Source of the DNA: a virus | Taxonomy: Duplodnaviria > Caudoviricetes | Virus record (IMG/VR): IMGVR_UViG_3300020596_000031 | Span: 1-50,919 of that record | Strand: one strand, 5' to 3' | Length of the DNA stretch: 50,919 nucleotides | Shown: one piece after another, positions 1-50,919 of the stretch | How positions within the stretch are numbered: the stretch's first letter is position 1 | Layout: each line of letters begins with the position of its first letter | Program-made: the position numbers and the translations under genes | The notes under the pieces: model-generated | Seen by the model: the letters and a program-made list of their open reading frames with translations, nothing else | Told to the model about the DNA's origin: nothing | The model's database searches: none

Positions 1-1
1 G

Positions 2-388
2 TTCGCCGAGGAGGACTTCGAACTTGCCAAGAAGACCCTGGTGGAGGCATGCCGGGCGACTCGCCGCGTTCGAGCCGGGAAGGATCCAAAGACTGGGTCC
101 TACATGTACGATGATGTCCCGGATTACGCGATTCGCGTTGCCGCAGCGTGCAAAGTCGTCGAGTGGGTCGCCGGCAAACCGGTTTCGCGATCGATCACCA
201 CCACCGTACCGAGCGAGTCTGGCCAGGAATCGAGCGAGGGCTTCATGAACGCGCTCATGGCCGACCCGGAAGCGCGCGCGTCGTTGCGATCCACGTTCGA
301 TAAGTTGGTCGAAGCCGCCGAAAAGGCCAAACCGATGGAAATCGTGGTCAGTAAGCCACTTCCCGAATCTCCACCATCAACCTCGTGA
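2..388 (+). CDS. 5'-truncated protein, probable terminase small subunit
   Basis: Frame open from base 2 (FAEEDFELAKKTLVEAC...IRVAAACKVVEWVAGKP); helical, upstream of terL; function inferred from position. Confidence 0.45.
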   Translation, partial: FAEEDFELAKKTLVEACRATRRVRAGKDPKTGSYMYDDVPDYAIRVAAACKVVEWVAGKPVSRSITTTVPSESGQESSEGFMNALMADPEARASLRSTFDKLVEAAEKAKPMEIVVSKPLPESPPSTS

Positions 389-428
389 GTCCTAATCGCG
401 TGGTTCTCATAGGGGAGAACCGTCTTCT

Positions 429-448
429 TTGTCTAAATCTTGTCTAAA
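429..448 (-). repeat. Inverted remote copy of the attP-flanking repeat (GACAAGATTTAGACAA)
   Basis: 429..444 TTGTCTAAATCTTGTC is the exact reverse complement of 37249..37264. Confidence 0.75.
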
Positions 449-745
449 ATGAGCTTCGATCCCGAGAAAACTTTCATCCTGTCCGAGAACGACAAGGGCA
501 ACAACCCAGCTCGGCCCGACTACCGCGGGTCATTCACCCTCGACGGCAAGACCTACGAGTTGGCCGGCTGGACGAAGAGCAGGAAGTCGGACGGACGCCC
601 ATTTATCAGCGGATCGGTGAAGTTGCAGGCACCGAAAGCGGATCCGGGTGCGTATCGACCAGCGGAAGGGGCGACGCCGTCACCTCGGCCTGCACGTGCG
701 ACGCCATCACCCAAGGTCGATGACGATGATGACATCCCGTTCTGA
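449..745 (+). CDS. ssDNA-binding protein-like (DUF736-like) with acidic DDDDDIPF tail
   Basis: PDYRG...ELAGW...FISGSV pattern, Pro/Ala linker, SSB-type C-terminal tail; ATG at 449. Confidence 0.7.
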   Translation: MSFDPEKTFILSENDKGNNPARPDYRGSFTLDGKTYELAGWTKSRKSDGRPFISGSVKLQAPKADPGAYRPAEGATPSPRPARATPSPKVDDDDDIPF

Positions 746-769
746 CTTCATCATTTTCCAGCCGTATCC

Positions 770-925
770 ACGCCCTGCATACCCCCCCCACGCCCCTTTT
801 TTCGCGTTCCCGTAGCGGGCGGAGTGGCTGTCGAGAATACAAACATCCCTCCCCCCCGTTCATCCTGATTAAAATTCCAAAAATCTGCCAAAAAATCTGA
901 GTAAAAAATCCCAACAAAAAACCTA
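770..925. other. Putative packaging initiation / genome terminus region
   Basis: Poly-C runs (782-789, 851-857) followed by repeated AAAAATC A-tracts (879, 891, 904); strand composition switches to strongly G-rich immediately downstream; lies between terS and terL. Confidence 0.45.
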
Positions 926-1503
926 TGAAACGAACGACATTTTTAATGGTGGTGGTAGCGGCGTGTGTGGGGCCAATGGCTAAAGCGTTTAATTTTCGGA
1001 AGGGGAAGCTTCGAGGAGGGGACAAGGTGGATTTTATTGAAAGAGGTTTAACGATACGGGGAGGGAGGTCGTATGTATCGTTTGGGGTGCAGTTAATTAA
1101 AGGGAATTGGGATATTGAGCGATACGCCGTGGCGTTTGAAATACACAATGAGACGCGGGAAACGGCGGTGGCCAAGTATCGGCGATTGGCGGATGCGATT
1201 GAGACAGGAGAGGGGGCGGTGTTTGGCTTTAGCGTATTAAGTGGGAGCGAGATCAATGCTGGGGAGATTCCCGGGATAGACGCGAGGCAACCGGACGCGG
1301 AGGAAGAATATCTAGCGGGAGGGTTTGGATCGAAGCGGATGGTTAAGATTCGGTACGCGGACATGGGGAGGTCGGAGAGAGAGGATGGGGCGATTATGGA
1401 GACGGAGATACCGACAATCCGTGGTCATGCGAAGATCACATACAGGTCGGAGGCGGGTAGGTGGGAGTTCAAGTCGTACGAGCAGTGTGAGAAGTGTGAG
1501 TAA
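925..1503 (+). CDS. Hypothetical protein with signal-peptide-like N-terminus
   Basis: 192-aa ORF; MKRTTFLMVVVAACVGPMAKA has basic n-region, hydrophobic core and AxA site. Confidence 0.55.
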   Translation: MKRTTFLMVVVAACVGPMAKAFNFRKGKLRGGDKVDFIERGLTIRGGRSYVSFGVQLIKGNWDIERYAVAFEIHNETRETAVAKYRRLADAIETGEGAVFGFSVLSGSEINAGEIPGIDARQPDAEEEYLAGGFGSKRMVKIRYADMGRSEREDGAIMETEIPTIRGHAKITYRSEAGRWEFKSYEQCEKCE

Positions 1504-1518
1504 AGTGCTGAGGCGCGG

Positions 1519-1737
1519 GTGACTGCATTGTTGAACCGCGGGGTGTTTGATACCCGGGAGTGCGACCGGGTGCTTGCGGTCCTGGAGGAGAACGGGAGTT
1601 ATGCGGCCCGCGGGTTTATGAAGCCGGAAGGGATTGTATGCTTTCACACGGCGGCGCAGGTGGGCTTCAAGAAGACGCTGAAGGACGACGGGGTTCCGAA
1701 GTCGCTTCAGGGCCCCAATGCAACCTCTTCCCAGTAG
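1519..1737 (+). CDS. Hypothetical protein
   Basis: 72-aa ORF filling the gap before terL, same G-rich codon bias. Confidence 0.5.
   Translation: MTALLNRGVFDTRECDRVLAVLEENGSYAARGFMKPEGIVCFHTAAQVGFKKTLKDDGVPKSLQGPNATSSQ
1717..1729 (+). promoter_or_regulatory. Late-gene upstream motif copy 1 (AATGCAACCT)
   Basis: 48 nt upstream of terL ATG; the motif recurs before four other late genes. Confidence 0.65.
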
Positions 1738-1764
1738 GATGCCTGTTGCCGTGGATGAGGGGCG

Positions 1765-3507
1765 ATGGACCCCATATTACGAGCGGCGACGTTGGACTGT
1801 GAGTTCTGGCTGAGGAATTGTGCGCAGATTCGGAAGAAGGATGGGTCGATCGAAAAGAAGATGAGGCCGAACACGCTGCAGGTGCGGGTGCTGGAGTATT
1901 ACCGGCAGTGCCAGTTGGAGAAGAAGCCGTGTTTGATAATGATCTTGAAGCCTCGGCAGAAGGGGGCGTCAACGATCGCGGAGGCGGTGATTTATCATCA
2001 CATGCGGACGCATCCTGGGTTGTCGGGGTCGCTGATGGGGGATATTGCGGCGACGTCGGACAAGGTGTTTGAAATGTTCCGGAGGTATTACGAGAACGAC
2101 CCGTATCCGTGGAATCAGGGGGCGATCGATGCGGATTTGAACCTGGCGGACGAGATCACGCTGCCGAACGGGTCGAAGTGGTACAAGGAGACGGCGGGGA
2201 GTACGAATGCTGGGCGGGGAGGAACGGTGCAGGTGGCGCACATGGACGAGGTGGGGTTTTTCCAGACGACGGTATCGAAGGATCCGACGACTTCGTATTT
2301 GGGGAGTTTCTACAAGGAGGGGCCAATGTCGCTGGGGTTTGCGACGTCGACGGCGAACGGGTGCTCGGGTTGGTTTTACGATACGTGGAACCAGACGGAC
2401 AACGGGTGGTTTAAGATTTTCGCGGCGTGGTTCGAATTTGAGGACTCGCAGATGGCGTTTGTGAGTGGGGAGGAACGGAGGATATTCGAGAAGAGCTTGA
2501 AGCAGGACGAGCTGAAGGAGCGGGAGATTTACAATGTCACGCTGGAGCAGTTGAAGTGGAGGCGGCACATCATCAACACGGACTACCGGGGGGATGCGGC
2601 GAAGTTTGCCGTTGAGATGCCCAGTGACGCGCAGACATGTTTTATGCTTTCTAGCCGGCCACGGTTCGATACTGCTGCGATCAAGAACATGATTGCGGCG
2701 GCGGGGAGTAACGATGCGCGGCAGACGGGGAATTTGGTCATCCAGGGGGATAAATCGGCGATGTGGATACCGGATCCGGGTGGCGGGTCGGTGCATCGGA
2801 TGGAGGAGCCGATCATCGGTTGCCGTTATTTGGTGTCGGTCGACACGTGCACGGGGAAGGACCAGCAGTTGGGCGGGCACACATCAAATCCAGACTGGCA
2901 CGACGTGCAGGTGTGGCGGCAGGGCTATATCGATCCGGGCACGCAGACGCAGAGAAATCCGATGTTGGTGGCGTGGCACAGGAGCCAGGTGGACACGGAT
3001 GTCTTGGCGGAAATTGTTGCGTCGTTGAGTTTCTATTACGGGAAGTGCCTGGCGGTGCCGGAGGTGAACGGGATGGGCGGGCTTCATGTCGTGAAGCTGC
3101 TCGTGCGGTACGGGGTGCCGGTGTTTAGGAGGAAGCCGCACACGCAGGCAAAGAAAAAGACGGAGGAGGAGGAGTTGGAGGCGTTTGGGTGGCAGACGGA
3201 CATATTGACGCGGAAATGGATAATCGAGGCGTTGGTGCCGTTGGTGCGGACGGAGAGGTTGGATATCTATTTTACGGAGGTGCTGGAGCAGTTCCGGACG
3301 TTCGTCGTCACGGACAGCGGGAAGAGCGAGGCGATGCCTGGGAAGCACGACGACAGTGTGTTGGCGGCGGCGATCGCGTTGTTTAACATCGGGGCGGCGA
3401 CGGAGTACCGGATTGCGAAGGTGCGCGGTGTGGACCTGATGCGGCTGGCGCGGGACCCGACCTACATGAGCCCTTCCGGGTTCCGGCGGAAGGTTGGAGT
3501 CGGCTGA
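1765..3507 (+). CDS. terL: Terminase large subunit
   Basis: Walker A KPRQKGAST, Walker B VAHMDEVGF, STANG coupling motif, RNase H-like nuclease motifs VSVD, PEVNG, GKHDDSV. Confidence 0.95.
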   Translation: MDPILRAATLDCEFWLRNCAQIRKKDGSIEKKMRPNTLQVRVLEYYRQCQLEKKPCLIMILKPRQKGASTIAEAVIYHHMRTHPGLSGSLMGDIAATSDKVFEMFRRYYENDPYPWNQGAIDADLNLADEITLPNGSKWYKETAGSTNAGRGGTVQVAHMDEVGFFQTTVSKDPTTSYLGSFYKEGPMSLGFATSTANGCSGWFYDTWNQTDNGWFKIFAAWFEFEDSQMAFVSGEERRIFEKSLKQDELKEREIYNVTLEQLKWRRHIINTDYRGDAAKFAVEMPSDAQTCFMLSSRPRFDTAAIKNMIAAAGSNDARQTGNLVIQGDKSAMWIPDPGGGSVHRMEEPIIGCRYLVSVDTCTGKDQQLGGHTSNPDWHDVQVWRQGYIDPGTQTQRNPMLVAWHRSQVDTDVLAEIVASLSFYYGKCLAVPEVNGMGGLHVVKLLVRYGVPVFRRKPHTQAKKKTEEEELEAFGWQTDILTRKWIIEALVPLVRTERLDIYFTEVLEQFRTFVVTDSGKSEAMPGKHDDSVLAAAIALFNIGAATEYRIAKVRGVDLMRLARDPTYMSPSGFRRKVGVG

Positions 3508-3508
3508 T

Positions 3509-3521
3509 AATGCAACCTCTC
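3509..3521 (+). promoter_or_regulatory. Late-gene upstream motif copy 2 (AATGCAACCTCTC)
   Basis: 47 nt upstream of ATG 3556. Confidence 0.65.
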
Positions 3522-3555
3522 GCGGCGGAGTGGGGGAGCGGCGGACCTTGGATGC

Positions 3556-4737
3556 ATGAGCTCTCCTGTCCTCGACGCGCCCGACCAGCAAATTCAGATG
3601 ATTATGATGAAGATGTTTCTGGGGGAGAGGCTGACGACCCAGGAGCGAAGCAGGTGGGCGAATCGTCAGCATGTGGAGCGCCAGGTGTTAAAAGAAGGGG
3701 GATCGATGAAGGCAACGGCAACCCCGAACGAATCTCCAGAGGAGGCGGGGATGCGCGAGACCAACGAGGCCATGCAGTATTTAGTCGGGCGGGAGAAGGC
3801 GTTAGCTGGCGGCGGTCAGCGCGGCGGGCCCACGGCGCAGCAGCCGGCGAATCCGCGGATGCGCAAGGGATCGGGCGTCAAGGATGACGGCACGGCTTAC
3901 GGCAAGAATTACGGGAGCGACTACGTCCCGGGCGGCAGCAACCAGTTTGCGGATTCGATGGCTGCTTTTCGAAAGAGCATGGACCGGGTGAACGCGGGCA
4001 ACATGTCCGGGTTTCAGATTTCGCGGGGCGGTTCGGCAATGGATAATCCGGGTGGCGTTCGCGGGCGGATGCAGCCGACGGACGCAGAGAAGGCGGCGGG
4101 TATGTCCGTCGATTACGAGCCGGAGGCTGGCGTACCGGACGGAAGCGGCTATGCGCAGGGCCCTGACGGCGGGTTTATGTCGTTCGGTCCAGGCGGGGCA
4201 CGCGGTCAGTACGGCTCTCGCAAGGAGATGATGCAGGCGTTTGCGGGCCAAAGCCAGGGGCAGGCCGCGCCGGCGCCACGCAGTATCGAGGACGAGGAGG
4301 CCTATATTCGGAATGCCGGTTACGGTGATTTTCTCGACCAGATGCAGCCGGCGCCGGTCGCGAGCATCCCAATTTCCACGAGTGGGCAAAATCGTGCCAT
4401 GCTCGATGAGAGTCGAGCCCCATCAATGGAGAATCCAGCCATCCGGCCGGCTCCTCGATCGGCGGAGGACACAGGAATCACGGCGGCTCCGCGCCAAGCC
4501 CCCCGGAACACCGGCATGGACAGTTACGCCTACGATCCGAACTCGGGGAAGCCGGCGCCGGGGTGGGCACAAAACGCGATGCAGCCGAAACAGGCATCGA
4601 CTCCAATGTTTCCCAAGGCGATTTGGAACAGCCCGAGCGCGAGCAGACCGAAGCAGTTCCAGGCAACCGCAGACCGCTTCAATCCATTTTACCAATCTGG
4701 CGAAAGTAAGCGCCGCTTGTCGGTACTTTCAGACTAA
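3556..4737 (+). CDS. Low-complexity protein, probable internal virion/ejection protein
   Basis: G/A/P/Q/M-rich, likely disordered 393 aa; TAATG-coupled to the giant protein. Confidence 0.55.
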   Translation: MSSPVLDAPDQQIQMIMMKMFLGERLTTQERSRWANRQHVERQVLKEGGSMKATATPNESPEEAGMRETNEAMQYLVGREKALAGGGQRGGPTAQQPANPRMRKGSGVKDDGTAYGKNYGSDYVPGGSNQFADSMAAFRKSMDRVNAGNMSGFQISRGGSAMDNPGGVRGRMQPTDAEKAAGMSVDYEPEAGVPDGSGYAQGPDGGFMSFGPGGARGQYGSRKEMMQAFAGQSQGQAAPAPRSIEDEEAYIRNAGYGDFLDQMQPAPVASIPISTSGQNRAMLDESRAPSMENPAIRPAPRSAEDTGITAAPRQAPRNTGMDSYAYDPNSGKPAPGWAQNAMQPKQASTPMFPKAIWNSPSASRPKQFQATADRFNPFYQSGESKRRLSVLSD

Positions 4738-7700
4738 TGGCCGCTCCATTTTACAACCCCTTCGGCACCGCAAATTACTCGCGAGGCCGCGGGTCTCCGA
4801 TGGACGGCGATCCGCTTTCGCCGGGCGCTCGCCAGATCGTGAACCGCGTCAGGCAGGGCGAGGATGCTGCGATGCGGGCGGCGGCTAACTTCGACCCCAT
4901 CGACGACGAGATCAAAACGACGAACGAGCGTCGGACGAATCTCCGTCTTCAGCGCGAGGGGATGAAAAACACCCTGAGCAATTTTCTCGATACGGACGGA
5001 GCGGACATGTTCGAGCGCGATGAGTTGACGAACAAGCCGCACAAGAATCCTGACGGGTCGATGATCCCGAGGCTTGGCTTGGAGGTGGAATCACTGCGCA
5101 AGCAATCACAGCAGAAGACCGGTCTAATCGCGGGGGCGCTGTCGCCTACGAAGCAACGCGGAGATGACACGGAAGAGGCGAAGGTGGCGCAGCGGCGTTT
5201 GGCGGAGATCGAGCCCACGTACAAGCTGAAGCAGGAGAAGTACGACCGCATTCAGAAGGAGATGAAACGGATCGACGATGCCGACATTTCGCACGAGAAT
5301 CGACTGGCGGAGCTGGGTCGGATGCGCGAGGCGAGGTACACGGTTACGCCGGAGGATGTCCAGCAGGCCGTCACGCAGGTCAACACGTCGCGCGCGGCCA
5401 CCGGGCAGGCGCCAGTGTCGGCCAAGGATCTTTCGCAGGGCAAGGCCAAGACGGCGGCGCCGGGGGCGTATCCGGAAGGCGCATTCGCGACATTGTCGGA
5501 CCGCATGACCGGGCAACCCACCGGGCGCACGATCGCTCCAGAGGCGGTGCAAAAGAAGGTGCAGACCGAAGCGAAGGCGAGGAATCTAACTCCCGAGGCG
5601 GTTGAACTCGTGGAACTGACCAAGCTTCGCGACGAGGGTATTACGCATGTCGGGGGCCGCGCGATCGCAGACATGATCGCCGCAGGAGGAGGCGACGAGG
5701 CGGTGAACGCAATCCGCGGACTGGCGACCGTCGAGAATATCTCGAAGCGGATTTTGGACATCGACAACGCGCTCGCCAATGCGGGAGAGCGAGCGAGGCC
5801 TAGGCTTGAGAAAGAGCGCGCCGTGATGGAAAAGCTACGTGCGAGCAAGGCGGGCATCATCGAGTCGCTTCCCGATGCCGGGCGGGTGATTGCGGATTTC
5901 TTTGTTTCGTTCGGCAAGGGAGCCGGGTCTTTAATCAAGATGGCCGGCGATTTTTACGGGCTGGCGTCCGGCGACATGGACAATGCCGTGTCGCGCTACG
6001 GGAAAGACGTGGGGGATTTTTATCAGCCCTTCATGTCGGATCGCGGGCGGGCACTCGAAGCACAGCGGAGTCAGGCGGTCGACGCCGAGGACTCCGAACT
6101 CGGGAAGGCTTGGGCCTACGTGCGCGAGAGCGTGGCGAATCCCGAACTCCTGCCGGGACTGCTCGGCCAGAATATCGCCAACATGATTCCAGCGGGCGCG
6201 ACGGGTAATGTCGCTCGCAATGTGGCGGCTCGGGTGTTGCTGCGCAGAGCATCGACAGATGCGGCCAAAGCAGCGGCAGTAAAAACCGCAAGCCGCATTG
6301 GCGTTGGGGTCGCGGTCGGTGCGGGAGCGGTGATGCAAGGCACCGACGTCGCAGGCGATCAATACGCGGACCTCTTAGGCAGGCTGGATGCAATGCCGGA
6401 TGAACAGGCGGCCGGCATCCCCGAAATAGCCGAACTCCTGCAGCGCGGCGCCCCCATGCAGGAGGCGAAGCTCGCTCTTGCGCTAACGCAGGCTCGAACG
6501 ACCGGATTGATTTCATCCGCAATTTCTGTCGTCGCTCAAAGACTACCGGGCGGTAAAACGATCGAGCGTGCACTATCCGGCGCCGAGAATAAGGTTGGCG
6601 GTATCGTAGCAGGCGCGGCGAAAGGGTTTATTGGCGAGGCGGCATCGGAGGTGGTGGAGGAGGTTGGCGGGCAAGGTGCGAAAAACATCGGCGCGTTACC
6701 CGTCGATCCAGATCGAAAGTTTACCGAAGGATTCGGCGAAACGGGCGCGCAAGCTGCCTTGGTCGGCGGTGTGTTCGGCGGTCTCGCCGGAGCTGCGGAT
6801 CGAACGAGCACGGTGCCAGTCCCGCCCGCTCAGCCCCCAGCGCCCGGGGCACCCGGCGTTCCAGCCGCACCGGTTTCGCCTGCGACTCCTCCCGCGGCCG
6901 GGGCAACCCCGCCAGCAGGAACCACGCCCGCGGCCGAAGCCGAAGAGGCGGACGTCACGCTCGACAATCAGGCGCCGAAGTCTTTCGAGTTCACGAACGC
7001 GAAGGGCGAGACGACGATCGTCGAGGCCGTGCGCGAGAGTCAGGCGATCGCGAAGCTGCCGGCGGACTTCGGCCCGATCAAGGGCGTGAAGCGGGTTGAG
7101 CGTCCCGCCGAGAAGATGGAAGGCGAGAAGATCAATCGCGAGTGGAGTTCATTCGCGCCGGAGTCGAAGTCTCTCGGAATTCCACGCGCGGAGATGCCGC
7201 AAGTGAAGGCGGAACACCGCGGGGCCCTCACGCAATTTCTCAAGGGGCGGGACATCATTTCCGAAGATACGGAGGTCTTGCCGTCTGAGCTGAAGCCCAC
7301 GCAGGCTGAGTATTCGCCGGGCAAGGTTCAAAAGGCTCGCGAGTTCAAGGGGGGCGACCGCGCTATCTTGGTATCGTCGGACAATCATGTCGTCGACGGA
7401 CATCATCAATGGATGGCCAAGCTAACCGACGCGCCGAATGAGTACATGCGCGTCATCAAGTTCGACGCGCCGATTCGCGATGTTCTCGCGCAGATGACAG
7501 AATTCCCGAGCGTCGAAAACGCAGGGGGCGCCGCACCAAAACCAATTTCGGAGCAACCAGCCGCAGGCGGCGTCAGTGTTGCAGCCGATTCCGGGACCGT
7601 CGCAGGCAAACCGACGGTTCCAGCCATCACCACGCCGGGGGGCGCCCAAAGTCCGGAGGCCGTTGTTAGGGGTAGCGACGGGATTTCGGAGGGCGTTCCC

Positions 7701-10700
7701 CTGGCACCAATTTCGCCGGAGCCAAAGACCGATGTTGCTGACACGAATACGCCTTCCGCAGGAATAACGCCGACGGCTCCGGCGAATCCACTTTTGCCTC
7801 CGCCGGTCGCGGCGAGTGACAAGCTACGGGCACCAACTGCACCAACTCCCGCACCCGGGCCGGCGGCGGCGAAACCTCCTGCAATCGCGCGCGGCACGAA
7901 CAAGCCGCAGACGTTCGTCTCGACTGTCGCCAAGGCGGCAAACCTCAAGGCCAAGGACAAGGCCACGCGGTTCCTGACGGACTTCGCGCCGCGGTTGCAC
8001 AAGGCGAATCCTCAGGTGTTCGAGGCCATGGAGGTTCACATCCTCAACCAAGCGGAGTGGGACTCGAATCCACGCACCGGCGCCAACACGCCGAACTCTG
8101 CCGCCGCCTACGATCCCGAGACGAACACGATGTTCTTCAACTCGGACAAGTCGAAGGGCGACGACGTAGTCGATAACGTCGTACACGAAATGGGGCACTT
8201 CGCGGAGAAGTTCGCGCTTGGAGAAGAGTTCACGCAACGCGAGTGGGCGAAACTTCAGATCACGCAGCGCATCCAGGCGGACGAACAGTATAAAGGTCGG
8301 AAGCTGACGCCTGAAGAGGTCCGTGCATTCGGAGCGGGTATCGATAACAAGCGCGCCCGCTCTGAGTGGGCCACGATGCAGTTCGCCCGCGTCGTCAAAG
8401 GCGATACCGACGGAATGAGCACAGGGATGCGCGCCCGGCTTGAAAAGTTCCTGGAGCTTGCGCGCGAACTCGTGCGGAAGTGGATCGGCTCGAAATCACT
8501 CACGACCAAGGAACTCGACGCGAAGATTTTGAACGTGCTCGGGTATGCGGAGAAAGCCGACATCCACACGCTTGTCGGCAAGAACTCCGAGGGCCACGAA
8601 GTTTATCAGGACGAGCGCGGAGTGCGGCATGTCGCGCGCATTGCGGCGAATCCCGATTTGCTGATTTCAGAGCCGGTCGGGATGAGGCCTACGCGCGGCC
8701 CCAATGGCGGCATCGTGTACCAGGCCGATCCCCGCACGTCGCGGGAGCGCGAGAACACGGAGTTCGAGACGACGACCGAGAAAGGGGCGCGGACGCCGGC
8801 TCCGGTTACGACGCCTCGCGTTGCAGATACGACGCCTCGCGTTGCAGATACGACGCCAGCCGTCGCACCGAAGCCGGCCAAGGCCGTAGTCACGGCCGAG
8901 ATCAAGCCAGTGGTTACGCCAACGCCAGAGGAAGCGCCGGCAGTCGAGCCAAAGTCGCCCGAGAAGCCGGAGATTACGCCCGCGCCCGCGCCTGTGGCGG
9001 AAGCGCCGACGCCCATTGTGACGCCGACGACAGAGGGCGCGACGATCAGCGCCACACTGGCCGCAGACAAGGCCGTGGCCAAAATGGCGGATCGCAAGCA
9101 GCTAAAAGTGCAGAAGGATTTCCTCGTCAGTGCGCTGGCTGCCGCGGAGAAGGCCGCGCGCGATGAGGTGCCAATGACGCCGGAGGGACTGGTGAGACTG
9201 GAGGCCATCAACGCCGCGGAGAAGATCGTCAACGCCGGCCCAGTGACGACCGCTTCGACCGCCGAGCTCATGGGACTGGCGAAGGCCGCTGGCCTCAAAA
9301 AGTCCGAGCGAGCCAAGCCGCCCGGGGAGATCGCCGACACCCTGCGCTACCACGTCACTCGCGATCATGGCGAACACGTTACAATCGAGGTGCCGGGCGA
9401 TGGCACGTTCCGCATTCCCAATTCCAAAGGCGCGCTGGCCGCATTCCGCGCCCGCGTAGTCTCCCGGATGAACAAGGAGACAGCGGACCTTCCCTCGCCG
9501 TTCTCCGACGAGGTGAAGCCTTACGCTGCGGCGAATCCATCGTCCATCCCAGCAGTCAAGAAAAGCCCAACCAAGGACGATCTGACCGCCGCGGCCGCGA
9601 TTGCGCAGAGCCAAGACGAAACCCGTTTTATTCTTAACCGGGTTTACTCGGAAGACAGACTCTCGATCGGCACTGATGGCCAGCGTATGTTCATTGTCGC
9701 AGGCGGCGGCGGAGAAACTGCGGCGGACATAGCCAAGCTGAAGGTCAAAGATAAAAGAGCCAAAGACATAGGCAAGTTTCCAAATTGGCGCCAAGTTATT
9801 CCGAAGTGGGTCAGTGCATCGAGCGGTAAGGTTCGCGCCGATGGCAGCGCTGCGCCCAGCAAGCGCGCGATCGTGGACACCGGCGAGGCGGTAAAGGCGC
9901 TAAATCAGGTGCTGGCCATCATCGAAAAAGATGAGGCCGCAAGAAATGCCACGCGGCTATATCTGCTCGACGGCGGCAAGCTCGGTTTTTCGGCCGCGAG
10001 TCCAAAGATCGGTGACTACGCGAGTGAGGGCGTCACCGACGCCATGCTTGAAAGCATCGACGGCGGCGCCATCACGGGAGCGAATCCGATCTTTCTCCGC
10101 GATGCTTTTGTCGCTGCGCGCCTGGCCGGCCACGAACAGGTAACAGTGTACTTCGAGGATCCGTCGGTGAGTCGGAATGATCCATTCGTGATGATCGGGG
10201 GCAGTAATTTCGCGGCAGTCACCATGCCGACCAGCATGAAAGGCCCAGCTCGCACTGCGTTAACCCCGCCACCGGCGCCGGCAAAGTCTGGAACAGAGAA
10301 ACCAGTCGATGGCATGCTCGGCACGCCCGGCGTGAGCCAGACCGACACCCCTGCGTTTAAGGCGTGGTTCGGGGATAGCAAGGTGGTGGATGCGCAGGGG
10401 AAGCCGATGATGGTTTACCACGGGACCAACAATAGATTCAACGTGTTCATTGGGCGTCACCGCAATAGCGCGAATTTCGAAGAGGAAGTCGGCGCGACTT
10501 GGTTTACGCCAGATAAGGAAATGGCACGGGGTTACGCAGGCGGGCAGAAAGATCCGGTGGCGGTTTATGTAAGCATGACTAACCCTTATGTGCATGACGC
10601 GGAGGGAGGGTTCTGGATCTCTGCAAACTTCACCGCAATCAAACGCGCAAGGAAGGAAGGGCGCGATGGGGTTATCATCAAGAACGTAAGCGACATATCT

Positions 10701-13553
10701 GCCGGTCAGTCATCGCGTTTGATTGACACCTACATCACTTTCTCACCAACCCAAATCAAATCCGCCACCGGCAACAGAGGCACGTTCGACGGCACAAATC
10801 CTGACATTCTCGGCACGCCACCCGTTAAAGCCAGCCCGGCCCAAGAGGCCATTCTCGCGAAGGTGAACGGCACACTGGAAGACAAACGTTCCATCGGTCA
10901 GCGCATGAGCGACTACCTGGCGGACCTGAAGGATTACGTTTCGACCGAGCTGAAACAGAAGCTCCTCGACTCGTTCGCGTCTATCAAGCGGCTCGAGCGT
11001 GCGACCTTCGGGCAAGGCGCGAATCTGGACGCCAGTGTGAGCGCGTACAAAGCCGCTCGTCTGACAAAGAACCTCCCGAGCGTGATGGACTACCTGATGA
11101 ACCACGGTTCTCTCGAATATCGGAACGGTTCGATGTCGATGAAACCGGGCGCGAAGGGGCTCCTGCAAATCTTCAAGCCCCTGATGGATGCCGGCACGCT
11201 TCGACTTTGGGAAGGATACGCGACGGCGTTTCGCTCCGACCGGCTTTTGCAGGAAGGCAAGGAAACCAACTTCGGGCGGACACAGGATCCCGTCACCGGT
11301 CAATGGACATGGGACGCGGCAACCGCCCGCCGCGAGATCGACGCACTCCTCGCGCTCGGGAAGCAGTACCCTGAATTCGAGGTCGCGCGGCAGGGCTACG
11401 TCGAATTCCAGACATCGATCCTCGACGTGGCTGAGGGCGCCGGGCTCATCGGTGCGGACCAACGCGCAACGTGGGAGAAGTCTGACTACGTGCCGTTCTA
11501 CCGCATAGCTGAAAACTTGGAGGGCAAGGGCCCGGGCAAGCGCCGCGGCATCGCCGACCAGCGCAGCGGAATCAAGAAGCTCAAGGGCGGCGCCGCTCCG
11601 GTCGCCATCATGGAGAACATCGTCCGCAATATCGAGTCCCTCGTGGACGCCTCATTCAAGAACATCGCCATGCAGCGCGTGGCAGACCTCGCGGACGGCA
11701 ATAACGACATGCTCGTGAAGATCCCGTACAAGGCGGTTCCATTCAAGGCGTCGGTCACAGAAGTCTTGGACGAACTTGAGAAGGCTGGGATTGATACGAG
11801 CGGACTCTCGACAGATGAAGCCGCGGAATTCGTGCGGTTCTGGCGCATGAAGGCGCCGAAAGGGAAGGACGTGGTCTCCGTCATGGTTGACGGCAAGGCA
11901 ATCTACTACCGCGTGAAGGATGCGGCGCTCCTACGCTCGGTGCAGAGCATGGGTCCGCGCGTCCACTCTTGGTGGATGAGCGCATTGATGGCGCCGAAGA
12001 ACGCGCTGACGGCACTCGTGACGCTCGACCCCGAATTCATGGTGGCGAACACTATTCGCGACTCGTTCAGCGCGTGGGTCATCTCGGACACGCCGATCAA
12101 GCCCGGCTATGACACCGGGATCGGGTTCCTGAAGAGCCTGCGCAACGATCCATCTAAGTTGTCGGTGATGGCAGCAGGCGGGGGCGCCGGGCACTACAAT
12201 AATCTCCGCGAGGGTCGAGTGCGCGATTACATCCGGAGACTCACGCCGGCAGCGCGAAAGACGTTCCTCGAGTCCATCATCGACACGCCCAAGAAGCTGG
12301 GGCGGATCTACGCCGACATTGGACGGGCGACGGAAAACGCCAATCGCCTCGCCATTGCCGACAGCGTCAAGAAGCGTGGCGGCACCGATGCAGAGGCCGC
12401 ATTTCAGGCGCTCGACATCATGGATTTCGGTCTGCGCGGAGACAGCGCTCTCTTGGGCTTCTTTCTCGACACGGTGCCATTCCTGAACGCCCGGATGCAG
12501 GGGCTCTACAAGCTCGGCCGGGCTTCCGGCATAGGGCAAGGCGACGGAGCAACCAAGTATCTGCCGCACGCGCGGATCGCCACTTACGGCGCCATCATCA
12601 CTGGGGCAACCTTGGCCCTCCTCGGCTCCAACTGGGACGACGAGCGTTATTGGGAGCTGCCGGAGTGGGAGCGCGATATCTACTATCACTTCTGGCTGGG
12701 TGGACAACACATCCGGATCCCGAAGCCGTTCGAGGTCGGGCAAATCCTCTCCACGGTCCCGGAGCGCATGTTTGAATTCATGGGCAAGACCGGAGATGGG
12801 AAGCTCCTCGCCAAGCGCATGCTCACCATGCTCTCTGAGACGTTCGCGATGAACCCGCTCCCCCAGGTGATGAAGCCGGCAGCGGAGCGCGCGATGAACT
12901 TCAACACGTTCACCGGACTACCAATCATCAGCCGCGGCGACGAATTCAAACAGCCCGAACAGCAGTTCAACGTCTTCACGAGCGAGTCTCTCCGCGAGAT
13001 GGCGGAGGCGATGCCGGACTTTGCGCCGGAGTGGATGCGCTCGCCCAAGACCCTCGAGCACTTCGTCCGCGGCTACTTCGGTTCCCTCGGCATGTACGCC
13101 CTTACTGCCTCCGATGCCATCACCCGGGCGGCAACTGGCGCCCCGGACGATCCCGAGGTGAAGGCCGGCGACTGGTGGGTAATGAAGCGGTTTGCGCCGT
13201 CCAGCGACATGCGCGAAACGAAGTATGTCGCCCAGTTCTACGACATGCACCGCGAGATCACCGGCCTGACGCGCCAGATCAAAGAGCTTCAGAAGACGGC
13301 GCCCGAAGAGGCTCGCGCCCTGCAGGAGGCCAACGCGCAGTCCCTTCAGTTCGCGTCGCGCTCGGATTCGACCTACTCCGTCCTTCAGTCCCTCCGAAAA
13401 CAGCAGGAGCAGATTTACGCGAGCGACGACACCCCGGAGGGAAAACGGCGGCGTCTGGCAGCATTAGCGACCCGGCGGAACCAAGTTGCAAAGGGCGCTG
13501 TATCGGCTGCACCGCGTACTTCATCCATGCCGTTCAATCCGTTCGCCCGATAA
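4737..13553 (+). CDS. Giant polyvalent virion (DNA ejection) protein: ParB-like, zincin metallopeptidase, beta-clamp-like, ART-like and C-terminal LPD38 domains
   Basis: LKPTQ...VVDGHHQW (ParB-like, ~7280-7420); AYDP...VVHEMGH (HExxH at 8184); DETRFILNRV/TDGQR/GKFPNWRQVIP (clamp-like); FKAWFGDSKVVD...VYHGT...QIKSATGNRGTF (ART-PolyVal-like); YVPFYR, PFLNARMQG, IPKPFEVG (LPD38 region). Confidence 0.85.
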   Translation: MAAPFYNPFGTANYSRGRGSPMDGDPLSPGARQIVNRVRQGEDAAMRAAANFDPIDDEIKTTNERRTNLRLQREGMKNTLSNFLDTDGADMFERDELTNKPHKNPDGSMIPRLGLEVESLRKQSQQKTGLIAGALSPTKQRGDDTEEAKVAQRRLAEIEPTYKLKQEKYDRIQKEMKRIDDADISHENRLAELGRMREARYTVTPEDVQQAVTQVNTSRAATGQAPVSAKDLSQGKAKTAAPGAYPEGAFATLSDRMTGQPTGRTIAPEAVQKKVQTEAKARNLTPEAVELVELTKLRDEGITHVGGRAIADMIAAGGGDEAVNAIRGLATVENISKRILDIDNALANAGERARPRLEKERAVMEKLRASKAGIIESLPDAGRVIADFFVSFGKGAGSLIKMAGDFYGLASGDMDNAVSRYGKDVGDFYQPFMSDRGRALEAQRSQAVDAEDSELGKAWAYVRESVANPELLPGLLGQNIANMIPAGATGNVARNVAARVLLRRASTDAAKAAAVKTASRIGVGVAVGAGAVMQGTDVAGDQYADLLGRLDAMPDEQAAGIPEIAELLQRGAPMQEAKLALALTQARTTGLISSAISVVAQRLPGGKTIERALSGAENKVGGIVAGAAKGFIGEAASEVVEEVGGQGAKNIGALPVDPDRKFTEGFGETGAQAALVGGVFGGLAGAADRTSTVPVPPAQPPAPGAPGVPAAPVSPATPPAAGATPPAGTTPAAEAEEADVTLDNQAPKSFEFTNAKGETTIVEAVRESQAIAKLPADFGPIKGVKRVERPAEKMEGEKINREWSSFAPESKSLGIPRAEMPQVKAEHRGALTQFLKGRDIISEDTEVLPSELKPTQAEYSPGKVQKAREFKGGDRAILVSSDNHVVDGHHQWMAKLTDAPNEYMRVIKFDAPIRDVLAQMTEFPSVENAGGAAPKPISEQPAAGGVSVAADSGTVAGKPTVPAITTPGGAQSPEAVVRGSDGISEGVPLAPISPEPKTDVADTNTPSAGITPTAPANPLLPPPVAASDKLRAPTAPTPAPGPAAAKPPAIARGTNKPQTFVSTVAKAANLKAKDKATRFLTDFAPRLHKANPQVFEAMEVHILNQAEWDSNPRTGANTPNSAAAYDPETNTMFFNSDKSKGDDVVDNVVHEMGHFAEKFALGEEFTQREWAKLQITQRIQADEQYKGRKLTPEEVRAFGAGIDNKRARSEWATMQFARVVKGDTDGMSTGMRARLEKFLELARELVRKWIGSKSLTTKELDAKILNVLGYAEKADIHTLVGKNSEGHEVYQDERGVRHVARIAANPDLLISEPVGMRPTRGPNGGIVYQADPRTSRERENTEFETTTEKGARTPAPVTTPRVADTTPRVADTTPAVAPKPAKAVVTAEIKPVVTPTPEEAPAVEPKSPEKPEITPAPAPVAEAPTPIVTPTTEGATISATLAADKAVAKMADRKQLKVQKDFLVSALAAAEKAARDEVPMTPEGLVRLEAINAAEKIVNAGPVTTASTAELMGLAKAAGLKKSERAKPPGEIADTLRYHVTRDHGEHVTIEVPGDGTFRIPNSKGALAAFRARVVSRMNKETADLPSPFSDEVKPYAAANPSSIPAVKKSPTKDDLTAAAAIAQSQDETRFILNRVYSEDRLSIGTDGQRMFIVAGGGGETAADIAKLKVKDKRAKDIGKFPNWRQVIPKWVSASSGKVRADGSAAPSKRAIVDTGEAVKALNQVLAIIEKDEAARNATRLYLLDGGKLGFSAASPKIGDYASEGVTDAMLESIDGGAITGANPIFLRDAFVAARLAGHEQVTVYFEDPSVSRNDPFVMIGGSNFAAVTMPTSMKGPARTALTPPPAPAKSGTEKPVDGMLGTPGVSQTDTPAFKAWFGDSKVVDAQGKPMMVYHGTNNRFNVFIGRHRNSANFEEEVGATWFTPDKEMARGYAGGQKDPVAVYVSMTNPYVHDAEGGFWISANFTAIKRARKEGRDGVIIKNVSDISAGQSSRLIDTYITFSPTQIKSATGNRGTFDGTNPDILGTPPVKASPAQEAILAKVNGTLEDKRSIGQRMSDYLADLKDYVSTELKQKLLDSFASIKRLERATFGQGANLDASVSAYKAARLTKNLPSVMDYLMNHGSLEYRNGSMSMKPGAKGLLQIFKPLMDAGTLRLWEGYATAFRSDRLLQEGKETNFGRTQDPVTGQWTWDAATARREIDALLALGKQYPEFEVARQGYVEFQTSILDVAEGAGLIGADQRATWEKSDYVPFYRIAENLEGKGPGKRRGIADQRSGIKKLKGGAAPVAIMENIVRNIESLVDASFKNIAMQRVADLADGNNDMLVKIPYKAVPFKASVTEVLDELEKAGIDTSGLSTDEAAEFVRFWRMKAPKGKDVVSVMVDGKAIYYRVKDAALLRSVQSMGPRVHSWWMSALMAPKNALTALVTLDPEFMVANTIRDSFSAWVISDTPIKPGYDTGIGFLKSLRNDPSKLSVMAAGGGAGHYNNLREGRVRDYIRRLTPAARKTFLESIIDTPKKLGRIYADIGRATENANRLAIADSVKKRGGTDAEAAFQALDIMDFGLRGDSALLGFFLDTVPFLNARMQGLYKLGRASGIGQGDGATKYLPHARIATYGAIITGATLALLGSNWDDERYWELPEWERDIYYHFWLGGQHIRIPKPFEVGQILSTVPERMFEFMGKTGDGKLLAKRMLTMLSETFAMNPLPQVMKPAAERAMNFNTFTGLPIISRGDEFKQPEQQFNVFTSESLREMAEAMPDFAPEWMRSPKTLEHFVRGYFGSLGMYALTASDAITRAATGAPDDPEVKAGDWWVMKRFAPSSDMRETKYVAQFYDMHREITGLTRQIKELQKTAPEEARALQEANAQSLQFASRSDSTYSVLQSLRKQQEQIYASDDTPEGKRRRLAALATRRNQVAKGAVSAAPRTSSMPFNPFAR
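8807..8857 (+). repeat. 21-bp in-frame tandem repeat (2.4 copies; TTPRVAD)
   Basis: TACGACGCCTCGCGTTGCAGA x2 followed by TACGACGCC. Confidence 0.9.
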
Positions 13554-13559
13554 TCGGCA

Positions 13560-13572
13560 AATGCAACCTATC
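13560..13572 (+). promoter_or_regulatory. Late-gene upstream motif copy 3 (AATGCAACCTATC)
   Basis: 51 nt upstream of portal ATG 13611. Confidence 0.65.
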
Positions 13573-13610
13573 GCGCATCCCGATTCGCTTGGGTGTTTCT
13601 CGGCGCACAG

Positions 13611-15629
13611 ATGCGCCCGAGCACCCTCAGACTGACCAAGCAGCAAGATGCCGCCTTGGTGGACTACATCAAGCGGCGACTGCCGGAGCTTGAGGCGGAT
13701 AACCGTTGTCGCATCGAAGCAGATAAGAAATCGGACTTGGATTACCGTTTGCAAAAGCAGTCCCGGGCCATCCCTGGATCGCTCTTTGCGCAGAGCAATT
13801 TCCCGATCCCGCTCACGAGCTGGGTCGTCGACCACTTTTCCGCCCGGACCGAGGACGAGCTCCTCGGACGCGATCCCCCTATTCGCTTTCAGCCGCAGGG
13901 CCCGGCAGATCAGGAAGTCGCGCGTGGCATCGATCGCCTAGCCGCCTACAAGTTCTTCGATCAAGGCACCGTTCAAGACGATCTTCAAAAATCAATCCAA
14001 TCGTGCTTCAAGCACCGGGCATTGATCCTGAAGGCCACCTACAAGGAGGAGTTTAACGAGTGGGAGGAGTACGACCTCGACGTCCTCCACGATCGCGCGA
14101 CCAGTCAGCCGATTCAGATCCTCGGGCACGGCTACATCGTCAAGGACACGGACACGTTCTCCCCGGTGCTCGACATGGTCACGGGCGAAGAGGTGATGCA
14201 ACTGGACGCTGATCCGACGTTCCGCTTCGACCCGGCTCAACACTATTTCGGTAAAAGCAATGGCGCGGTCCGCTTCAAAGAGCGGTTGTTCGCGGCGCCG
14301 AAGTCCGTCGAGGTGGATAGCGATCGCTTTCTCGCGCCGGCGGATGCGCGCAGCCTCAACGAAGCTGACATCATCGGGGAGAAGTTCGATAAAAGCCTCT
14401 CGAAGGTAATGGAGCGTTTCACCGAGCGTGAGTGGCTCACAGGCGAGGCCTACCTTGCCAAACTCAAGAGCGAGACCGCGGAGAAGAAGACCAAGGGTAA
14501 GCGGGCAGACTTATCCAAGGAGAATCTCCGTTTCGACCTTCAGAACAAGCGCATCGAGATCGTGGAGCTCTGGATTGAGCGCGACGTCCTCGGCTGGGGG
14601 AGCCCGCAGCGCATCCTAACGTGGTACGACGTAAAGCGGCAAATCCTCATCACCTACGACTTCGCGGTAAAGATGATGCCCCGCGGTCGCCAGCCGTACG
14701 CCGCCATCCCGATTTGGCAGCAGGATAATGTCTGGTGGGGCTACTCCATCCCGGAGATGCTCGAACCCATCCAGGAGTTTGTTGACTTGCAGTTTAACCG
14801 CCACGCGCACCGGAACGCGATCAACGCGAATCCGATCATCGGGGAGCATTCGGACGCAGTCGAAGGCAACAAGTCATTTGCCGACATGAAGCCGTTCGAG
14901 GTGGTCCAGTTGGTCGAAGGCAAATCGATTCGCGATTGGATCGAGACCGTCGTATTCCCGAACGCGGATACGGACACGCAGGCGCTCCTCGATAAGGCGA
15001 TTTATTGGGTCAACTTCTGGTTGGGAATCTCGAATATCGCGCGCGGCGATTACTCGGATGTTCCTCAGAACACGACCCTGGGCGGACAGGAAGCTACGCT
15101 GAAGGAAGCAAGCAAGCTGTCTCGCCGGTGGACCCGTCGCGTTATCGTCGGACTCGAGGATCACGTCACGCTACTCGTCCGGCTCCTCATCGAGACGATG
15201 GATGAATTTGAGGCCTACACCTTTTTGGAAGGCGACGTTCGGCAAATGGCCGTGCTGGAGGCAGCGCAGACGCGTGACCTTCTGATTGACGCGAAGCTCG
15301 TGTGGAATTCAGAGCAGAATAGCCGCACGATCGAAGTGAACCGACTCACGCTCGAGATCGTGAGAGAGTACGCGCAGTACATCGCAACGGCGCCATGGAT
15401 GATCCCGATGGTTCGGCCGCTAATGAAGAGCACGCTTTTCCAGTTGGGACACGACAACGTCGACGAGTTACTTCCGCTGCCACCATTCATCCCGCCAATG
15501 CCTGTTATCGCGCCCCAACCGTTAGGCGGGGTGACGACCGAACCGGGCACGGATTCAGCCGCGGCGAGCCCCGAAGGCACGCTCCCGTTCGAACCCGCAG
15601 CACCGCAGGAGGCGGCTTCCAATGCCTGA
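13611..15629 (+). CDS. Portal protein
   Basis: ~670 aa; P22/N4-like portal features (FQPQGPAD, PYAAIP...WWGYSIPEML..IQ...N, LGIS....G....NTTLGG, acidic/Pro-rich tail). Confidence 0.85.
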   Translation: MRPSTLRLTKQQDAALVDYIKRRLPELEADNRCRIEADKKSDLDYRLQKQSRAIPGSLFAQSNFPIPLTSWVVDHFSARTEDELLGRDPPIRFQPQGPADQEVARGIDRLAAYKFFDQGTVQDDLQKSIQSCFKHRALILKATYKEEFNEWEEYDLDVLHDRATSQPIQILGHGYIVKDTDTFSPVLDMVTGEEVMQLDADPTFRFDPAQHYFGKSNGAVRFKERLFAAPKSVEVDSDRFLAPADARSLNEADIIGEKFDKSLSKVMERFTEREWLTGEAYLAKLKSETAEKKTKGKRADLSKENLRFDLQNKRIEIVELWIERDVLGWGSPQRILTWYDVKRQILITYDFAVKMMPRGRQPYAAIPIWQQDNVWWGYSIPEMLEPIQEFVDLQFNRHAHRNAINANPIIGEHSDAVEGNKSFADMKPFEVVQLVEGKSIRDWIETVVFPNADTDTQALLDKAIYWVNFWLGISNIARGDYSDVPQNTTLGGQEATLKEASKLSRRWTRRVIVGLEDHVTLLVRLLIETMDEFEAYTFLEGDVRQMAVLEAAQTRDLLIDAKLVWNSEQNSRTIEVNRLTLEIVREYAQYIATAPWMIPMVRPLMKSTLFQLGHDNVDELLPLPPFIPPMPVIAPQPLGGVTTEPGTDSAAASPEGTLPFEPAAPQEAASNA

Positions 15630-15897
15630 ATTGGACATCCATGACATCCCGGCAGAGCAAAAGACGCTCATGCTGGAAAACATGCTCCGCGGTCCGGCGT
15701 TCGCGCTGTTTCTGGATCGCTGGAACGAGTCCGTTATCGGCTCCATCGAGAAGGCAATTTTTGACCCTGCCACGAGCGACGAAAAGACGCGCGAGCTCAA
15801 GAGCATGCGCCTGGCTCTCGGTGGCGTGCATCACCCGCGGAAGATCGTGGAAACCATGCTTCGCAGTATCTCAGCTCAAACCAAAACCAATAAATAA
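15622..15897 (+). CDS. Small portal-adjacent hypothetical protein
   Basis: 91-aa helical ORF overlapping the portal stop. Confidence 0.7.
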   Translation: MPELDIHDIPAEQKTLMLENMLRGPAFALFLDRWNESVIGSIEKAIFDPATSDEKTRELKSMRLALGGVHHPRKIVETMLRSISAQTKTNK

Positions 15898-15909
15898 GGA
15901 GTATTCGCC

Positions 15910-16386
15910 ATGCCGACCTCAGCTCTATCCAAGACGTCCACCGCACAAGCCGTTCGCTTGGACGTCGTTCAATCCCGCGGGAAGTTTGAAGCCCGCCGTT
16001 ATATCGCATCGCTCGCCAATGCCTTCCTTCGCTTCAATTCGAGCGGAGACCTTGAGGCAACCAACATTTTAGCGCGTCTCACTGCCTATACGGCGGACGG
16101 TGCAATTGCTCTCACCGAGGGCGTGCACGCCATCGAAAAGACTTCCGCAGCCGCCATGACCGTTGCGGCGCCGGCCAGCCAAGACGGGCTGCGCCTGACA
16201 ATCATTTCGAATACCGACTTCGCTCACGTCGTTACCTTTACCGGGGCCACACTGCTCGACGGAACTACGGGCGCGAACCTGACCGTCACGATGACGGCCT
16301 TCAAAGGCTCTGCTATCCGCGTTGTCGCACGCGGCACCACGTGGCTGCTCGAAGGAGCGAGTAACGTCACGAGCATCACTGTCTAA
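15910..16386 (+). CDS. Putative minor virion/decoration protein
   Basis: A/T-rich beta-type sequence; AGGAG upstream. Confidence 0.55.
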   Translation: MPTSALSKTSTAQAVRLDVVQSRGKFEARRYIASLANAFLRFNSSGDLEATNILARLTAYTADGAIALTEGVHAIEKTSAAAMTVAAPASQDGLRLTIISNTDFAHVVTFTGATLLDGTTGANLTVTMTAFKGSAIRVVARGTTWLLEGASNVTSITV

Positions 16387-16417
16387 GCGGCCCTGAAAAT
16401 CCGAAACCCGCCCTGCC

Positions 16418-17647
16418 ATGTCCAGACTCGTCAACGCACCGCCCCGTATCATGGTTGGCGCTACGGCCAGCGAGGCTGGCGTGGCAGGGTACGTTCCCAC
16501 GCCGACAGCGGGGAATCACACGACGCAATTCCTCCGCAAAGACGGTACGTTTGCGGTGCCCGCTGTGACTGCAAGCGGCCTCGCGTACTCGGAAACGCCA
16601 GCCGGCTTGGTCAACGGAGCAAACGCAACCTACACGCTGGCGAACACACCGCCCTCGTCAGCCGGGGTAATGGTGGTCCTGAACGGCGTTGTTCAATACA
16701 ACGGCGTTGGCCTCGACTATACGGTGTCCGGGACGACGATCACCTTTGCCGTCGCACCCGCCAGTGGCAGCACGATTTTTGCGTACTACGGTTCGGGAAG
16801 CGGGATCGCATTTGGCACGGGCGTAGCCGCTGCGCTGGCCCTCGCCATCGGCACCACGGGCGCGGTCGTGCTGGTTGGCGGCACCATCGCGCTGAACGTC
16901 AACGGCACGGTCGGCGCGACGACCCCGGCAGCAGGCGCGTTCACGACGCTGAGTGCGAGTGGGCTTTTCGACGGCCAGCAAAACGCATTTCTTGGTGGTA
17001 TCAGCGCGGACACAACGGAGTTGACGCAAAATCTGTATATTACAGGCGGGAACTGGACATATAACTCAACCCGCGCCGGAGTATTGCTTCAACAGGACAG
17101 CTCAACACCAAGCTTCAAGTTTTTTACAGCGCCCTATGGTACAGTAGGCACGACGGCGGTACTTACGCAGCGTGCGGAGATCACTTCCACCGGCCTAAAC
17201 GCCACCGCCATTGGCGCGACGACCCCGGCAGCGGGCGCGTTCACGACGCTGAGTGCGACGAGTAATCTGGTGCTTACCGGCGGATTAGCCTACGCGGCGG
17301 GTGCAATAGGCACGGGTGGCAAGCAGCTTATAGCGGGAATTGATACGACGGCCAACATAGCGTATTTACGCGGTGCCAGCCCCGGCGTAGGGTTCTGGCC
17401 GCTATACCTCGAAGGCGCGGAAGTTAGAGTCAACGTGGGCGTTGGGACGCAAACAGTGATAGGAGCATTCTCCACCACCGGCCTTGCCGTCACAGGCACC
17501 GGCAGCTTCACGGGCGCATTCGGCGCGAACGGCAACGCAGCCCAAGGCAAATACACGGTGAACGCGGCCTCGACGGACCTAGCCACCGTCGTCGCGCTTT
17601 GCAACCAGCTGCGGGCTGCTCTCGTCGCCAACGGCATCGCAGTATAA
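16418..17647 (+). CDS. Tail fibre-like protein with modular repeats
   Basis: AGVAGYVPTP...QFLRKDGTF, ETPAGLVNGANATYTLA...DYTVSGTTITF, GATTPAAGAFTTLSA x2, C-terminal ALCNQLRAALVANG fibre-type motifs. Confidence 0.75.
   Translation: MSRLVNAPPRIMVGATASEAGVAGYVPTPTAGNHTTQFLRKDGTFAVPAVTASGLAYSETPAGLVNGANATYTLANTPPSSAGVMVVLNGVVQYNGVGLDYTVSGTTITFAVAPASGSTIFAYYGSGSGIAFGTGVAAALALAIGTTGAVVLVGGTIALNVNGTVGATTPAAGAFTTLSASGLFDGQQNAFLGGISADTTELTQNLYITGGNWTYNSTRAGVLLQQDSSTPSFKFFTAPYGTVGTTAVLTQRAEITSTGLNATAIGATTPAAGAFTTLSATSNLVLTGGLAYAAGAIGTGGKQLIAGIDTTANIAYLRGASPGVGFWPLYLEGAEVRVNVGVGTQTVIGAFSTTGLAVTGTGSFTGAFGANGNAAQGKYTVNAASTDLATVVALCNQLRAALVANGIAV
16913..17258 (+). repeat. 46-bp direct repeat pair (16913..16958 and 17213..17258)
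   Basis: GGCGCGACGACCCCGGCAGC(A/G)GGCGCGTTCACGACGCTGAGTGCGA, one mismatch, 300 bp apart. Confidence 0.9.
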
Positions 17648-17655
17648 TTTCCAAC

Positions 17656-17811
17656 ATGAACCCCGAACAAGCCCTGCAGAATCTCATCGTCATTGCCAAC
17701 GCCGCGCTGCTCAACGCAGCCGACCGCAACGCCATCAACCAGTCGATTCAGGCTATCGCTGAATTGATCAAGAAGGCCTCAGCCGCGCCCGTGGCGTCCG
17801 CCAGCGATTAA
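17656..17811 (+). CDS. Small helical protein, possible fibre chaperone
   Basis: 51 aa MNPEQALQNL...; directly follows the fibre gene. Confidence 0.55.
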   Translation: MNPEQALQNLIVIANAALLNAADRNAINQSIQAIAELIKKASAAPVASASD

Positions 17812-17822
17812 ATCCCGCTCCC

Positions 17823-18287
17823 ATGCCACAAGCAAAAATCAAGCTACCTGATATAGCCGCAATCGGATCAGCACTACAGGTTCTGCGGACGAACGCGGCG
17901 GGCAACGCATTGGAGTTCGCTGCGCCCGCTGGTGGCGCGGCACCAGGGTACCTCGCTTCGTCCAACGCCAGCGGGAATACGACGATCTCCGTTGCTGCCT
18001 CTGGCCAAACTCACCTTGAAGTAACGACCGTCTCCGGCGCGGGGGCAACGACCCGAATCATGATCCTCGGCACCGCGGCGATCCCCGCAAACGCAGCGAT
18101 CATAGTTCACCGCGTGGAGCTCCCAACCACGGCAGACATTACGATCGAGTGGAGGAATGCAACGGCTGGTGGCACGCGCGAGACCTACCTTACCACCGAT
18201 ACCAGCGGAAACGACGCAGTCGCAGAATTCTATTTCAACGGGACCGCGTGGAAATTCCTCAAGTTCACCTATCCAGCCAACGCATGA
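17823..18287 (+). CDS. Fibre-associated protein
   Basis: QVLRTNAAGNALEFA fibre motif; C-terminal AEFYFNGTAWKF. Confidence 0.6.
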   Translation: MPQAKIKLPDIAAIGSALQVLRTNAAGNALEFAAPAGGAAPGYLASSNASGNTTISVAASGQTHLEVTTVSGAGATTRIMILGTAAIPANAAIIVHRVELPTTADITIEWRNATAGGTRETYLTTDTSGNDAVAEFYFNGTAWKFLKFTYPANA

Positions 18288-21175
18288 ACACAATTCGCCT
18301 ATCACTCGTTCTCTTGATCGCGCTTCTGGCGATGCGGGACGGCAACGCGCAACAGCCCTCCAACGTGCAGAAGGCGCCCACAGGCGCACTCACTGCCGGC
18401 TTCAATTCGGCACGAACGCATGTGTTCCTGAGTGGAGCCGACGTCACGTTTAGCGCAGGGACCACGCTGACGGTCAACGGGACTTTCGGCGGTACGCCAA
18501 CGGGTGGCACACTCAACCTAACCAATGTGACGGTGAGCGGGCTTGCGGGCGACATCACCGCGGCAACGGTGAACGGCGTTGCATTATCCGGCACCAGCAC
18601 GCCGACGCTCGCGGTCACCGGAACCAGCTCAATCAGCGGGGCACATACAGGCACCAGCTCCGGGACGAACACCGGCGATCAGACGAGCGTCTCAGGCAAT
18701 GCAGGCACGGCAACAGCACTCCAGACCGCGCGGAATATCAACGGCGAGGCCTTTGACGGCACGGCCAACATTACGGTCCCAGCAGCCGCGGGCACACTCA
18801 CGGGCGCTACGCTCGCTTCCGGGGTGACGGCGTCCTCGCTCACAAGCGCAGCAGGCGGCGCATTCGGCACCGCGGCATTCACCGCGGCAACCGCGCACCA
18901 GCCGGTTGATGCGGACCTGACATCCATCGCCGCGCTCGCCACGACATCGTTCGGCCGAGGGCTGCTCGCCGAGACCAGCGCGAGCACCACGCGCAGCACG
19001 CTCGGGCTCGTAATCGGCACCAACGTACAGGCATTTGACGCCGATCTCACAACCTACGCCGGCATCACTCCAAGCGCCAACATCCAATCGCTGCTGGGCG
19101 CCGCCAACTACGCTGCTGCCCGCGCGCTACTCGACCTCGAAGCAGGCACAGACTTTTTGGCGTATCCGACCGGCACGCCGAACGGCAGTAAATTCCTGCG
19201 CGATGATAACTCATGGCAAACAATCACAGGCGGCGGCGACGCGCTTGTCGCAAATCCGCTCTCACAATTCGCATCGACCACTTCCGCGCAACTTGCCGGG
19301 GTCGTAAGCAACGAAACAGGTAGCGGGCTCCTCGTGTTTGGGACCTCGCCTACGCTTGAGACACCCGCACTCGGCACGCCTACCGCGCTTGTACTGACAA
19401 ACGCCACCGGCCTGCCTATAGCAACCGGAGTCAGCGGACTAGGGACAGGCATTGCAACCGCTCTAGCCACCCCGACAAGCGCCAACCTTGCGGCGGCTTT
19501 GACCAACGAAACCGGAACGAGCCTCGCTGTATTCTCCGAAGCCCCGACCATTAACGCGGCGAATCTCACCGGCACGACAACGGCAACGACAGTCGCCGTG
19601 ACCATGCTTGTCCCCAGCGCTGTAACATGGGGCAGCACCGTAATGCCCAGCGCCAACGGCGGCGCCGGCACGATCAACGGAATCCTGATGGCGAACGGCA
19701 GCGGAACCACCAGCCTAGCAGTGAGCGGCACCAACTACGAGCCAGCGCGGACGGCAATTTCGCAAGCAGATGCAGAGGCAGGAGTCGCTACTACCGTGCA
19801 GGGCTTTACGGCGCAGCGCGTGGCGCAGGCCATCGCGGCACTCGGCGCTGGCGGCGACAGCATCCCAGCGGGTGCAGCGATTAGTTGGCCGACAACCGGT
19901 ATCGGATCTCCGCCGACGGGATATTTCGCCGCCGGCGAATACGGCACGCCGGCGCAAGTTGAAACTGGGTTGTGGTCCAAAGTCGTGCGCTCTGCCGGCA
20001 CCATCGGCGCATTTACGTTCAGCCCCGCGGCGGGCGAGGTCGCAGACGGCGCAACGATCTCGTTCGTCACAGGCGGCGGGGTTGCGGGCACGACGTTCAG
20101 GCACACGTTCGGTGACGGCACACAAGCCGCGCCGACATTCACGACCGGCACGGCAGGGGCCAGCGCGGTGATTTCCGGCGCGGGCACGTACAAGGTTACC
20201 GAGATCAAAGCTGGGTACATCTCGGCTACGGGAAGCGCGGCATACACGATGGTCGCGGCACCAACCGTCAGCACGCGCACGATTCCCGCCCTAGGCACCA
20301 CGCTCGTCGTTGTCCACAATGAAACCGTCACCCACGGCGCAGGCGGTAGCGGCGGGCACACACTCTCAGCGTCAGGCGGCGCAACGACTCCGACGTATAG
20401 CAGCGGCGCGGGCACGGCAACACTGACCTATACGCTCTCCCGCACGGTGCTCGTCGGAGAAACCGTAACGCACTCCTACACGCAGCCGGGCAACGGAGTG
20501 GAGGACGCGGCGGGTAACGACCTAGCTACGTTCGCAACCCAAAGCGTGACCAATAGCAGCACGGCGGACGGAATCACCTACATCATCAAAGAGTCGTTTG
20601 AGGGCGCAAACGCGTCGTCGAACCAGCCCGCAGTAGTCGGGCTTGATATGACCGGATGGACTGCCACCAGTGCTAACGTGCTCTCACAGTCTACGCCTGC
20701 GACCGCAGGGAACTATTCCTTGCGGCTCAATAACGCTAGTATGTACCGGGATAGTGTTGCGATGACCGGCGCCACCCTTTATACGTATTTTAAGCTCACG
20801 CGACTAGGCAATTTTGCCACCTCTTCTGTGGGTGTGGTCAACAGCGGGAAGGATGGTAACATCTTAGCCGTATCAGCAACCACGATGGCTGCTCGCAATG
20901 GAGTGACTAACGGCGCGGCAGGCGCTGTGCTTACTCTCGATCAGGTGTACCACGTCTGGATCGACTATACGCCGGGCAGCGGAAACAACGGGATAACGCG
21001 GGTTTACATGTCCACGGACGGCATCAAGCCGGGAGTCGTTTACTCTGAAGTTACTGATGGCAATGCTACTGCGACGACGAGCCTGCGGTTCAACATACAG
21101 AACTCTAACAACACGGTGAGGCTCGATGACTTTCGGGTGGCCCATGTTGTCCTAGGCAGCAGCAGCACACCATAA
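18284..21175 (+). CDS. Tail fibre-like protein with N-terminal signal peptide and C-terminal beta-sandwich (lectin-like) domain
   Basis: ATGA overlap at 18284; MNTIRLSLVLLIALLAMRDGNA-QQ; fibre motifs GNAGTATALQTARNING..FDGTANIT, DADLTSIAAL, ETGSGLLVFGTSPTL. Confidence 0.75.
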   Translation: MNTIRLSLVLLIALLAMRDGNAQQPSNVQKAPTGALTAGFNSARTHVFLSGADVTFSAGTTLTVNGTFGGTPTGGTLNLTNVTVSGLAGDITAATVNGVALSGTSTPTLAVTGTSSISGAHTGTSSGTNTGDQTSVSGNAGTATALQTARNINGEAFDGTANITVPAAAGTLTGATLASGVTASSLTSAAGGAFGTAAFTAATAHQPVDADLTSIAALATTSFGRGLLAETSASTTRSTLGLVIGTNVQAFDADLTTYAGITPSANIQSLLGAANYAAARALLDLEAGTDFLAYPTGTPNGSKFLRDDNSWQTITGGGDALVANPLSQFASTTSAQLAGVVSNETGSGLLVFGTSPTLETPALGTPTALVLTNATGLPIATGVSGLGTGIATALATPTSANLAAALTNETGTSLAVFSEAPTINAANLTGTTTATTVAVTMLVPSAVTWGSTVMPSANGGAGTINGILMANGSGTTSLAVSGTNYEPARTAISQADAEAGVATTVQGFTAQRVAQAIAALGAGGDSIPAGAAISWPTTGIGSPPTGYFAAGEYGTPAQVETGLWSKVVRSAGTIGAFTFSPAAGEVADGATISFVTGGGVAGTTFRHTFGDGTQAAPTFTTGTAGASAVISGAGTYKVTEIKAGYISATGSAAYTMVAAPTVSTRTIPALGTTLVVVHNETVTHGAGGSGGHTLSASGGATTPTYSSGAGTATLTYTLSRTVLVGETVTHSYTQPGNGVEDAAGNDLATFATQSVTNSSTADGITYIIKESFEGANASSNQPAVVGLDMTGWTATSANVLSQSTPATAGNYSLRLNNASMYRDSVAMTGATLYTYFKLTRLGNFATSSVGVVNSGKDGNILAVSATTMAARNGVTNGAAGAVLTLDQVYHVWIDYTPGSGNNGITRVYMSTDGIKPGVVYSEVTDGNATATTSLRFNIQNSNNTVRLDDFRVAHVVLGSSSTP

Positions 21176-21176
21176 C

Positions 21177-23642
21177 ATGATGCGCACTCTACTTGCTTTG
21201 TTTCTGCTTGCTCAGGTTGCGCGTCTTGCGGCGCAGGACTACACGTTCTCAAACGTAGCCAGTACGAGCACCGATCGACGCACCACCGCGGGCCAGTGGG
21301 GCGCTCGCTTCCATAATACGTCAGGGGAGATCATCACAATTACCCACGTAGGTCGATGGATTTTCTCCGGAAACTCCGGGACGCACTTAATCACGGTTTA
21401 CGGCGATTACGGCGAATTTCTTGGCAGCGCAACCGTGGATTGCAGCGGGACGCCGGGGACGTGGGCGTGGGCTGCGTTGTCGGTCCCGGCGCAGGTTTCG
21501 GTTGGCTATCGGGCTTGGATTTTCAGCACAGAGGGCAACGGCGATCAGTGGTCTAATCCATTTGGCGGCACCGGCTATTCCGCAACCGATTCAGATATTG
21601 GTTACTTTCAAACCGCCAGGAATATTGGGACACCTGAAGTTCCGATCGGTCAAGAAGACGGCGGACTGTTCATGTCTTATGGCCCGGTTAATTTTCGCTA
21701 TTCTAGCCCCGTTCAAACGTGGACCAAGGCAGGCACGGTTTACACGACAGACGGAACGCAATATCAGGTAAGCTCTGCGATTAACGACGCCACTATCGGC
21801 GACACGATTATGCTTCCCGCCGGAACAGTGACGTGGGGCGTTGGCGGCGCAGGTATCTCGATTAACAAGGCGGTTACCGTCCAAGGGGCAGGCATCGACC
21901 AAACAATCATCAATCAAAGCGCCACTGCCTCGGCAGGCTGGGGCAGCACGTTCATATCATTGGCAAGCGGGGCGACGATTCGCAAGCTGACGATTACTGG
22001 GGCGGATATAGAAGGTGGCGTTTTCTCCACTGGCGCGGCTACGGATTGGAGGATCAGCGAGGTTAAGTACGTGCAGTACCCTAACCGGAACCCTTACTTT
22101 GTTTACGCTCAATACTCTCCCCGCGGCTTGATTGACCAATGCGACATCACGGGTGGCAAGGGTAACTCCGAGTTGGTGTTCGCACGCGGGCCTTCCGACG
22201 CTTGGAACGTGGCGACTCCGGTCGGCACGGAAAACAATATCTTTATTGAGGACAGTATTTTCCGTGGAGCAGGCTATGTGTGCGACGCCAATAGCAACGG
22301 TCGAATCGTAGTGCGAAACTGCACGATTACCGACGGCATCAAGGTTGATTCACACGGCGTCTGGAGTAACGGCGGTCCACAGCGGGGCGCTCGAAATCTC
22401 GAAGTGTATCGAAATACTTGGACCTTAACGACGGGCGCTTGGCCCGCCATCGAGATTCGCGGCGGGACTGGGATGGTTTGGGGCAACAGCAGCGCGGCTA
22501 CCAACGCTTCAAATATGGCGTGGTTTTTCCTCACGGAATATGGGCTTTTTAACAACAACGGAGCGTTTCACCCGAACTTTCAAACGGCTTTTGATTACCC
22601 AATCCGCGATCAGATTGGCCGCGGCCAATACTCCACTGCGGACGACTGGACTACCGCCGCCAGCGAGCCGATATATGTTTGGGACAATCTGAAAGGTGGA
22701 CTACAATGGCCGCTTTCGTACAAGACCATTGCAGCGGGCGCAATCACTCGCTTCCGGGACCAAACCGGCAACCCAACCGCGACGTTTGTATGGGAGGATG
22801 TCATCCAAGCCGACCGGGATTACTTTCGAGACGTTGCGGGTTTCAACGGCTCAACCGGCGTCGGCACCGGCACAGCTGCGGCAATGGCCGCGATCACACC
22901 CACGAAAACCGGCGTGGGGTTTTGGGTCACCGACGAGGGTACGTGGGATCTGAGTAACGGAGCCACAACGGACGGGCGACTGTACCGCTGGAACGACAGC
23001 GCGTGGGTACTGCATTACACTCCGTACGCGTACCCGCATCCGATGCGCAGCGGAGATGCGCCTAGTGTCATTACCCCGACCTTCACCCCGAGCGCGCCGA
23101 CGCACAGCACGCCGCAGAGCGTGAGCATCACGGGCGAGACCGCCTCCGCGACCTACTACTACACCCTGGACGGCACGACCCCGACCGCAGCGAGCACGCT
23201 CTACACTGATCCTGTCTCCATCGGCTACGGCACGACCACGATGAAGTCTATTGGCGTCAAAGCGGCACACGAAAATAGCGCGGTGCGATCCGTGACCTAT
23301 GTTATCACCGCCGCCCCCGGCGCTCCGTCGTTCTCGCTCCATCCAACAACTCAGTTGGCTACAGTCGGCGACAACGTGACGCTCACCGTCGCAGCCAGCG
23401 GAGATCCAACGTTCCAGTGGCGCAAGGGTGGCGTGAATATCCCAGACGCTACGTCCGCCTCTCTCGCGCTGACCAACGTGCAGCTCGCCGATGCGGGCAG
23501 TTATGACAGCGTTGCGACGAACGCCGGCGGTTCGGCGACCAGCAACGCGGGAGTGCTTACGGTCAACCATGGCGGCAATGGCGGCGATGGCGGTACAATC
23601 AACGTCACCACGATCAACGTCGGGACGCTCTCACTCCCATGA
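21177..23642 (+). CDS. Signal-peptide protein with parallel beta-helix (pectin-lyase-like), Fn3-associated/chitobiase-C and immunoglobulin domains
   Basis: MMRTLLALFLLAQVARLAA-QD; AINDATIGDTIMLPAGT...KAVTVQGAG beta-helix start; YYTLDGTTPT..S; FQWRKGG..IPDATSASLALTNVQLADAGSY Ig motif. Confidence 0.8.
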   Translation: MMRTLLALFLLAQVARLAAQDYTFSNVASTSTDRRTTAGQWGARFHNTSGEIITITHVGRWIFSGNSGTHLITVYGDYGEFLGSATVDCSGTPGTWAWAALSVPAQVSVGYRAWIFSTEGNGDQWSNPFGGTGYSATDSDIGYFQTARNIGTPEVPIGQEDGGLFMSYGPVNFRYSSPVQTWTKAGTVYTTDGTQYQVSSAINDATIGDTIMLPAGTVTWGVGGAGISINKAVTVQGAGIDQTIINQSATASAGWGSTFISLASGATIRKLTITGADIEGGVFSTGAATDWRISEVKYVQYPNRNPYFVYAQYSPRGLIDQCDITGGKGNSELVFARGPSDAWNVATPVGTENNIFIEDSIFRGAGYVCDANSNGRIVVRNCTITDGIKVDSHGVWSNGGPQRGARNLEVYRNTWTLTTGAWPAIEIRGGTGMVWGNSSAATNASNMAWFFLTEYGLFNNNGAFHPNFQTAFDYPIRDQIGRGQYSTADDWTTAASEPIYVWDNLKGGLQWPLSYKTIAAGAITRFRDQTGNPTATFVWEDVIQADRDYFRDVAGFNGSTGVGTGTAAAMAAITPTKTGVGFWVTDEGTWDLSNGATTDGRLYRWNDSAWVLHYTPYAYPHPMRSGDAPSVITPTFTPSAPTHSTPQSVSITGETASATYYYTLDGTTPTAASTLYTDPVSIGYGTTTMKSIGVKAAHENSAVRSVTYVITAAPGAPSFSLHPTTQLATVGDNVTLTVAASGDPTFQWRKGGVNIPDATSASLALTNVQLADAGSYDSVATNAGGSATSNAGVLTVNHGGNGGDGGTINVTTINVGTLSLP

Positions 23643-23866
23643 ACTTCTCGCTCGACCTCAACACGCTGCTCTCAAGCGGCATCCTTGCACTCACGATCTG
23701 GACTCTGAAGACCGTGGTGGCCCTCGACCGCAAGCAGGCGGCGGCGGAGGAAAAGCACACGGCTATCGTGGCACGCACGGGCGACCACCATGACCGCATA
23801 AGCCGGGTAGAGCACAAGGTGGGGCACCTCGAAGTCGGCGTGGCCAAGCTGCAATCACGGGAGTAA
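23639..23866 (+). CDS. Small membrane protein (holin/antiholin-like)
   Basis: One N-terminal TM segment plus coiled-coil tail, at the head of the lysis cassette. Confidence 0.55.
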   Translation: MNFSLDLNTLLSSGILALTIWTLKTVVALDRKQAAAEEKHTAIVARTGDHHDRISRVEHKVGHLEVGVAKLQSRE

Positions 23867-23870
23867 TTAT

Positions 23871-24422
23871 ATGGGCAAGCCCGACATCAATCTCCTCTCG
23901 TTCGCGCACCAGCGCCCGCTCGGCACGCATCACGTCGGCGACCTGACGCCCAGCTCGTTCCACTCGGACACGCTGAAGATCAGCGATTGCGCGGACGGGA
24001 TGATCCTGGCCGGGCACGTCATCGGCGGAAAAGAAGACGCCAACGATTGCAATAATCACTGCTCAAACGTCGTCATGCAGGCGGACTGTTGGGAAATCCG
24101 GGGCAAGTACGGGTTCACGATCAAGGGCGGGAGTTCGAACATCACACTTATTGGCCTAGTGCGCGGCCACGGCTCTGTGGTGGACGTGGACCTTGGCAAC
24201 ATCAGCGACCAGAGCGACGACATCACCGGGCCTGTATCGCTGCAACTGGCGCACGAGCTGGGCTCGCAAGAGCCGATCACCGTCCGCGTCCTCGGCGCAA
24301 CGAACCCGATCATCCTCAACCCCGAGCAGGCCTATAAAGTCATCTTTGCGATCCCCGGCCCGTTTCGCTCCTTTTTTCTGAAAGCGTACAAGTTCCTCAA
24401 AAAGCTAGGACTCCCAATATGA
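23871..24422 (+). CDS. Putative parallel beta-helix enzyme in the endolysin position
   Basis: DTLKIS...GGKEDANDC...GFTIKGGSSNITL...DVDLGN resembles lyase/GH beta-helix turns; basic amphipathic C-terminus; flanked by holin-like genes. Confidence 0.5.
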   Translation: MGKPDINLLSFAHQRPLGTHHVGDLTPSSFHSDTLKISDCADGMILAGHVIGGKEDANDCNNHCSNVVMQADCWEIRGKYGFTIKGGSSNITLIGLVRGHGSVVDVDLGNISDQSDDITGPVSLQLAHELGSQEPITVRVLGATNPIILNPEQAYKVIFAIPGPFRSFFLKAYKFLKKLGLPI

Positions 24423-24634
24423 AAATCACCGACATCCTTAAATCGAAAACTATTTGGGGCGTACTTATCGCCGCCATTCCCACCCTGCTCGGCTTCTTCG
24501 GGCTTCAGGTTGGAGACATCGGCGTGTTCACCGACCTTGCCAATAACGCCGTGGATTCCCTCGTCACCCTCGCCGGCAGCGCGCTGGCCGTCTATGGCCG
24601 CATCGTGGCCGTCAAAGGGCTCATCACCAAGTGA
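24419..24634 (+). CDS. Holin
   Basis: 71 aa, two TM segments, KSKTIWG N-terminal and YGRIVA C-terminal motifs typical of small holins. Confidence 0.7.
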   Translation: MKITDILKSKTIWGVLIAAIPTLLGFFGLQVGDIGVFTDLANNAVDSLVTLAGSALAVYGRIVAVKGLITK

Positions 24635-24900
24635 GCGCGATCACGGCTATATTTGCCGCGCTCGCCGCCTACCTTCAGATCAAACTCATCACCGCCCGCT
24701 ATGATCTACAACGCCGAATCGAGAGCGATGTCCGCAACGCCGAGGAACGCATTGACCAGCTTCGCGCTCGTGGCGGGCCTGCTGACCAGCTTGCTGCTGA
24801 CCGGCTGCGTGAGCAGATCATCCGGGCCAACGGCGTCGTTGCAAATCTACCAGCCGCCAGTCCTTCGCCTCACGGCGGGGACGGTGGTAGCAACTCGTGA
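24631..24900 (+). CDS. Inner-membrane spanin (Rz-like)
   Basis: N-terminal hydrophobic anchor plus coiled coil; overlaps a lipoprotein gene in another frame. Confidence 0.6.
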   Translation: MSAITAIFAALAAYLQIKLITARYDLQRRIESDVRNAEERIDQLRARGGPADQLAADRLREQIIRANGVVANLPAASPSPHGGDGGSNS

Positions 24901-25024
24901 CGGCGTTTACACAGTGCCGCTTGACGAAACGTGGCACAGCAATCAGCGGTTCGTGAAGGTCGAGAACGAGGCGGTGAACCTCGCGGCGGCGCTCGCGCAA
25001 GAACGGGCAAGGGCCGGCAGGTAG
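24728..25024 (+). CDS. Outer-membrane spanin (Rz1-like lipoprotein)
   Basis: ATG 24728; lipobox LLLTG-C; overlapped Rz/Rz1 architecture. Confidence 0.65.
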   Translation: MSATPRNALTSFALVAGLLTSLLLTGCVSRSSGPTASLQIYQPPVLRLTAGTVVATRDGVYTVPLDETWHSNQRFVKVENEAVNLAAALAQERARAGR

Positions 25025-25158
25025 TTCTACGTTTTTTAACCGTGCCGAACTTGACGGAAAATCCACCTATGATCACTCGATATTCATGGCGAACAACGAC
25101 TCGGCAAGCCGCGATTCTCAAATGAGCGACCACCCGCGGAAGACGCGCAATTGCAGGA

Positions 25159-25171
25159 AATGCAACCTATC
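25159..25171 (+). promoter_or_regulatory. Late-gene upstream motif copy 4 (AATGCAACCTATC)
   Basis: 48 nt upstream of scaffold ATG 25207. Confidence 0.65.
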
Positions 25172-25206
25172 GACCGGCCTGAACGCGGGGCCTTGGTGGG
25201 TAGGCA

Positions 25207-26421
25207 ATGGATACGTCTACGCTCGCCGCGGGTACTGCCCCGGCACCGATCGATAACGCGACGCCAGTACCGGCGCCCGCTACCCCTGTAGTTGCCACCG
25301 CTCCTGCCACTGCGCGAGACATTGTCGGGGCATTGACCAGCGCAGAACGACAACTACTCGGCCGCGGGCAGAAGAGCCTCAAGGAGATTATTGAAGCGCG
25401 TCCGGCCCCGAAGGGTGCGGCGCCCTCAACTGCAGCGCCGGTTCCTCTGGTTGCTGCTCCAGCGGATCCAGTAGCCGACACGCCAGCGGCCCAAGAGGCT
25501 GCGGCCACGCCTGAGGAGAACGACGACGATGGCGACGACCTGAAGAAAATGCGGGTCACGCCGAACGACTTTCAGGAGCGCGAGGTAATACGCCTGATGA
25601 AGGCCAAGCGCGATGCGCAGGGCAATGTCATCGAGGCCGGGCTTGGCTTGCTGCAGGCGTGTTCGAAGGTGTACGGCGCCACTACGCCGGCAGCGGCCGC
25701 TACTCCAGGGACGCCCCCAGTTAAGGCCGAGCCCGCTGCGGATGCAGGACTGCAGGGCCTCGACTCGCAGCTCGCGACATTGGGCGAGAGTCTCACGAAC
25801 CTTGCCAAGGACCGGGATGCCGCGCGGGAGGACGTCGACAACAAGAAAGCCGACGAGCTCTCCGACCAGATTGCGGACATCCGGGCCGACCTGAAACTGC
25901 TGAACCACGAACGCGAAGGCTACATTCGCAATCGCGATGCCCAAGCCGCGCATTCGGTCGAGCAGCAAGTAACCTTTTCGCGCGATCGCGCATTCGACCA
26001 GTATCCAGAATTGAAAGTCGCGGATGGCATGTCCCGGCTGGCTCTCGATGGCTACGTCGGCGCGGCGCTCAACGATCCCAACCGTGCACGGTTCTTCGCG
26101 GATCCGACGTGGCCTGAAAAGATCACGCAGGAATTCGCGACGAGGCACGGGCTAAAGAAAGCAGGCAGCGCGGCGACTACGCCCGTTGCTGCGCCGACGA
26201 CGGCCACCAAAGCCGCACCTTCGACAACGCTCACGCCCGCGCTTCGGCCAAAGCCGCAGCAAGTGCCAGGCGCCAAACTCGTATCGGGAGCCGACGGAAC
26301 ACCGTCCTCGGCGCCGGCTGCGAAGACATTGGAAGACTTACGTGCAGCAATCCCGGGCATGAGCTCGGCGCAACGTCGCGAACTGTTCCGCCGCATCTCG
26401 GCAAAAGCAGGCACGCGATAA
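25207..26421 (+). CDS. Capsid scaffolding protein
   Basis: A/P-rich disordered ends, acidic patch, central coiled coil; immediately upstream of the capsid gene. Confidence 0.75.
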   Translation: MDTSTLAAGTAPAPIDNATPVPAPATPVVATAPATARDIVGALTSAERQLLGRGQKSLKEIIEARPAPKGAAPSTAAPVPLVAAPADPVADTPAAQEAAATPEENDDDGDDLKKMRVTPNDFQEREVIRLMKAKRDAQGNVIEAGLGLLQACSKVYGATTPAAAATPGTPPVKAEPAADAGLQGLDSQLATLGESLTNLAKDRDAAREDVDNKKADELSDQIADIRADLKLLNHEREGYIRNRDAQAAHSVEQQVTFSRDRAFDQYPELKVADGMSRLALDGYVGAALNDPNRARFFADPTWPEKITQEFATRHGLKKAGSAATTPVAAPTTATKAAPSTTLTPALRPKPQQVPGAKLVSGADGTPSSAPAAKTLEDLRAAIPGMSSAQRRELFRRISAKAGTR

Positions 26422-26455
26422 GTCAGCAATCTCACTTAATTAACCATTAATTACA

Positions 26456-27937
26456 ATGGCCTTTGATATTTCCGAAGTTCTTCATTACGACGCTTTAATC
26501 GCCAGCGACCCGCAGTTGATGCGTCAACTGTGGAGCGAACTGGTTTCCGCGGACTCCCGTGACTCTAACCCGATGAAGGATTTCATCGGCACCGAAGAGT
26601 CGGGCAAGCCTATCTGTGAAAAGACCGAGCTCGGTGCGGGCGGGTCTCAGAAAGTCACCTTCACGTCCATGGCGCCTATCGGCGGCAGGGGGGTAATTGG
26701 TGGCGCAGAGCTCAAGAGCAAGACGGCGAAGCCCGTGCATGGCACCTGGGGCGTCACCGTGGACATGCGCCGGTTTGCCATCTCGGAGGATCAACTCGTC
26801 GAACTGCTTCGGTTCAACCAAGGCAAGTCGCGCGAGTCGGTCCTGTACGAGCTATGCAAGCAGTGGTGGGGCATGATGGAGGCGGACGACATCCAGATCA
26901 CGTTCCGCGACAAGGCGCTGTTCGCGACGGACCAGCCGAATGTATACCGCATCGGTGGCGGCGCGACATCGAACGACATCAACCTCAACAACACGTTCGA
27001 TACCGGCACCATTGAGGAGTCGACCGAGCAGCTCGTTGGATTGGGCGCGATGCCGCTTGGCCTGTCGATGGACGAAGCTGGCAGCGAAGTGCCGGAGTTC
27101 GTCACGTTTGGCCCGCGTCGCTTCCTTCGATCCCTTGAGGACGAACAGAAGTTCCGCGAGGCCGTGCTGCACGCTCAGGCGCGAGGCGGAGAGAATTTCC
27201 ACTGGACGGGTAAGTACCCGCGCTGGAAGGAAAGTCTTATTCACCGGCACGCGATCAAGTTCGACTCCGGCAATAAGCGCCAGGGCTCGCCGCTTCTCCC
27301 GATCGCGTTCTTGGGTGCGGCACTCGCCGACGCGACGCCTACGACTGTCACGGGCGGAGGCGCACACAACACCGCAGGGGCGCTGACGGACACGATTCTG
27401 TACGACTACTTCTCGGCGTTCCGGGGTAACTACTGGAAGACCTTTTCCGCGGAGGTCGCGCCGACGGACAACAACACGTACTACGCGCTGATCTATAACG
27501 TGTCCGGTGCAGACCGCGGCAAGTACGAGATCGTGTCGTATGTGACTGCTGGCAACAACGGCAACCGGCTCACGGTCACTCGTGCGGTCAACGCTGACGG
27601 CCAGCTTACGGCCCTCACTGCCGCGTCGAAGTACACGAACGCTCACCCGAGCGGCTCGTGGATCATTCCGTGCAATAAGTGGGGCGTGCCGCTCGGTTAC
27701 GCCTTGGTCATGGGTGCCGAGGCTCTCGCGCTCGCCAAGGGCGCAATTGATGCAGACCCAATCGAATGGCAGGACGACTTCGTCTCGAAGACCTCCGGCA
27801 AGGCGCATATCAACTCGAGCGGCATCCAAGGGATCCGCGGGTATGCTCCGAAAGAGGATTCCATCGGGCGCTACCCGAACTTCCTCGTGGTCGAGGGTGC
27901 GCTCGATTACGGGCTACCCTTGGTTGCTCTCAACTAA
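26456..27937 (+). CDS. Major capsid protein (N4-gp56/DUF4043-like)
   Basis: FIG...PI..KTEL..GG..KVTF...GVIGG.EL...VTVD..RFAI N-terminal pattern; follows scaffold; followed by a terminator. Confidence 0.8.
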   Translation: MAFDISEVLHYDALIASDPQLMRQLWSELVSADSRDSNPMKDFIGTEESGKPICEKTELGAGGSQKVTFTSMAPIGGRGVIGGAELKSKTAKPVHGTWGVTVDMRRFAISEDQLVELLRFNQGKSRESVLYELCKQWWGMMEADDIQITFRDKALFATDQPNVYRIGGGATSNDINLNNTFDTGTIEESTEQLVGLGAMPLGLSMDEAGSEVPEFVTFGPRRFLRSLEDEQKFREAVLHAQARGGENFHWTGKYPRWKESLIHRHAIKFDSGNKRQGSPLLPIAFLGAALADATPTTVTGGGAHNTAGALTDTILYDYFSAFRGNYWKTFSAEVAPTDNNTYYALIYNVSGADRGKYEIVSYVTAGNNGNRLTVTRAVNADGQLTALTAASKYTNAHPSGSWIIPCNKWGVPLGYALVMGAEALALAKGAIDADPIEWQDDFVSKTSGKAHINSSGIQGIRGYAPKEDSIGRYPNFLVVEGALDYGLPLVALN

Positions 27938-27963
27938 GGGCCCGACCGAGTAGGTAATTTGCG

Positions 27964-28000
27964 AGCCCCGTTCGGATAAACACCGGACGGGGCTTTTCTT
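27964..28000 (+). terminator. Rho-independent terminator after capsid gene
   Basis: AGCCCCGTTCGG-ataaaca-CCGGACGGGGCT followed by TTTCTT. Confidence 0.85.
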
Positions 28001-28032
28001 CACGATAGGTTTTACCCCTGAATTTCTCAGAC

Positions 28033-28446
28033 ATGGACTCTCTCACGATCAAGCTGCTCAACGAACGCCGTGCCAATAGTGTCCGGCGGAAGATCGAAGG
28101 TTACTCTGGCACGGTGTATCCGTTCCTGTGGAACGACGAGCACGCGGCTTACATTTTCACGACCTCCAAGCAGGCCGAGGCCGACGACCTTTTCAAAGCG
28201 CAGGGGCGCACGATGGGGTGCTACTTCGCGCCCGTCGTCACAATCAAGCAGTCTGCTCCGCTCTCGGAGGCTGTCGTCCTTGCGATGCTTGAGCGCGGTC
28301 TATCTCTGCCGCGGGACCCGGACGATAACGAGCAAGTGGCGCTGGTGCTTATTGCAGCGTACGACAAGGGCGCTCTCTCGGTTGAGCCCGCTCTCGAAAC
28401 TCCAAATTCAACGAAGAAAAAGCAGGCCGTGAAAGTTCCAGCCTGA
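28033..28446 (+). CDS. Hypothetical protein
   Basis: 137-aa ORF in operon order. Confidence 0.65.
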   Translation: MDSLTIKLLNERRANSVRRKIEGYSGTVYPFLWNDEHAAYIFTTSKQAEADDLFKAQGRTMGCYFAPVVTIKQSAPLSEAVVLAMLERGLSLPRDPDDNEQVALVLIAAYDKGALSVEPALETPNSTKKKQAVKVPA

Positions 28447-28471
28447 TTCCGCAACTCGCTCATTTAATGCC

Positions 28472-28756
28472 ATGACTACATTTACAAAATCCCGCAAGCC
28501 GTCCAACTCGGAGATCATCACAACAGCGGCGCTGATCGCGATGAAGGCGGGCGATTCACTCTACATTCAGAACCTTGGCACGAACCCGCTTTTCGTGAAC
28601 CGTGGGACCGGCGCGTCGAGTTCGCTCTTTAACTACGTCCTTAGCGCGTCAACCGTCGCGGACAATGGCACGGGAGGCGTGATCACCATCGCCGATTTCG
28701 TGGGCGATGTGAGCTTCGCCGGTACGGCGGTGCGATACATGGCATGGAAGAGATAG
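28472..28756 (+). CDS. Small virion protein
   Basis: SLYIQNLGTNPLFV beta-rich motif common in phage structural proteins. Confidence 0.6.
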   Translation: MTTFTKSRKPSNSEIITTAALIAMKAGDSLYIQNLGTNPLFVNRGTGASSSLFNYVLSASTVADNGTGGVITIADFVGDVSFAGTAVRYMAWKR

Positions 28757-28767
28757 CTTAAAACGCC

Positions 28768-29721
28768 ATGGGTAAAACATTCAGCGACCTCCGCAACGCG
28801 CTCGCCGGTGCCCTTGGTTTCGACGAGTACAGTGACCTCACCAGTCGCGATGGACTCGACGTGGACACGATCGTCAACGCGGCCTATCTCGACTGCTACG
28901 CCTCCAGGGATGGGCGCCGGCCAGCGTGGGCGATCAAGTATTGGTCCGACATCGTACTCGCGCCGGAGGCGGCTACGCTGGGGCTCACGAACGGCAGTAC
29001 GGCGGTAACAGGCCACACCTTCACGGCGAAGTACCTCGGCAGCTTCGTTCAGATCGGCGCGACCTTCTATCGCATCGGCAGCACGACGACGTTGACGCAG
29101 CCGTGGTCTGGCGTGACTGGGAGTTATTCCGCGACCGTGTATTCCAACGCGGTTGCGCTTCCAGGATCCGGGGTGACGATTCGCGAGAGGCCTTCGCTAC
29201 TTGGCATTGGGCCGCTTCTCCCGCTGCCGTTCCCGGAGGACGAGGTATCGCTCCGCAGTTCACCAGCGTTCGACTTTTATCCCAAGGCGGGACGCGGACC
29301 GGTTGCGCACTCTCGTCCGCGCTTCGATCCGAGTTTGATTACCGACGTGGGCGACCCGCGGTATTACCATGTGGATAGCGCGGCCACTGGATCCACCTTC
29401 GCCACCGGGTCGCGGCTTCACCTGTATCCGCTGCCGGGCGCCGCATTCACGATCGAGGCCAGGCTCAATGTCCTTCCAGTGCCGCTGGCTGCTGCGGACG
29501 ACGAACCCGTGCTCCCGCATGACGACGTGGACATTGCAGGCGCGATTCTCGAACCGCTCATGTTTGAGCGCCTGCTCAAGCACCCGCTCGGCCGTCGCTA
29601 TGCCGGGAATAACGTCTCCGCCATCTTTGCCGCGGGGAATGACGCCCGGGCGCAACTGAACACTTTCCGCAGCGTGCAACCGTCGGGCCCTAAACAATTC
29701 CGCCCGGCCTGCGGGTGGTAA
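28768..29721 (+). CDS. Head-tail adaptor/connector-like protein
   Basis: TFSDLRNAL...IVNAAY N-terminus, GDPRYY...LHLYPLP...L....DEP.LP pattern of podoviral adaptors. Confidence 0.6.
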   Translation: MGKTFSDLRNALAGALGFDEYSDLTSRDGLDVDTIVNAAYLDCYASRDGRRPAWAIKYWSDIVLAPEAATLGLTNGSTAVTGHTFTAKYLGSFVQIGATFYRIGSTTTLTQPWSGVTGSYSATVYSNAVALPGSGVTIRERPSLLGIGPLLPLPFPEDEVSLRSSPAFDFYPKAGRGPVAHSRPRFDPSLITDVGDPRYYHVDSAATGSTFATGSRLHLYPLPGAAFTIEARLNVLPVPLAAADDEPVLPHDDVDIAGAILEPLMFERLLKHPLGRRYAGNNVSAIFAAGNDARAQLNTFRSVQPSGPKQFRPACGW

Positions 29722-29727
29722 CTGCTC

Positions 29728-32379
29728 ATGTCTCTCGACACGCTTCTTGGTCGACCGTTCATCGACAAGACCCCGAGCGGTCTTCGGAGAATCACGCGCA
29801 TTCGCGAGTTGGACCCGGATGCGGCGAAGCTCGCCAACATCGAGACGAGTGCGTTTCTCGCCTACGGGACTGCCGATAAGGAGTTCACGACGGCGCTCCT
29901 CACTGAGCAGCGCATTGAGAAGACATCCGAGCGGGGGGCGACATCCCGACTCGTGCAGGTGTATCAGGAGTTGGCGGATAACGCGCTCACGGCCACCACC
30001 GAGGTTGTCGAGACGACGACATTTGACGGCCGGCGGGTTACGCGCACGACCCACCTTTGCAAATCGAGTCAGGCGGCATCGCTTCGTCCGGCCATCGGAA
30101 GCGGCTCCCCTGTAGTATTCCAGGTTGAGGTGCAGAAGGTTGGTCCGGTGGCGACGGTGGGCGTCTTCGCAATCGAACTCACGGACCTTGGGTTTATCCT
30201 CTCGCAGCAGGATCAAGAGTCGAACAACGGGAAGCTCCTGACCCGCACGATTCGAACGATTGGCTCAGCGCCAGCGACGCCCGTCGGATATGTGCTGGCC
30301 GCGTACGCTACTCAGAACACGGACGGCTACACGGTTTACAGCTCCACGTTCGCGAAGGGCGACGGGGAAATCTCACGAAGCCGCGACCTACGATTCAACG
30401 GGATGCTCGAGCGCATCACGATTCGGCATCTGACGGCGTCAAGTGTCAGCGCGCAGCCGACGACGGATCCACTCACAGGCGGGATCCTGACATCGGAAGA
30501 CCGCAGCGACCAAGACGGTTATCGTGTCTGGACGGTGACATGGTCGAAGGCGAGCGGCACGGCTCTGATTCGGGACGACGTTGAGACCAAGCACAACGGG
30601 AAGCTGAAGATTTACCGGCGGTCGCGCTTCAATGCGGCGCCAGCAGCTCCATCTGCAACCATTGGCGGCACCGTAGTTGAAATCTCCAGCGGGACGCGGC
30701 TCGAGGACGGGTTTACAGTTTACGATTACGCCTGGGCGGAAGGACGCGGGCGAATTGAGATCGAGACGGAGACGCGGTACAGCGGCGCCTTGGACTTGGT
30801 CACGGTCCGTTACTTCGAAGTGGACGACGGCGCCTTGCCTGCCGGTGTTGTCACGAGCACACGCATTTCCAAACAAGACGGGCTCGACCTCACCACCAAG
30901 GTTTACGCAGATGGCTCCGGCCTGATTTCTGATTCTCGAGATCCGGCCAACAACGGGCGCCTCATCATCTACCGTCGGGACCAGTTGGGTTCCGCGCCAA
31001 CGGCACCGAGTGCCACGATCGGCGGCACGGTTATCGAGATCGACTCGTCCGAGCGCATCTCCGACGGGTACACGGTCTATTCGAAGACATGGGCTGAAGG
31101 AATCGGCATTGTGTCCAAAGGCACGCAGCCGCGGGACGACGGGCTTATGCTCGCAGCGTGGACGATCTTCGGGGCACCGGGCGCCGCTTGGGCGACAACC
31201 CTTGCGGCAGTTGGCGGAGGACCGGCTGGAGTCCTGCACAAGCTCGATTACGACGAACTCGACGGGGTGATTCGCTGGCAGCCCATCTGGATTCAGAATA
31301 CCGCGGGAGCGAGTCCGCTGGTCGGCACGACGGTTGCCGGATTTGAGATGCTGAGTGCGGGGAATACCGATTACGGCGCTGTGCCAACAGTCACGATTTC
31401 AGGGGGAGGCGGAAGCGGCGCCACGGCTACGGCGGTTCTCTCGGGAGGAACGACGGGGTATATCACGAGCCTGACCCTGACAGACCCTGGGAGCGGGTAT
31501 ATCTCGACTCCGCAGGTGACGATCGCGCCGGACAATTCAGACACCCCGGTCTTCATTGCCATCCTGACCGGCGTGGCTGTCACTCGGGAGCGATTTGTTC
31601 AATTCACGTATCCAGGCAGGGCCCAAGCGGTGAACATCGCGCACCCGGACGTGGCGAATTCGCATGCTCTCGACATCCACCTCTCGCCGCCAATCGATGC
31701 GACGTTGATCGGGATTGAGGAGATCAACTACCGGGCGGACAGCAGTATCGGAGACCTGACGCACCCGCTTTGGAACCCCCTTGAGTGGGCCACGGTGTTC
31801 GCGCAGTACCGGAACCTCGACAGCAATCTAACGCCGGTTTCGCGAGTGGAAGGCCTCCGCGGGTATCGGGCAATGGGCGGAGTCTCGGCAATTAGCCAGG
31901 TGCACACGGTAGGTCATTTGATTTCGGTTATGGGTTCGGTCGTTGGCTACGCGGTCAGCTCGGCGGCTTACCTGAAGGTGTTCGGAGGGCCAGACGCTCC
32001 GGACGATCGCACTTTCACGCTTCAAGCGGACACGGATCTTGCGTTCCTCGGGCACGACGGGACGAAGTATTTTAGGCGCCGGGTGATCTACGCGACCATC
32101 CCCACACAGAATGCGATTCCAACGATGACCAGCGTCGTGATGATTGCGACCGGGATCACGAGCATTGCGACCCTGAAGGCGGTTGTGACTGCGGGCGCCC
32201 CCGGGGTCATCGGCGGACGAACGAACGAGTTTCGCTATTCGTGGATTCAGGGCGGGCTCGTGTTCTACAAGTACGCGCGGCCAACGCTTCGGTCCGGCGC
32301 CCTCGCAGCCGATACGACGTGGGGTATCCGGCCGACAGACTACGACGCGGGCACTCCCAAGTATTGGCATCTCGTCTAA
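29728..32379 (+). CDS. Virion/tail protein with ~60-aa internal repeats
   Basis: Repeated NG(K/R)L...DG(Y/F)TVY..(T/A)WAEG units; PTVTISGGGGSGATATA...GSGY...P.VTI motif. Confidence 0.65.
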   Translation: MSLDTLLGRPFIDKTPSGLRRITRIRELDPDAAKLANIETSAFLAYGTADKEFTTALLTEQRIEKTSERGATSRLVQVYQELADNALTATTEVVETTTFDGRRVTRTTHLCKSSQAASLRPAIGSGSPVVFQVEVQKVGPVATVGVFAIELTDLGFILSQQDQESNNGKLLTRTIRTIGSAPATPVGYVLAAYATQNTDGYTVYSSTFAKGDGEISRSRDLRFNGMLERITIRHLTASSVSAQPTTDPLTGGILTSEDRSDQDGYRVWTVTWSKASGTALIRDDVETKHNGKLKIYRRSRFNAAPAAPSATIGGTVVEISSGTRLEDGFTVYDYAWAEGRGRIEIETETRYSGALDLVTVRYFEVDDGALPAGVVTSTRISKQDGLDLTTKVYADGSGLISDSRDPANNGRLIIYRRDQLGSAPTAPSATIGGTVIEIDSSERISDGYTVYSKTWAEGIGIVSKGTQPRDDGLMLAAWTIFGAPGAAWATTLAAVGGGPAGVLHKLDYDELDGVIRWQPIWIQNTAGASPLVGTTVAGFEMLSAGNTDYGAVPTVTISGGGGSGATATAVLSGGTTGYITSLTLTDPGSGYISTPQVTIAPDNSDTPVFIAILTGVAVTRERFVQFTYPGRAQAVNIAHPDVANSHALDIHLSPPIDATLIGIEEINYRADSSIGDLTHPLWNPLEWATVFAQYRNLDSNLTPVSRVEGLRGYRAMGGVSAISQVHTVGHLISVMGSVVGYAVSSAAYLKVFGGPDAPDDRTFTLQADTDLAFLGHDGTKYFRRRVIYATIPTQNAIPTMTSVVMIATGITSIATLKAVVTAGAPGVIGGRTNEFRYSWIQGGLVFYKYARPTLRSGALAADTTWGIRPTDYDAGTPKYWHLV

Positions 32380-32382
32380 CCC

Positions 32383-32922
32383 ATGGACGCCGACTCACTC
32401 AGAAACGCGCTGCGAAAACGCGAAGAAGGCCGCGGGTTGAAGAACTCCGAGATCACGGCACTGCGGCAGTTTGACCGCGCGGAAATCTTCTCGTCGAAAC
32501 CACGCAAGGAGCCGGCGCGTATCAGCGAGTCGGACACGCGGACGACGCTGACGGCGGGGAAGGATACGCTCTGGCAGGAGTCGCAAGAAAGCTCAAGTCC
32601 GGGCGGCGGCGGATACACCGAAGGCGCTGCGGTCGACGTCGTGCAGGGCAGCGATAGCAAGCTCGTCAAGGTCGTGACCCACTCGACGTCGACGACGCCG
32701 ACGGCGTTTCCGACGATCCTGAAAGTGGTCAATGGCACCACGAGTGTCACGATGGATTCTAGTGGGATAACGATGACAGACTCAGCGGGCGATGGAAAAT
32801 CATTCACCGTAACCTTTGCGGCTCTGCTCGCTGGCAAGGCGGTGTCGCTGCGCGTTGATTCTTATTGCGATGTCACTACCACGAAGAGCCAGATGCACCT
32901 CGCGACGGCTCCCTACGTCTGA
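32383..32922 (+). CDS. Hypothetical tail protein
   Basis: 179-aa ORF in the tail operon. Confidence 0.6.
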   Translation: MDADSLRNALRKREEGRGLKNSEITALRQFDRAEIFSSKPRKEPARISESDTRTTLTAGKDTLWQESQESSSPGGGGYTEGAAVDVVQGSDSKLVKVVTHSTSTTPTAFPTILKVVNGTTSVTMDSSGITMTDSAGDGKSFTVTFAALLAGKAVSLRVDSYCDVTTTKSQMHLATAPYV

Positions 32923-32927
32923 CCGCC

Positions 32928-34232
32928 ATGGGGATGCTCAAAAACCTTCGGCCTTGCACGACGTGCCAGGAGTGCGTCGCGTCGCCATGCAGCGCCCCGA
33001 AGCCCGTGGTTTCGAGTGGCTCAAGGTCTGGCGCGCAAGGCTCGGCGTTTTCCTTCACCATCAGTGCGACCAATTCGCCAACGAGCTATGCGGCGACCGG
33101 ATTACCCGGCACGTTGTCGATCAACACAAGTACCGGCGTTATTTCAGGAACTTACCCAAGTTGCGGAGTTTTTCCCGTCACGATCAAGGCGTCGAATGGC
33201 TGCGGCGAAGGCACTAACACGCTCTCAATCTCCAGTACCGGCACCGTGCCCGTTTTTACCAGTTCTGGCACTGCAAGCGGCACGATTGCTGTGGCGTTTT
33301 CTTTTAATCTTACGGCCACCGGAAGCCCTCATGCTTTCGATGCTTCGCCGCTCCCAGCAGGCCTTTCGGTCAATACTAGTACAGGCGTGATCTCAGGCAC
33401 GCCTACAGCGGTCGGCGTAACATCATTAACTGTCTCGGCAATCAATACATGTGCCGGCTCGACTAACACTCTTACGATCACGATTAGTGCCGCGTGCCCG
33501 ATGCCGACCATGGAATGCGACTCGATTTCTGCGAGCCGATCTAAATACGGGCACAGCGAGTTCGAGGGGTACGAAAGTAATCCGCCTAGACTGTATTTGC
33601 GCCATTCTTGGACCGGCACGCTGGATGATGAATTTTACACTGACCCGTGCGACGCTTATGACTCGACATCAAGCACGACGTTTGCCGGGTACTGCGAATA
33701 CAACACAGACGGCACAATTGGGGCGGATACGAAAACAGTAGATGGATCCGGCGCCGGAACATATTGCGGAACGTACAATTTAGCACGAATCGTTTGTCCA
33801 TCGGCTGATTGCATGCACGGCGACACCGCCACGTCATTCACCGTCACCGGACGCGGCACTTGTGCACTAAACCATCTCTTTAATGGTGATGTGGCAGACA
33901 CCCTTAGCAACGAGTTTACAACGGCAGACCTAATTTCTCTTACGGTTGCCGATTTGCCGGCATACCCGGGAACATGGAGCGGGTCATGCTCCGCCTATCG
34001 CGAGTTAGATTCGGATGAGCTGAGCTACACAATTCGCCGCATAAAATACCGATTCCGGCTACCTGACATGACTGGTATTACGGCCTATACTATATCATGG
34101 GTCATGGGCGGAGTGAGCGCACTCTCTTATGTATGGGATGGCGTGGCGTCCGTGACAGGTGAATATATAATTCTTGAACCATCCGTGAACGGAGAACCAG
34201 GAATTACTAACGTTGCAGTAACATGCTCCTAA
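32928..34232 (+). CDS. Cys-rich tail protein with two putative Ig (He_PIG-like) domains
   Basis: FSFTISATNSPTSYAATGLPGTLSINTSTGVISGT and a second copy PLPAGLSVNTSTGVISGTPT; ATG 32928. Confidence 0.75.
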   Translation: MGMLKNLRPCTTCQECVASPCSAPKPVVSSGSRSGAQGSAFSFTISATNSPTSYAATGLPGTLSINTSTGVISGTYPSCGVFPVTIKASNGCGEGTNTLSISSTGTVPVFTSSGTASGTIAVAFSFNLTATGSPHAFDASPLPAGLSVNTSTGVISGTPTAVGVTSLTVSAINTCAGSTNTLTITISAACPMPTMECDSISASRSKYGHSEFEGYESNPPRLYLRHSWTGTLDDEFYTDPCDAYDSTSSTTFAGYCEYNTDGTIGADTKTVDGSGAGTYCGTYNLARIVCPSADCMHGDTATSFTVTGRGTCALNHLFNGDVADTLSNEFTTADLISLTVADLPAYPGTWSGSCSAYRELDSDELSYTIRRIKYRFRLPDMTGITAYTISWVMGGVSALSYVWDGVASVTGEYIILEPSVNGEPGITNVAVTCS

Positions 34233-34732
34233 TGAGCGAATCACGCCCAATGCCGCGGGGAGTTGCGATGGTGCGCCGGGAAATCTGCAAGCTCTGCCCG
34301 ACGCCCTGCGACCAGCAGCACAATTCCAATCACTACGGAGCCACATGTATGCAGTGCCCGCTTTCTCCGCCGCGGTGGGGGAAATATGGTCGTTGCACTG
34401 CGCCGACCTCATTTGGCCTCGCCGCTCCTCTCGCTCCGCCGACATCCGAACCGACGCTGGCCGATCTCGCGACCAACTTCACCGGCGCGGTGGCGCGCTG
34501 GGCGGGGCAGGGTTTCCCGACAGTGCCAGCGGAGCAATACGTCGCGCGCGCCGCGGTCTGCGAAGCCTGCGAGTTCTGGGACGGCACCGCCCGCCTCGGC
34601 CTCGGCAAGTGCAATGCGCCGGGCTGCGGCTGCACCAAACTCAAACGCTGGCTCGCCACCGAGAAATGCCCCCTTGGCAAATGGCCCGAGTTGGCGCCTA
34701 ACGAAAAGCAACCTATCCCACCCGCATCCTAA
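34232..34732 (+). CDS. Cys-rich metal-binding protein (DUF6171-like)
   Basis: Two R..IC..C / R.AVC..C...C...GCGC...CPLGKW modules; TAATG coupling. Confidence 0.65.
   Translation: MSESRPMPRGVAMVRREICKLCPTPCDQQHNSNHYGATCMQCPLSPPRWGKYGRCTAPTSFGLAAPLAPPTSEPTLADLATNFTGAVARWAGQGFPTVPAEQYVARAAVCEACEFWDGTARLGLGKCNAPGCGCTKLKRWLATEKCPLGKWPELAPNEKQPIPPAS
34705..34717 (+). promoter_or_regulatory. Late-gene upstream motif copy 5 (AAAGCAACCTATC)
   Basis: 46 nt upstream of ATG 34751. Confidence 0.6.
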
Positions 34733-34750
34733 CCGCGGTACGCCTCCTGT

Positions 34751-36586
34751 ATGGAACATCACTCGATCCGCAGTTTCCGCCCGATTGAAACGCGGGAAGA
34801 GAACACCGACCAAGACCGCACGGTGCTACGTCTGTGCGACGGCTTGCTTGCGGTTCCGGTCGGCTCGCTCTCATCTGGCCCGGAGCTCAAGCCGCTGTGG
34901 GGAATCACCAATCTGCCAACCCGCATCGCAACGGCACTCAGCGGTGCTAACTCCGCCAAAGCGCACTTCGTCACGATCACCCGGGGCAGTCATGTGTTCG
35001 TCGTCGTCTGGTCGCTGCAGACGTCTGCTGCCCTTGGAATGTTCTACGTCACCGCCGGAACGCCCGCGGACTTCAACTTCGACAGCACCGACGCGGTAAC
35101 GGTCGCCAGCGCGGTCAACGCGGTGTATCGGGATAAGAGTCCGACGCTCCCGTGGTTCGCCTCGAGGATCGGAGAACGCTGGTACTTCGGAAACGGGACG
35201 GACGATAACGTGAAGTGGAGCAGCGGGGCACTCTCCGCCATGGGGCCTGCATCAGCTCCGGCGGACGCTGACCTCTACAACCCTTCGCGGGTAAAGATCC
35301 CGCCCTGCAAGAGCTTCGTCGTGGGGACGAATCGCTCTGTCTTCGCGGCCGGCAACGTGACCACTCCAAAACGAGTCTGGATCACGAACGCGCCGGTGAA
35401 GGATTTCCCGTATGTCGAGGGCATCTACTCGCTCTCCACGTCGTTCGTCGACCTCGATTACACGGACGCCTCGAAGGTCACGGCGCTCTCAGCCTTTCAG
35501 AATTACATCACCGCTCACACCGATGCGAAGCCCGTCAACCTCTACAACGTAGACGGAAGCGACGACGGATGGAAGTGCGTGCAGGCGCCAGGTGCGGCCA
35601 ATGCCTCTGCGCCTTCTCCTGCCGCTGTTCGCGACACGAACGGCATTGCGAGCTTCTATCTGGGAGCCGACGGCGAAGTGTACCAGGACCAAGCGATTCG
35701 TGTTGGCCCGAACGATAAGCGGCCTGCGCGGGATCAGGACATTGCCACGGGGCGCGCGGCCGGCGACTGGAACCGCGACATGAAGAAGCCGGTATTGTCC
35801 GGCAAGGCGCACACGTTTTACGATCGCACCCAGGAATTGTTTTGGATCTTTGCCGAGATCGAAGGATTTGCCGGCCGCTTTGGCTTATGGGCCTACAACG
35901 AACGCACGCGCTCGGTCAGCGGGCCGTTCGACCACTTCAACGCTCCGACATCCTGCGCCATCAGCGGCAACATTGAAGGCTCGAGCGCCCTGATTGCTGT
36001 TCTTACCGCCACGGGCGAGATGCTGTACTCTGACTTCGGAAACGTGGGCGAGGTTGACGAGTTTATGAACGAGGGCAAAGGCGTACCGCTCGGGCCAGAG
36101 TTCGAGGCGGTTAACGTGACGCCGACGCCAACTCCCGGGCTCTCCTTCGTGTCCATGACCGAGAACAACAAGGTATTTCGCGAGACGATCGCAGACGGCT
36201 CCAGTGCCCTAATGGTGGACCCGTGGAGCTATTTCGAAACCGAGGGCACCTACGAGTTCGCGAAGCATTTCAACGACGCCTACGTGGCGCGATTCGAGAC
36301 GGCGTTCGAAGATTTAGGAAATTCGCAGGCGCGGAAGAACTATCTCGAACTGCGCATGACCTGGCAGCGCCACTCCCGGGCTTACGTGGGGCTCTACGCC
36401 GAGACCGAGGACGGGCGCCGGCACGGCAAGTGGAGAGGCTTGGTCTTCGACAAGGAGGAGCACGTCGTCCCGATCAATCTGCACGGACGCCGGATCCGGG
36501 TCCGCGGCGTCATCGTGCTCTTTAACGGGGCGCCCGCCCTGCTGCGGGACATTTCGATTGGGTACAACCTGGCTGGGACGACTTAG
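34751..36586 (+). CDS. Tail nozzle / DNA stabilisation protein (P22 gp10 / T7 gp12-like)
   Basis: 611 aa, beta-propeller-like; FETAFEDLG....RK C-terminal pattern; last late gene. Confidence 0.6.
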   Translation: MEHHSIRSFRPIETREENTDQDRTVLRLCDGLLAVPVGSLSSGPELKPLWGITNLPTRIATALSGANSAKAHFVTITRGSHVFVVVWSLQTSAALGMFYVTAGTPADFNFDSTDAVTVASAVNAVYRDKSPTLPWFASRIGERWYFGNGTDDNVKWSSGALSAMGPASAPADADLYNPSRVKIPPCKSFVVGTNRSVFAAGNVTTPKRVWITNAPVKDFPYVEGIYSLSTSFVDLDYTDASKVTALSAFQNYITAHTDAKPVNLYNVDGSDDGWKCVQAPGAANASAPSPAAVRDTNGIASFYLGADGEVYQDQAIRVGPNDKRPARDQDIATGRAAGDWNRDMKKPVLSGKAHTFYDRTQELFWIFAEIEGFAGRFGLWAYNERTRSVSGPFDHFNAPTSCAISGNIEGSSALIAVLTATGEMLYSDFGNVGEVDEFMNEGKGVPLGPEFEAVNVTPTPTPGLSFVSMTENNKVFRETIADGSSALMVDPWSYFETEGTYEFAKHFNDAYVARFETAFEDLGNSQARKNYLELRMTWQRHSRAYVGLYAETEDGRRHGKWRGLVFDKEEHVVPINLHGRRIRVRGVIVLFNGAPALLRDISIGYNLAGTT

Positions 36587-36890
36587 GCCGGCCCTTGACC
36601 CCGGGCGGATTCTTCAGGCCGAGCGGACGGAGCCGCCTGTCGATCGCCTCGCGCGAGACGCCGAGAGCGGCCCCAATCCACGTCGAAGGCATTCCGCGCA
36701 AGGCTTGGGCAACGATCGTATCGTAATTGATCCTCATGGAGGCCACAATCCGGAGCCGACCTTCGTCGTAGTGGTATTTATGCGTCGAAGCAGGCGACGG
36801 CCGATCGAACAGCGCTCGCTCGAGCTTCAGGTTGGGTGTCCAACTGTAAAGATCGACGCGCATCCCAAGGTGGTTATCGCTGCCCGACAT
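36522..36890 (-). CDS. HTH-containing protein (start uncertain; alternative ATG at 36737)
   Basis: STWIGAALGVSREAIDRRLR helix-turn-helix. Confidence 0.55.
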   Translation of the reverse strand: MSGSDNHLGMRVDLYSWTPNLKLERALFDRPSPASTHKYHYDEGRLRIVASMRINYDTIVAQALRGMPSTWIGAALGVSREAIDRRLRPLGLKNPPGVKGRPKSSQPGCTQSKCPAAGRAPR

Positions 36891-37158
36891 TCACCACCTT
36901 GCGACGGGGTCGAAGCGCGATCGGCATGGGCGCCGTCGTCACATCGACCGTCCGGTGCTTGGGGTCGAAGTTGCAAAAGACCGTGACGTTCAGCATGGCC
37001 GCGTTCTCCCCGCTCTCCAAGCCACTGGACCGGAGGCGCTGGTACTCAGCCTGAAACAGGGATCCAAACGCCTCGCAGGCGGCTTTCGCGAACGGTTGAG
37101 CCTGCTGGCGCACGTCCTCGGCGAACTTTGTCATGCCCTCGTGGGAGGTAAGGTCCAT
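36874..37158 (-). CDS. Hypothetical protein
   Basis: 94-aa ATG ORF, non-overlapping with + strand genes. Confidence 0.6.
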   Translation of the reverse strand: MDLTSHEGMTKFAEDVRQQAQPFAKAACEAFGSLFQAEYQRLRSSGLESGENAAMLNVTVFCNFDPKHRTVDVTTAPMPIALRPRRKVVNVGQR

Positions 37159-37248
37159 GGGTGGACAGGAAGCCCGGTCCCGCCGCTTTAATCAAGTCTG
37201 ATACCTAAATAAGTATCGAGGCTTGCCGGACCGGAAGCGGAGAGGCCT

Positions 37249-37500
37249 GACAAGATTTAGACAAGGTCAGGAAGTTACTGGCCAGACTTCCAAGAAACCT
37301 CGGATCAATTAAGTCGCTCTAGAAGAGTTAGTTAAATCTTGGTGCACCCGTAGGGAGTCGAACCCCAAACCTTCTGATCCGTAGTCACTGGCATCCCTGT
37401 TTAGGTATCCACAATGCTTAGTCCTACAGAGCTAGGCGCCGCGTTGCACAAGCCATGATGACCTATATTGGGCGTTGACCTTCGACAAGTTTTAGACAAA
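37249..37500 (+). repeat. Putative integrase arm-type sites flanking attP
   Basis: GACAAGATTTAGACAA (37249..37264) and GACAAGTTTTAGACAA (37484..37499), direct orientation, either side of the core. Confidence 0.7.
37340..37387 (-). other. attP core: 3' half of tRNA-Arg(ACG)
   Basis: Minus strand TGACTACGGATCAGAAGGTTTGGGGTTCGACTCCCTACGGGTGCACCA = anticodon loop, T arm, acceptor strand and CCA; 5' half absent; adjacent to integrase. Confidence 0.9.
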
Positions 37501-37511
37501 GTAAAAGGGCG

Positions 37512-38828
37512 ATGAAGAACACAACCAAATCAATCGACGGTGAAATCATATCCTTTCAAACCAAGCGCATGGGGGCCACTGTTCGACGCCTTCCGTACAA
37601 GGCCGGCGACGGGTCGGTTCGCTGGACCAAAAAGTTCTACTTCGCCAAGATGGTGAACGGCGAGCTCGCCAGATTCCCGCTTCCGTCGTTGCCGGCGGAG
37701 GCCAACCGGATTGCCGACCTGATTGCGGCGTTCTTGGAGGATCCGACGAATACGATCGACGACGCGAAGCGTAAATTCAACCCGCGGGCCCTGCTCAGGC
37801 CGTCGAACTTCTCCACGATCGGCGAGCTGTTCGAGTTCCACGCCGAGCACGAGCAGGTGCTCGAGATCGGCGGAACGACGGCGAAGAGCTATCGCCGGTG
37901 TCTCCTGTTGATCCTTCGCGAAGTCGATGCGTGGCACAACGGGACGAAAATCGAAAATTGGAGCGGGCACCGGTTTCTCGACAAAGCCATGGCGCCGTGG
38001 CTCGGACTGTCCCTAACCGTGGTCACGGCCAAGCTGGGGCTCGATTACAAGCGGTTCATGCTACCGGACGACCTGGAGGACGAGGAAGAGGAGATCACGC
38101 GGAAAATATCCTGCGACACGAATCTGCGCAGTGCTCACGCCCTTTTCTCTCGCGAGGCGATGAAGCTTTACCAAGGGAGCCACACCCTCGCACTCCCGGA
38201 CGTGAGTGGGTTCATGGGCGTGGGACTCTTCAACGCGAAGAAGTATTTCGTACTCCCTGACATTTCAGCGATCCGCAATATCTTCACGGCGGCGCCGCGG
38301 CTGAAAGCCGACGACCTGAACGCCTACCGGGCATTCCTTGTTTGCGTGCAAGCAGGGCTCCGGAAGAGTGAAGCGGCCAACTTCCGGCTCGAATGGCTGA
38401 AGGAAGAGGACTCACCAGCTATCCAGATTCATGCAGACGGTAAGTTTAAGCCCAAGCACGGCCACGGTCGGAAGGTGCTGCTTGATCCATGGGTAGCCGA
38501 GGAAATCCGGTCGCTCGCCCCGGCAACTAAATACTTCCTCGACGGAACGGACACAGAACGCACGGCCAACGTGTTCGAGCGACTGAATGCCTGGTTGCGG
38601 ACCTGTGGCGTGGAAGCGGTCAAACCGACGCACGAGCTGCGCAAGCTATGGTTCTCTCAAAAAGTGAAGCGGGAGAGCCTACTGGCGGCTTCCCAGCAAG
38701 GCGGACACCGGGATCCGAAAGTAACCAGCTCGTTCTATGCGAACAGCCAAATGCCCGACAACGTCCTTCCCTTCTGGCAGGAGCCTACGCTTGCGGCCTT
38801 GGCCAAGACCGGCTTGAAGATCGCGTAA
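37512..38828 (+). CDS. int: Tyrosine integrase
   Basis: Catalytic motifs AGLRKSEA (R), KPK (K), HELRK (HxxR), GH, SFYA (Y); next to attP. Confidence 0.93.
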   Translation: MKNTTKSIDGEIISFQTKRMGATVRRLPYKAGDGSVRWTKKFYFAKMVNGELARFPLPSLPAEANRIADLIAAFLEDPTNTIDDAKRKFNPRALLRPSNFSTIGELFEFHAEHEQVLEIGGTTAKSYRRCLLLILREVDAWHNGTKIENWSGHRFLDKAMAPWLGLSLTVVTAKLGLDYKRFMLPDDLEDEEEEITRKISCDTNLRSAHALFSREAMKLYQGSHTLALPDVSGFMGVGLFNAKKYFVLPDISAIRNIFTAAPRLKADDLNAYRAFLVCVQAGLRKSEAANFRLEWLKEEDSPAIQIHADGKFKPKHGHGRKVLLDPWVAEEIRSLAPATKYFLDGTDTERTANVFERLNAWLRTCGVEAVKPTHELRKLWFSQKVKRESLLAASQQGGHRDPKVTSSFYANSQMPDNVLPFWQEPTLAALAKTGLKIA

Positions 38829-38837
38829 CTTTACCCC

Positions 38838-39326
38838 ATGGCCCTCAAAATCATGTTCGGCAATCTTGCCGCGGACTACATCACCGAGAGCGGCCGCGAT
38901 ATTGCACGTGTTGCGGAAGCGATCGGCAAGACCCCGGCCAACCAGTTCTCCAAGTGGAAATCCGGTAAGTGGACTTACATCGCCGAGAAGAAGTTAATCC
39001 GGGTAATCGACGAGGTCGCCGGCAAGAACCGGCACTGGGCGGTAAGCCTGATGATCGGATACCTCATCGACCTGACGCCCGAGTCATTCCGCCACGTCAT
39101 CGACATCACACCGAAGGTAGGGCAGCAAGACACCTCGGCTACGCTTTCCGGCCAGCGGTGGACGCCCGGGTTGCGGAAGAAGCTTGAGGAGATCGGCGCA
39201 GCCTACGCCAGGGACGACGACTTCATGCGGATGGTCGACCAGTACGGCAAATGGGCGGAGACGATCAACAGGCGAGCGAGGGAGAAGAACGTCACGCTTG
39301 GTAGGTCAGGAGTGGCTAAGATTTGA
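38838..39326 (+). CDS. XRE-like HTH regulator
   Basis: DIARVAEAIGKTPANQFSKWKSG HTH at N-terminus; no S24 peptidase domain. Confidence 0.6.
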   Translation: MALKIMFGNLAADYITESGRDIARVAEAIGKTPANQFSKWKSGKWTYIAEKKLIRVIDEVAGKNRHWAVSLMIGYLIDLTPESFRHVIDITPKVGQQDTSATLSGQRWTPGLRKKLEEIGAAYARDDDFMRMVDQYGKWAETINRRAREKNVTLGRSGVAKI

Positions 39327-39329
39327 GAC

Positions 39330-39698
39330 ATTGCAGTAATGATGTAGGCAAACGGGTACACCTCACCCCTGCTAAGGAGGTGAGGATATGAGAAACTTGC
39401 ATATAAAGAGAGGCGAGGTTTCCGGTATACTTCAAGAACGGGGCCGCTCGGGTGTGCCAACTGCACACGGCATTGTCCGTTCATCACTGATCTTTCGATC
39501 ACACTGTTTATCCGGCTGGGAGTCGGGAAGCACTAGGGAGTAACGGCGTCGGGCTCTTCGGTGTAATTCTTGGCCCCATTACTAAAACGCCGATACTCGC
39601 CAGTGCCGCCCTGCTGTTCAACAGCGCCGGCACCGATAGTCCGGCTCTGCGCCGGCCCTTGTCTCCCTTGTCGCTACGAGGAGGTGCGGAACAGGGCA
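39330..39698 (-). ncRNA. Candidate structured non-coding RNA
   Basis: No convincing ORF; dense hairpins incl. TGATC-GAAA-GATCA, GTGTGC-agttg-GCACAC, GCTGT-tga-ACAGC and CCTCACC...GGTGAGG. Confidence 0.35.
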
Positions 39699-39770
39699 AG
39701 AAAAAGGCCCCACGGTCATACTACGTGGAGCCTCTTAAACTAACAGGAAAGAGGATCTCGGCGGTATGAC
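39699..39770 (-). terminator. Terminator/attenuator hairpin whose loop is complementary to an upstream 7-mer
   Basis: Minus strand AGGCTCCACG-TAGTATGAC-CGTGGGGCCT-TTTTCTT; loop GTATGAC pairs with upstream GTCATAC (39770..39764). Confidence 0.65.
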
Positions 39771-39803
39771 GCGCTTTGAACAAGCAAATTCGTAGAGGAT
39801 CCT

Positions 39804-40052
39804 CTACGGCCTGTCAAGGGGATATTCCTTAGACGGCCTCACTGGAGTCCCGACGGCATCAACGCCGTGCTCTCTCTCGGTTGCTTGGCATTTAAGGGTG
39901 AGTGAACTGTGGGCAAACGATGTGAACGTGCGCAGTCCCGTGAGCACCATGCAGCGCCTGACGCGATCCATGAGATCGTCCGGGACGTTGATCGTCTTGG
40001 ACTCGTACCCCTTGTCCGTCTCGTCATTCCCTTTTTTTAATGCCACAACCAT
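39804..40052 (-). CDS. Ribbon-helix-helix-like regulator
   Basis: SKTINVPDDLMDRVRRCMVLTG...FAHSSL strand-helix-helix pattern; ATG at 40052. Confidence 0.55.
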   Translation of the reverse strand: MVVALKKGNDETDKGYESKTINVPDDLMDRVRRCMVLTGLRTFTSFAHSSLTLKCQATEREHGVDAVGTPVRPSKEYPLDRP

Positions 40053-40190
40053 CGAAGAAGCGGGTTTAGTTATTTTGCGCAATGAGCGGCGAGGGCATGG
40101 ACATAGATTCACACCATGCAATCTTACGCCATCACATCGGATCATGCTACGTGTTTTCCAGTCTTGCGAACGGCCATCGGGCGACTCCCT

Positions 40191-40421
40191 ATGCCCGCTC
40201 CGGTGAATACCCCTAATTACAAGGCCATCCTGAAAATCGAACGCAGGGTGGCAATGCGGACCATCGCCGCACTAGCTAGGAGACTGACGCCGATTCAGGT
40301 TGCCTCCGTGATCGAGGAACTGGAGTGCCCGCCGCCCCCGCGCCGACGGCTTTTATCAGCCGCGTCTGCGCTTCCCGCTCTCGACCCAGGCGAGGCCGAG
40401 GAACAGCGATTGCAGGCTTGA
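40191..40421 (+). CDS. Hypothetical protein
   Basis: 76-aa ATG ORF, convergent with and overlapping the tail of the RHH gene. Confidence 0.4.
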   Translation: MPAPVNTPNYKAILKIERRVAMRTIAALARRLTPIQVASVIEELECPPPPRRRLLSAASALPALDPGEAEEQRLQA

Positions 40422-40641
40422 TAGGTTCCTGCGCGAGCGAGTAACGCGCAATAATCCCGGCAAGGTCGTATTTCACCTCTGCCAGTACAGCTAGGCCGAT
40501 CTCGGCGGCGAGGCGTATAATCTCCGCGCTCTGGCGCGGCCCCATCGCAGATGCAGCCACTTTCACCTCCGCCAATGCGCGATCGGTGAAGCGAACTGGC
40601 ACCACGTTCTCCTTGCTCTCTTTCTTGTTGGTTTTGGGCAT
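40276..40641 (-). CDS. Ribbon-helix-helix regulator (repressor candidate)
   Basis: VVPVRFTDRALAEVKVAASAMG..QSAEIIRLAAEIGL. Confidence 0.65.
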   Translation of the reverse strand: MPKTNKKESKENVVPVRFTDRALAEVKVAASAMGPRQSAEIIRLAAEIGLAVLAEVKYDLAGIIARYSLAQEPIKPAIAVPRPRLGREREAQTRLIKAVGAGAAGTPVPRSRRQPESASVS

Positions 40642-40666
40642 TACGGTCGATGTGTAGCACGTATCT

Positions 40667-40756
40667 GAAACCTATACAAGCGGGCTTTTCCCCCTCTGTC
40701 GTATAGGATTTCTCCACATTTTTCTTGCATGTGTGGACCGTATAGGATTTCACCAC
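40667..40756. promoter_or_regulatory. Operator repeats in the divergent control region
   Basis: CGTATAGGATTTC(T/A)CCAC at 40700..40717 and 40739..40756; inverted partial copy GAAACCTATAC at 40667..40677. Confidence 0.7.
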
Positions 40757-40759
40757 GGC

Positions 40760-40960
40760 ATGGGAATAAATACGAGGGTAGTTTACCCACTAGACATCAC
40801 TCGGATTCACCCGCTGCTGAAGGCTGCGCAGAAGAAGACCGGGATCAAAAGCCAAGCGGAAGTCTTGCGAATGGCGATTGAGCGCGGACTGCCCGTGCTG
40901 ATCGCACAGCTCGGGTCGCACCAAGCGCCGAAGGCCGCAGCAGCGCGAAAGGTCGCATGA
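40760..40960 (+). CDS. Ribbon-helix-helix-like regulator in the Cro position
   Basis: HPLLKAAQKKTGIKSQAEVLRMAIERGL; first gene of the early operon. Confidence 0.65.
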   Translation: MGINTRVVYPLDITRIHPLLKAAQKKTGIKSQAEVLRMAIERGLPVLIAQLGSHQAPKAAAARKVA

Positions 40961-41088
40961 GCCCCACGAAGCTCATCCTGCTCGGCATCCTGTCCGCCGT
41001 GGCGTTCTGGTGCGTGGTCGCGTGGGACTGGGCCAGTGCGCTTTTCAAGACGGTGATCCTCGGCCGCGTCGAAGACGACCAGAGGTAA
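40957..41088 (+). CDS. Small membrane protein
   Basis: 43 aa MSPTKLILLGILSAVAFWCVVAW...; ATGA overlap. Confidence 0.55.
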   Translation: MSPTKLILLGILSAVAFWCVVAWDWASALFKTVILGRVEDDQR

Positions 41089-41135
41089 GTACAGCCCTCG
41101 AACCCCAACGGCGACTGCCTGCCTCCTAACTTTCC

Positions 41136-41294
41136 ATGACCGACCTCGAACGCCAGCAATCGCTCATAAGCGACCTTCAATCACTCCTCAGCATCGTCGC
41201 TCGCATGGACGACGATCAACGCCGGCGCGAGATCGCCGCGAAGATGCTCGGGCGACTGCTGATGAATCAGCCTCTCAAGGTTCAGACGCCCTGA
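41136..41294 (+). CDS. Small hypothetical protein
   Basis: 52 aa MTDLERQQSL..., fills the operon gap. Confidence 0.55.
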   Translation: MTDLERQQSLISDLQSLLSIVARMDDDQRRREIAAKMLGRLLMNQPLKVQTP

Positions 41295-41325
41295 ACTCCC
41301 GAACCGCAACACTGCCCTTAATAAG

Positions 41326-42384
41326 ATGAACGATACCGATACTACTCCTACGATTGACGCCCAAGTGACGTTGGTCGCCGAACAGAACGGCCTTCAGGCC
41401 GATACCACCAAGACGCTGCAGGCGTCGTTTACCCCGCTGTACACGAAGGCGCGCAGCGTATTGGAAAAGTCACGGCTGCTGGTCGTGACGGACGCCTCGC
41501 AGAAGTTTGAGATCAAGATGGCGCGCGAGTGCCGGCTTGCACTCAAATCCATCCGCGTGGACGGAGACAAGCTGAGGAAGTCCCTCAAGGAAGAGTCGCT
41601 TCGACGGGGCAAGGCGATCGATGGCTTCAACGCCATCCTCGTCGATATGCTCGCCACCGAGGAGACTCGCCTCGAAGAGCAGGAGAGGATCGTGGAGCGA
41701 CAGGAGGAGGAGCGGAAGGCCGCGCTGAAGACGAAGCGCGAGGAACTGCTGAAGCCATTCGGGATAGACCTGACGGGATTCTCCCTGGGCGACATGTCGG
41801 ACGCGACCTTCACGCAATTGCTCGAAAACACTGTTGCCGCACACGAGTCGAAGCTGGCGGCGGCACGCAAGGCCGAAGAGGAACGCATTGCCACGGAGAA
41901 CGCCCGCCTGAAGGAAGAGGCGCGCATCCGGGAAGAGAACGCGCGGTTGAAGAAGGAAGCAGAGGAGCGCGAAGCTGCTGCGAAGATCGAGCGCGAGAAG
42001 GCCGCGGCTGCTGCGGAGCAGGCTCGTCTTGAAAAGGAGAGGATCGAGGCCGAGACCGCCCGGCAGTTGGCGGAGTTGGCGCGCAAAGCCGCTATCGATC
42101 GCGCAGCCTTGGAAAAGTTGGAGCGTGAAGCCAAGGAACTCAGCGACATCGCGGCCCGCTTCGCGTTGAAAGAGAAGGCTGCTGCAGCCGCAGAAGCCGC
42201 GGCGCCCGACGTCGACAAGCTGAAGGCCTTCGCCCAAACGATCCGCGCGCTCCAAGTGCCGCAGTTGTCGTTCGCTGCTTCCGACACTCAGGAGCTTGTA
42301 GTGACTACCCTCGAGGAGTTGGCGAAGTTGATCGAAGCCGAAGCCGACAACCTTGTCATCAACGCGCAGTCTGTCGCCGCCTGA
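41326..42384 (+). CDS. Coiled-coil early protein
   Basis: ARECRLALKSIRV...RKSLKEESLRRGKAIDG, long E/R/A/K heptads, APDVDKLKAF; common in phage recombination modules. Confidence 0.75.
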   Translation: MNDTDTTPTIDAQVTLVAEQNGLQADTTKTLQASFTPLYTKARSVLEKSRLLVVTDASQKFEIKMARECRLALKSIRVDGDKLRKSLKEESLRRGKAIDGFNAILVDMLATEETRLEEQERIVERQEEERKAALKTKREELLKPFGIDLTGFSLGDMSDATFTQLLENTVAAHESKLAAARKAEEERIATENARLKEEARIREENARLKKEAEEREAAAKIEREKAAAAAEQARLEKERIEAETARQLAELARKAAIDRAALEKLEREAKELSDIAARFALKEKAAAAAEAAAPDVDKLKAFAQTIRALQVPQLSFAASDTQELVVTTLEELAKLIEAEADNLVINAQSVAA

Positions 42385-42387
42385 CCC

Positions 42388-42762
42388 ATGCCGGCTCGCA
42401 CACAGTCTCGCGACGTGAAGAACGCGCTTCGTTCGCTGGAGGTCGCGCACGATTATCTCGTGACGCTGACCAAGGGCGCGGAGATCCCGATCACGCCGAA
42501 AGACCTGCATAAGGCGGTCGACGAGTTTCACGAAATCCTTGTCAGCAACCAGGCGGCGGCGAATGCGCTCGTCGTGGCTGTGTTGGGAGATGAGCCGTGC
42601 CCGGTGTCGTTGTTCAAGCCGTGGGCTTCCTACGGCCAGATCCGGCTCTGGTCGAAGCGCACCGACGGGGATCGCCTCGTGACCGAGATTCTCAACGGGA
42701 AGACCTGTGTTCGCCCCTCTGCATTCTTTGTGGCCCTGAAGACACTCGGGAAAGCCGCGTAA
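42388..42762 (+). CDS. Hypothetical protein, C-terminus possibly excisionase-like
   Basis: SYGQIRLW...RLVTEILNGKTCVRPSAF resembles a winged-helix Xis; weak. Confidence 0.45.
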   Translation: MPARTQSRDVKNALRSLEVAHDYLVTLTKGAEIPITPKDLHKAVDEFHEILVSNQAAANALVVAVLGDEPCPVSLFKPWASYGQIRLWSKRTDGDRLVTEILNGKTCVRPSAFFVALKTLGKAA

Positions 42763-42772
42763 ATACACCTTT

Positions 42773-42851
42773 GCGGCTCCAGCCACCCGCCGTGGCAGGA
42801 TCAGAGCATTCATAAGAGCTGAACCCTCGGCTGGAGCTGCATTCTCTTTTC
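42773..42851 (+). terminator. Large-loop stem with T-rich tail (attenuator-like)
   Basis: GCGGCTCCAGCC (42773) pairs with GGCTGGAGCTGC (42829), 44-nt loop, then ATTCTCTTTT. Confidence 0.5.
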
Positions 42852-42883
42852 TAGTCAGTTATATATCCCAGTAATCAATTAAC

Positions 42884-43801
42884 ATGAGTACCGAACAATC
42901 CACCGCCTTGACGGCGCCCACAAATACCGAAGTCGCTACGCAAAACAAAACGGGGGCCGCACTGATGGCTCTCGATGCCTTCTATGAGGAGAAAGGCCTG
43001 GCGTTAATGAGCAGCGTTGAAGGCGGCTTCACCCGCGCCGTCAACATGGCTGAGTCTTACACGCAACTCCGGGCGATGCTGACGCCGGAAGTGCTGAAGC
43101 CGATCATGGCTCTGCAAGGCAGCTCGCTTGGCTTCAAGACGGACAAGATTTACGGCGAGGACGTCGTGAAGGACGCGCTGATCGAGGGCACGATCAAAGG
43201 GTTCTACCCTGTAAATAACGAGCTGAACATTCTTGCGGGTCGCCAATACAGCACGAAGGAAGGCTTTCACGGCTGGTTCCGTCGCGCTTCGGAGAAGGGC
43301 CGTTGCACGTTCCCGATATGGAAGCTGTCCGTGCCGAAGATGGTGAGCGATGGCGCAGTCGTCACCGGGACTATCTCGTGCGAGTGGGGCAAGAAGAAGA
43401 TCGAGCTCACGAACGAGGAGATCCCGATCAAGGTAAACGAGCGCATGGGCGCGGATGCCATTCTCGGCAAGGCGGAGCGGAAGCTGTTCGCTCGCCTGTA
43501 CGCACGTTGCACGGGTCAAGTCGCCTCCGATGGTGACTTGTCGGACGGCGCGATGGAAGTCACCGCGACACCGGTTGCGGAGAACAATCAGCCCACCACC
43601 ACCGCTACACCCCCACTCGCCGCCAAGACGCTCGAAGACTTGGAGCTCATCGTCGGCCCGCACGAGCAGGAGGCCAACGCGTATCTCCTCTCGTCTGGCA
43701 GTATCCAAGCCGGCCAGACGTTCCGCAACATCCCTGAGAAGATGGCGACGCGCATCATTAAACAGCGCGCGTCGTTCTTCGAGGCGATCGGGGTAAAGTA
43801 A
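42884..43801 (+). CDS. Putative single-strand annealing recombinase (RecT/Red-beta-like)
   Basis: GFYP..NE.NILAGRQYSTKEGF motif, MGADAILGKAERK helix, separate C-terminal domain; position in the early operon. Confidence 0.5.
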   Translation: MSTEQSTALTAPTNTEVATQNKTGAALMALDAFYEEKGLALMSSVEGGFTRAVNMAESYTQLRAMLTPEVLKPIMALQGSSLGFKTDKIYGEDVVKDALIEGTIKGFYPVNNELNILAGRQYSTKEGFHGWFRRASEKGRCTFPIWKLSVPKMVSDGAVVTGTISCEWGKKKIELTNEEIPIKVNERMGADAILGKAERKLFARLYARCTGQVASDGDLSDGAMEVTATPVAENNQPTTTATPPLAAKTLEDLELIVGPHEQEANAYLLSSGSIQAGQTFRNIPEKMATRIIKQRASFFEAIGVK

Positions 43802-43846
43802 CACGCCAATCTTTTCGGCCCGCAACCAACCTCAATCCATACGCAC

Positions 43847-44236
43847 ATGAATAATACTCCCGCCGCTTCCGGCGTTTTCCTCGCAACGATCGCCGCCATG
43901 AACAGTGGCACGGTCATGAACGACCTCGACGACGCACTGCGCGAAGCCACGAAGCACGCACAGGACGCCGGGGCGAAGGCGAAACTCACGCTCGAGCTGA
44001 CGATCATCCCGAACGGTCTTGGCGCTGGCGACACGCCGCTCCTGAAGGTCGTAGACAAGATCAAGGTGTCACTGCCGAAGAAGCCGCGCCAGCCGTCCGT
44101 TTTCTTCGCCGACGAAGAGAGCAATCTCACTCGGCGCAATCCGAACCAGGAGGATATGCGCTTCGCGTCGATCGACGGCGGAAAGATCACGAAGTCCGAC
44201 ATCGCGCAGGGTGTCGCCAAATCAGCGGGCCAGTAA
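43847..44236 (+). CDS. YfdP-like phage protein
   Basis: KAKLTLELTI.P...VSLPK...SVFFADEESNLTRRNPNQ; paired with DUF2303. Confidence 0.7.
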   Translation: MNNTPAASGVFLATIAAMNSGTVMNDLDDALREATKHAQDAGAKAKLTLELTIIPNGLGAGDTPLLKVVDKIKVSLPKKPRQPSVFFADEESNLTRRNPNQEDMRFASIDGGKITKSDIAQGVAKSAGQ

Positions 44237-44284
44237 CGGAACGCTTTCCAAGTCAGAAACCACAACGTCAAAGACAGTCCCAGT

Positions 44285-45151
44285 ATGATTGATACAAAAG
44301 ACAATAACGCGGCCTCGATTATTCTCGCCGCGCGCACCCTTGGCCAGAGCGAGACCCAACGGCCTGAGCGGACAACGATTGGAGCCCTTGAGGTTCTCTT
44401 CGATCGCACGGGCAATGTAACCTCGCTCGAACGGTTCGCAGATAACCCGCGCCGCAAGCGTGCGACAGTGAGCCTTCACGAGACGCTCTCGTTCATCCAC
44501 TACGTCAACGCGCACAAGCTGTCAGGACCCACACACCTGTTCGGCAAGGCTACGGAGATCGGCGGATCGTTCACGGCAGTCCTCGATTACCATGGGGGCG
44601 GCATAATTTCCAATCAGCCCAATTGGGGAGATCACGTCGCCAAGCTCACCTTGGAGCCAACGCCAGAGTGGGTGAAGTGGGTGAAGAACAATGGCACACT
44701 CATGCCCCAGGAAGCGTTCTCGGAATTCATTGAGGACCAGCTCGACGATATCATCACGCCGGCAGCAGCCGAGATCCTTGAGATGGCTCAGGGACTTCAG
44801 GGCCGAAAGAATGCCACCTTCAAGGGCGGAAAGAACCTGAAGGACGGAGCGATCACATTCGAGTATATCGAGACCGTCGAGATCCAAGGCGTGGCAAATC
44901 GCCGGGACGACACGTTCCGGGTGCCTGACAAGTTGAGCATCCGCCTCCAGCCGTTCGTTGGGTCGGCGACGGTCTATGTTGATGCGCGGCTTCGCTTCCG
45001 AATTGGCAACGACGGGAAGCTGTCGTTCGCCTATATCTTGAACCGTCCGCACAAGATTGTTGAAGAGGCCTTCCAGATCTCACGCGATCGGATCGAGGCC
45101 GAGACCGATCTACAGGTGCATCTTGGCAGCGCCGAGATCCGGAGCGCGTAA
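44285..45151 (+). CDS. DUF2303 (YfdQ-like) protein
   Basis: SFIHYVN, AVLDYH...WGDH.A, EW..W, QEAFSEFIED, ARLRFRI motifs. Confidence 0.85.
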   Translation: MIDTKDNNAASIILAARTLGQSETQRPERTTIGALEVLFDRTGNVTSLERFADNPRRKRATVSLHETLSFIHYVNAHKLSGPTHLFGKATEIGGSFTAVLDYHGGGIISNQPNWGDHVAKLTLEPTPEWVKWVKNNGTLMPQEAFSEFIEDQLDDIITPAAAEILEMAQGLQGRKNATFKGGKNLKDGAITFEYIETVEIQGVANRRDDTFRVPDKLSIRLQPFVGSATVYVDARLRFRIGNDGKLSFAYILNRPHKIVEEAFQISRDRIEAETDLQVHLGSAEIRSA

Positions 45152-45203
45152 GCCAACCACGCGCGCATTCACACCAAGCAGCGTCCGCAAAATCAAGATA
45201 CCC

Positions 45204-45458
45204 ATGTGGACGCTGCTTATACGCCAACTGTGCTCGGTCGAGCGCAACGGCGACGAGAAACAAATCACTCTAAAGGCAGAGTGGAGTTACAGCGAAGGGG
45301 CATTCCTCGAAGCAGGACACCCCGCAAATGGACAGGGCTGCGGTTGGTATTGCGATGCAATGACCGCGGTAGACGGGAAAGGCGCGTCGATCGAGCTTAC
45401 GCGCGAAGAGCAGGATCAATTTTGCCAGCAGTTTCACCCCATGGAATACCAACAATGA
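45204..45458 (+). CDS. Hypothetical protein
   Basis: ATG 45204; ATGA-coupled to next gene. Confidence 0.55.
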   Translation: MWTLLIRQLCSVERNGDEKQITLKAEWSYSEGAFLEAGHPANGQGCGWYCDAMTAVDGKGASIELTREEQDQFCQQFHPMEYQQ

Positions 45459-45727
45459 GTTCAATCAAATCAACCCGCATTAAAGTTAAGAGTACGTGGG
45501 CAGAGGTCGAGAATACGTGCAGCGGCGATCAGGTTGTGTTCACCTTTACGGGCCGCAATACGAGGGACCGACGCACGACCTCAGTCGTCGAGATAAGCTG
45601 GGATATTTGGCCCTACGTCGCGCAGCTAGTTGGGAAGGCTTGGCTCGATGAGCGCGAGCGCCGCCTGCGGACCATCAAGGCCATTGATACGTCGCTCGCG
45701 ATCGAAACCGTGCCATCCCAGCCATGA
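45455..45727 (+). CDS. Hypothetical protein
   Basis: ATGA overlaps at both ends. Confidence 0.6.
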   Translation: MSSIKSTRIKVKSTWAEVENTCSGDQVVFTFTGRNTRDRRTTSVVEISWDIWPYVAQLVGKAWLDERERRLRTIKAIDTSLAIETVPSQP

Positions 45728-46014
45728 AGCCACGTCCCACCGGCCCGCAGCCAAACGACCGCCCGTTGCCAAAGAAGCACCGCTTCGGGCGCGAGGGTGT
45801 GCTCGTCTTCAAATTAACCGCTTCGCAGCGCGCCAAGATCGCGCTTGGATACAATGTCCGGGTCTCTGTGACGCAGCACTTCGAGCGCAATCCGGGCGAC
45901 ATCCAGGTGGTTGCGACCCGTATTGACGTAACGACGCAAACGGAGTTCGACGCGGGCGGTCGGATTGCGCCGCTCCGGCAAGCGCCAAAGATCGAGAAGG
46001 ACGGTGCGCAATGA
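45724..46014 (+). CDS. Hypothetical protein
   Basis: ATGA overlaps at both ends. Confidence 0.6.
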   Translation: MKPRPTGPQPNDRPLPKKHRFGREGVLVFKLTASQRAKIALGYNVRVSVTQHFERNPGDIQVVATRIDVTTQTEFDAGGRIAPLRQAPKIEKDGAQ

Positions 46015-46250
46015 GCGCCGCCGTGATTATTCTGGCGATCATTTCGGTCAATGCGGTCGCGATCATCTATTGGCTTCTTCGGTGCTCCATCGAGATCGAA
46101 GATGAGGCCATGAAGCTTCGCAGAGCCTTGGCTGACCTTGTCCACGCGGAAGACGATCGCCGGTTTCTAACGTCGTCCAGCCAGCAGCGCGCTATTGGCG
46201 ACGCGCTGGAGCGTGCACGCCCACTACTCGAACAGGACGGTGAGGCGTGA
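46011..46250 (+). CDS. Small membrane-anchored protein
   Basis: N-terminal TM segment; coupled overlaps. Confidence 0.6.
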   Translation: MSAAVIILAIISVNAVAIIYWLLRCSIEIEDEAMKLRRALADLVHAEDDRRFLTSSSQQRAIGDALERARPLLEQDGEA

Positions 46251-46468
46251 GCTTAAAACGCCATCAGGGGCGCCCCACTAAAGCCGAAGAGGCCTTCTAT
46301 GCCGCGTGGGCCAAGATAGTGGATGCGCTGCCTCTGGATACGGTCCTCCGCATGAAGAAGGCGGACGCACCAGGCGAGTCGTGGATACGCGACCGGTGCC
46401 TCCTGAACCAATGTAAGGTGATCATCAAAACACATCACTCCGATTGGGTGATTATCCGAATCCAGTGA
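46247..46468 (+). CDS. Hypothetical protein
   Basis: GTGA overlap with previous gene. Confidence 0.55.
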   Translation: MSLKRHQGRPTKAEEAFYAAWAKIVDALPLDTVLRMKKADAPGESWIRDRCLLNQCKVIIKTHHSDWVIIRIQ

Positions 46469-46500
46469 AACCATTATTCTCAACCGTAACCGAAAGCGAC

Positions 46501-46833
46501 ATGAGCAAATCCATTAAATGGGCAAAGAAAACGCCGAATGCCGTTTCGGCTCAGATCCAAACCGCGCGGACGACATTCGAAAGATGGTGGGCGGACGAGG
46601 GGTCCTCGATGCACCCGCTAGCCGGAGAAGCTACGGCGGAGTACGCCAAGCGGATCACCGAGATCGCGTGGATCAACGGGGCGTATCTATTGGAGGTGTT
46701 CAATGAGAATAATGAGTTCCTGAACGATGCGCTCAACGAAGTGCTAAAGGAACTTATCGCTGCCGGCTACACTAAGGAGCAGCTCGGCGCCGCACGCGCA
46801 ATGAAAGCAGCGCCAGCCAAGGGTGAGTCGTGA
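46501..46833 (+). CDS. Hypothetical protein
   Basis: ATG 46501; FERWW...AW..G motif common in small phage proteins. Confidence 0.6.
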   Translation: MSKSIKWAKKTPNAVSAQIQTARTTFERWWADEGSSMHPLAGEATAEYAKRITEIAWINGAYLLEVFNENNEFLNDALNEVLKELIAAGYTKEQLGAARAMKAAPAKGES

Positions 46834-47060
46834 AAGATCCCACCTTCGATCATCTGCTGACAGAGCTAACAAACATGGCGTGGCACGCCGGTAAGGATGA
46901 CGGGCGATTCAATTTGGATTTGGACTACTGCGCCAAGCACAAAGCGCTACTTAACCACGTTGCGCGCATCGAGGCGGATAACGCGAGACTGCGCGAGGAA
47001 ATTGCCGGCAGGAACGAGGCGCACACCATGCGCGCCATTACGGACGCGCAAAACAGCTAA
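46830..47060 (+). CDS. Hypothetical protein
   Basis: GTGA overlap; IEADNARLREE coiled coil. Confidence 0.55.
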   Translation: MKDPTFDHLLTELTNMAWHAGKDDGRFNLDLDYCAKHKALLNHVARIEADNARLREEIAGRNEAHTMRAITDAQNS

Positions 47061-47174
47061 CGCTTTGCCACCACTCGCCCCTTGGGGCTCGGTGCCGCCG
47101 GAGCACAACAAGCAAGGCCCTTACCTAGGAGCGGCCATCCGGCATACTTTCGATATAGCTAAACAAACCCAATC

Positions 47175-47495
47175 ATGATCACACAAGAAACAGCATCCGC
47201 AATATGGAGCGCCTACCGAGAAATCGCGGCAGCAGAAAAGCTTATCGCGGATATGAAGGCCGAGCGCGAAAGACCGTTCGCGGATCGCGATAAATACTCA
47301 GCCACGCTCAAAGACGCCTTCGGTTGTCGTCGCCAGCTACAGATGGGTATCCCCAGCGGCGAGAACAGCCATCGCCTGTTTGATGTGCACCCTGAACTCG
47401 CGGAATCAGTTATACGCGCCCACGTCGCAAAGAAAAATGTGGAGCTAGTCGAGGCCAACGAACGCGCGCGAATTGAACTCAACTCAATCCCGTGA
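47175..47495 (+). CDS. Hypothetical protein
   Basis: 106-aa ATG ORF coupled to the resolvase gene. Confidence 0.65.
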   Translation: MITQETASAIWSAYREIAAAEKLIADMKAERERPFADRDKYSATLKDAFGCRRQLQMGIPSGENSHRLFDVHPELAESVIRAHVAKKNVELVEANERARIELNSIP

Positions 47496-47983
47496 GTGAC
47501 AACCCTCTGACATTCGCGATCGACCCGGGCAATACGCAGTCGCAGTTCGTAGTGTTCAACGGTGCTCTCGTCGTGGACCGCGGGTTCCTCCCAAACGTAC
47601 TGTTCATAAAAGAGCTTCCGACGTGGCTCAATATCTACAAGCCGCGTTGGGTAGTCATCGAAGGGATTGCATCCTATGGAATGAGTGTTGGGGCCGAGGT
47701 GTTCGAAACGTGCATCTGGATCGGGCGCTTCTATCAGAAGTGCAGCGATTCAGGCTTCGTTCCGGAGATCATGCTGCGCCGCGAGGTGAAGCTGCATCTG
47801 TGCGGGACCACCAAGGCGAAGGACGGCAACGTCCGGCAGGCCATCATTGACAGATTCGGAGGCAAGGATGCCGCCATCGGAAGGAAAGCCACGCCCGGCG
47901 TGCTATACGGGATCACTTCACACGCGTGGGCCGCATTGGCCCTCGCGATCACCTTCACAGACAAGAAGACAGGACGCGTATGA
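47492..47983 (+). CDS. RuvC-like Holliday junction resolvase
   Basis: FAIDPG, VVIE...[36 protein letters not shown]. Confidence 0.8.
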
Positions 47984-48096
47984 AAGAGCACCCAATTTTA
48001 TTCAAAGGCGAGATGGTCCGCGCGATCCTTGCCGGCACCAAGACGCAGACGCGGAGGATCGCAAAACTCACTCCAGATGGGCGAAACTCGTTTTAA
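47980..48096 (+). pseudogene. Truncated ASCH/PUA-like phage gene remnant
   Basis: [26 protein letters not shown] is a conserved family N-terminus but stops after 38 aa. Confidence 0.6.
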
Positions 48097-48118
48097 CGCA
48101 TCCAGAGTATTTAATCAC

Positions 48119-48454
48119 ATGAGCAATATCAACGGACATGCATCGCAACGCCCGGACGTCCCGTGGGTCGTTCACTTCGCCCTGCAGTCGGAATTCGTTA
48201 AGCTGGCGTCCGCGCTTGGCGTGGAGATCGCGGACGGGATGGCGTTCGGCGAAGCAATTACAAAGTGCCGGACCCGGGTGCGCGTTGCGGCAATCAAGGC
48301 CGACCAGTACGAGAAGGTCCTGACCTTCATCGACAGCGCCTCCGACGCGCTCTCTTACCAGAAAAACCCGGACGCGCTCCGGGCGTACACTCTATTACAA
48401 CGTGCCCTGTCGCTGCTGGATGAACTCGCCGGGCCGAAGGAGGAATCCAAATGA
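48119..48454 (+). CDS. Hypothetical protein
   Basis: ATG 48119; ATGA-coupled to next gene. Confidence 0.6.
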   Translation: MSNINGHASQRPDVPWVVHFALQSEFVKLASALGVEIADGMAFGEAITKCRTRVRVAAIKADQYEKVLTFIDSASDALSYQKNPDALRAYTLLQRALSLLDELAGPKEESK

Positions 48455-48627
48455 CAATCGACGACGTGATAAACAGCTTGGTCGAGTCGGAGGCGGTCGC
48501 GTTGGCGCTGAAAGACGCAATCTCCACCTACCGGCAGGACGACAAGACGGTCTTCGTGACAGCCGAGCGGCGGGAGGCATGGATCGCTGTACTGGAAAAA
48601 TTCAACACACTTAAGGAGACGGTATAA
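48451..48627 (+). CDS. Small hypothetical protein
   Basis: 58 aa MTIDDVINSL...; AGGAGG upstream; abuts next ATG. Confidence 0.6.
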   Translation: MTIDDVINSLVESEAVALALKDAISTYRQDDKTVFVTAERREAWIAVLEKFNTLKETV

Positions 48628-49875
48628 ATGAACCTCGCCCCCACATCCCACCATCCGCTCGGGCCATCCACTTGGCCCGCAATCTCCGAATGCGCCGACT
48701 TCGAATCAATCCCTGACGTGGATCTTGAAGAGATCGACGGCGAGGAGGCCGAAGAAGACAACACGCCCCGCGGGAGAGGCATCGTGAAGCACAAGGCCGT
48801 TGCCATGCTGTTGGGCGGCGACCTTGCCATGCGCCAAGGTGCGCTTGAAGGACTCAGTGAAAGCGAGCGCGGCGAAGTGCAATGGGTGGCCGAGAAGGCC
48901 GTACAGATCGCCGAACAGAACGGTTACACGCAATCCGACATGATACTCGAGCAGCGAGTGACGATGTTGAAACCGGATTCGTTCGAGCCGTTGTACTTTG
49001 GGACTGGTGACGGCGAGGTGGGCCCCATCGACATGGATTGGAAGTTTGGCCTGCAAAGAAATTATTTCCCCCAGCTCGTCGGCTACGCCCTCCCCAAGAT
49101 GGAGGCGCGAAACGAGAAACGTCGCATCGGTTACCTCATATACGGACGGCTGAAGCGCGTCGAACGCTACGTGCTCGACCGCCGCACCGTCGAGACCGTC
49201 GCTTACGGACTGCTCGCACGTCGCTTGGCGCCAGACCGCAAGCCAACGCCCTGTTCCTACTGCGGCTTCTGCGCCAAGGCCGCAACCTGCTCTGCCCTGT
49301 CTGCAACGCCCGTCGCCCTGACCGAACGCCGCGAGGACTGGGTCACGAAGTTGCCGAGTCCGCATGTGTCGCAGTTGCGGGATCCGACGTGGCTCGGGGC
49401 TGCGATGTTTATCAAGCGCCGCTACCTCGACACGTGGACCAAAGCGGTAGATTTCGCCTGTGCGTCTCTGGCGGCACAGGGGATCATCCCAGCAGGGTTC
49501 AATATCCAACACCAGAAGGGCCGCACGTCGATTGCCGACATGCAGAAGGCCTTTGCCGTCCTTGAGCCGATCGTGGGGCCCGCCGTGCTGTGGGACGTCA
49601 TGGGCGCCGCTCTAGGCACGCTGGCGAAGGCATACGCGGCCGACGCCGGCATACCCGAGACACGCGCCAAAGCCGCGATCACCGGCGCATTGGAGGCCGC
49701 GGGACTGCTCTCCTACGGCGAGCCCATCATCAAACTTGTGGCCGACAAGAACGCCGAGGCCATCATCCGCACTGCGCTCGACCAGCACAGATTTGTGCAG
49801 CTACCGGAAAAAAGCGTTGACCTGGATAGGGAATCTTCCGAGGGTGCGGACGCTTCTACGGAAGCCCGTGATTGA
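48628..49875 (+). CDS. DUF2800 / PD-(D/E)XK Cas4-like exonuclease
   Basis: HH.LGPS...EC, RG...H, EQRV, FGTGD...DWKFG, QL..YA, C.FC....C cluster. Confidence 0.8.
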   Translation: MNLAPTSHHPLGPSTWPAISECADFESIPDVDLEEIDGEEAEEDNTPRGRGIVKHKAVAMLLGGDLAMRQGALEGLSESERGEVQWVAEKAVQIAEQNGYTQSDMILEQRVTMLKPDSFEPLYFGTGDGEVGPIDMDWKFGLQRNYFPQLVGYALPKMEARNEKRRIGYLIYGRLKRVERYVLDRRTVETVAYGLLARRLAPDRKPTPCSYCGFCAKAATCSALSATPVALTERREDWVTKLPSPHVSQLRDPTWLGAAMFIKRRYLDTWTKAVDFACASLAAQGIIPAGFNIQHQKGRTSIADMQKAFAVLEPIVGPAVLWDVMGAALGTLAKAYAADAGIPETRAKAAITGALEAAGLLSYGEPIIKLVADKNAEAIIRTALDQHRFVQLPEKSVDLDRESSEGADASTEARD

Positions 49876-49991
49876 GAATCGCGGCAGAATCCAAAATGAA
49901 AACCAAATTTCCGCACCCTAGCTTGCCCATGCCACGCCTAATTTTGGGGGCGCGCATGATTCTCTCTCGCGTAGGGTGCGGGATCCTTTTT
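49874..49991 (+). promoter_or_regulatory. Structured leader/attenuator upstream of rep
   Basis: Stem TCCGCACCCTA (49910)/TAGGGTGCGGG (49972) then T-run; loop GATTCTC (49958) complementary to upstream GAGAATC (49874). Confidence 0.55.
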
Positions 49992-50041
49992 GTCGAGGCG
50001 TTTAGCCCTGCGATGTCTGTAAAACCCAAGGATTTAAACTT

Positions 50042-50919
50042 ATGAGCAAGCGATTCACCGAGACAAACAAGTGGTGCAACCCGTGGTTCCGCAAGCTTGA
50101 CCCAAAGAGGAAGCTTCTCTGGGTTTACCTGACGGACAACTGCGACCAGGCGGGCGTTATCGAAATCGACTGGGAGCTAGCTACCTTTCAAATCGGTACG
50201 CGGGTGTGCGCAAAGGATCTCGACGCCTTTGAGGGTCGAGTCGCTACCCTACCGAAGGATAAGCTCTGGATCCGCACGTTCGTCCAGTTCCAGTACGGCA
50301 AAATTTCGCGCGAATGTAAGCCTCACAACCCGGTGTTTGCGGCCTTGGATCGGCATGGACTGACCGAAGCGGACCTTACAGAGCCGCTGGTTGAAACTGG
50401 TGTCGATGGCGAAACGAAGGGTAACGAAAGCCTTTCGGATAGGCTATCGAAGGGTATGCCAAAGGCTATCGAAGGTGTTATCAAACCCTCTCCGAGGGTT
50501 GAAGAAGAGGAAGAGGAAAAGGAAAAGGAAAAGGAAAACGCGCGCGACCCAATTTTGTTTATCGACGCCGACGTGATTTACGCCGCCTATCCGCGAAAAC
50601 AGGGGCGCCAAGACGCGATCCGCGCGATCGCCAAGGCCATGACCAAGTGCGAGCCAGAGAAGCTTTTGAGCGCCACCGTGGCGTACGCTGCCGCCGTTGC
50701 ACGATGGCCCGAAGATGCTCGCAAATTCGTGCCCCACCCCGCGACGTGGTTCAATGGAGGCGGCTACGAGGACGACCCGAAGGAGTGGGAGCGTGGCGAC
50801 GGCCGCAAGGCCACCCTGCCCACCGCCGACATCTACACCGAGCCATTCGGCTGGCAGGAGCGTGCGAAGAGGCTCTGGCCGGACGGTGAAATCCCGAAAA
50901 CATGGTTCGCGCTGTCCTC
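50042..50919 (+). CDS. Phage replication initiator (3'-truncated; absent from the supplied ORF track)
   Basis: MSKRFTETNKW.NPWFRKL...KLLWVYL.DNCD.AG N-terminus, EEEEEEKEKEKE linker, YPRK...A, VPHPATWFN...YEDD C-terminal domain; open to window end. Confidence 0.88.
   Translation, partial: MSKRFTETNKWCNPWFRKLDPKRKLLWVYLTDNCDQAGVIEIDWELATFQIGTRVCAKDLDAFEGRVATLPKDKLWIRTFVQFQYGKISRECKPHNPVFAALDRHGLTEADLTEPLVETGVDGETKGNESLSDRLSKGMPKAIEGVIKPSPRVEEEEEEKEKEKENARDPILFIDADVIYAAYPRKQGRQDAIRAIAKAMTKCEPEKLLSATVAYAAAVARWPEDARKFVPHPATWFNGGGYEDDPKEWERGDGRKATLPTADIYTEPFGWQERAKRLWPDGEIPKTWFALS
50410..50540 (+). repeat. Iteron-like repeats / probable origin inside rep
   Basis: AGGCTATCGAAGG at 50441 and 50463 (22 bp apart), CGAAGGGTA at 50415 and 50448, then a pure-purine tract 50501-50538. 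Confidence 0.6.

Follow-up and report, generated by a model that had tools for sequence, protein, structure and literature searches.

A predicted beta-helix protein in the endolysin slot of a phage that likely infects an Opitutus-type bacterium

The lysis locus of the phage analysed here raises the question of which enzyme opens the host envelope, as a gene encoding a 183-aa protein occupies its endolysin slot, beside holin and spanin-like genes. The window is the whole 50,919-nt stretch of IMG/VR record IMGVR_UViG_3300020596_000031. The first-pass annotation had described a lysis cassette in which a lyase-like beta-helix protein stands in place of the endolysin. The described gene order was confirmed: all five open reading frames follow one another in the same orientation on the + strand (23639..25024; Table 1) and end in an overlapped spanin-like pair with a lipobox. 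The motifs and the basic amphipathic tail ascribed to the 183-aa protein were also found in its translation.

Table 1. Positions in the window of the cassette genes, of elements within the 183-aa gene and of two flanking genes
Feature	Position	Strand	Length	Remarks
Tail or decoration protein (context)	21177..23642	+	821 aa	Ig and CHB_HEX_C domains
Holin-like or antiholin-like gene A	23639..23866	+	75 aa	label from topology and position
Protein with a predicted right-handed beta-helix, probably a glycan lyase	23871..24422	+	183 aa	endolysin slot
Putative active-site codons	23967..24125	+		D33, K36, E55, D56, D59, N61, T83, K85; conservation and predicted strands
Basic amphipathic C-terminal helix, likely membrane anchor	24357..24404	+	residues 163-178	predicted
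Holin B	24419..24634	+	71 aa	two hydrophobic segments; topology, position and relatives
i-spanin-like (Rz-like) gene	24631..24900	+	89 aa	N-terminal hydrophobic segment; label from topology and position
o-spanin-like (Rz1-like) lipoprotein	24728..25024	+	98 aa	+1-frame overlap; lipobox LTGC
Major capsid protein (context)	26456..27937	+		phrog_334, E 9e-9

Gene A encodes a single weak N-terminal hydrophobic segment (best 19-residue hydropathy 1.64) followed by a soluble tail. It matched nothing in Pfam or PHROGs, and no homologue outside the source phage was found among the genes called from the homologue loci. The start of holin B overlaps the end of the 183-aa ORF via ATGA. For the o-spanin-like gene, ATG 24728 is the likely start, with the lipobox Cys27 at nt 24806; a longer ORF call begins at TTG 24653. 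Its product has a homologue two genes away from the beta-helix gene of another lineage, L073 (E 4e-10). Within the pair, the product of the first gene has a membrane segment at its N-terminus and the overlapped second gene carries a lipobox, as in two-component spanins, and we regard both products as putative spanins. None of the five cassette proteins matched Pfam, and two of them gave weak PHROG matches to unknown families, so the labels of the first holin and of the spanins stand on topology and position. Stop read-through of the 183-aa ORF in the source phage was considered and rejected, as the frame beyond the stop is not hydrophobic.

Overlapping contigs close the source-phage genome into a circle of ~62.4 kb, of which the window misses 11.5 kb. 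No Pfam or PHROG lysin was found among the scanned proteins of the closed genome, and four lysin families were absent from six-frame scans of both source-phage records (SLT: window only). In addition, 21 lysin or slot-occupant queries gave no match to 927 six-frame segments, while the positive control was recovered. The absence of lysins claimed for the window therefore extends to the missing 11.5 kb, and a canonical endolysin hidden in the unsequenced part, which the first-pass annotation had named as a possible refutation, was rejected, since the circle is closed and no known lysin was found there. The 183-aa protein itself gave no catalytic-domain match to known endolysin profiles (GH24, SLT, Amidase_2, M15, SleB and other Pfam lysins). 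The source phage thus has no detectable cell-wall enzyme of a known family.

The position of the gene was compared with that of enzymes next to relatives of holin B. Such relatives were found at 26 loci without the beta-helix gene, of which 22 were examined; in seven, from five lineages, a Pfam peptidoglycan hydrolase lies directly upstream (M15 three times, SleB and Amidase_2), and two further loci carry GH24 at -3 or M15 at +3. That holin B relatives elsewhere follow M15, SleB or amidase endolysins bears out the claimed endolysin slot. The source phage has the order of known holin-endolysin-spanin cassettes, namely holin, enzyme, holin and overlapped i- and o-spanin. Unlike in classical cassettes, the slot holds a predicted beta-helix without a lysin domain, and six listed homologues share one frame with a lipoprotein. 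Mycobacteriophage LysB is likewise a lysis-cassette enzyme directed against a non-peptidoglycan envelope component, but it is an esterase beside a known endolysin, whereas in the source phage we found a beta-helix and no known endolysin (PMC6116005, in part). No beta-helix endolysin appeared in the titles or abstract openings of the literature searched, which includes a minority of subscription journals.

The 183-aa protein was modelled as a right-handed beta-helix (pLDDT 93) whose strands start at residue 7 of 183. The predicted fold agrees with the earlier reading of a beta-helix, and its lyase-like part is consistent with the conserved putative site described below. Searches with the model gave a divided answer. 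Lyases were among the structural matches, which included TSP3, alginate lyase 6kfn and PL3 lyase 1ee6 (Z 10.8-11.8, rmsd 3.0-4.0, 146-148 aligned) as well as GH28 enzymes, but the highest-ranked matches are non-enzymes, with C-CAP at the top (Z 12.9, rmsd 4.5, 127 aligned) and TBCC and RP2 among the best. Foldseek returned nothing at E <= 0.001 from the PDB and a single match from BFVD, to an uncharacterised phage protein.

With PL9 (BT4170, 5olq) the model has the right-handed parallel beta-helix in common (Z 9.2, rmsd 3.6, 163 aligned). PL9 has a calcium site of Asp209/Asp233/Asp237 and Lys273 as likely base (PMC10992409, in part). The acidic cluster D..DDxxD of Pel9A (1ru4) may correspond to D..EDxxD in the 183-aa protein, with a one-rung spacing of 24 versus 22-23 residues, whereas the lysines are off the PL9 positions: in our register K36 lies one rung earlier and K85 two residues beyond K273 of Pel9A. 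The 183-aa protein is also half as long as PL9, without a signal peptide and with an amphipathic tail. Membership of PL9 by sequence was rejected (hhalign probability 0.2% against one PL9 protein; no PF22842 match), and a 131-sequence family profile found no PDB match at E <= 10. PL3 (Pel-15, 1ee6) is a similarly small beta-helix (~200 aa; Z 10.8, rmsd 3.7, 146 aligned), with a Ca2+ triad of D63/E83/D84 and the basic residues Lys107/Lys129/Arg132 (PMC10992409, in part). D33/E55/D56 of the 183-aa protein are spaced like this triad, in a comparison confined to the acidic residues. PF03211 (PL3) matched no scanned homologue, one distant homologue weakly matched Pectate_lyase_4 (E 0.03), and no PL3 protein for alignment was found in three host genomes; the phage lysis context is peculiar to the 183-aa protein. 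The tailspikes CBA120 TSP3 (5w6f) and Fri1 gp49 (6c72) also have a beta-helix (Z 11.6-11.8), but they are virion-bound and their matched chains have ~580-620 residues, whereas the 183-aa model has no virion-attachment domain ahead of its beta-helix.

The 183-aa ORF belongs to an unnamed family of 417 clusters. Pfam, PHROG and PDB sequence searches assigned it to no family; the protein (P0001) and 17 close homologues had no Pfam match at E <= 1, the top ESM Atlas score of 0.82 is under the 0.9 lead threshold, and two family queries matched none of 50,697 GenBank records of cultured phages. WRAP-T matches of the family were dismissed as repeat artefacts. The family is undescribed, with several hundred clusters. 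Among 260 of its proteins, D33, K36, E55, D56, D59, N61, T83 and K85 are each 92-100% conserved, and more than ten polar residues reach at least 90% conservation in rung-to-rung register. According to the DSSP string of the model, the conserved residues sit on equivalent strands of successive rungs and would be stacked, and the near-invariant Asp/Glu/Lys arrangement is predicted to resemble the PL3/PL9 calcium site. The C-terminal tail has a median charge of +4 (241 proteins). A scripted test detected a hydrophobic N-terminus in one of 260 proteins; read by eye, two homologues (P0123 and P0255) have export-like N-terminal signals.

Furthermore, the family aligned with an uncharacterised cellular PF13229 family from the host class (alignment A3; hhalign 95.9%, E 5e-9), with which it shares the D33/K36/D59/K85-G-G register. 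These host-encoded proteins differ in being ~360 aa long, with signal-like N-termini and without E55-D56 and the GNxSDQ motif. A model of the cellular family matched AlgE4 (Z 31.7, rmsd 2.6, 303 aligned) and the lyase RbmB (Z 29.9), and one member with a signal-like N-terminus has GH28 and pectate-lyase-like genes within ~10 kb.

The expected link of homologues to lysis genes was found in part. Among the lineages with full flanks, to which the test was confined (n=32), 13 have a holin-like or lipoprotein gene at most two genes away, versus 5/91 background genes (Fisher p = 1e-5); the classifier found no such neighbour in the other 19, so the idea that homologues always sit between holin and spanin was rejected. 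The classifier overlooks L046 and L033, and its calls for L037 and L133 are probable false positives. Fusions to spanin-like lipoproteins were seen in six of the best 150 matches listed; the frame runs past the tail into a lipobox, so that the basic tail passes straight into the lipoprotein signal. Two unrelated lipoprotein families account for the C-terminal halves of these fusions, and they also occur as separate neighbours of the beta-helix gene (L128 and L026 at +1, L082 and L065 at -2; E down to 1e-58). Scanning with one lipoprotein family turned up nothing beyond the known locus except two weak matches, both unrelated. On the tree the fusion label requires five changes, at least three of them forced by strong branches. 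Although most fusions are single sequences, assembly errors are an unlikely source of them, given the separate tree parts, the two lipoprotein families and three fusions present on 2-3 contigs or members. Known spanin types include P2-type overlapped two-component spanins and T1 gp11-type u-spanins (PMC6139136, in part). The relatives' partner lipoproteins have a u-spanin-like trait, an N-terminal lipobox plus C-terminal hydrophobic segments. In a fusion the beta-helix domain, lying ahead of the signal peptide, would remain cytoplasmic, a topology that counts against the reading we prefer below.

Homologues are not confined to phages without other lysins: two of six near-complete carriers encode a known lysin (G014 a GH24 lysozyme, G037 an SLT protein). 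In all six of these virus records, and in one integrated prophage, the beta-helix gene lies outside the lysis cassette. Two related contigs (L217 and L216, 72-78% identity) share the same cassette, with exactly the beta-helix gene absent from L217, a contig of only 6 kb. G047, a complete phage related by its capsid protein, lacks the beta-helix gene, and a scan of 51 of its proteins found no Pfam lysin; the absence of known lysins therefore does not single out the beta-helix gene.

We know of no acidic wall polymer in Opitutaceae. The host is likely an Opitutus-type bacterium, the Opitutaceae link supporting the PVC-type host inferred earlier. The supposed scarcity of peptidoglycan is correct as to amount, with DAP ~ten-fold below E. 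coli, but Opitutaceae do possess peptidoglycan, and it is lysozyme-sensitive (PMC5303756, in part). A survey describes phages predicted to infect Verrucomicrobia without a known wall-degrading enzyme and suggests an unknown lysin; these are tailless phages (PMC9502842, in part).

We favour the reading, at a probability of roughly 45%, that the beta-helix protein acts as a calcium-dependent lyase on an acidic host-envelope glycan during lysis and does the endolysin's job. The gene would likely be that of a mobile lysis enzyme aimed at such a glycan rather than at the peptidoglycan backbone. Beyond the predicted fold, we infer the following catalysis, location, substrate and lysis role. The protein would be made late, without a signal peptide, and held by its basic amphipathic tail at the cytoplasmic face of the inner membrane until the holin lesion admits it to the periplasm. 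There, Ca2+ bound by D33/E55/D56/D59 would face a carboxylate of the substrate, and either K36 or K85 would take the neighbouring proton, leading to beta-elimination; cleavage would strip the layer that otherwise prevents membrane fusion by the spanins. Beta-elimination of this type requires a uronic-acid-like carboxylate, which makes a non-peptidoglycan wall-associated polymer a more likely target than GlcNAc-MurNAc. Tentatively, and with some doubt, a minimal beta-helix lyase may replace the endolysin in Opitutae phages as a new class of lysis enzyme, because the load-bearing layer between the host membranes would include an unknown acidic glycan in addition to peptidoglycan, which is thin. 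Several lineages would make the enzyme together with a unimolecular spanin as one polyprotein, and signal peptidase II would cleave it to give a lyase tethered to the membrane and a lipoprotein of the outer membrane. The family offers a small, concrete lysin candidate with named residues for mutation. Should its substrate be an acidic glycan associated with the wall, the lysin chemistry would be new, and the enzyme could serve to probe Opitutae envelope cohesion.

The gene is mobile, frequently lies outside the cassette and is found alongside GH24, SLT or another occupant of the slot, which would also suit an accessory depolymerase. Such an enzyme would work beyond the outer membrane once the cell has lysed, degrading capsule or extracellular matrix and so freeing the progeny, with holin and spanins lysing the cell aided by host autolysins or a thin wall. 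Phage beta-helix lyases usually target capsule or EPS (PMC6116005, in part), host DAP is ~ten-fold under that of E. coli (PMC5303756, in part), and G047 lacks both the beta-helix gene and known lysins. However, repeated spanin-like lipoprotein fusions and the conserved membrane-type tail point to a place of action at the inner membrane or in the periplasm more than to a free enzyme, and no other enzyme candidate was found in the source phage; we consider a role in release rather unlikely. If capsule is cut, the protein would be a spanin-tied release depolymerase, and its family of several hundred clusters would still be an undescribed one.

Alternatively, D33/E55/D56, which we take to resemble the GH28 acid triad, could cut the MurNAc-GlcNAc backbone and make the protein a true peptidoglycan-cutting enzyme. 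This seems improbable to us, given that the two near-invariant lysines suit lyase chemistry, that no peptidoglycan-binding domain was found in 28 homologues scanned, fusions included, and that GH24 accompanies the beta-helix gene in G014. Such an enzyme would match the exact endolysin slot, the GH28 enzymes among the structural matches and the lysozyme-sensitive sacculi of the host family (PMC5303756, in part). We give an equally small chance to a lysis helper that is non-catalytic or acts from the cytoplasm; the beta-helix, bound to the membrane, would then either capture a lipid-linked precursor of the wall or control the holin. C-CAP, TBCC and RP2 as best fold matches, the rarity of hydrophobic N-termini and the fusion topology would favour it, but the polar residues conserved in rung register, four of them common to the CAZyme-like cellular family, and the two export-like N-termini argue otherwise. 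Least probable is a virion-attached entry depolymerase, near lysis genes only since these sit among tail genes. Tailspikes are among the structural matches, and in two Mu-like prophages and L008 the beta-helix gene does lie among tail genes. Nevertheless, the model opens directly with the beta-helix, the fusions go to lipoproteins, with no tail-fibre fusion among 13 longer homologues read, and the carriers span Mu-like, SU10-like and large low-GC phages, in which the gene is also found in early or middle operons.

The five-gene lysis cassette proposed by the first-pass annotation was borne out: all five ORFs are present on the plus strand and tightly coupled, flanked on one side by an 821-aa tail or decoration gene and on the other by the genes preceding the major capsid gene. 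Of the last two ORFs, which overlap in the +1 frame, the second carries a lipobox with Cys27, the same arrangement as the overlapped spanin layout described in passages of PMC6139136. Since none of the five ORFs had a Pfam match, topology and position are what the spanin and first-holin labels are inferred from. The window, a linear virus record that is 76% complete, encodes terminase, portal, capsid and integrase. Its tail-fibre-like or decoration genes, like those of two other loci, often start with a cleavable signal-peptide-like sequence, which is unusual in virion proteins and may indicate export before assembly. A 2938-aa polyvalent protein with ART-PolyVal and LPD38 domains is likely an injected anti-host protein.

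Positions of the lysis cassette and of other features discussed (L, locus; G, virus genome record)
Location	Strand	Feature
Window 4737-13553		Polyvalent protein
Window 18284-21175, 21177-23642		Tail-fibre-like/decoration genes
L007:35-4046, L054:5696-8705		Tail-fibre-like/decoration genes
Window 23639-23866	+	Holin-like gene A
Window 23871-24422	+	Beta-helix gene (183 aa)
Window 24419-24634	+	Holin B
Window 24631-24900	+	i-spanin-like
Window 24728-25024	+	o-spanin-like lipoprotein
L192:4332-8782		Genome part outside the window
L166:3760-4137		126-aa protein of G047
L143:204-719, L161:6895-7362		Membrane-anchored protein
L146:14854-15294, L158:15433-15903	-	~150-aa family
L235:3318-3773		~150-aa family
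L053:12113-12550		Protein of Mu-like Opitutaceae prophage (phrog_1128, E 7e-31)

A contig of an Opitutus MAG continues the window's end, and its last 300 bases match (99.3%) the start of another virus record, which runs into the window's first base. The closed circle of ~62.4 kb adds 11.5 kb to the window and may contain small strain differences, because it was pieced together from different assemblies that match at 96-100% identity. The added part encodes the end of a replication initiator, DnaB, a DnaA-type domain, RadC, a methyltransferase and small ORFs. With the circle closed and no lysin family in these 11.5 kb, the idea of a known endolysin outside the window was rejected. Locus L192, from this part of the genome, carries RadC, a methyltransferase fragment and a 1024-aa Eco57I-like methylase; the genome record G047 likewise encodes RadC. 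No lysin family was found among the scanned proteins (43, eight more and 129 ORFs, 124 of the 129 from the window's phage). Six-frame searches of both records, in which the controls matched, gave no GH24, Amidase_2, M15_4 or SleB, and that of the window gave no SLT; 21 lysins and other slot occupants found nothing among 927 six-frame segments. The statement that the window has no known lysin motif therefore holds by protein scans and six-frame searches, and in the window's phage the beta-helix protein is the only lysin candidate found.

The beta-helix family comprises 299 clusters at 90% and 417 at 50% identity, whose members are annotated no further than 'hypothetical'; two family queries had no match in 50,697 GenBank phage records. 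Over 260 proteins, a set that includes close relatives, conservation is 90-100% at twelve residues (D33, K36, E55, D56, D59, N61, T83, K85, S112, D113, Q114 and R139). For the 241 proteins with a length of 165-215 aa, the C-terminal 22 residues carry a median charge of +4, and their median hydrophobic moment is 0.53. In the AlphaFold2 model (pLDDT 93.3) strands alternate with a ~23-residue period, and a single helix lies at the C-terminus. In line with the beta-helix claimed from the sequence, structural search of this model grouped the protein with right-handed beta-helices: C-CAP came first (Z 12.9), followed by tailspike TSP3 (11.8), alginate lyase 6kfn (11.7), PL3 lyase 1ee6 (10.8) and PL9 lyase 5olq (9.2). 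The predicted fold by itself is no proof of catalysis. Judged by the strand list, equivalent strands of successive rungs would bear the conserved residues. The pattern D33..E55-D56-x-x-D59, plus K36 and K85, compares with D..DDxxD in the PL9 lyase Pel9A, which has 24 residues between its first two acids; passages of PMC10992409 give D63/E83/D84 as the PL3 site and lysine as the base in both Pel9A and PL3. By the sequence comparisons made, the protein belongs to neither PL9 nor PL3. The nearest cellular kin come from the host's class, in which 15 of 401 genomes gave a match, 12 of them via a PF13229 family, mostly ~360 aa, that has D/K/D/K-G-G in common and is modelled as a typical carbohydrate-enzyme beta-helix. 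This conserved, uncharacterised family (L197-L208; 12/401 genomes) has signal-like N-termini and models near AlgE4 and RbmB; it may represent a new family of lyases. In one closer cellular member the N-terminus is signal-like, and GH28 and pectate-lyase-like genes lie nearby.

Relatives of holin B were found at 29 viral loci, three of them with the beta-helix gene. Among 22 of the other 26 (four were omitted as likely near-duplicates), a Pfam peptidoglycan hydrolase lies directly upstream of the holin B relative in seven, from five lineages, and three genes away in two more. In the window, this upstream position is taken by the beta-helix gene. For the neighbour test, the 120 of 126 loci with a called gene were grouped into 45 lineages at 70% identity, 32 with full flanks. 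In 13 of these 32 (18/45 overall), a gene classed as holin-like or as a lipoprotein lies within two genes, compared with 5 of 91 background genes (p = 1e-5); the classifier is crude and has both misses and likely over-calls. Pam3-gp28 holins by Pfam account for two of the neighbours. Mapped on the tree, this label requires 12 changes, with 6 or more forced, and therefore the arrangement was not inherited just once. Six of the best 150 representatives are fusions that pass from the amphipathic tail directly to a hydrophobic stretch and lipobox. Five of them, as read by eye, finish with hydrophobic segments, the layout of unimolecular spanins as described in passages of PMC6139136. The second halves of the fusions are matched by free lipoprotein genes adjoining the beta-helix gene in other phages. 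Many free members end in GLPI, and in three fusions a Cys and hydrophobic stretch come after it; the tail is therefore also where a lipoprotein signal begins. Export-like N-termini were seen in two further homologues.

Homologues are not consistently placed between holin and spanin genes, as 19 of the 32 lineages have no lysis-type neighbour by the same classifier. In all six near-complete carrier records and in the prophage the gene lies outside the cassette, mostly ending an early/middle operon or among tail genes. Of these carriers, G014 encodes GH24, G037 an SLT protein, and G028 and G030 (the latter tested for five lysin families only) a diverged SLT-like protein. Small SLT-type proteins with signal-like N-termini occur among early/middle genes in 4 of 43 records with the beta-helix gene (L137-L140). 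The cassettes of L217 and L216 are 72-78% identical, except that L217 lacks the beta-helix gene. G047, a complete record with a 56% identical capsid protein, had neither the beta-helix gene nor a Pfam lysin; there, a holin-like gene and a lipoprotein flank a 126-aa protein with a signal-like N-terminus. In or near the cassettes of G009, G037, G038 and the prophage are proteins without a Pfam match that we take to be papain-like or S26-like. Taken together, such phages are often without a known lysin and draw the occupant of the slot from a mixed set, of which the beta-helix protein is one mobile member.

Other proteins near lysis genes were also seen. A membrane-anchored protein without a Pfam match lies directly upstream of a u-spanin-like lipoprotein in two phages (mutual E 1.6e-36); its motif is presumably S26 signal-peptidase-like, and it is possibly another non-canonical lysis enzyme. 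Three phages have a member of the ~150-aa family in or near the lysis cassette (E 1e-8 to 1e-23 to one another); the family has a Cys-His-Glu/Asp pattern that we assume to be papain or transglutaminase-like. The L053 protein, between a lipoprotein and a holin-like gene, is presumably permuted papain-like.

The leading explanation, with a probability of about 0.45, is that the beta-helix protein acts as a calcium-dependent lyase. Under this reading, its C-terminal tail would keep it at the inner membrane until the holin sets it free, and it would then clear the way for the spanins by cutting an acidic wall-associated glycan. The main rival, rather unlikely in our view, is a release depolymerase for capsule or matrix. 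Both are lysis-stage enzymes against a non-peptidoglycan glycan, and under both the role is comparable to that of LysB of mycobacteriophages, as described in passages of PMC6116005. A peptidoglycan hydrolase appears improbable. We consider a non-catalytic helper equally improbable, and an enzyme of the virion slightly more so. Opitutaceae peptidoglycan is described as lysozyme-sensitive and low in DAP (passages of PMC5303756). No beta-helix endolysin was found in the paper listings and passages of papers searched, and a survey covering tailless phages with predicted verrucomicrobial hosts found no known lysin (passages of PMC9502842). The cassette is of a known kind and its slot occupant belongs to an undescribed family; that it represents a new lysin class, as first proposed, is a tentative reading.

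A scan of species genomes gave four loci, three in Opitutaceae MAGs and one on a 4-kb contig in an Aquaspirillum MAG, the only match among 400 genomes of its class. One Opitutaceae locus is a Mu-like prophage within a 582-kb contig with host genes on its flanks, and 4 of 401 genomes of this host's order match at E <= 1e-9. At least three contigs of the window's own phage are binned in an Opitutus MAG, which is an association short of demonstrated integration.
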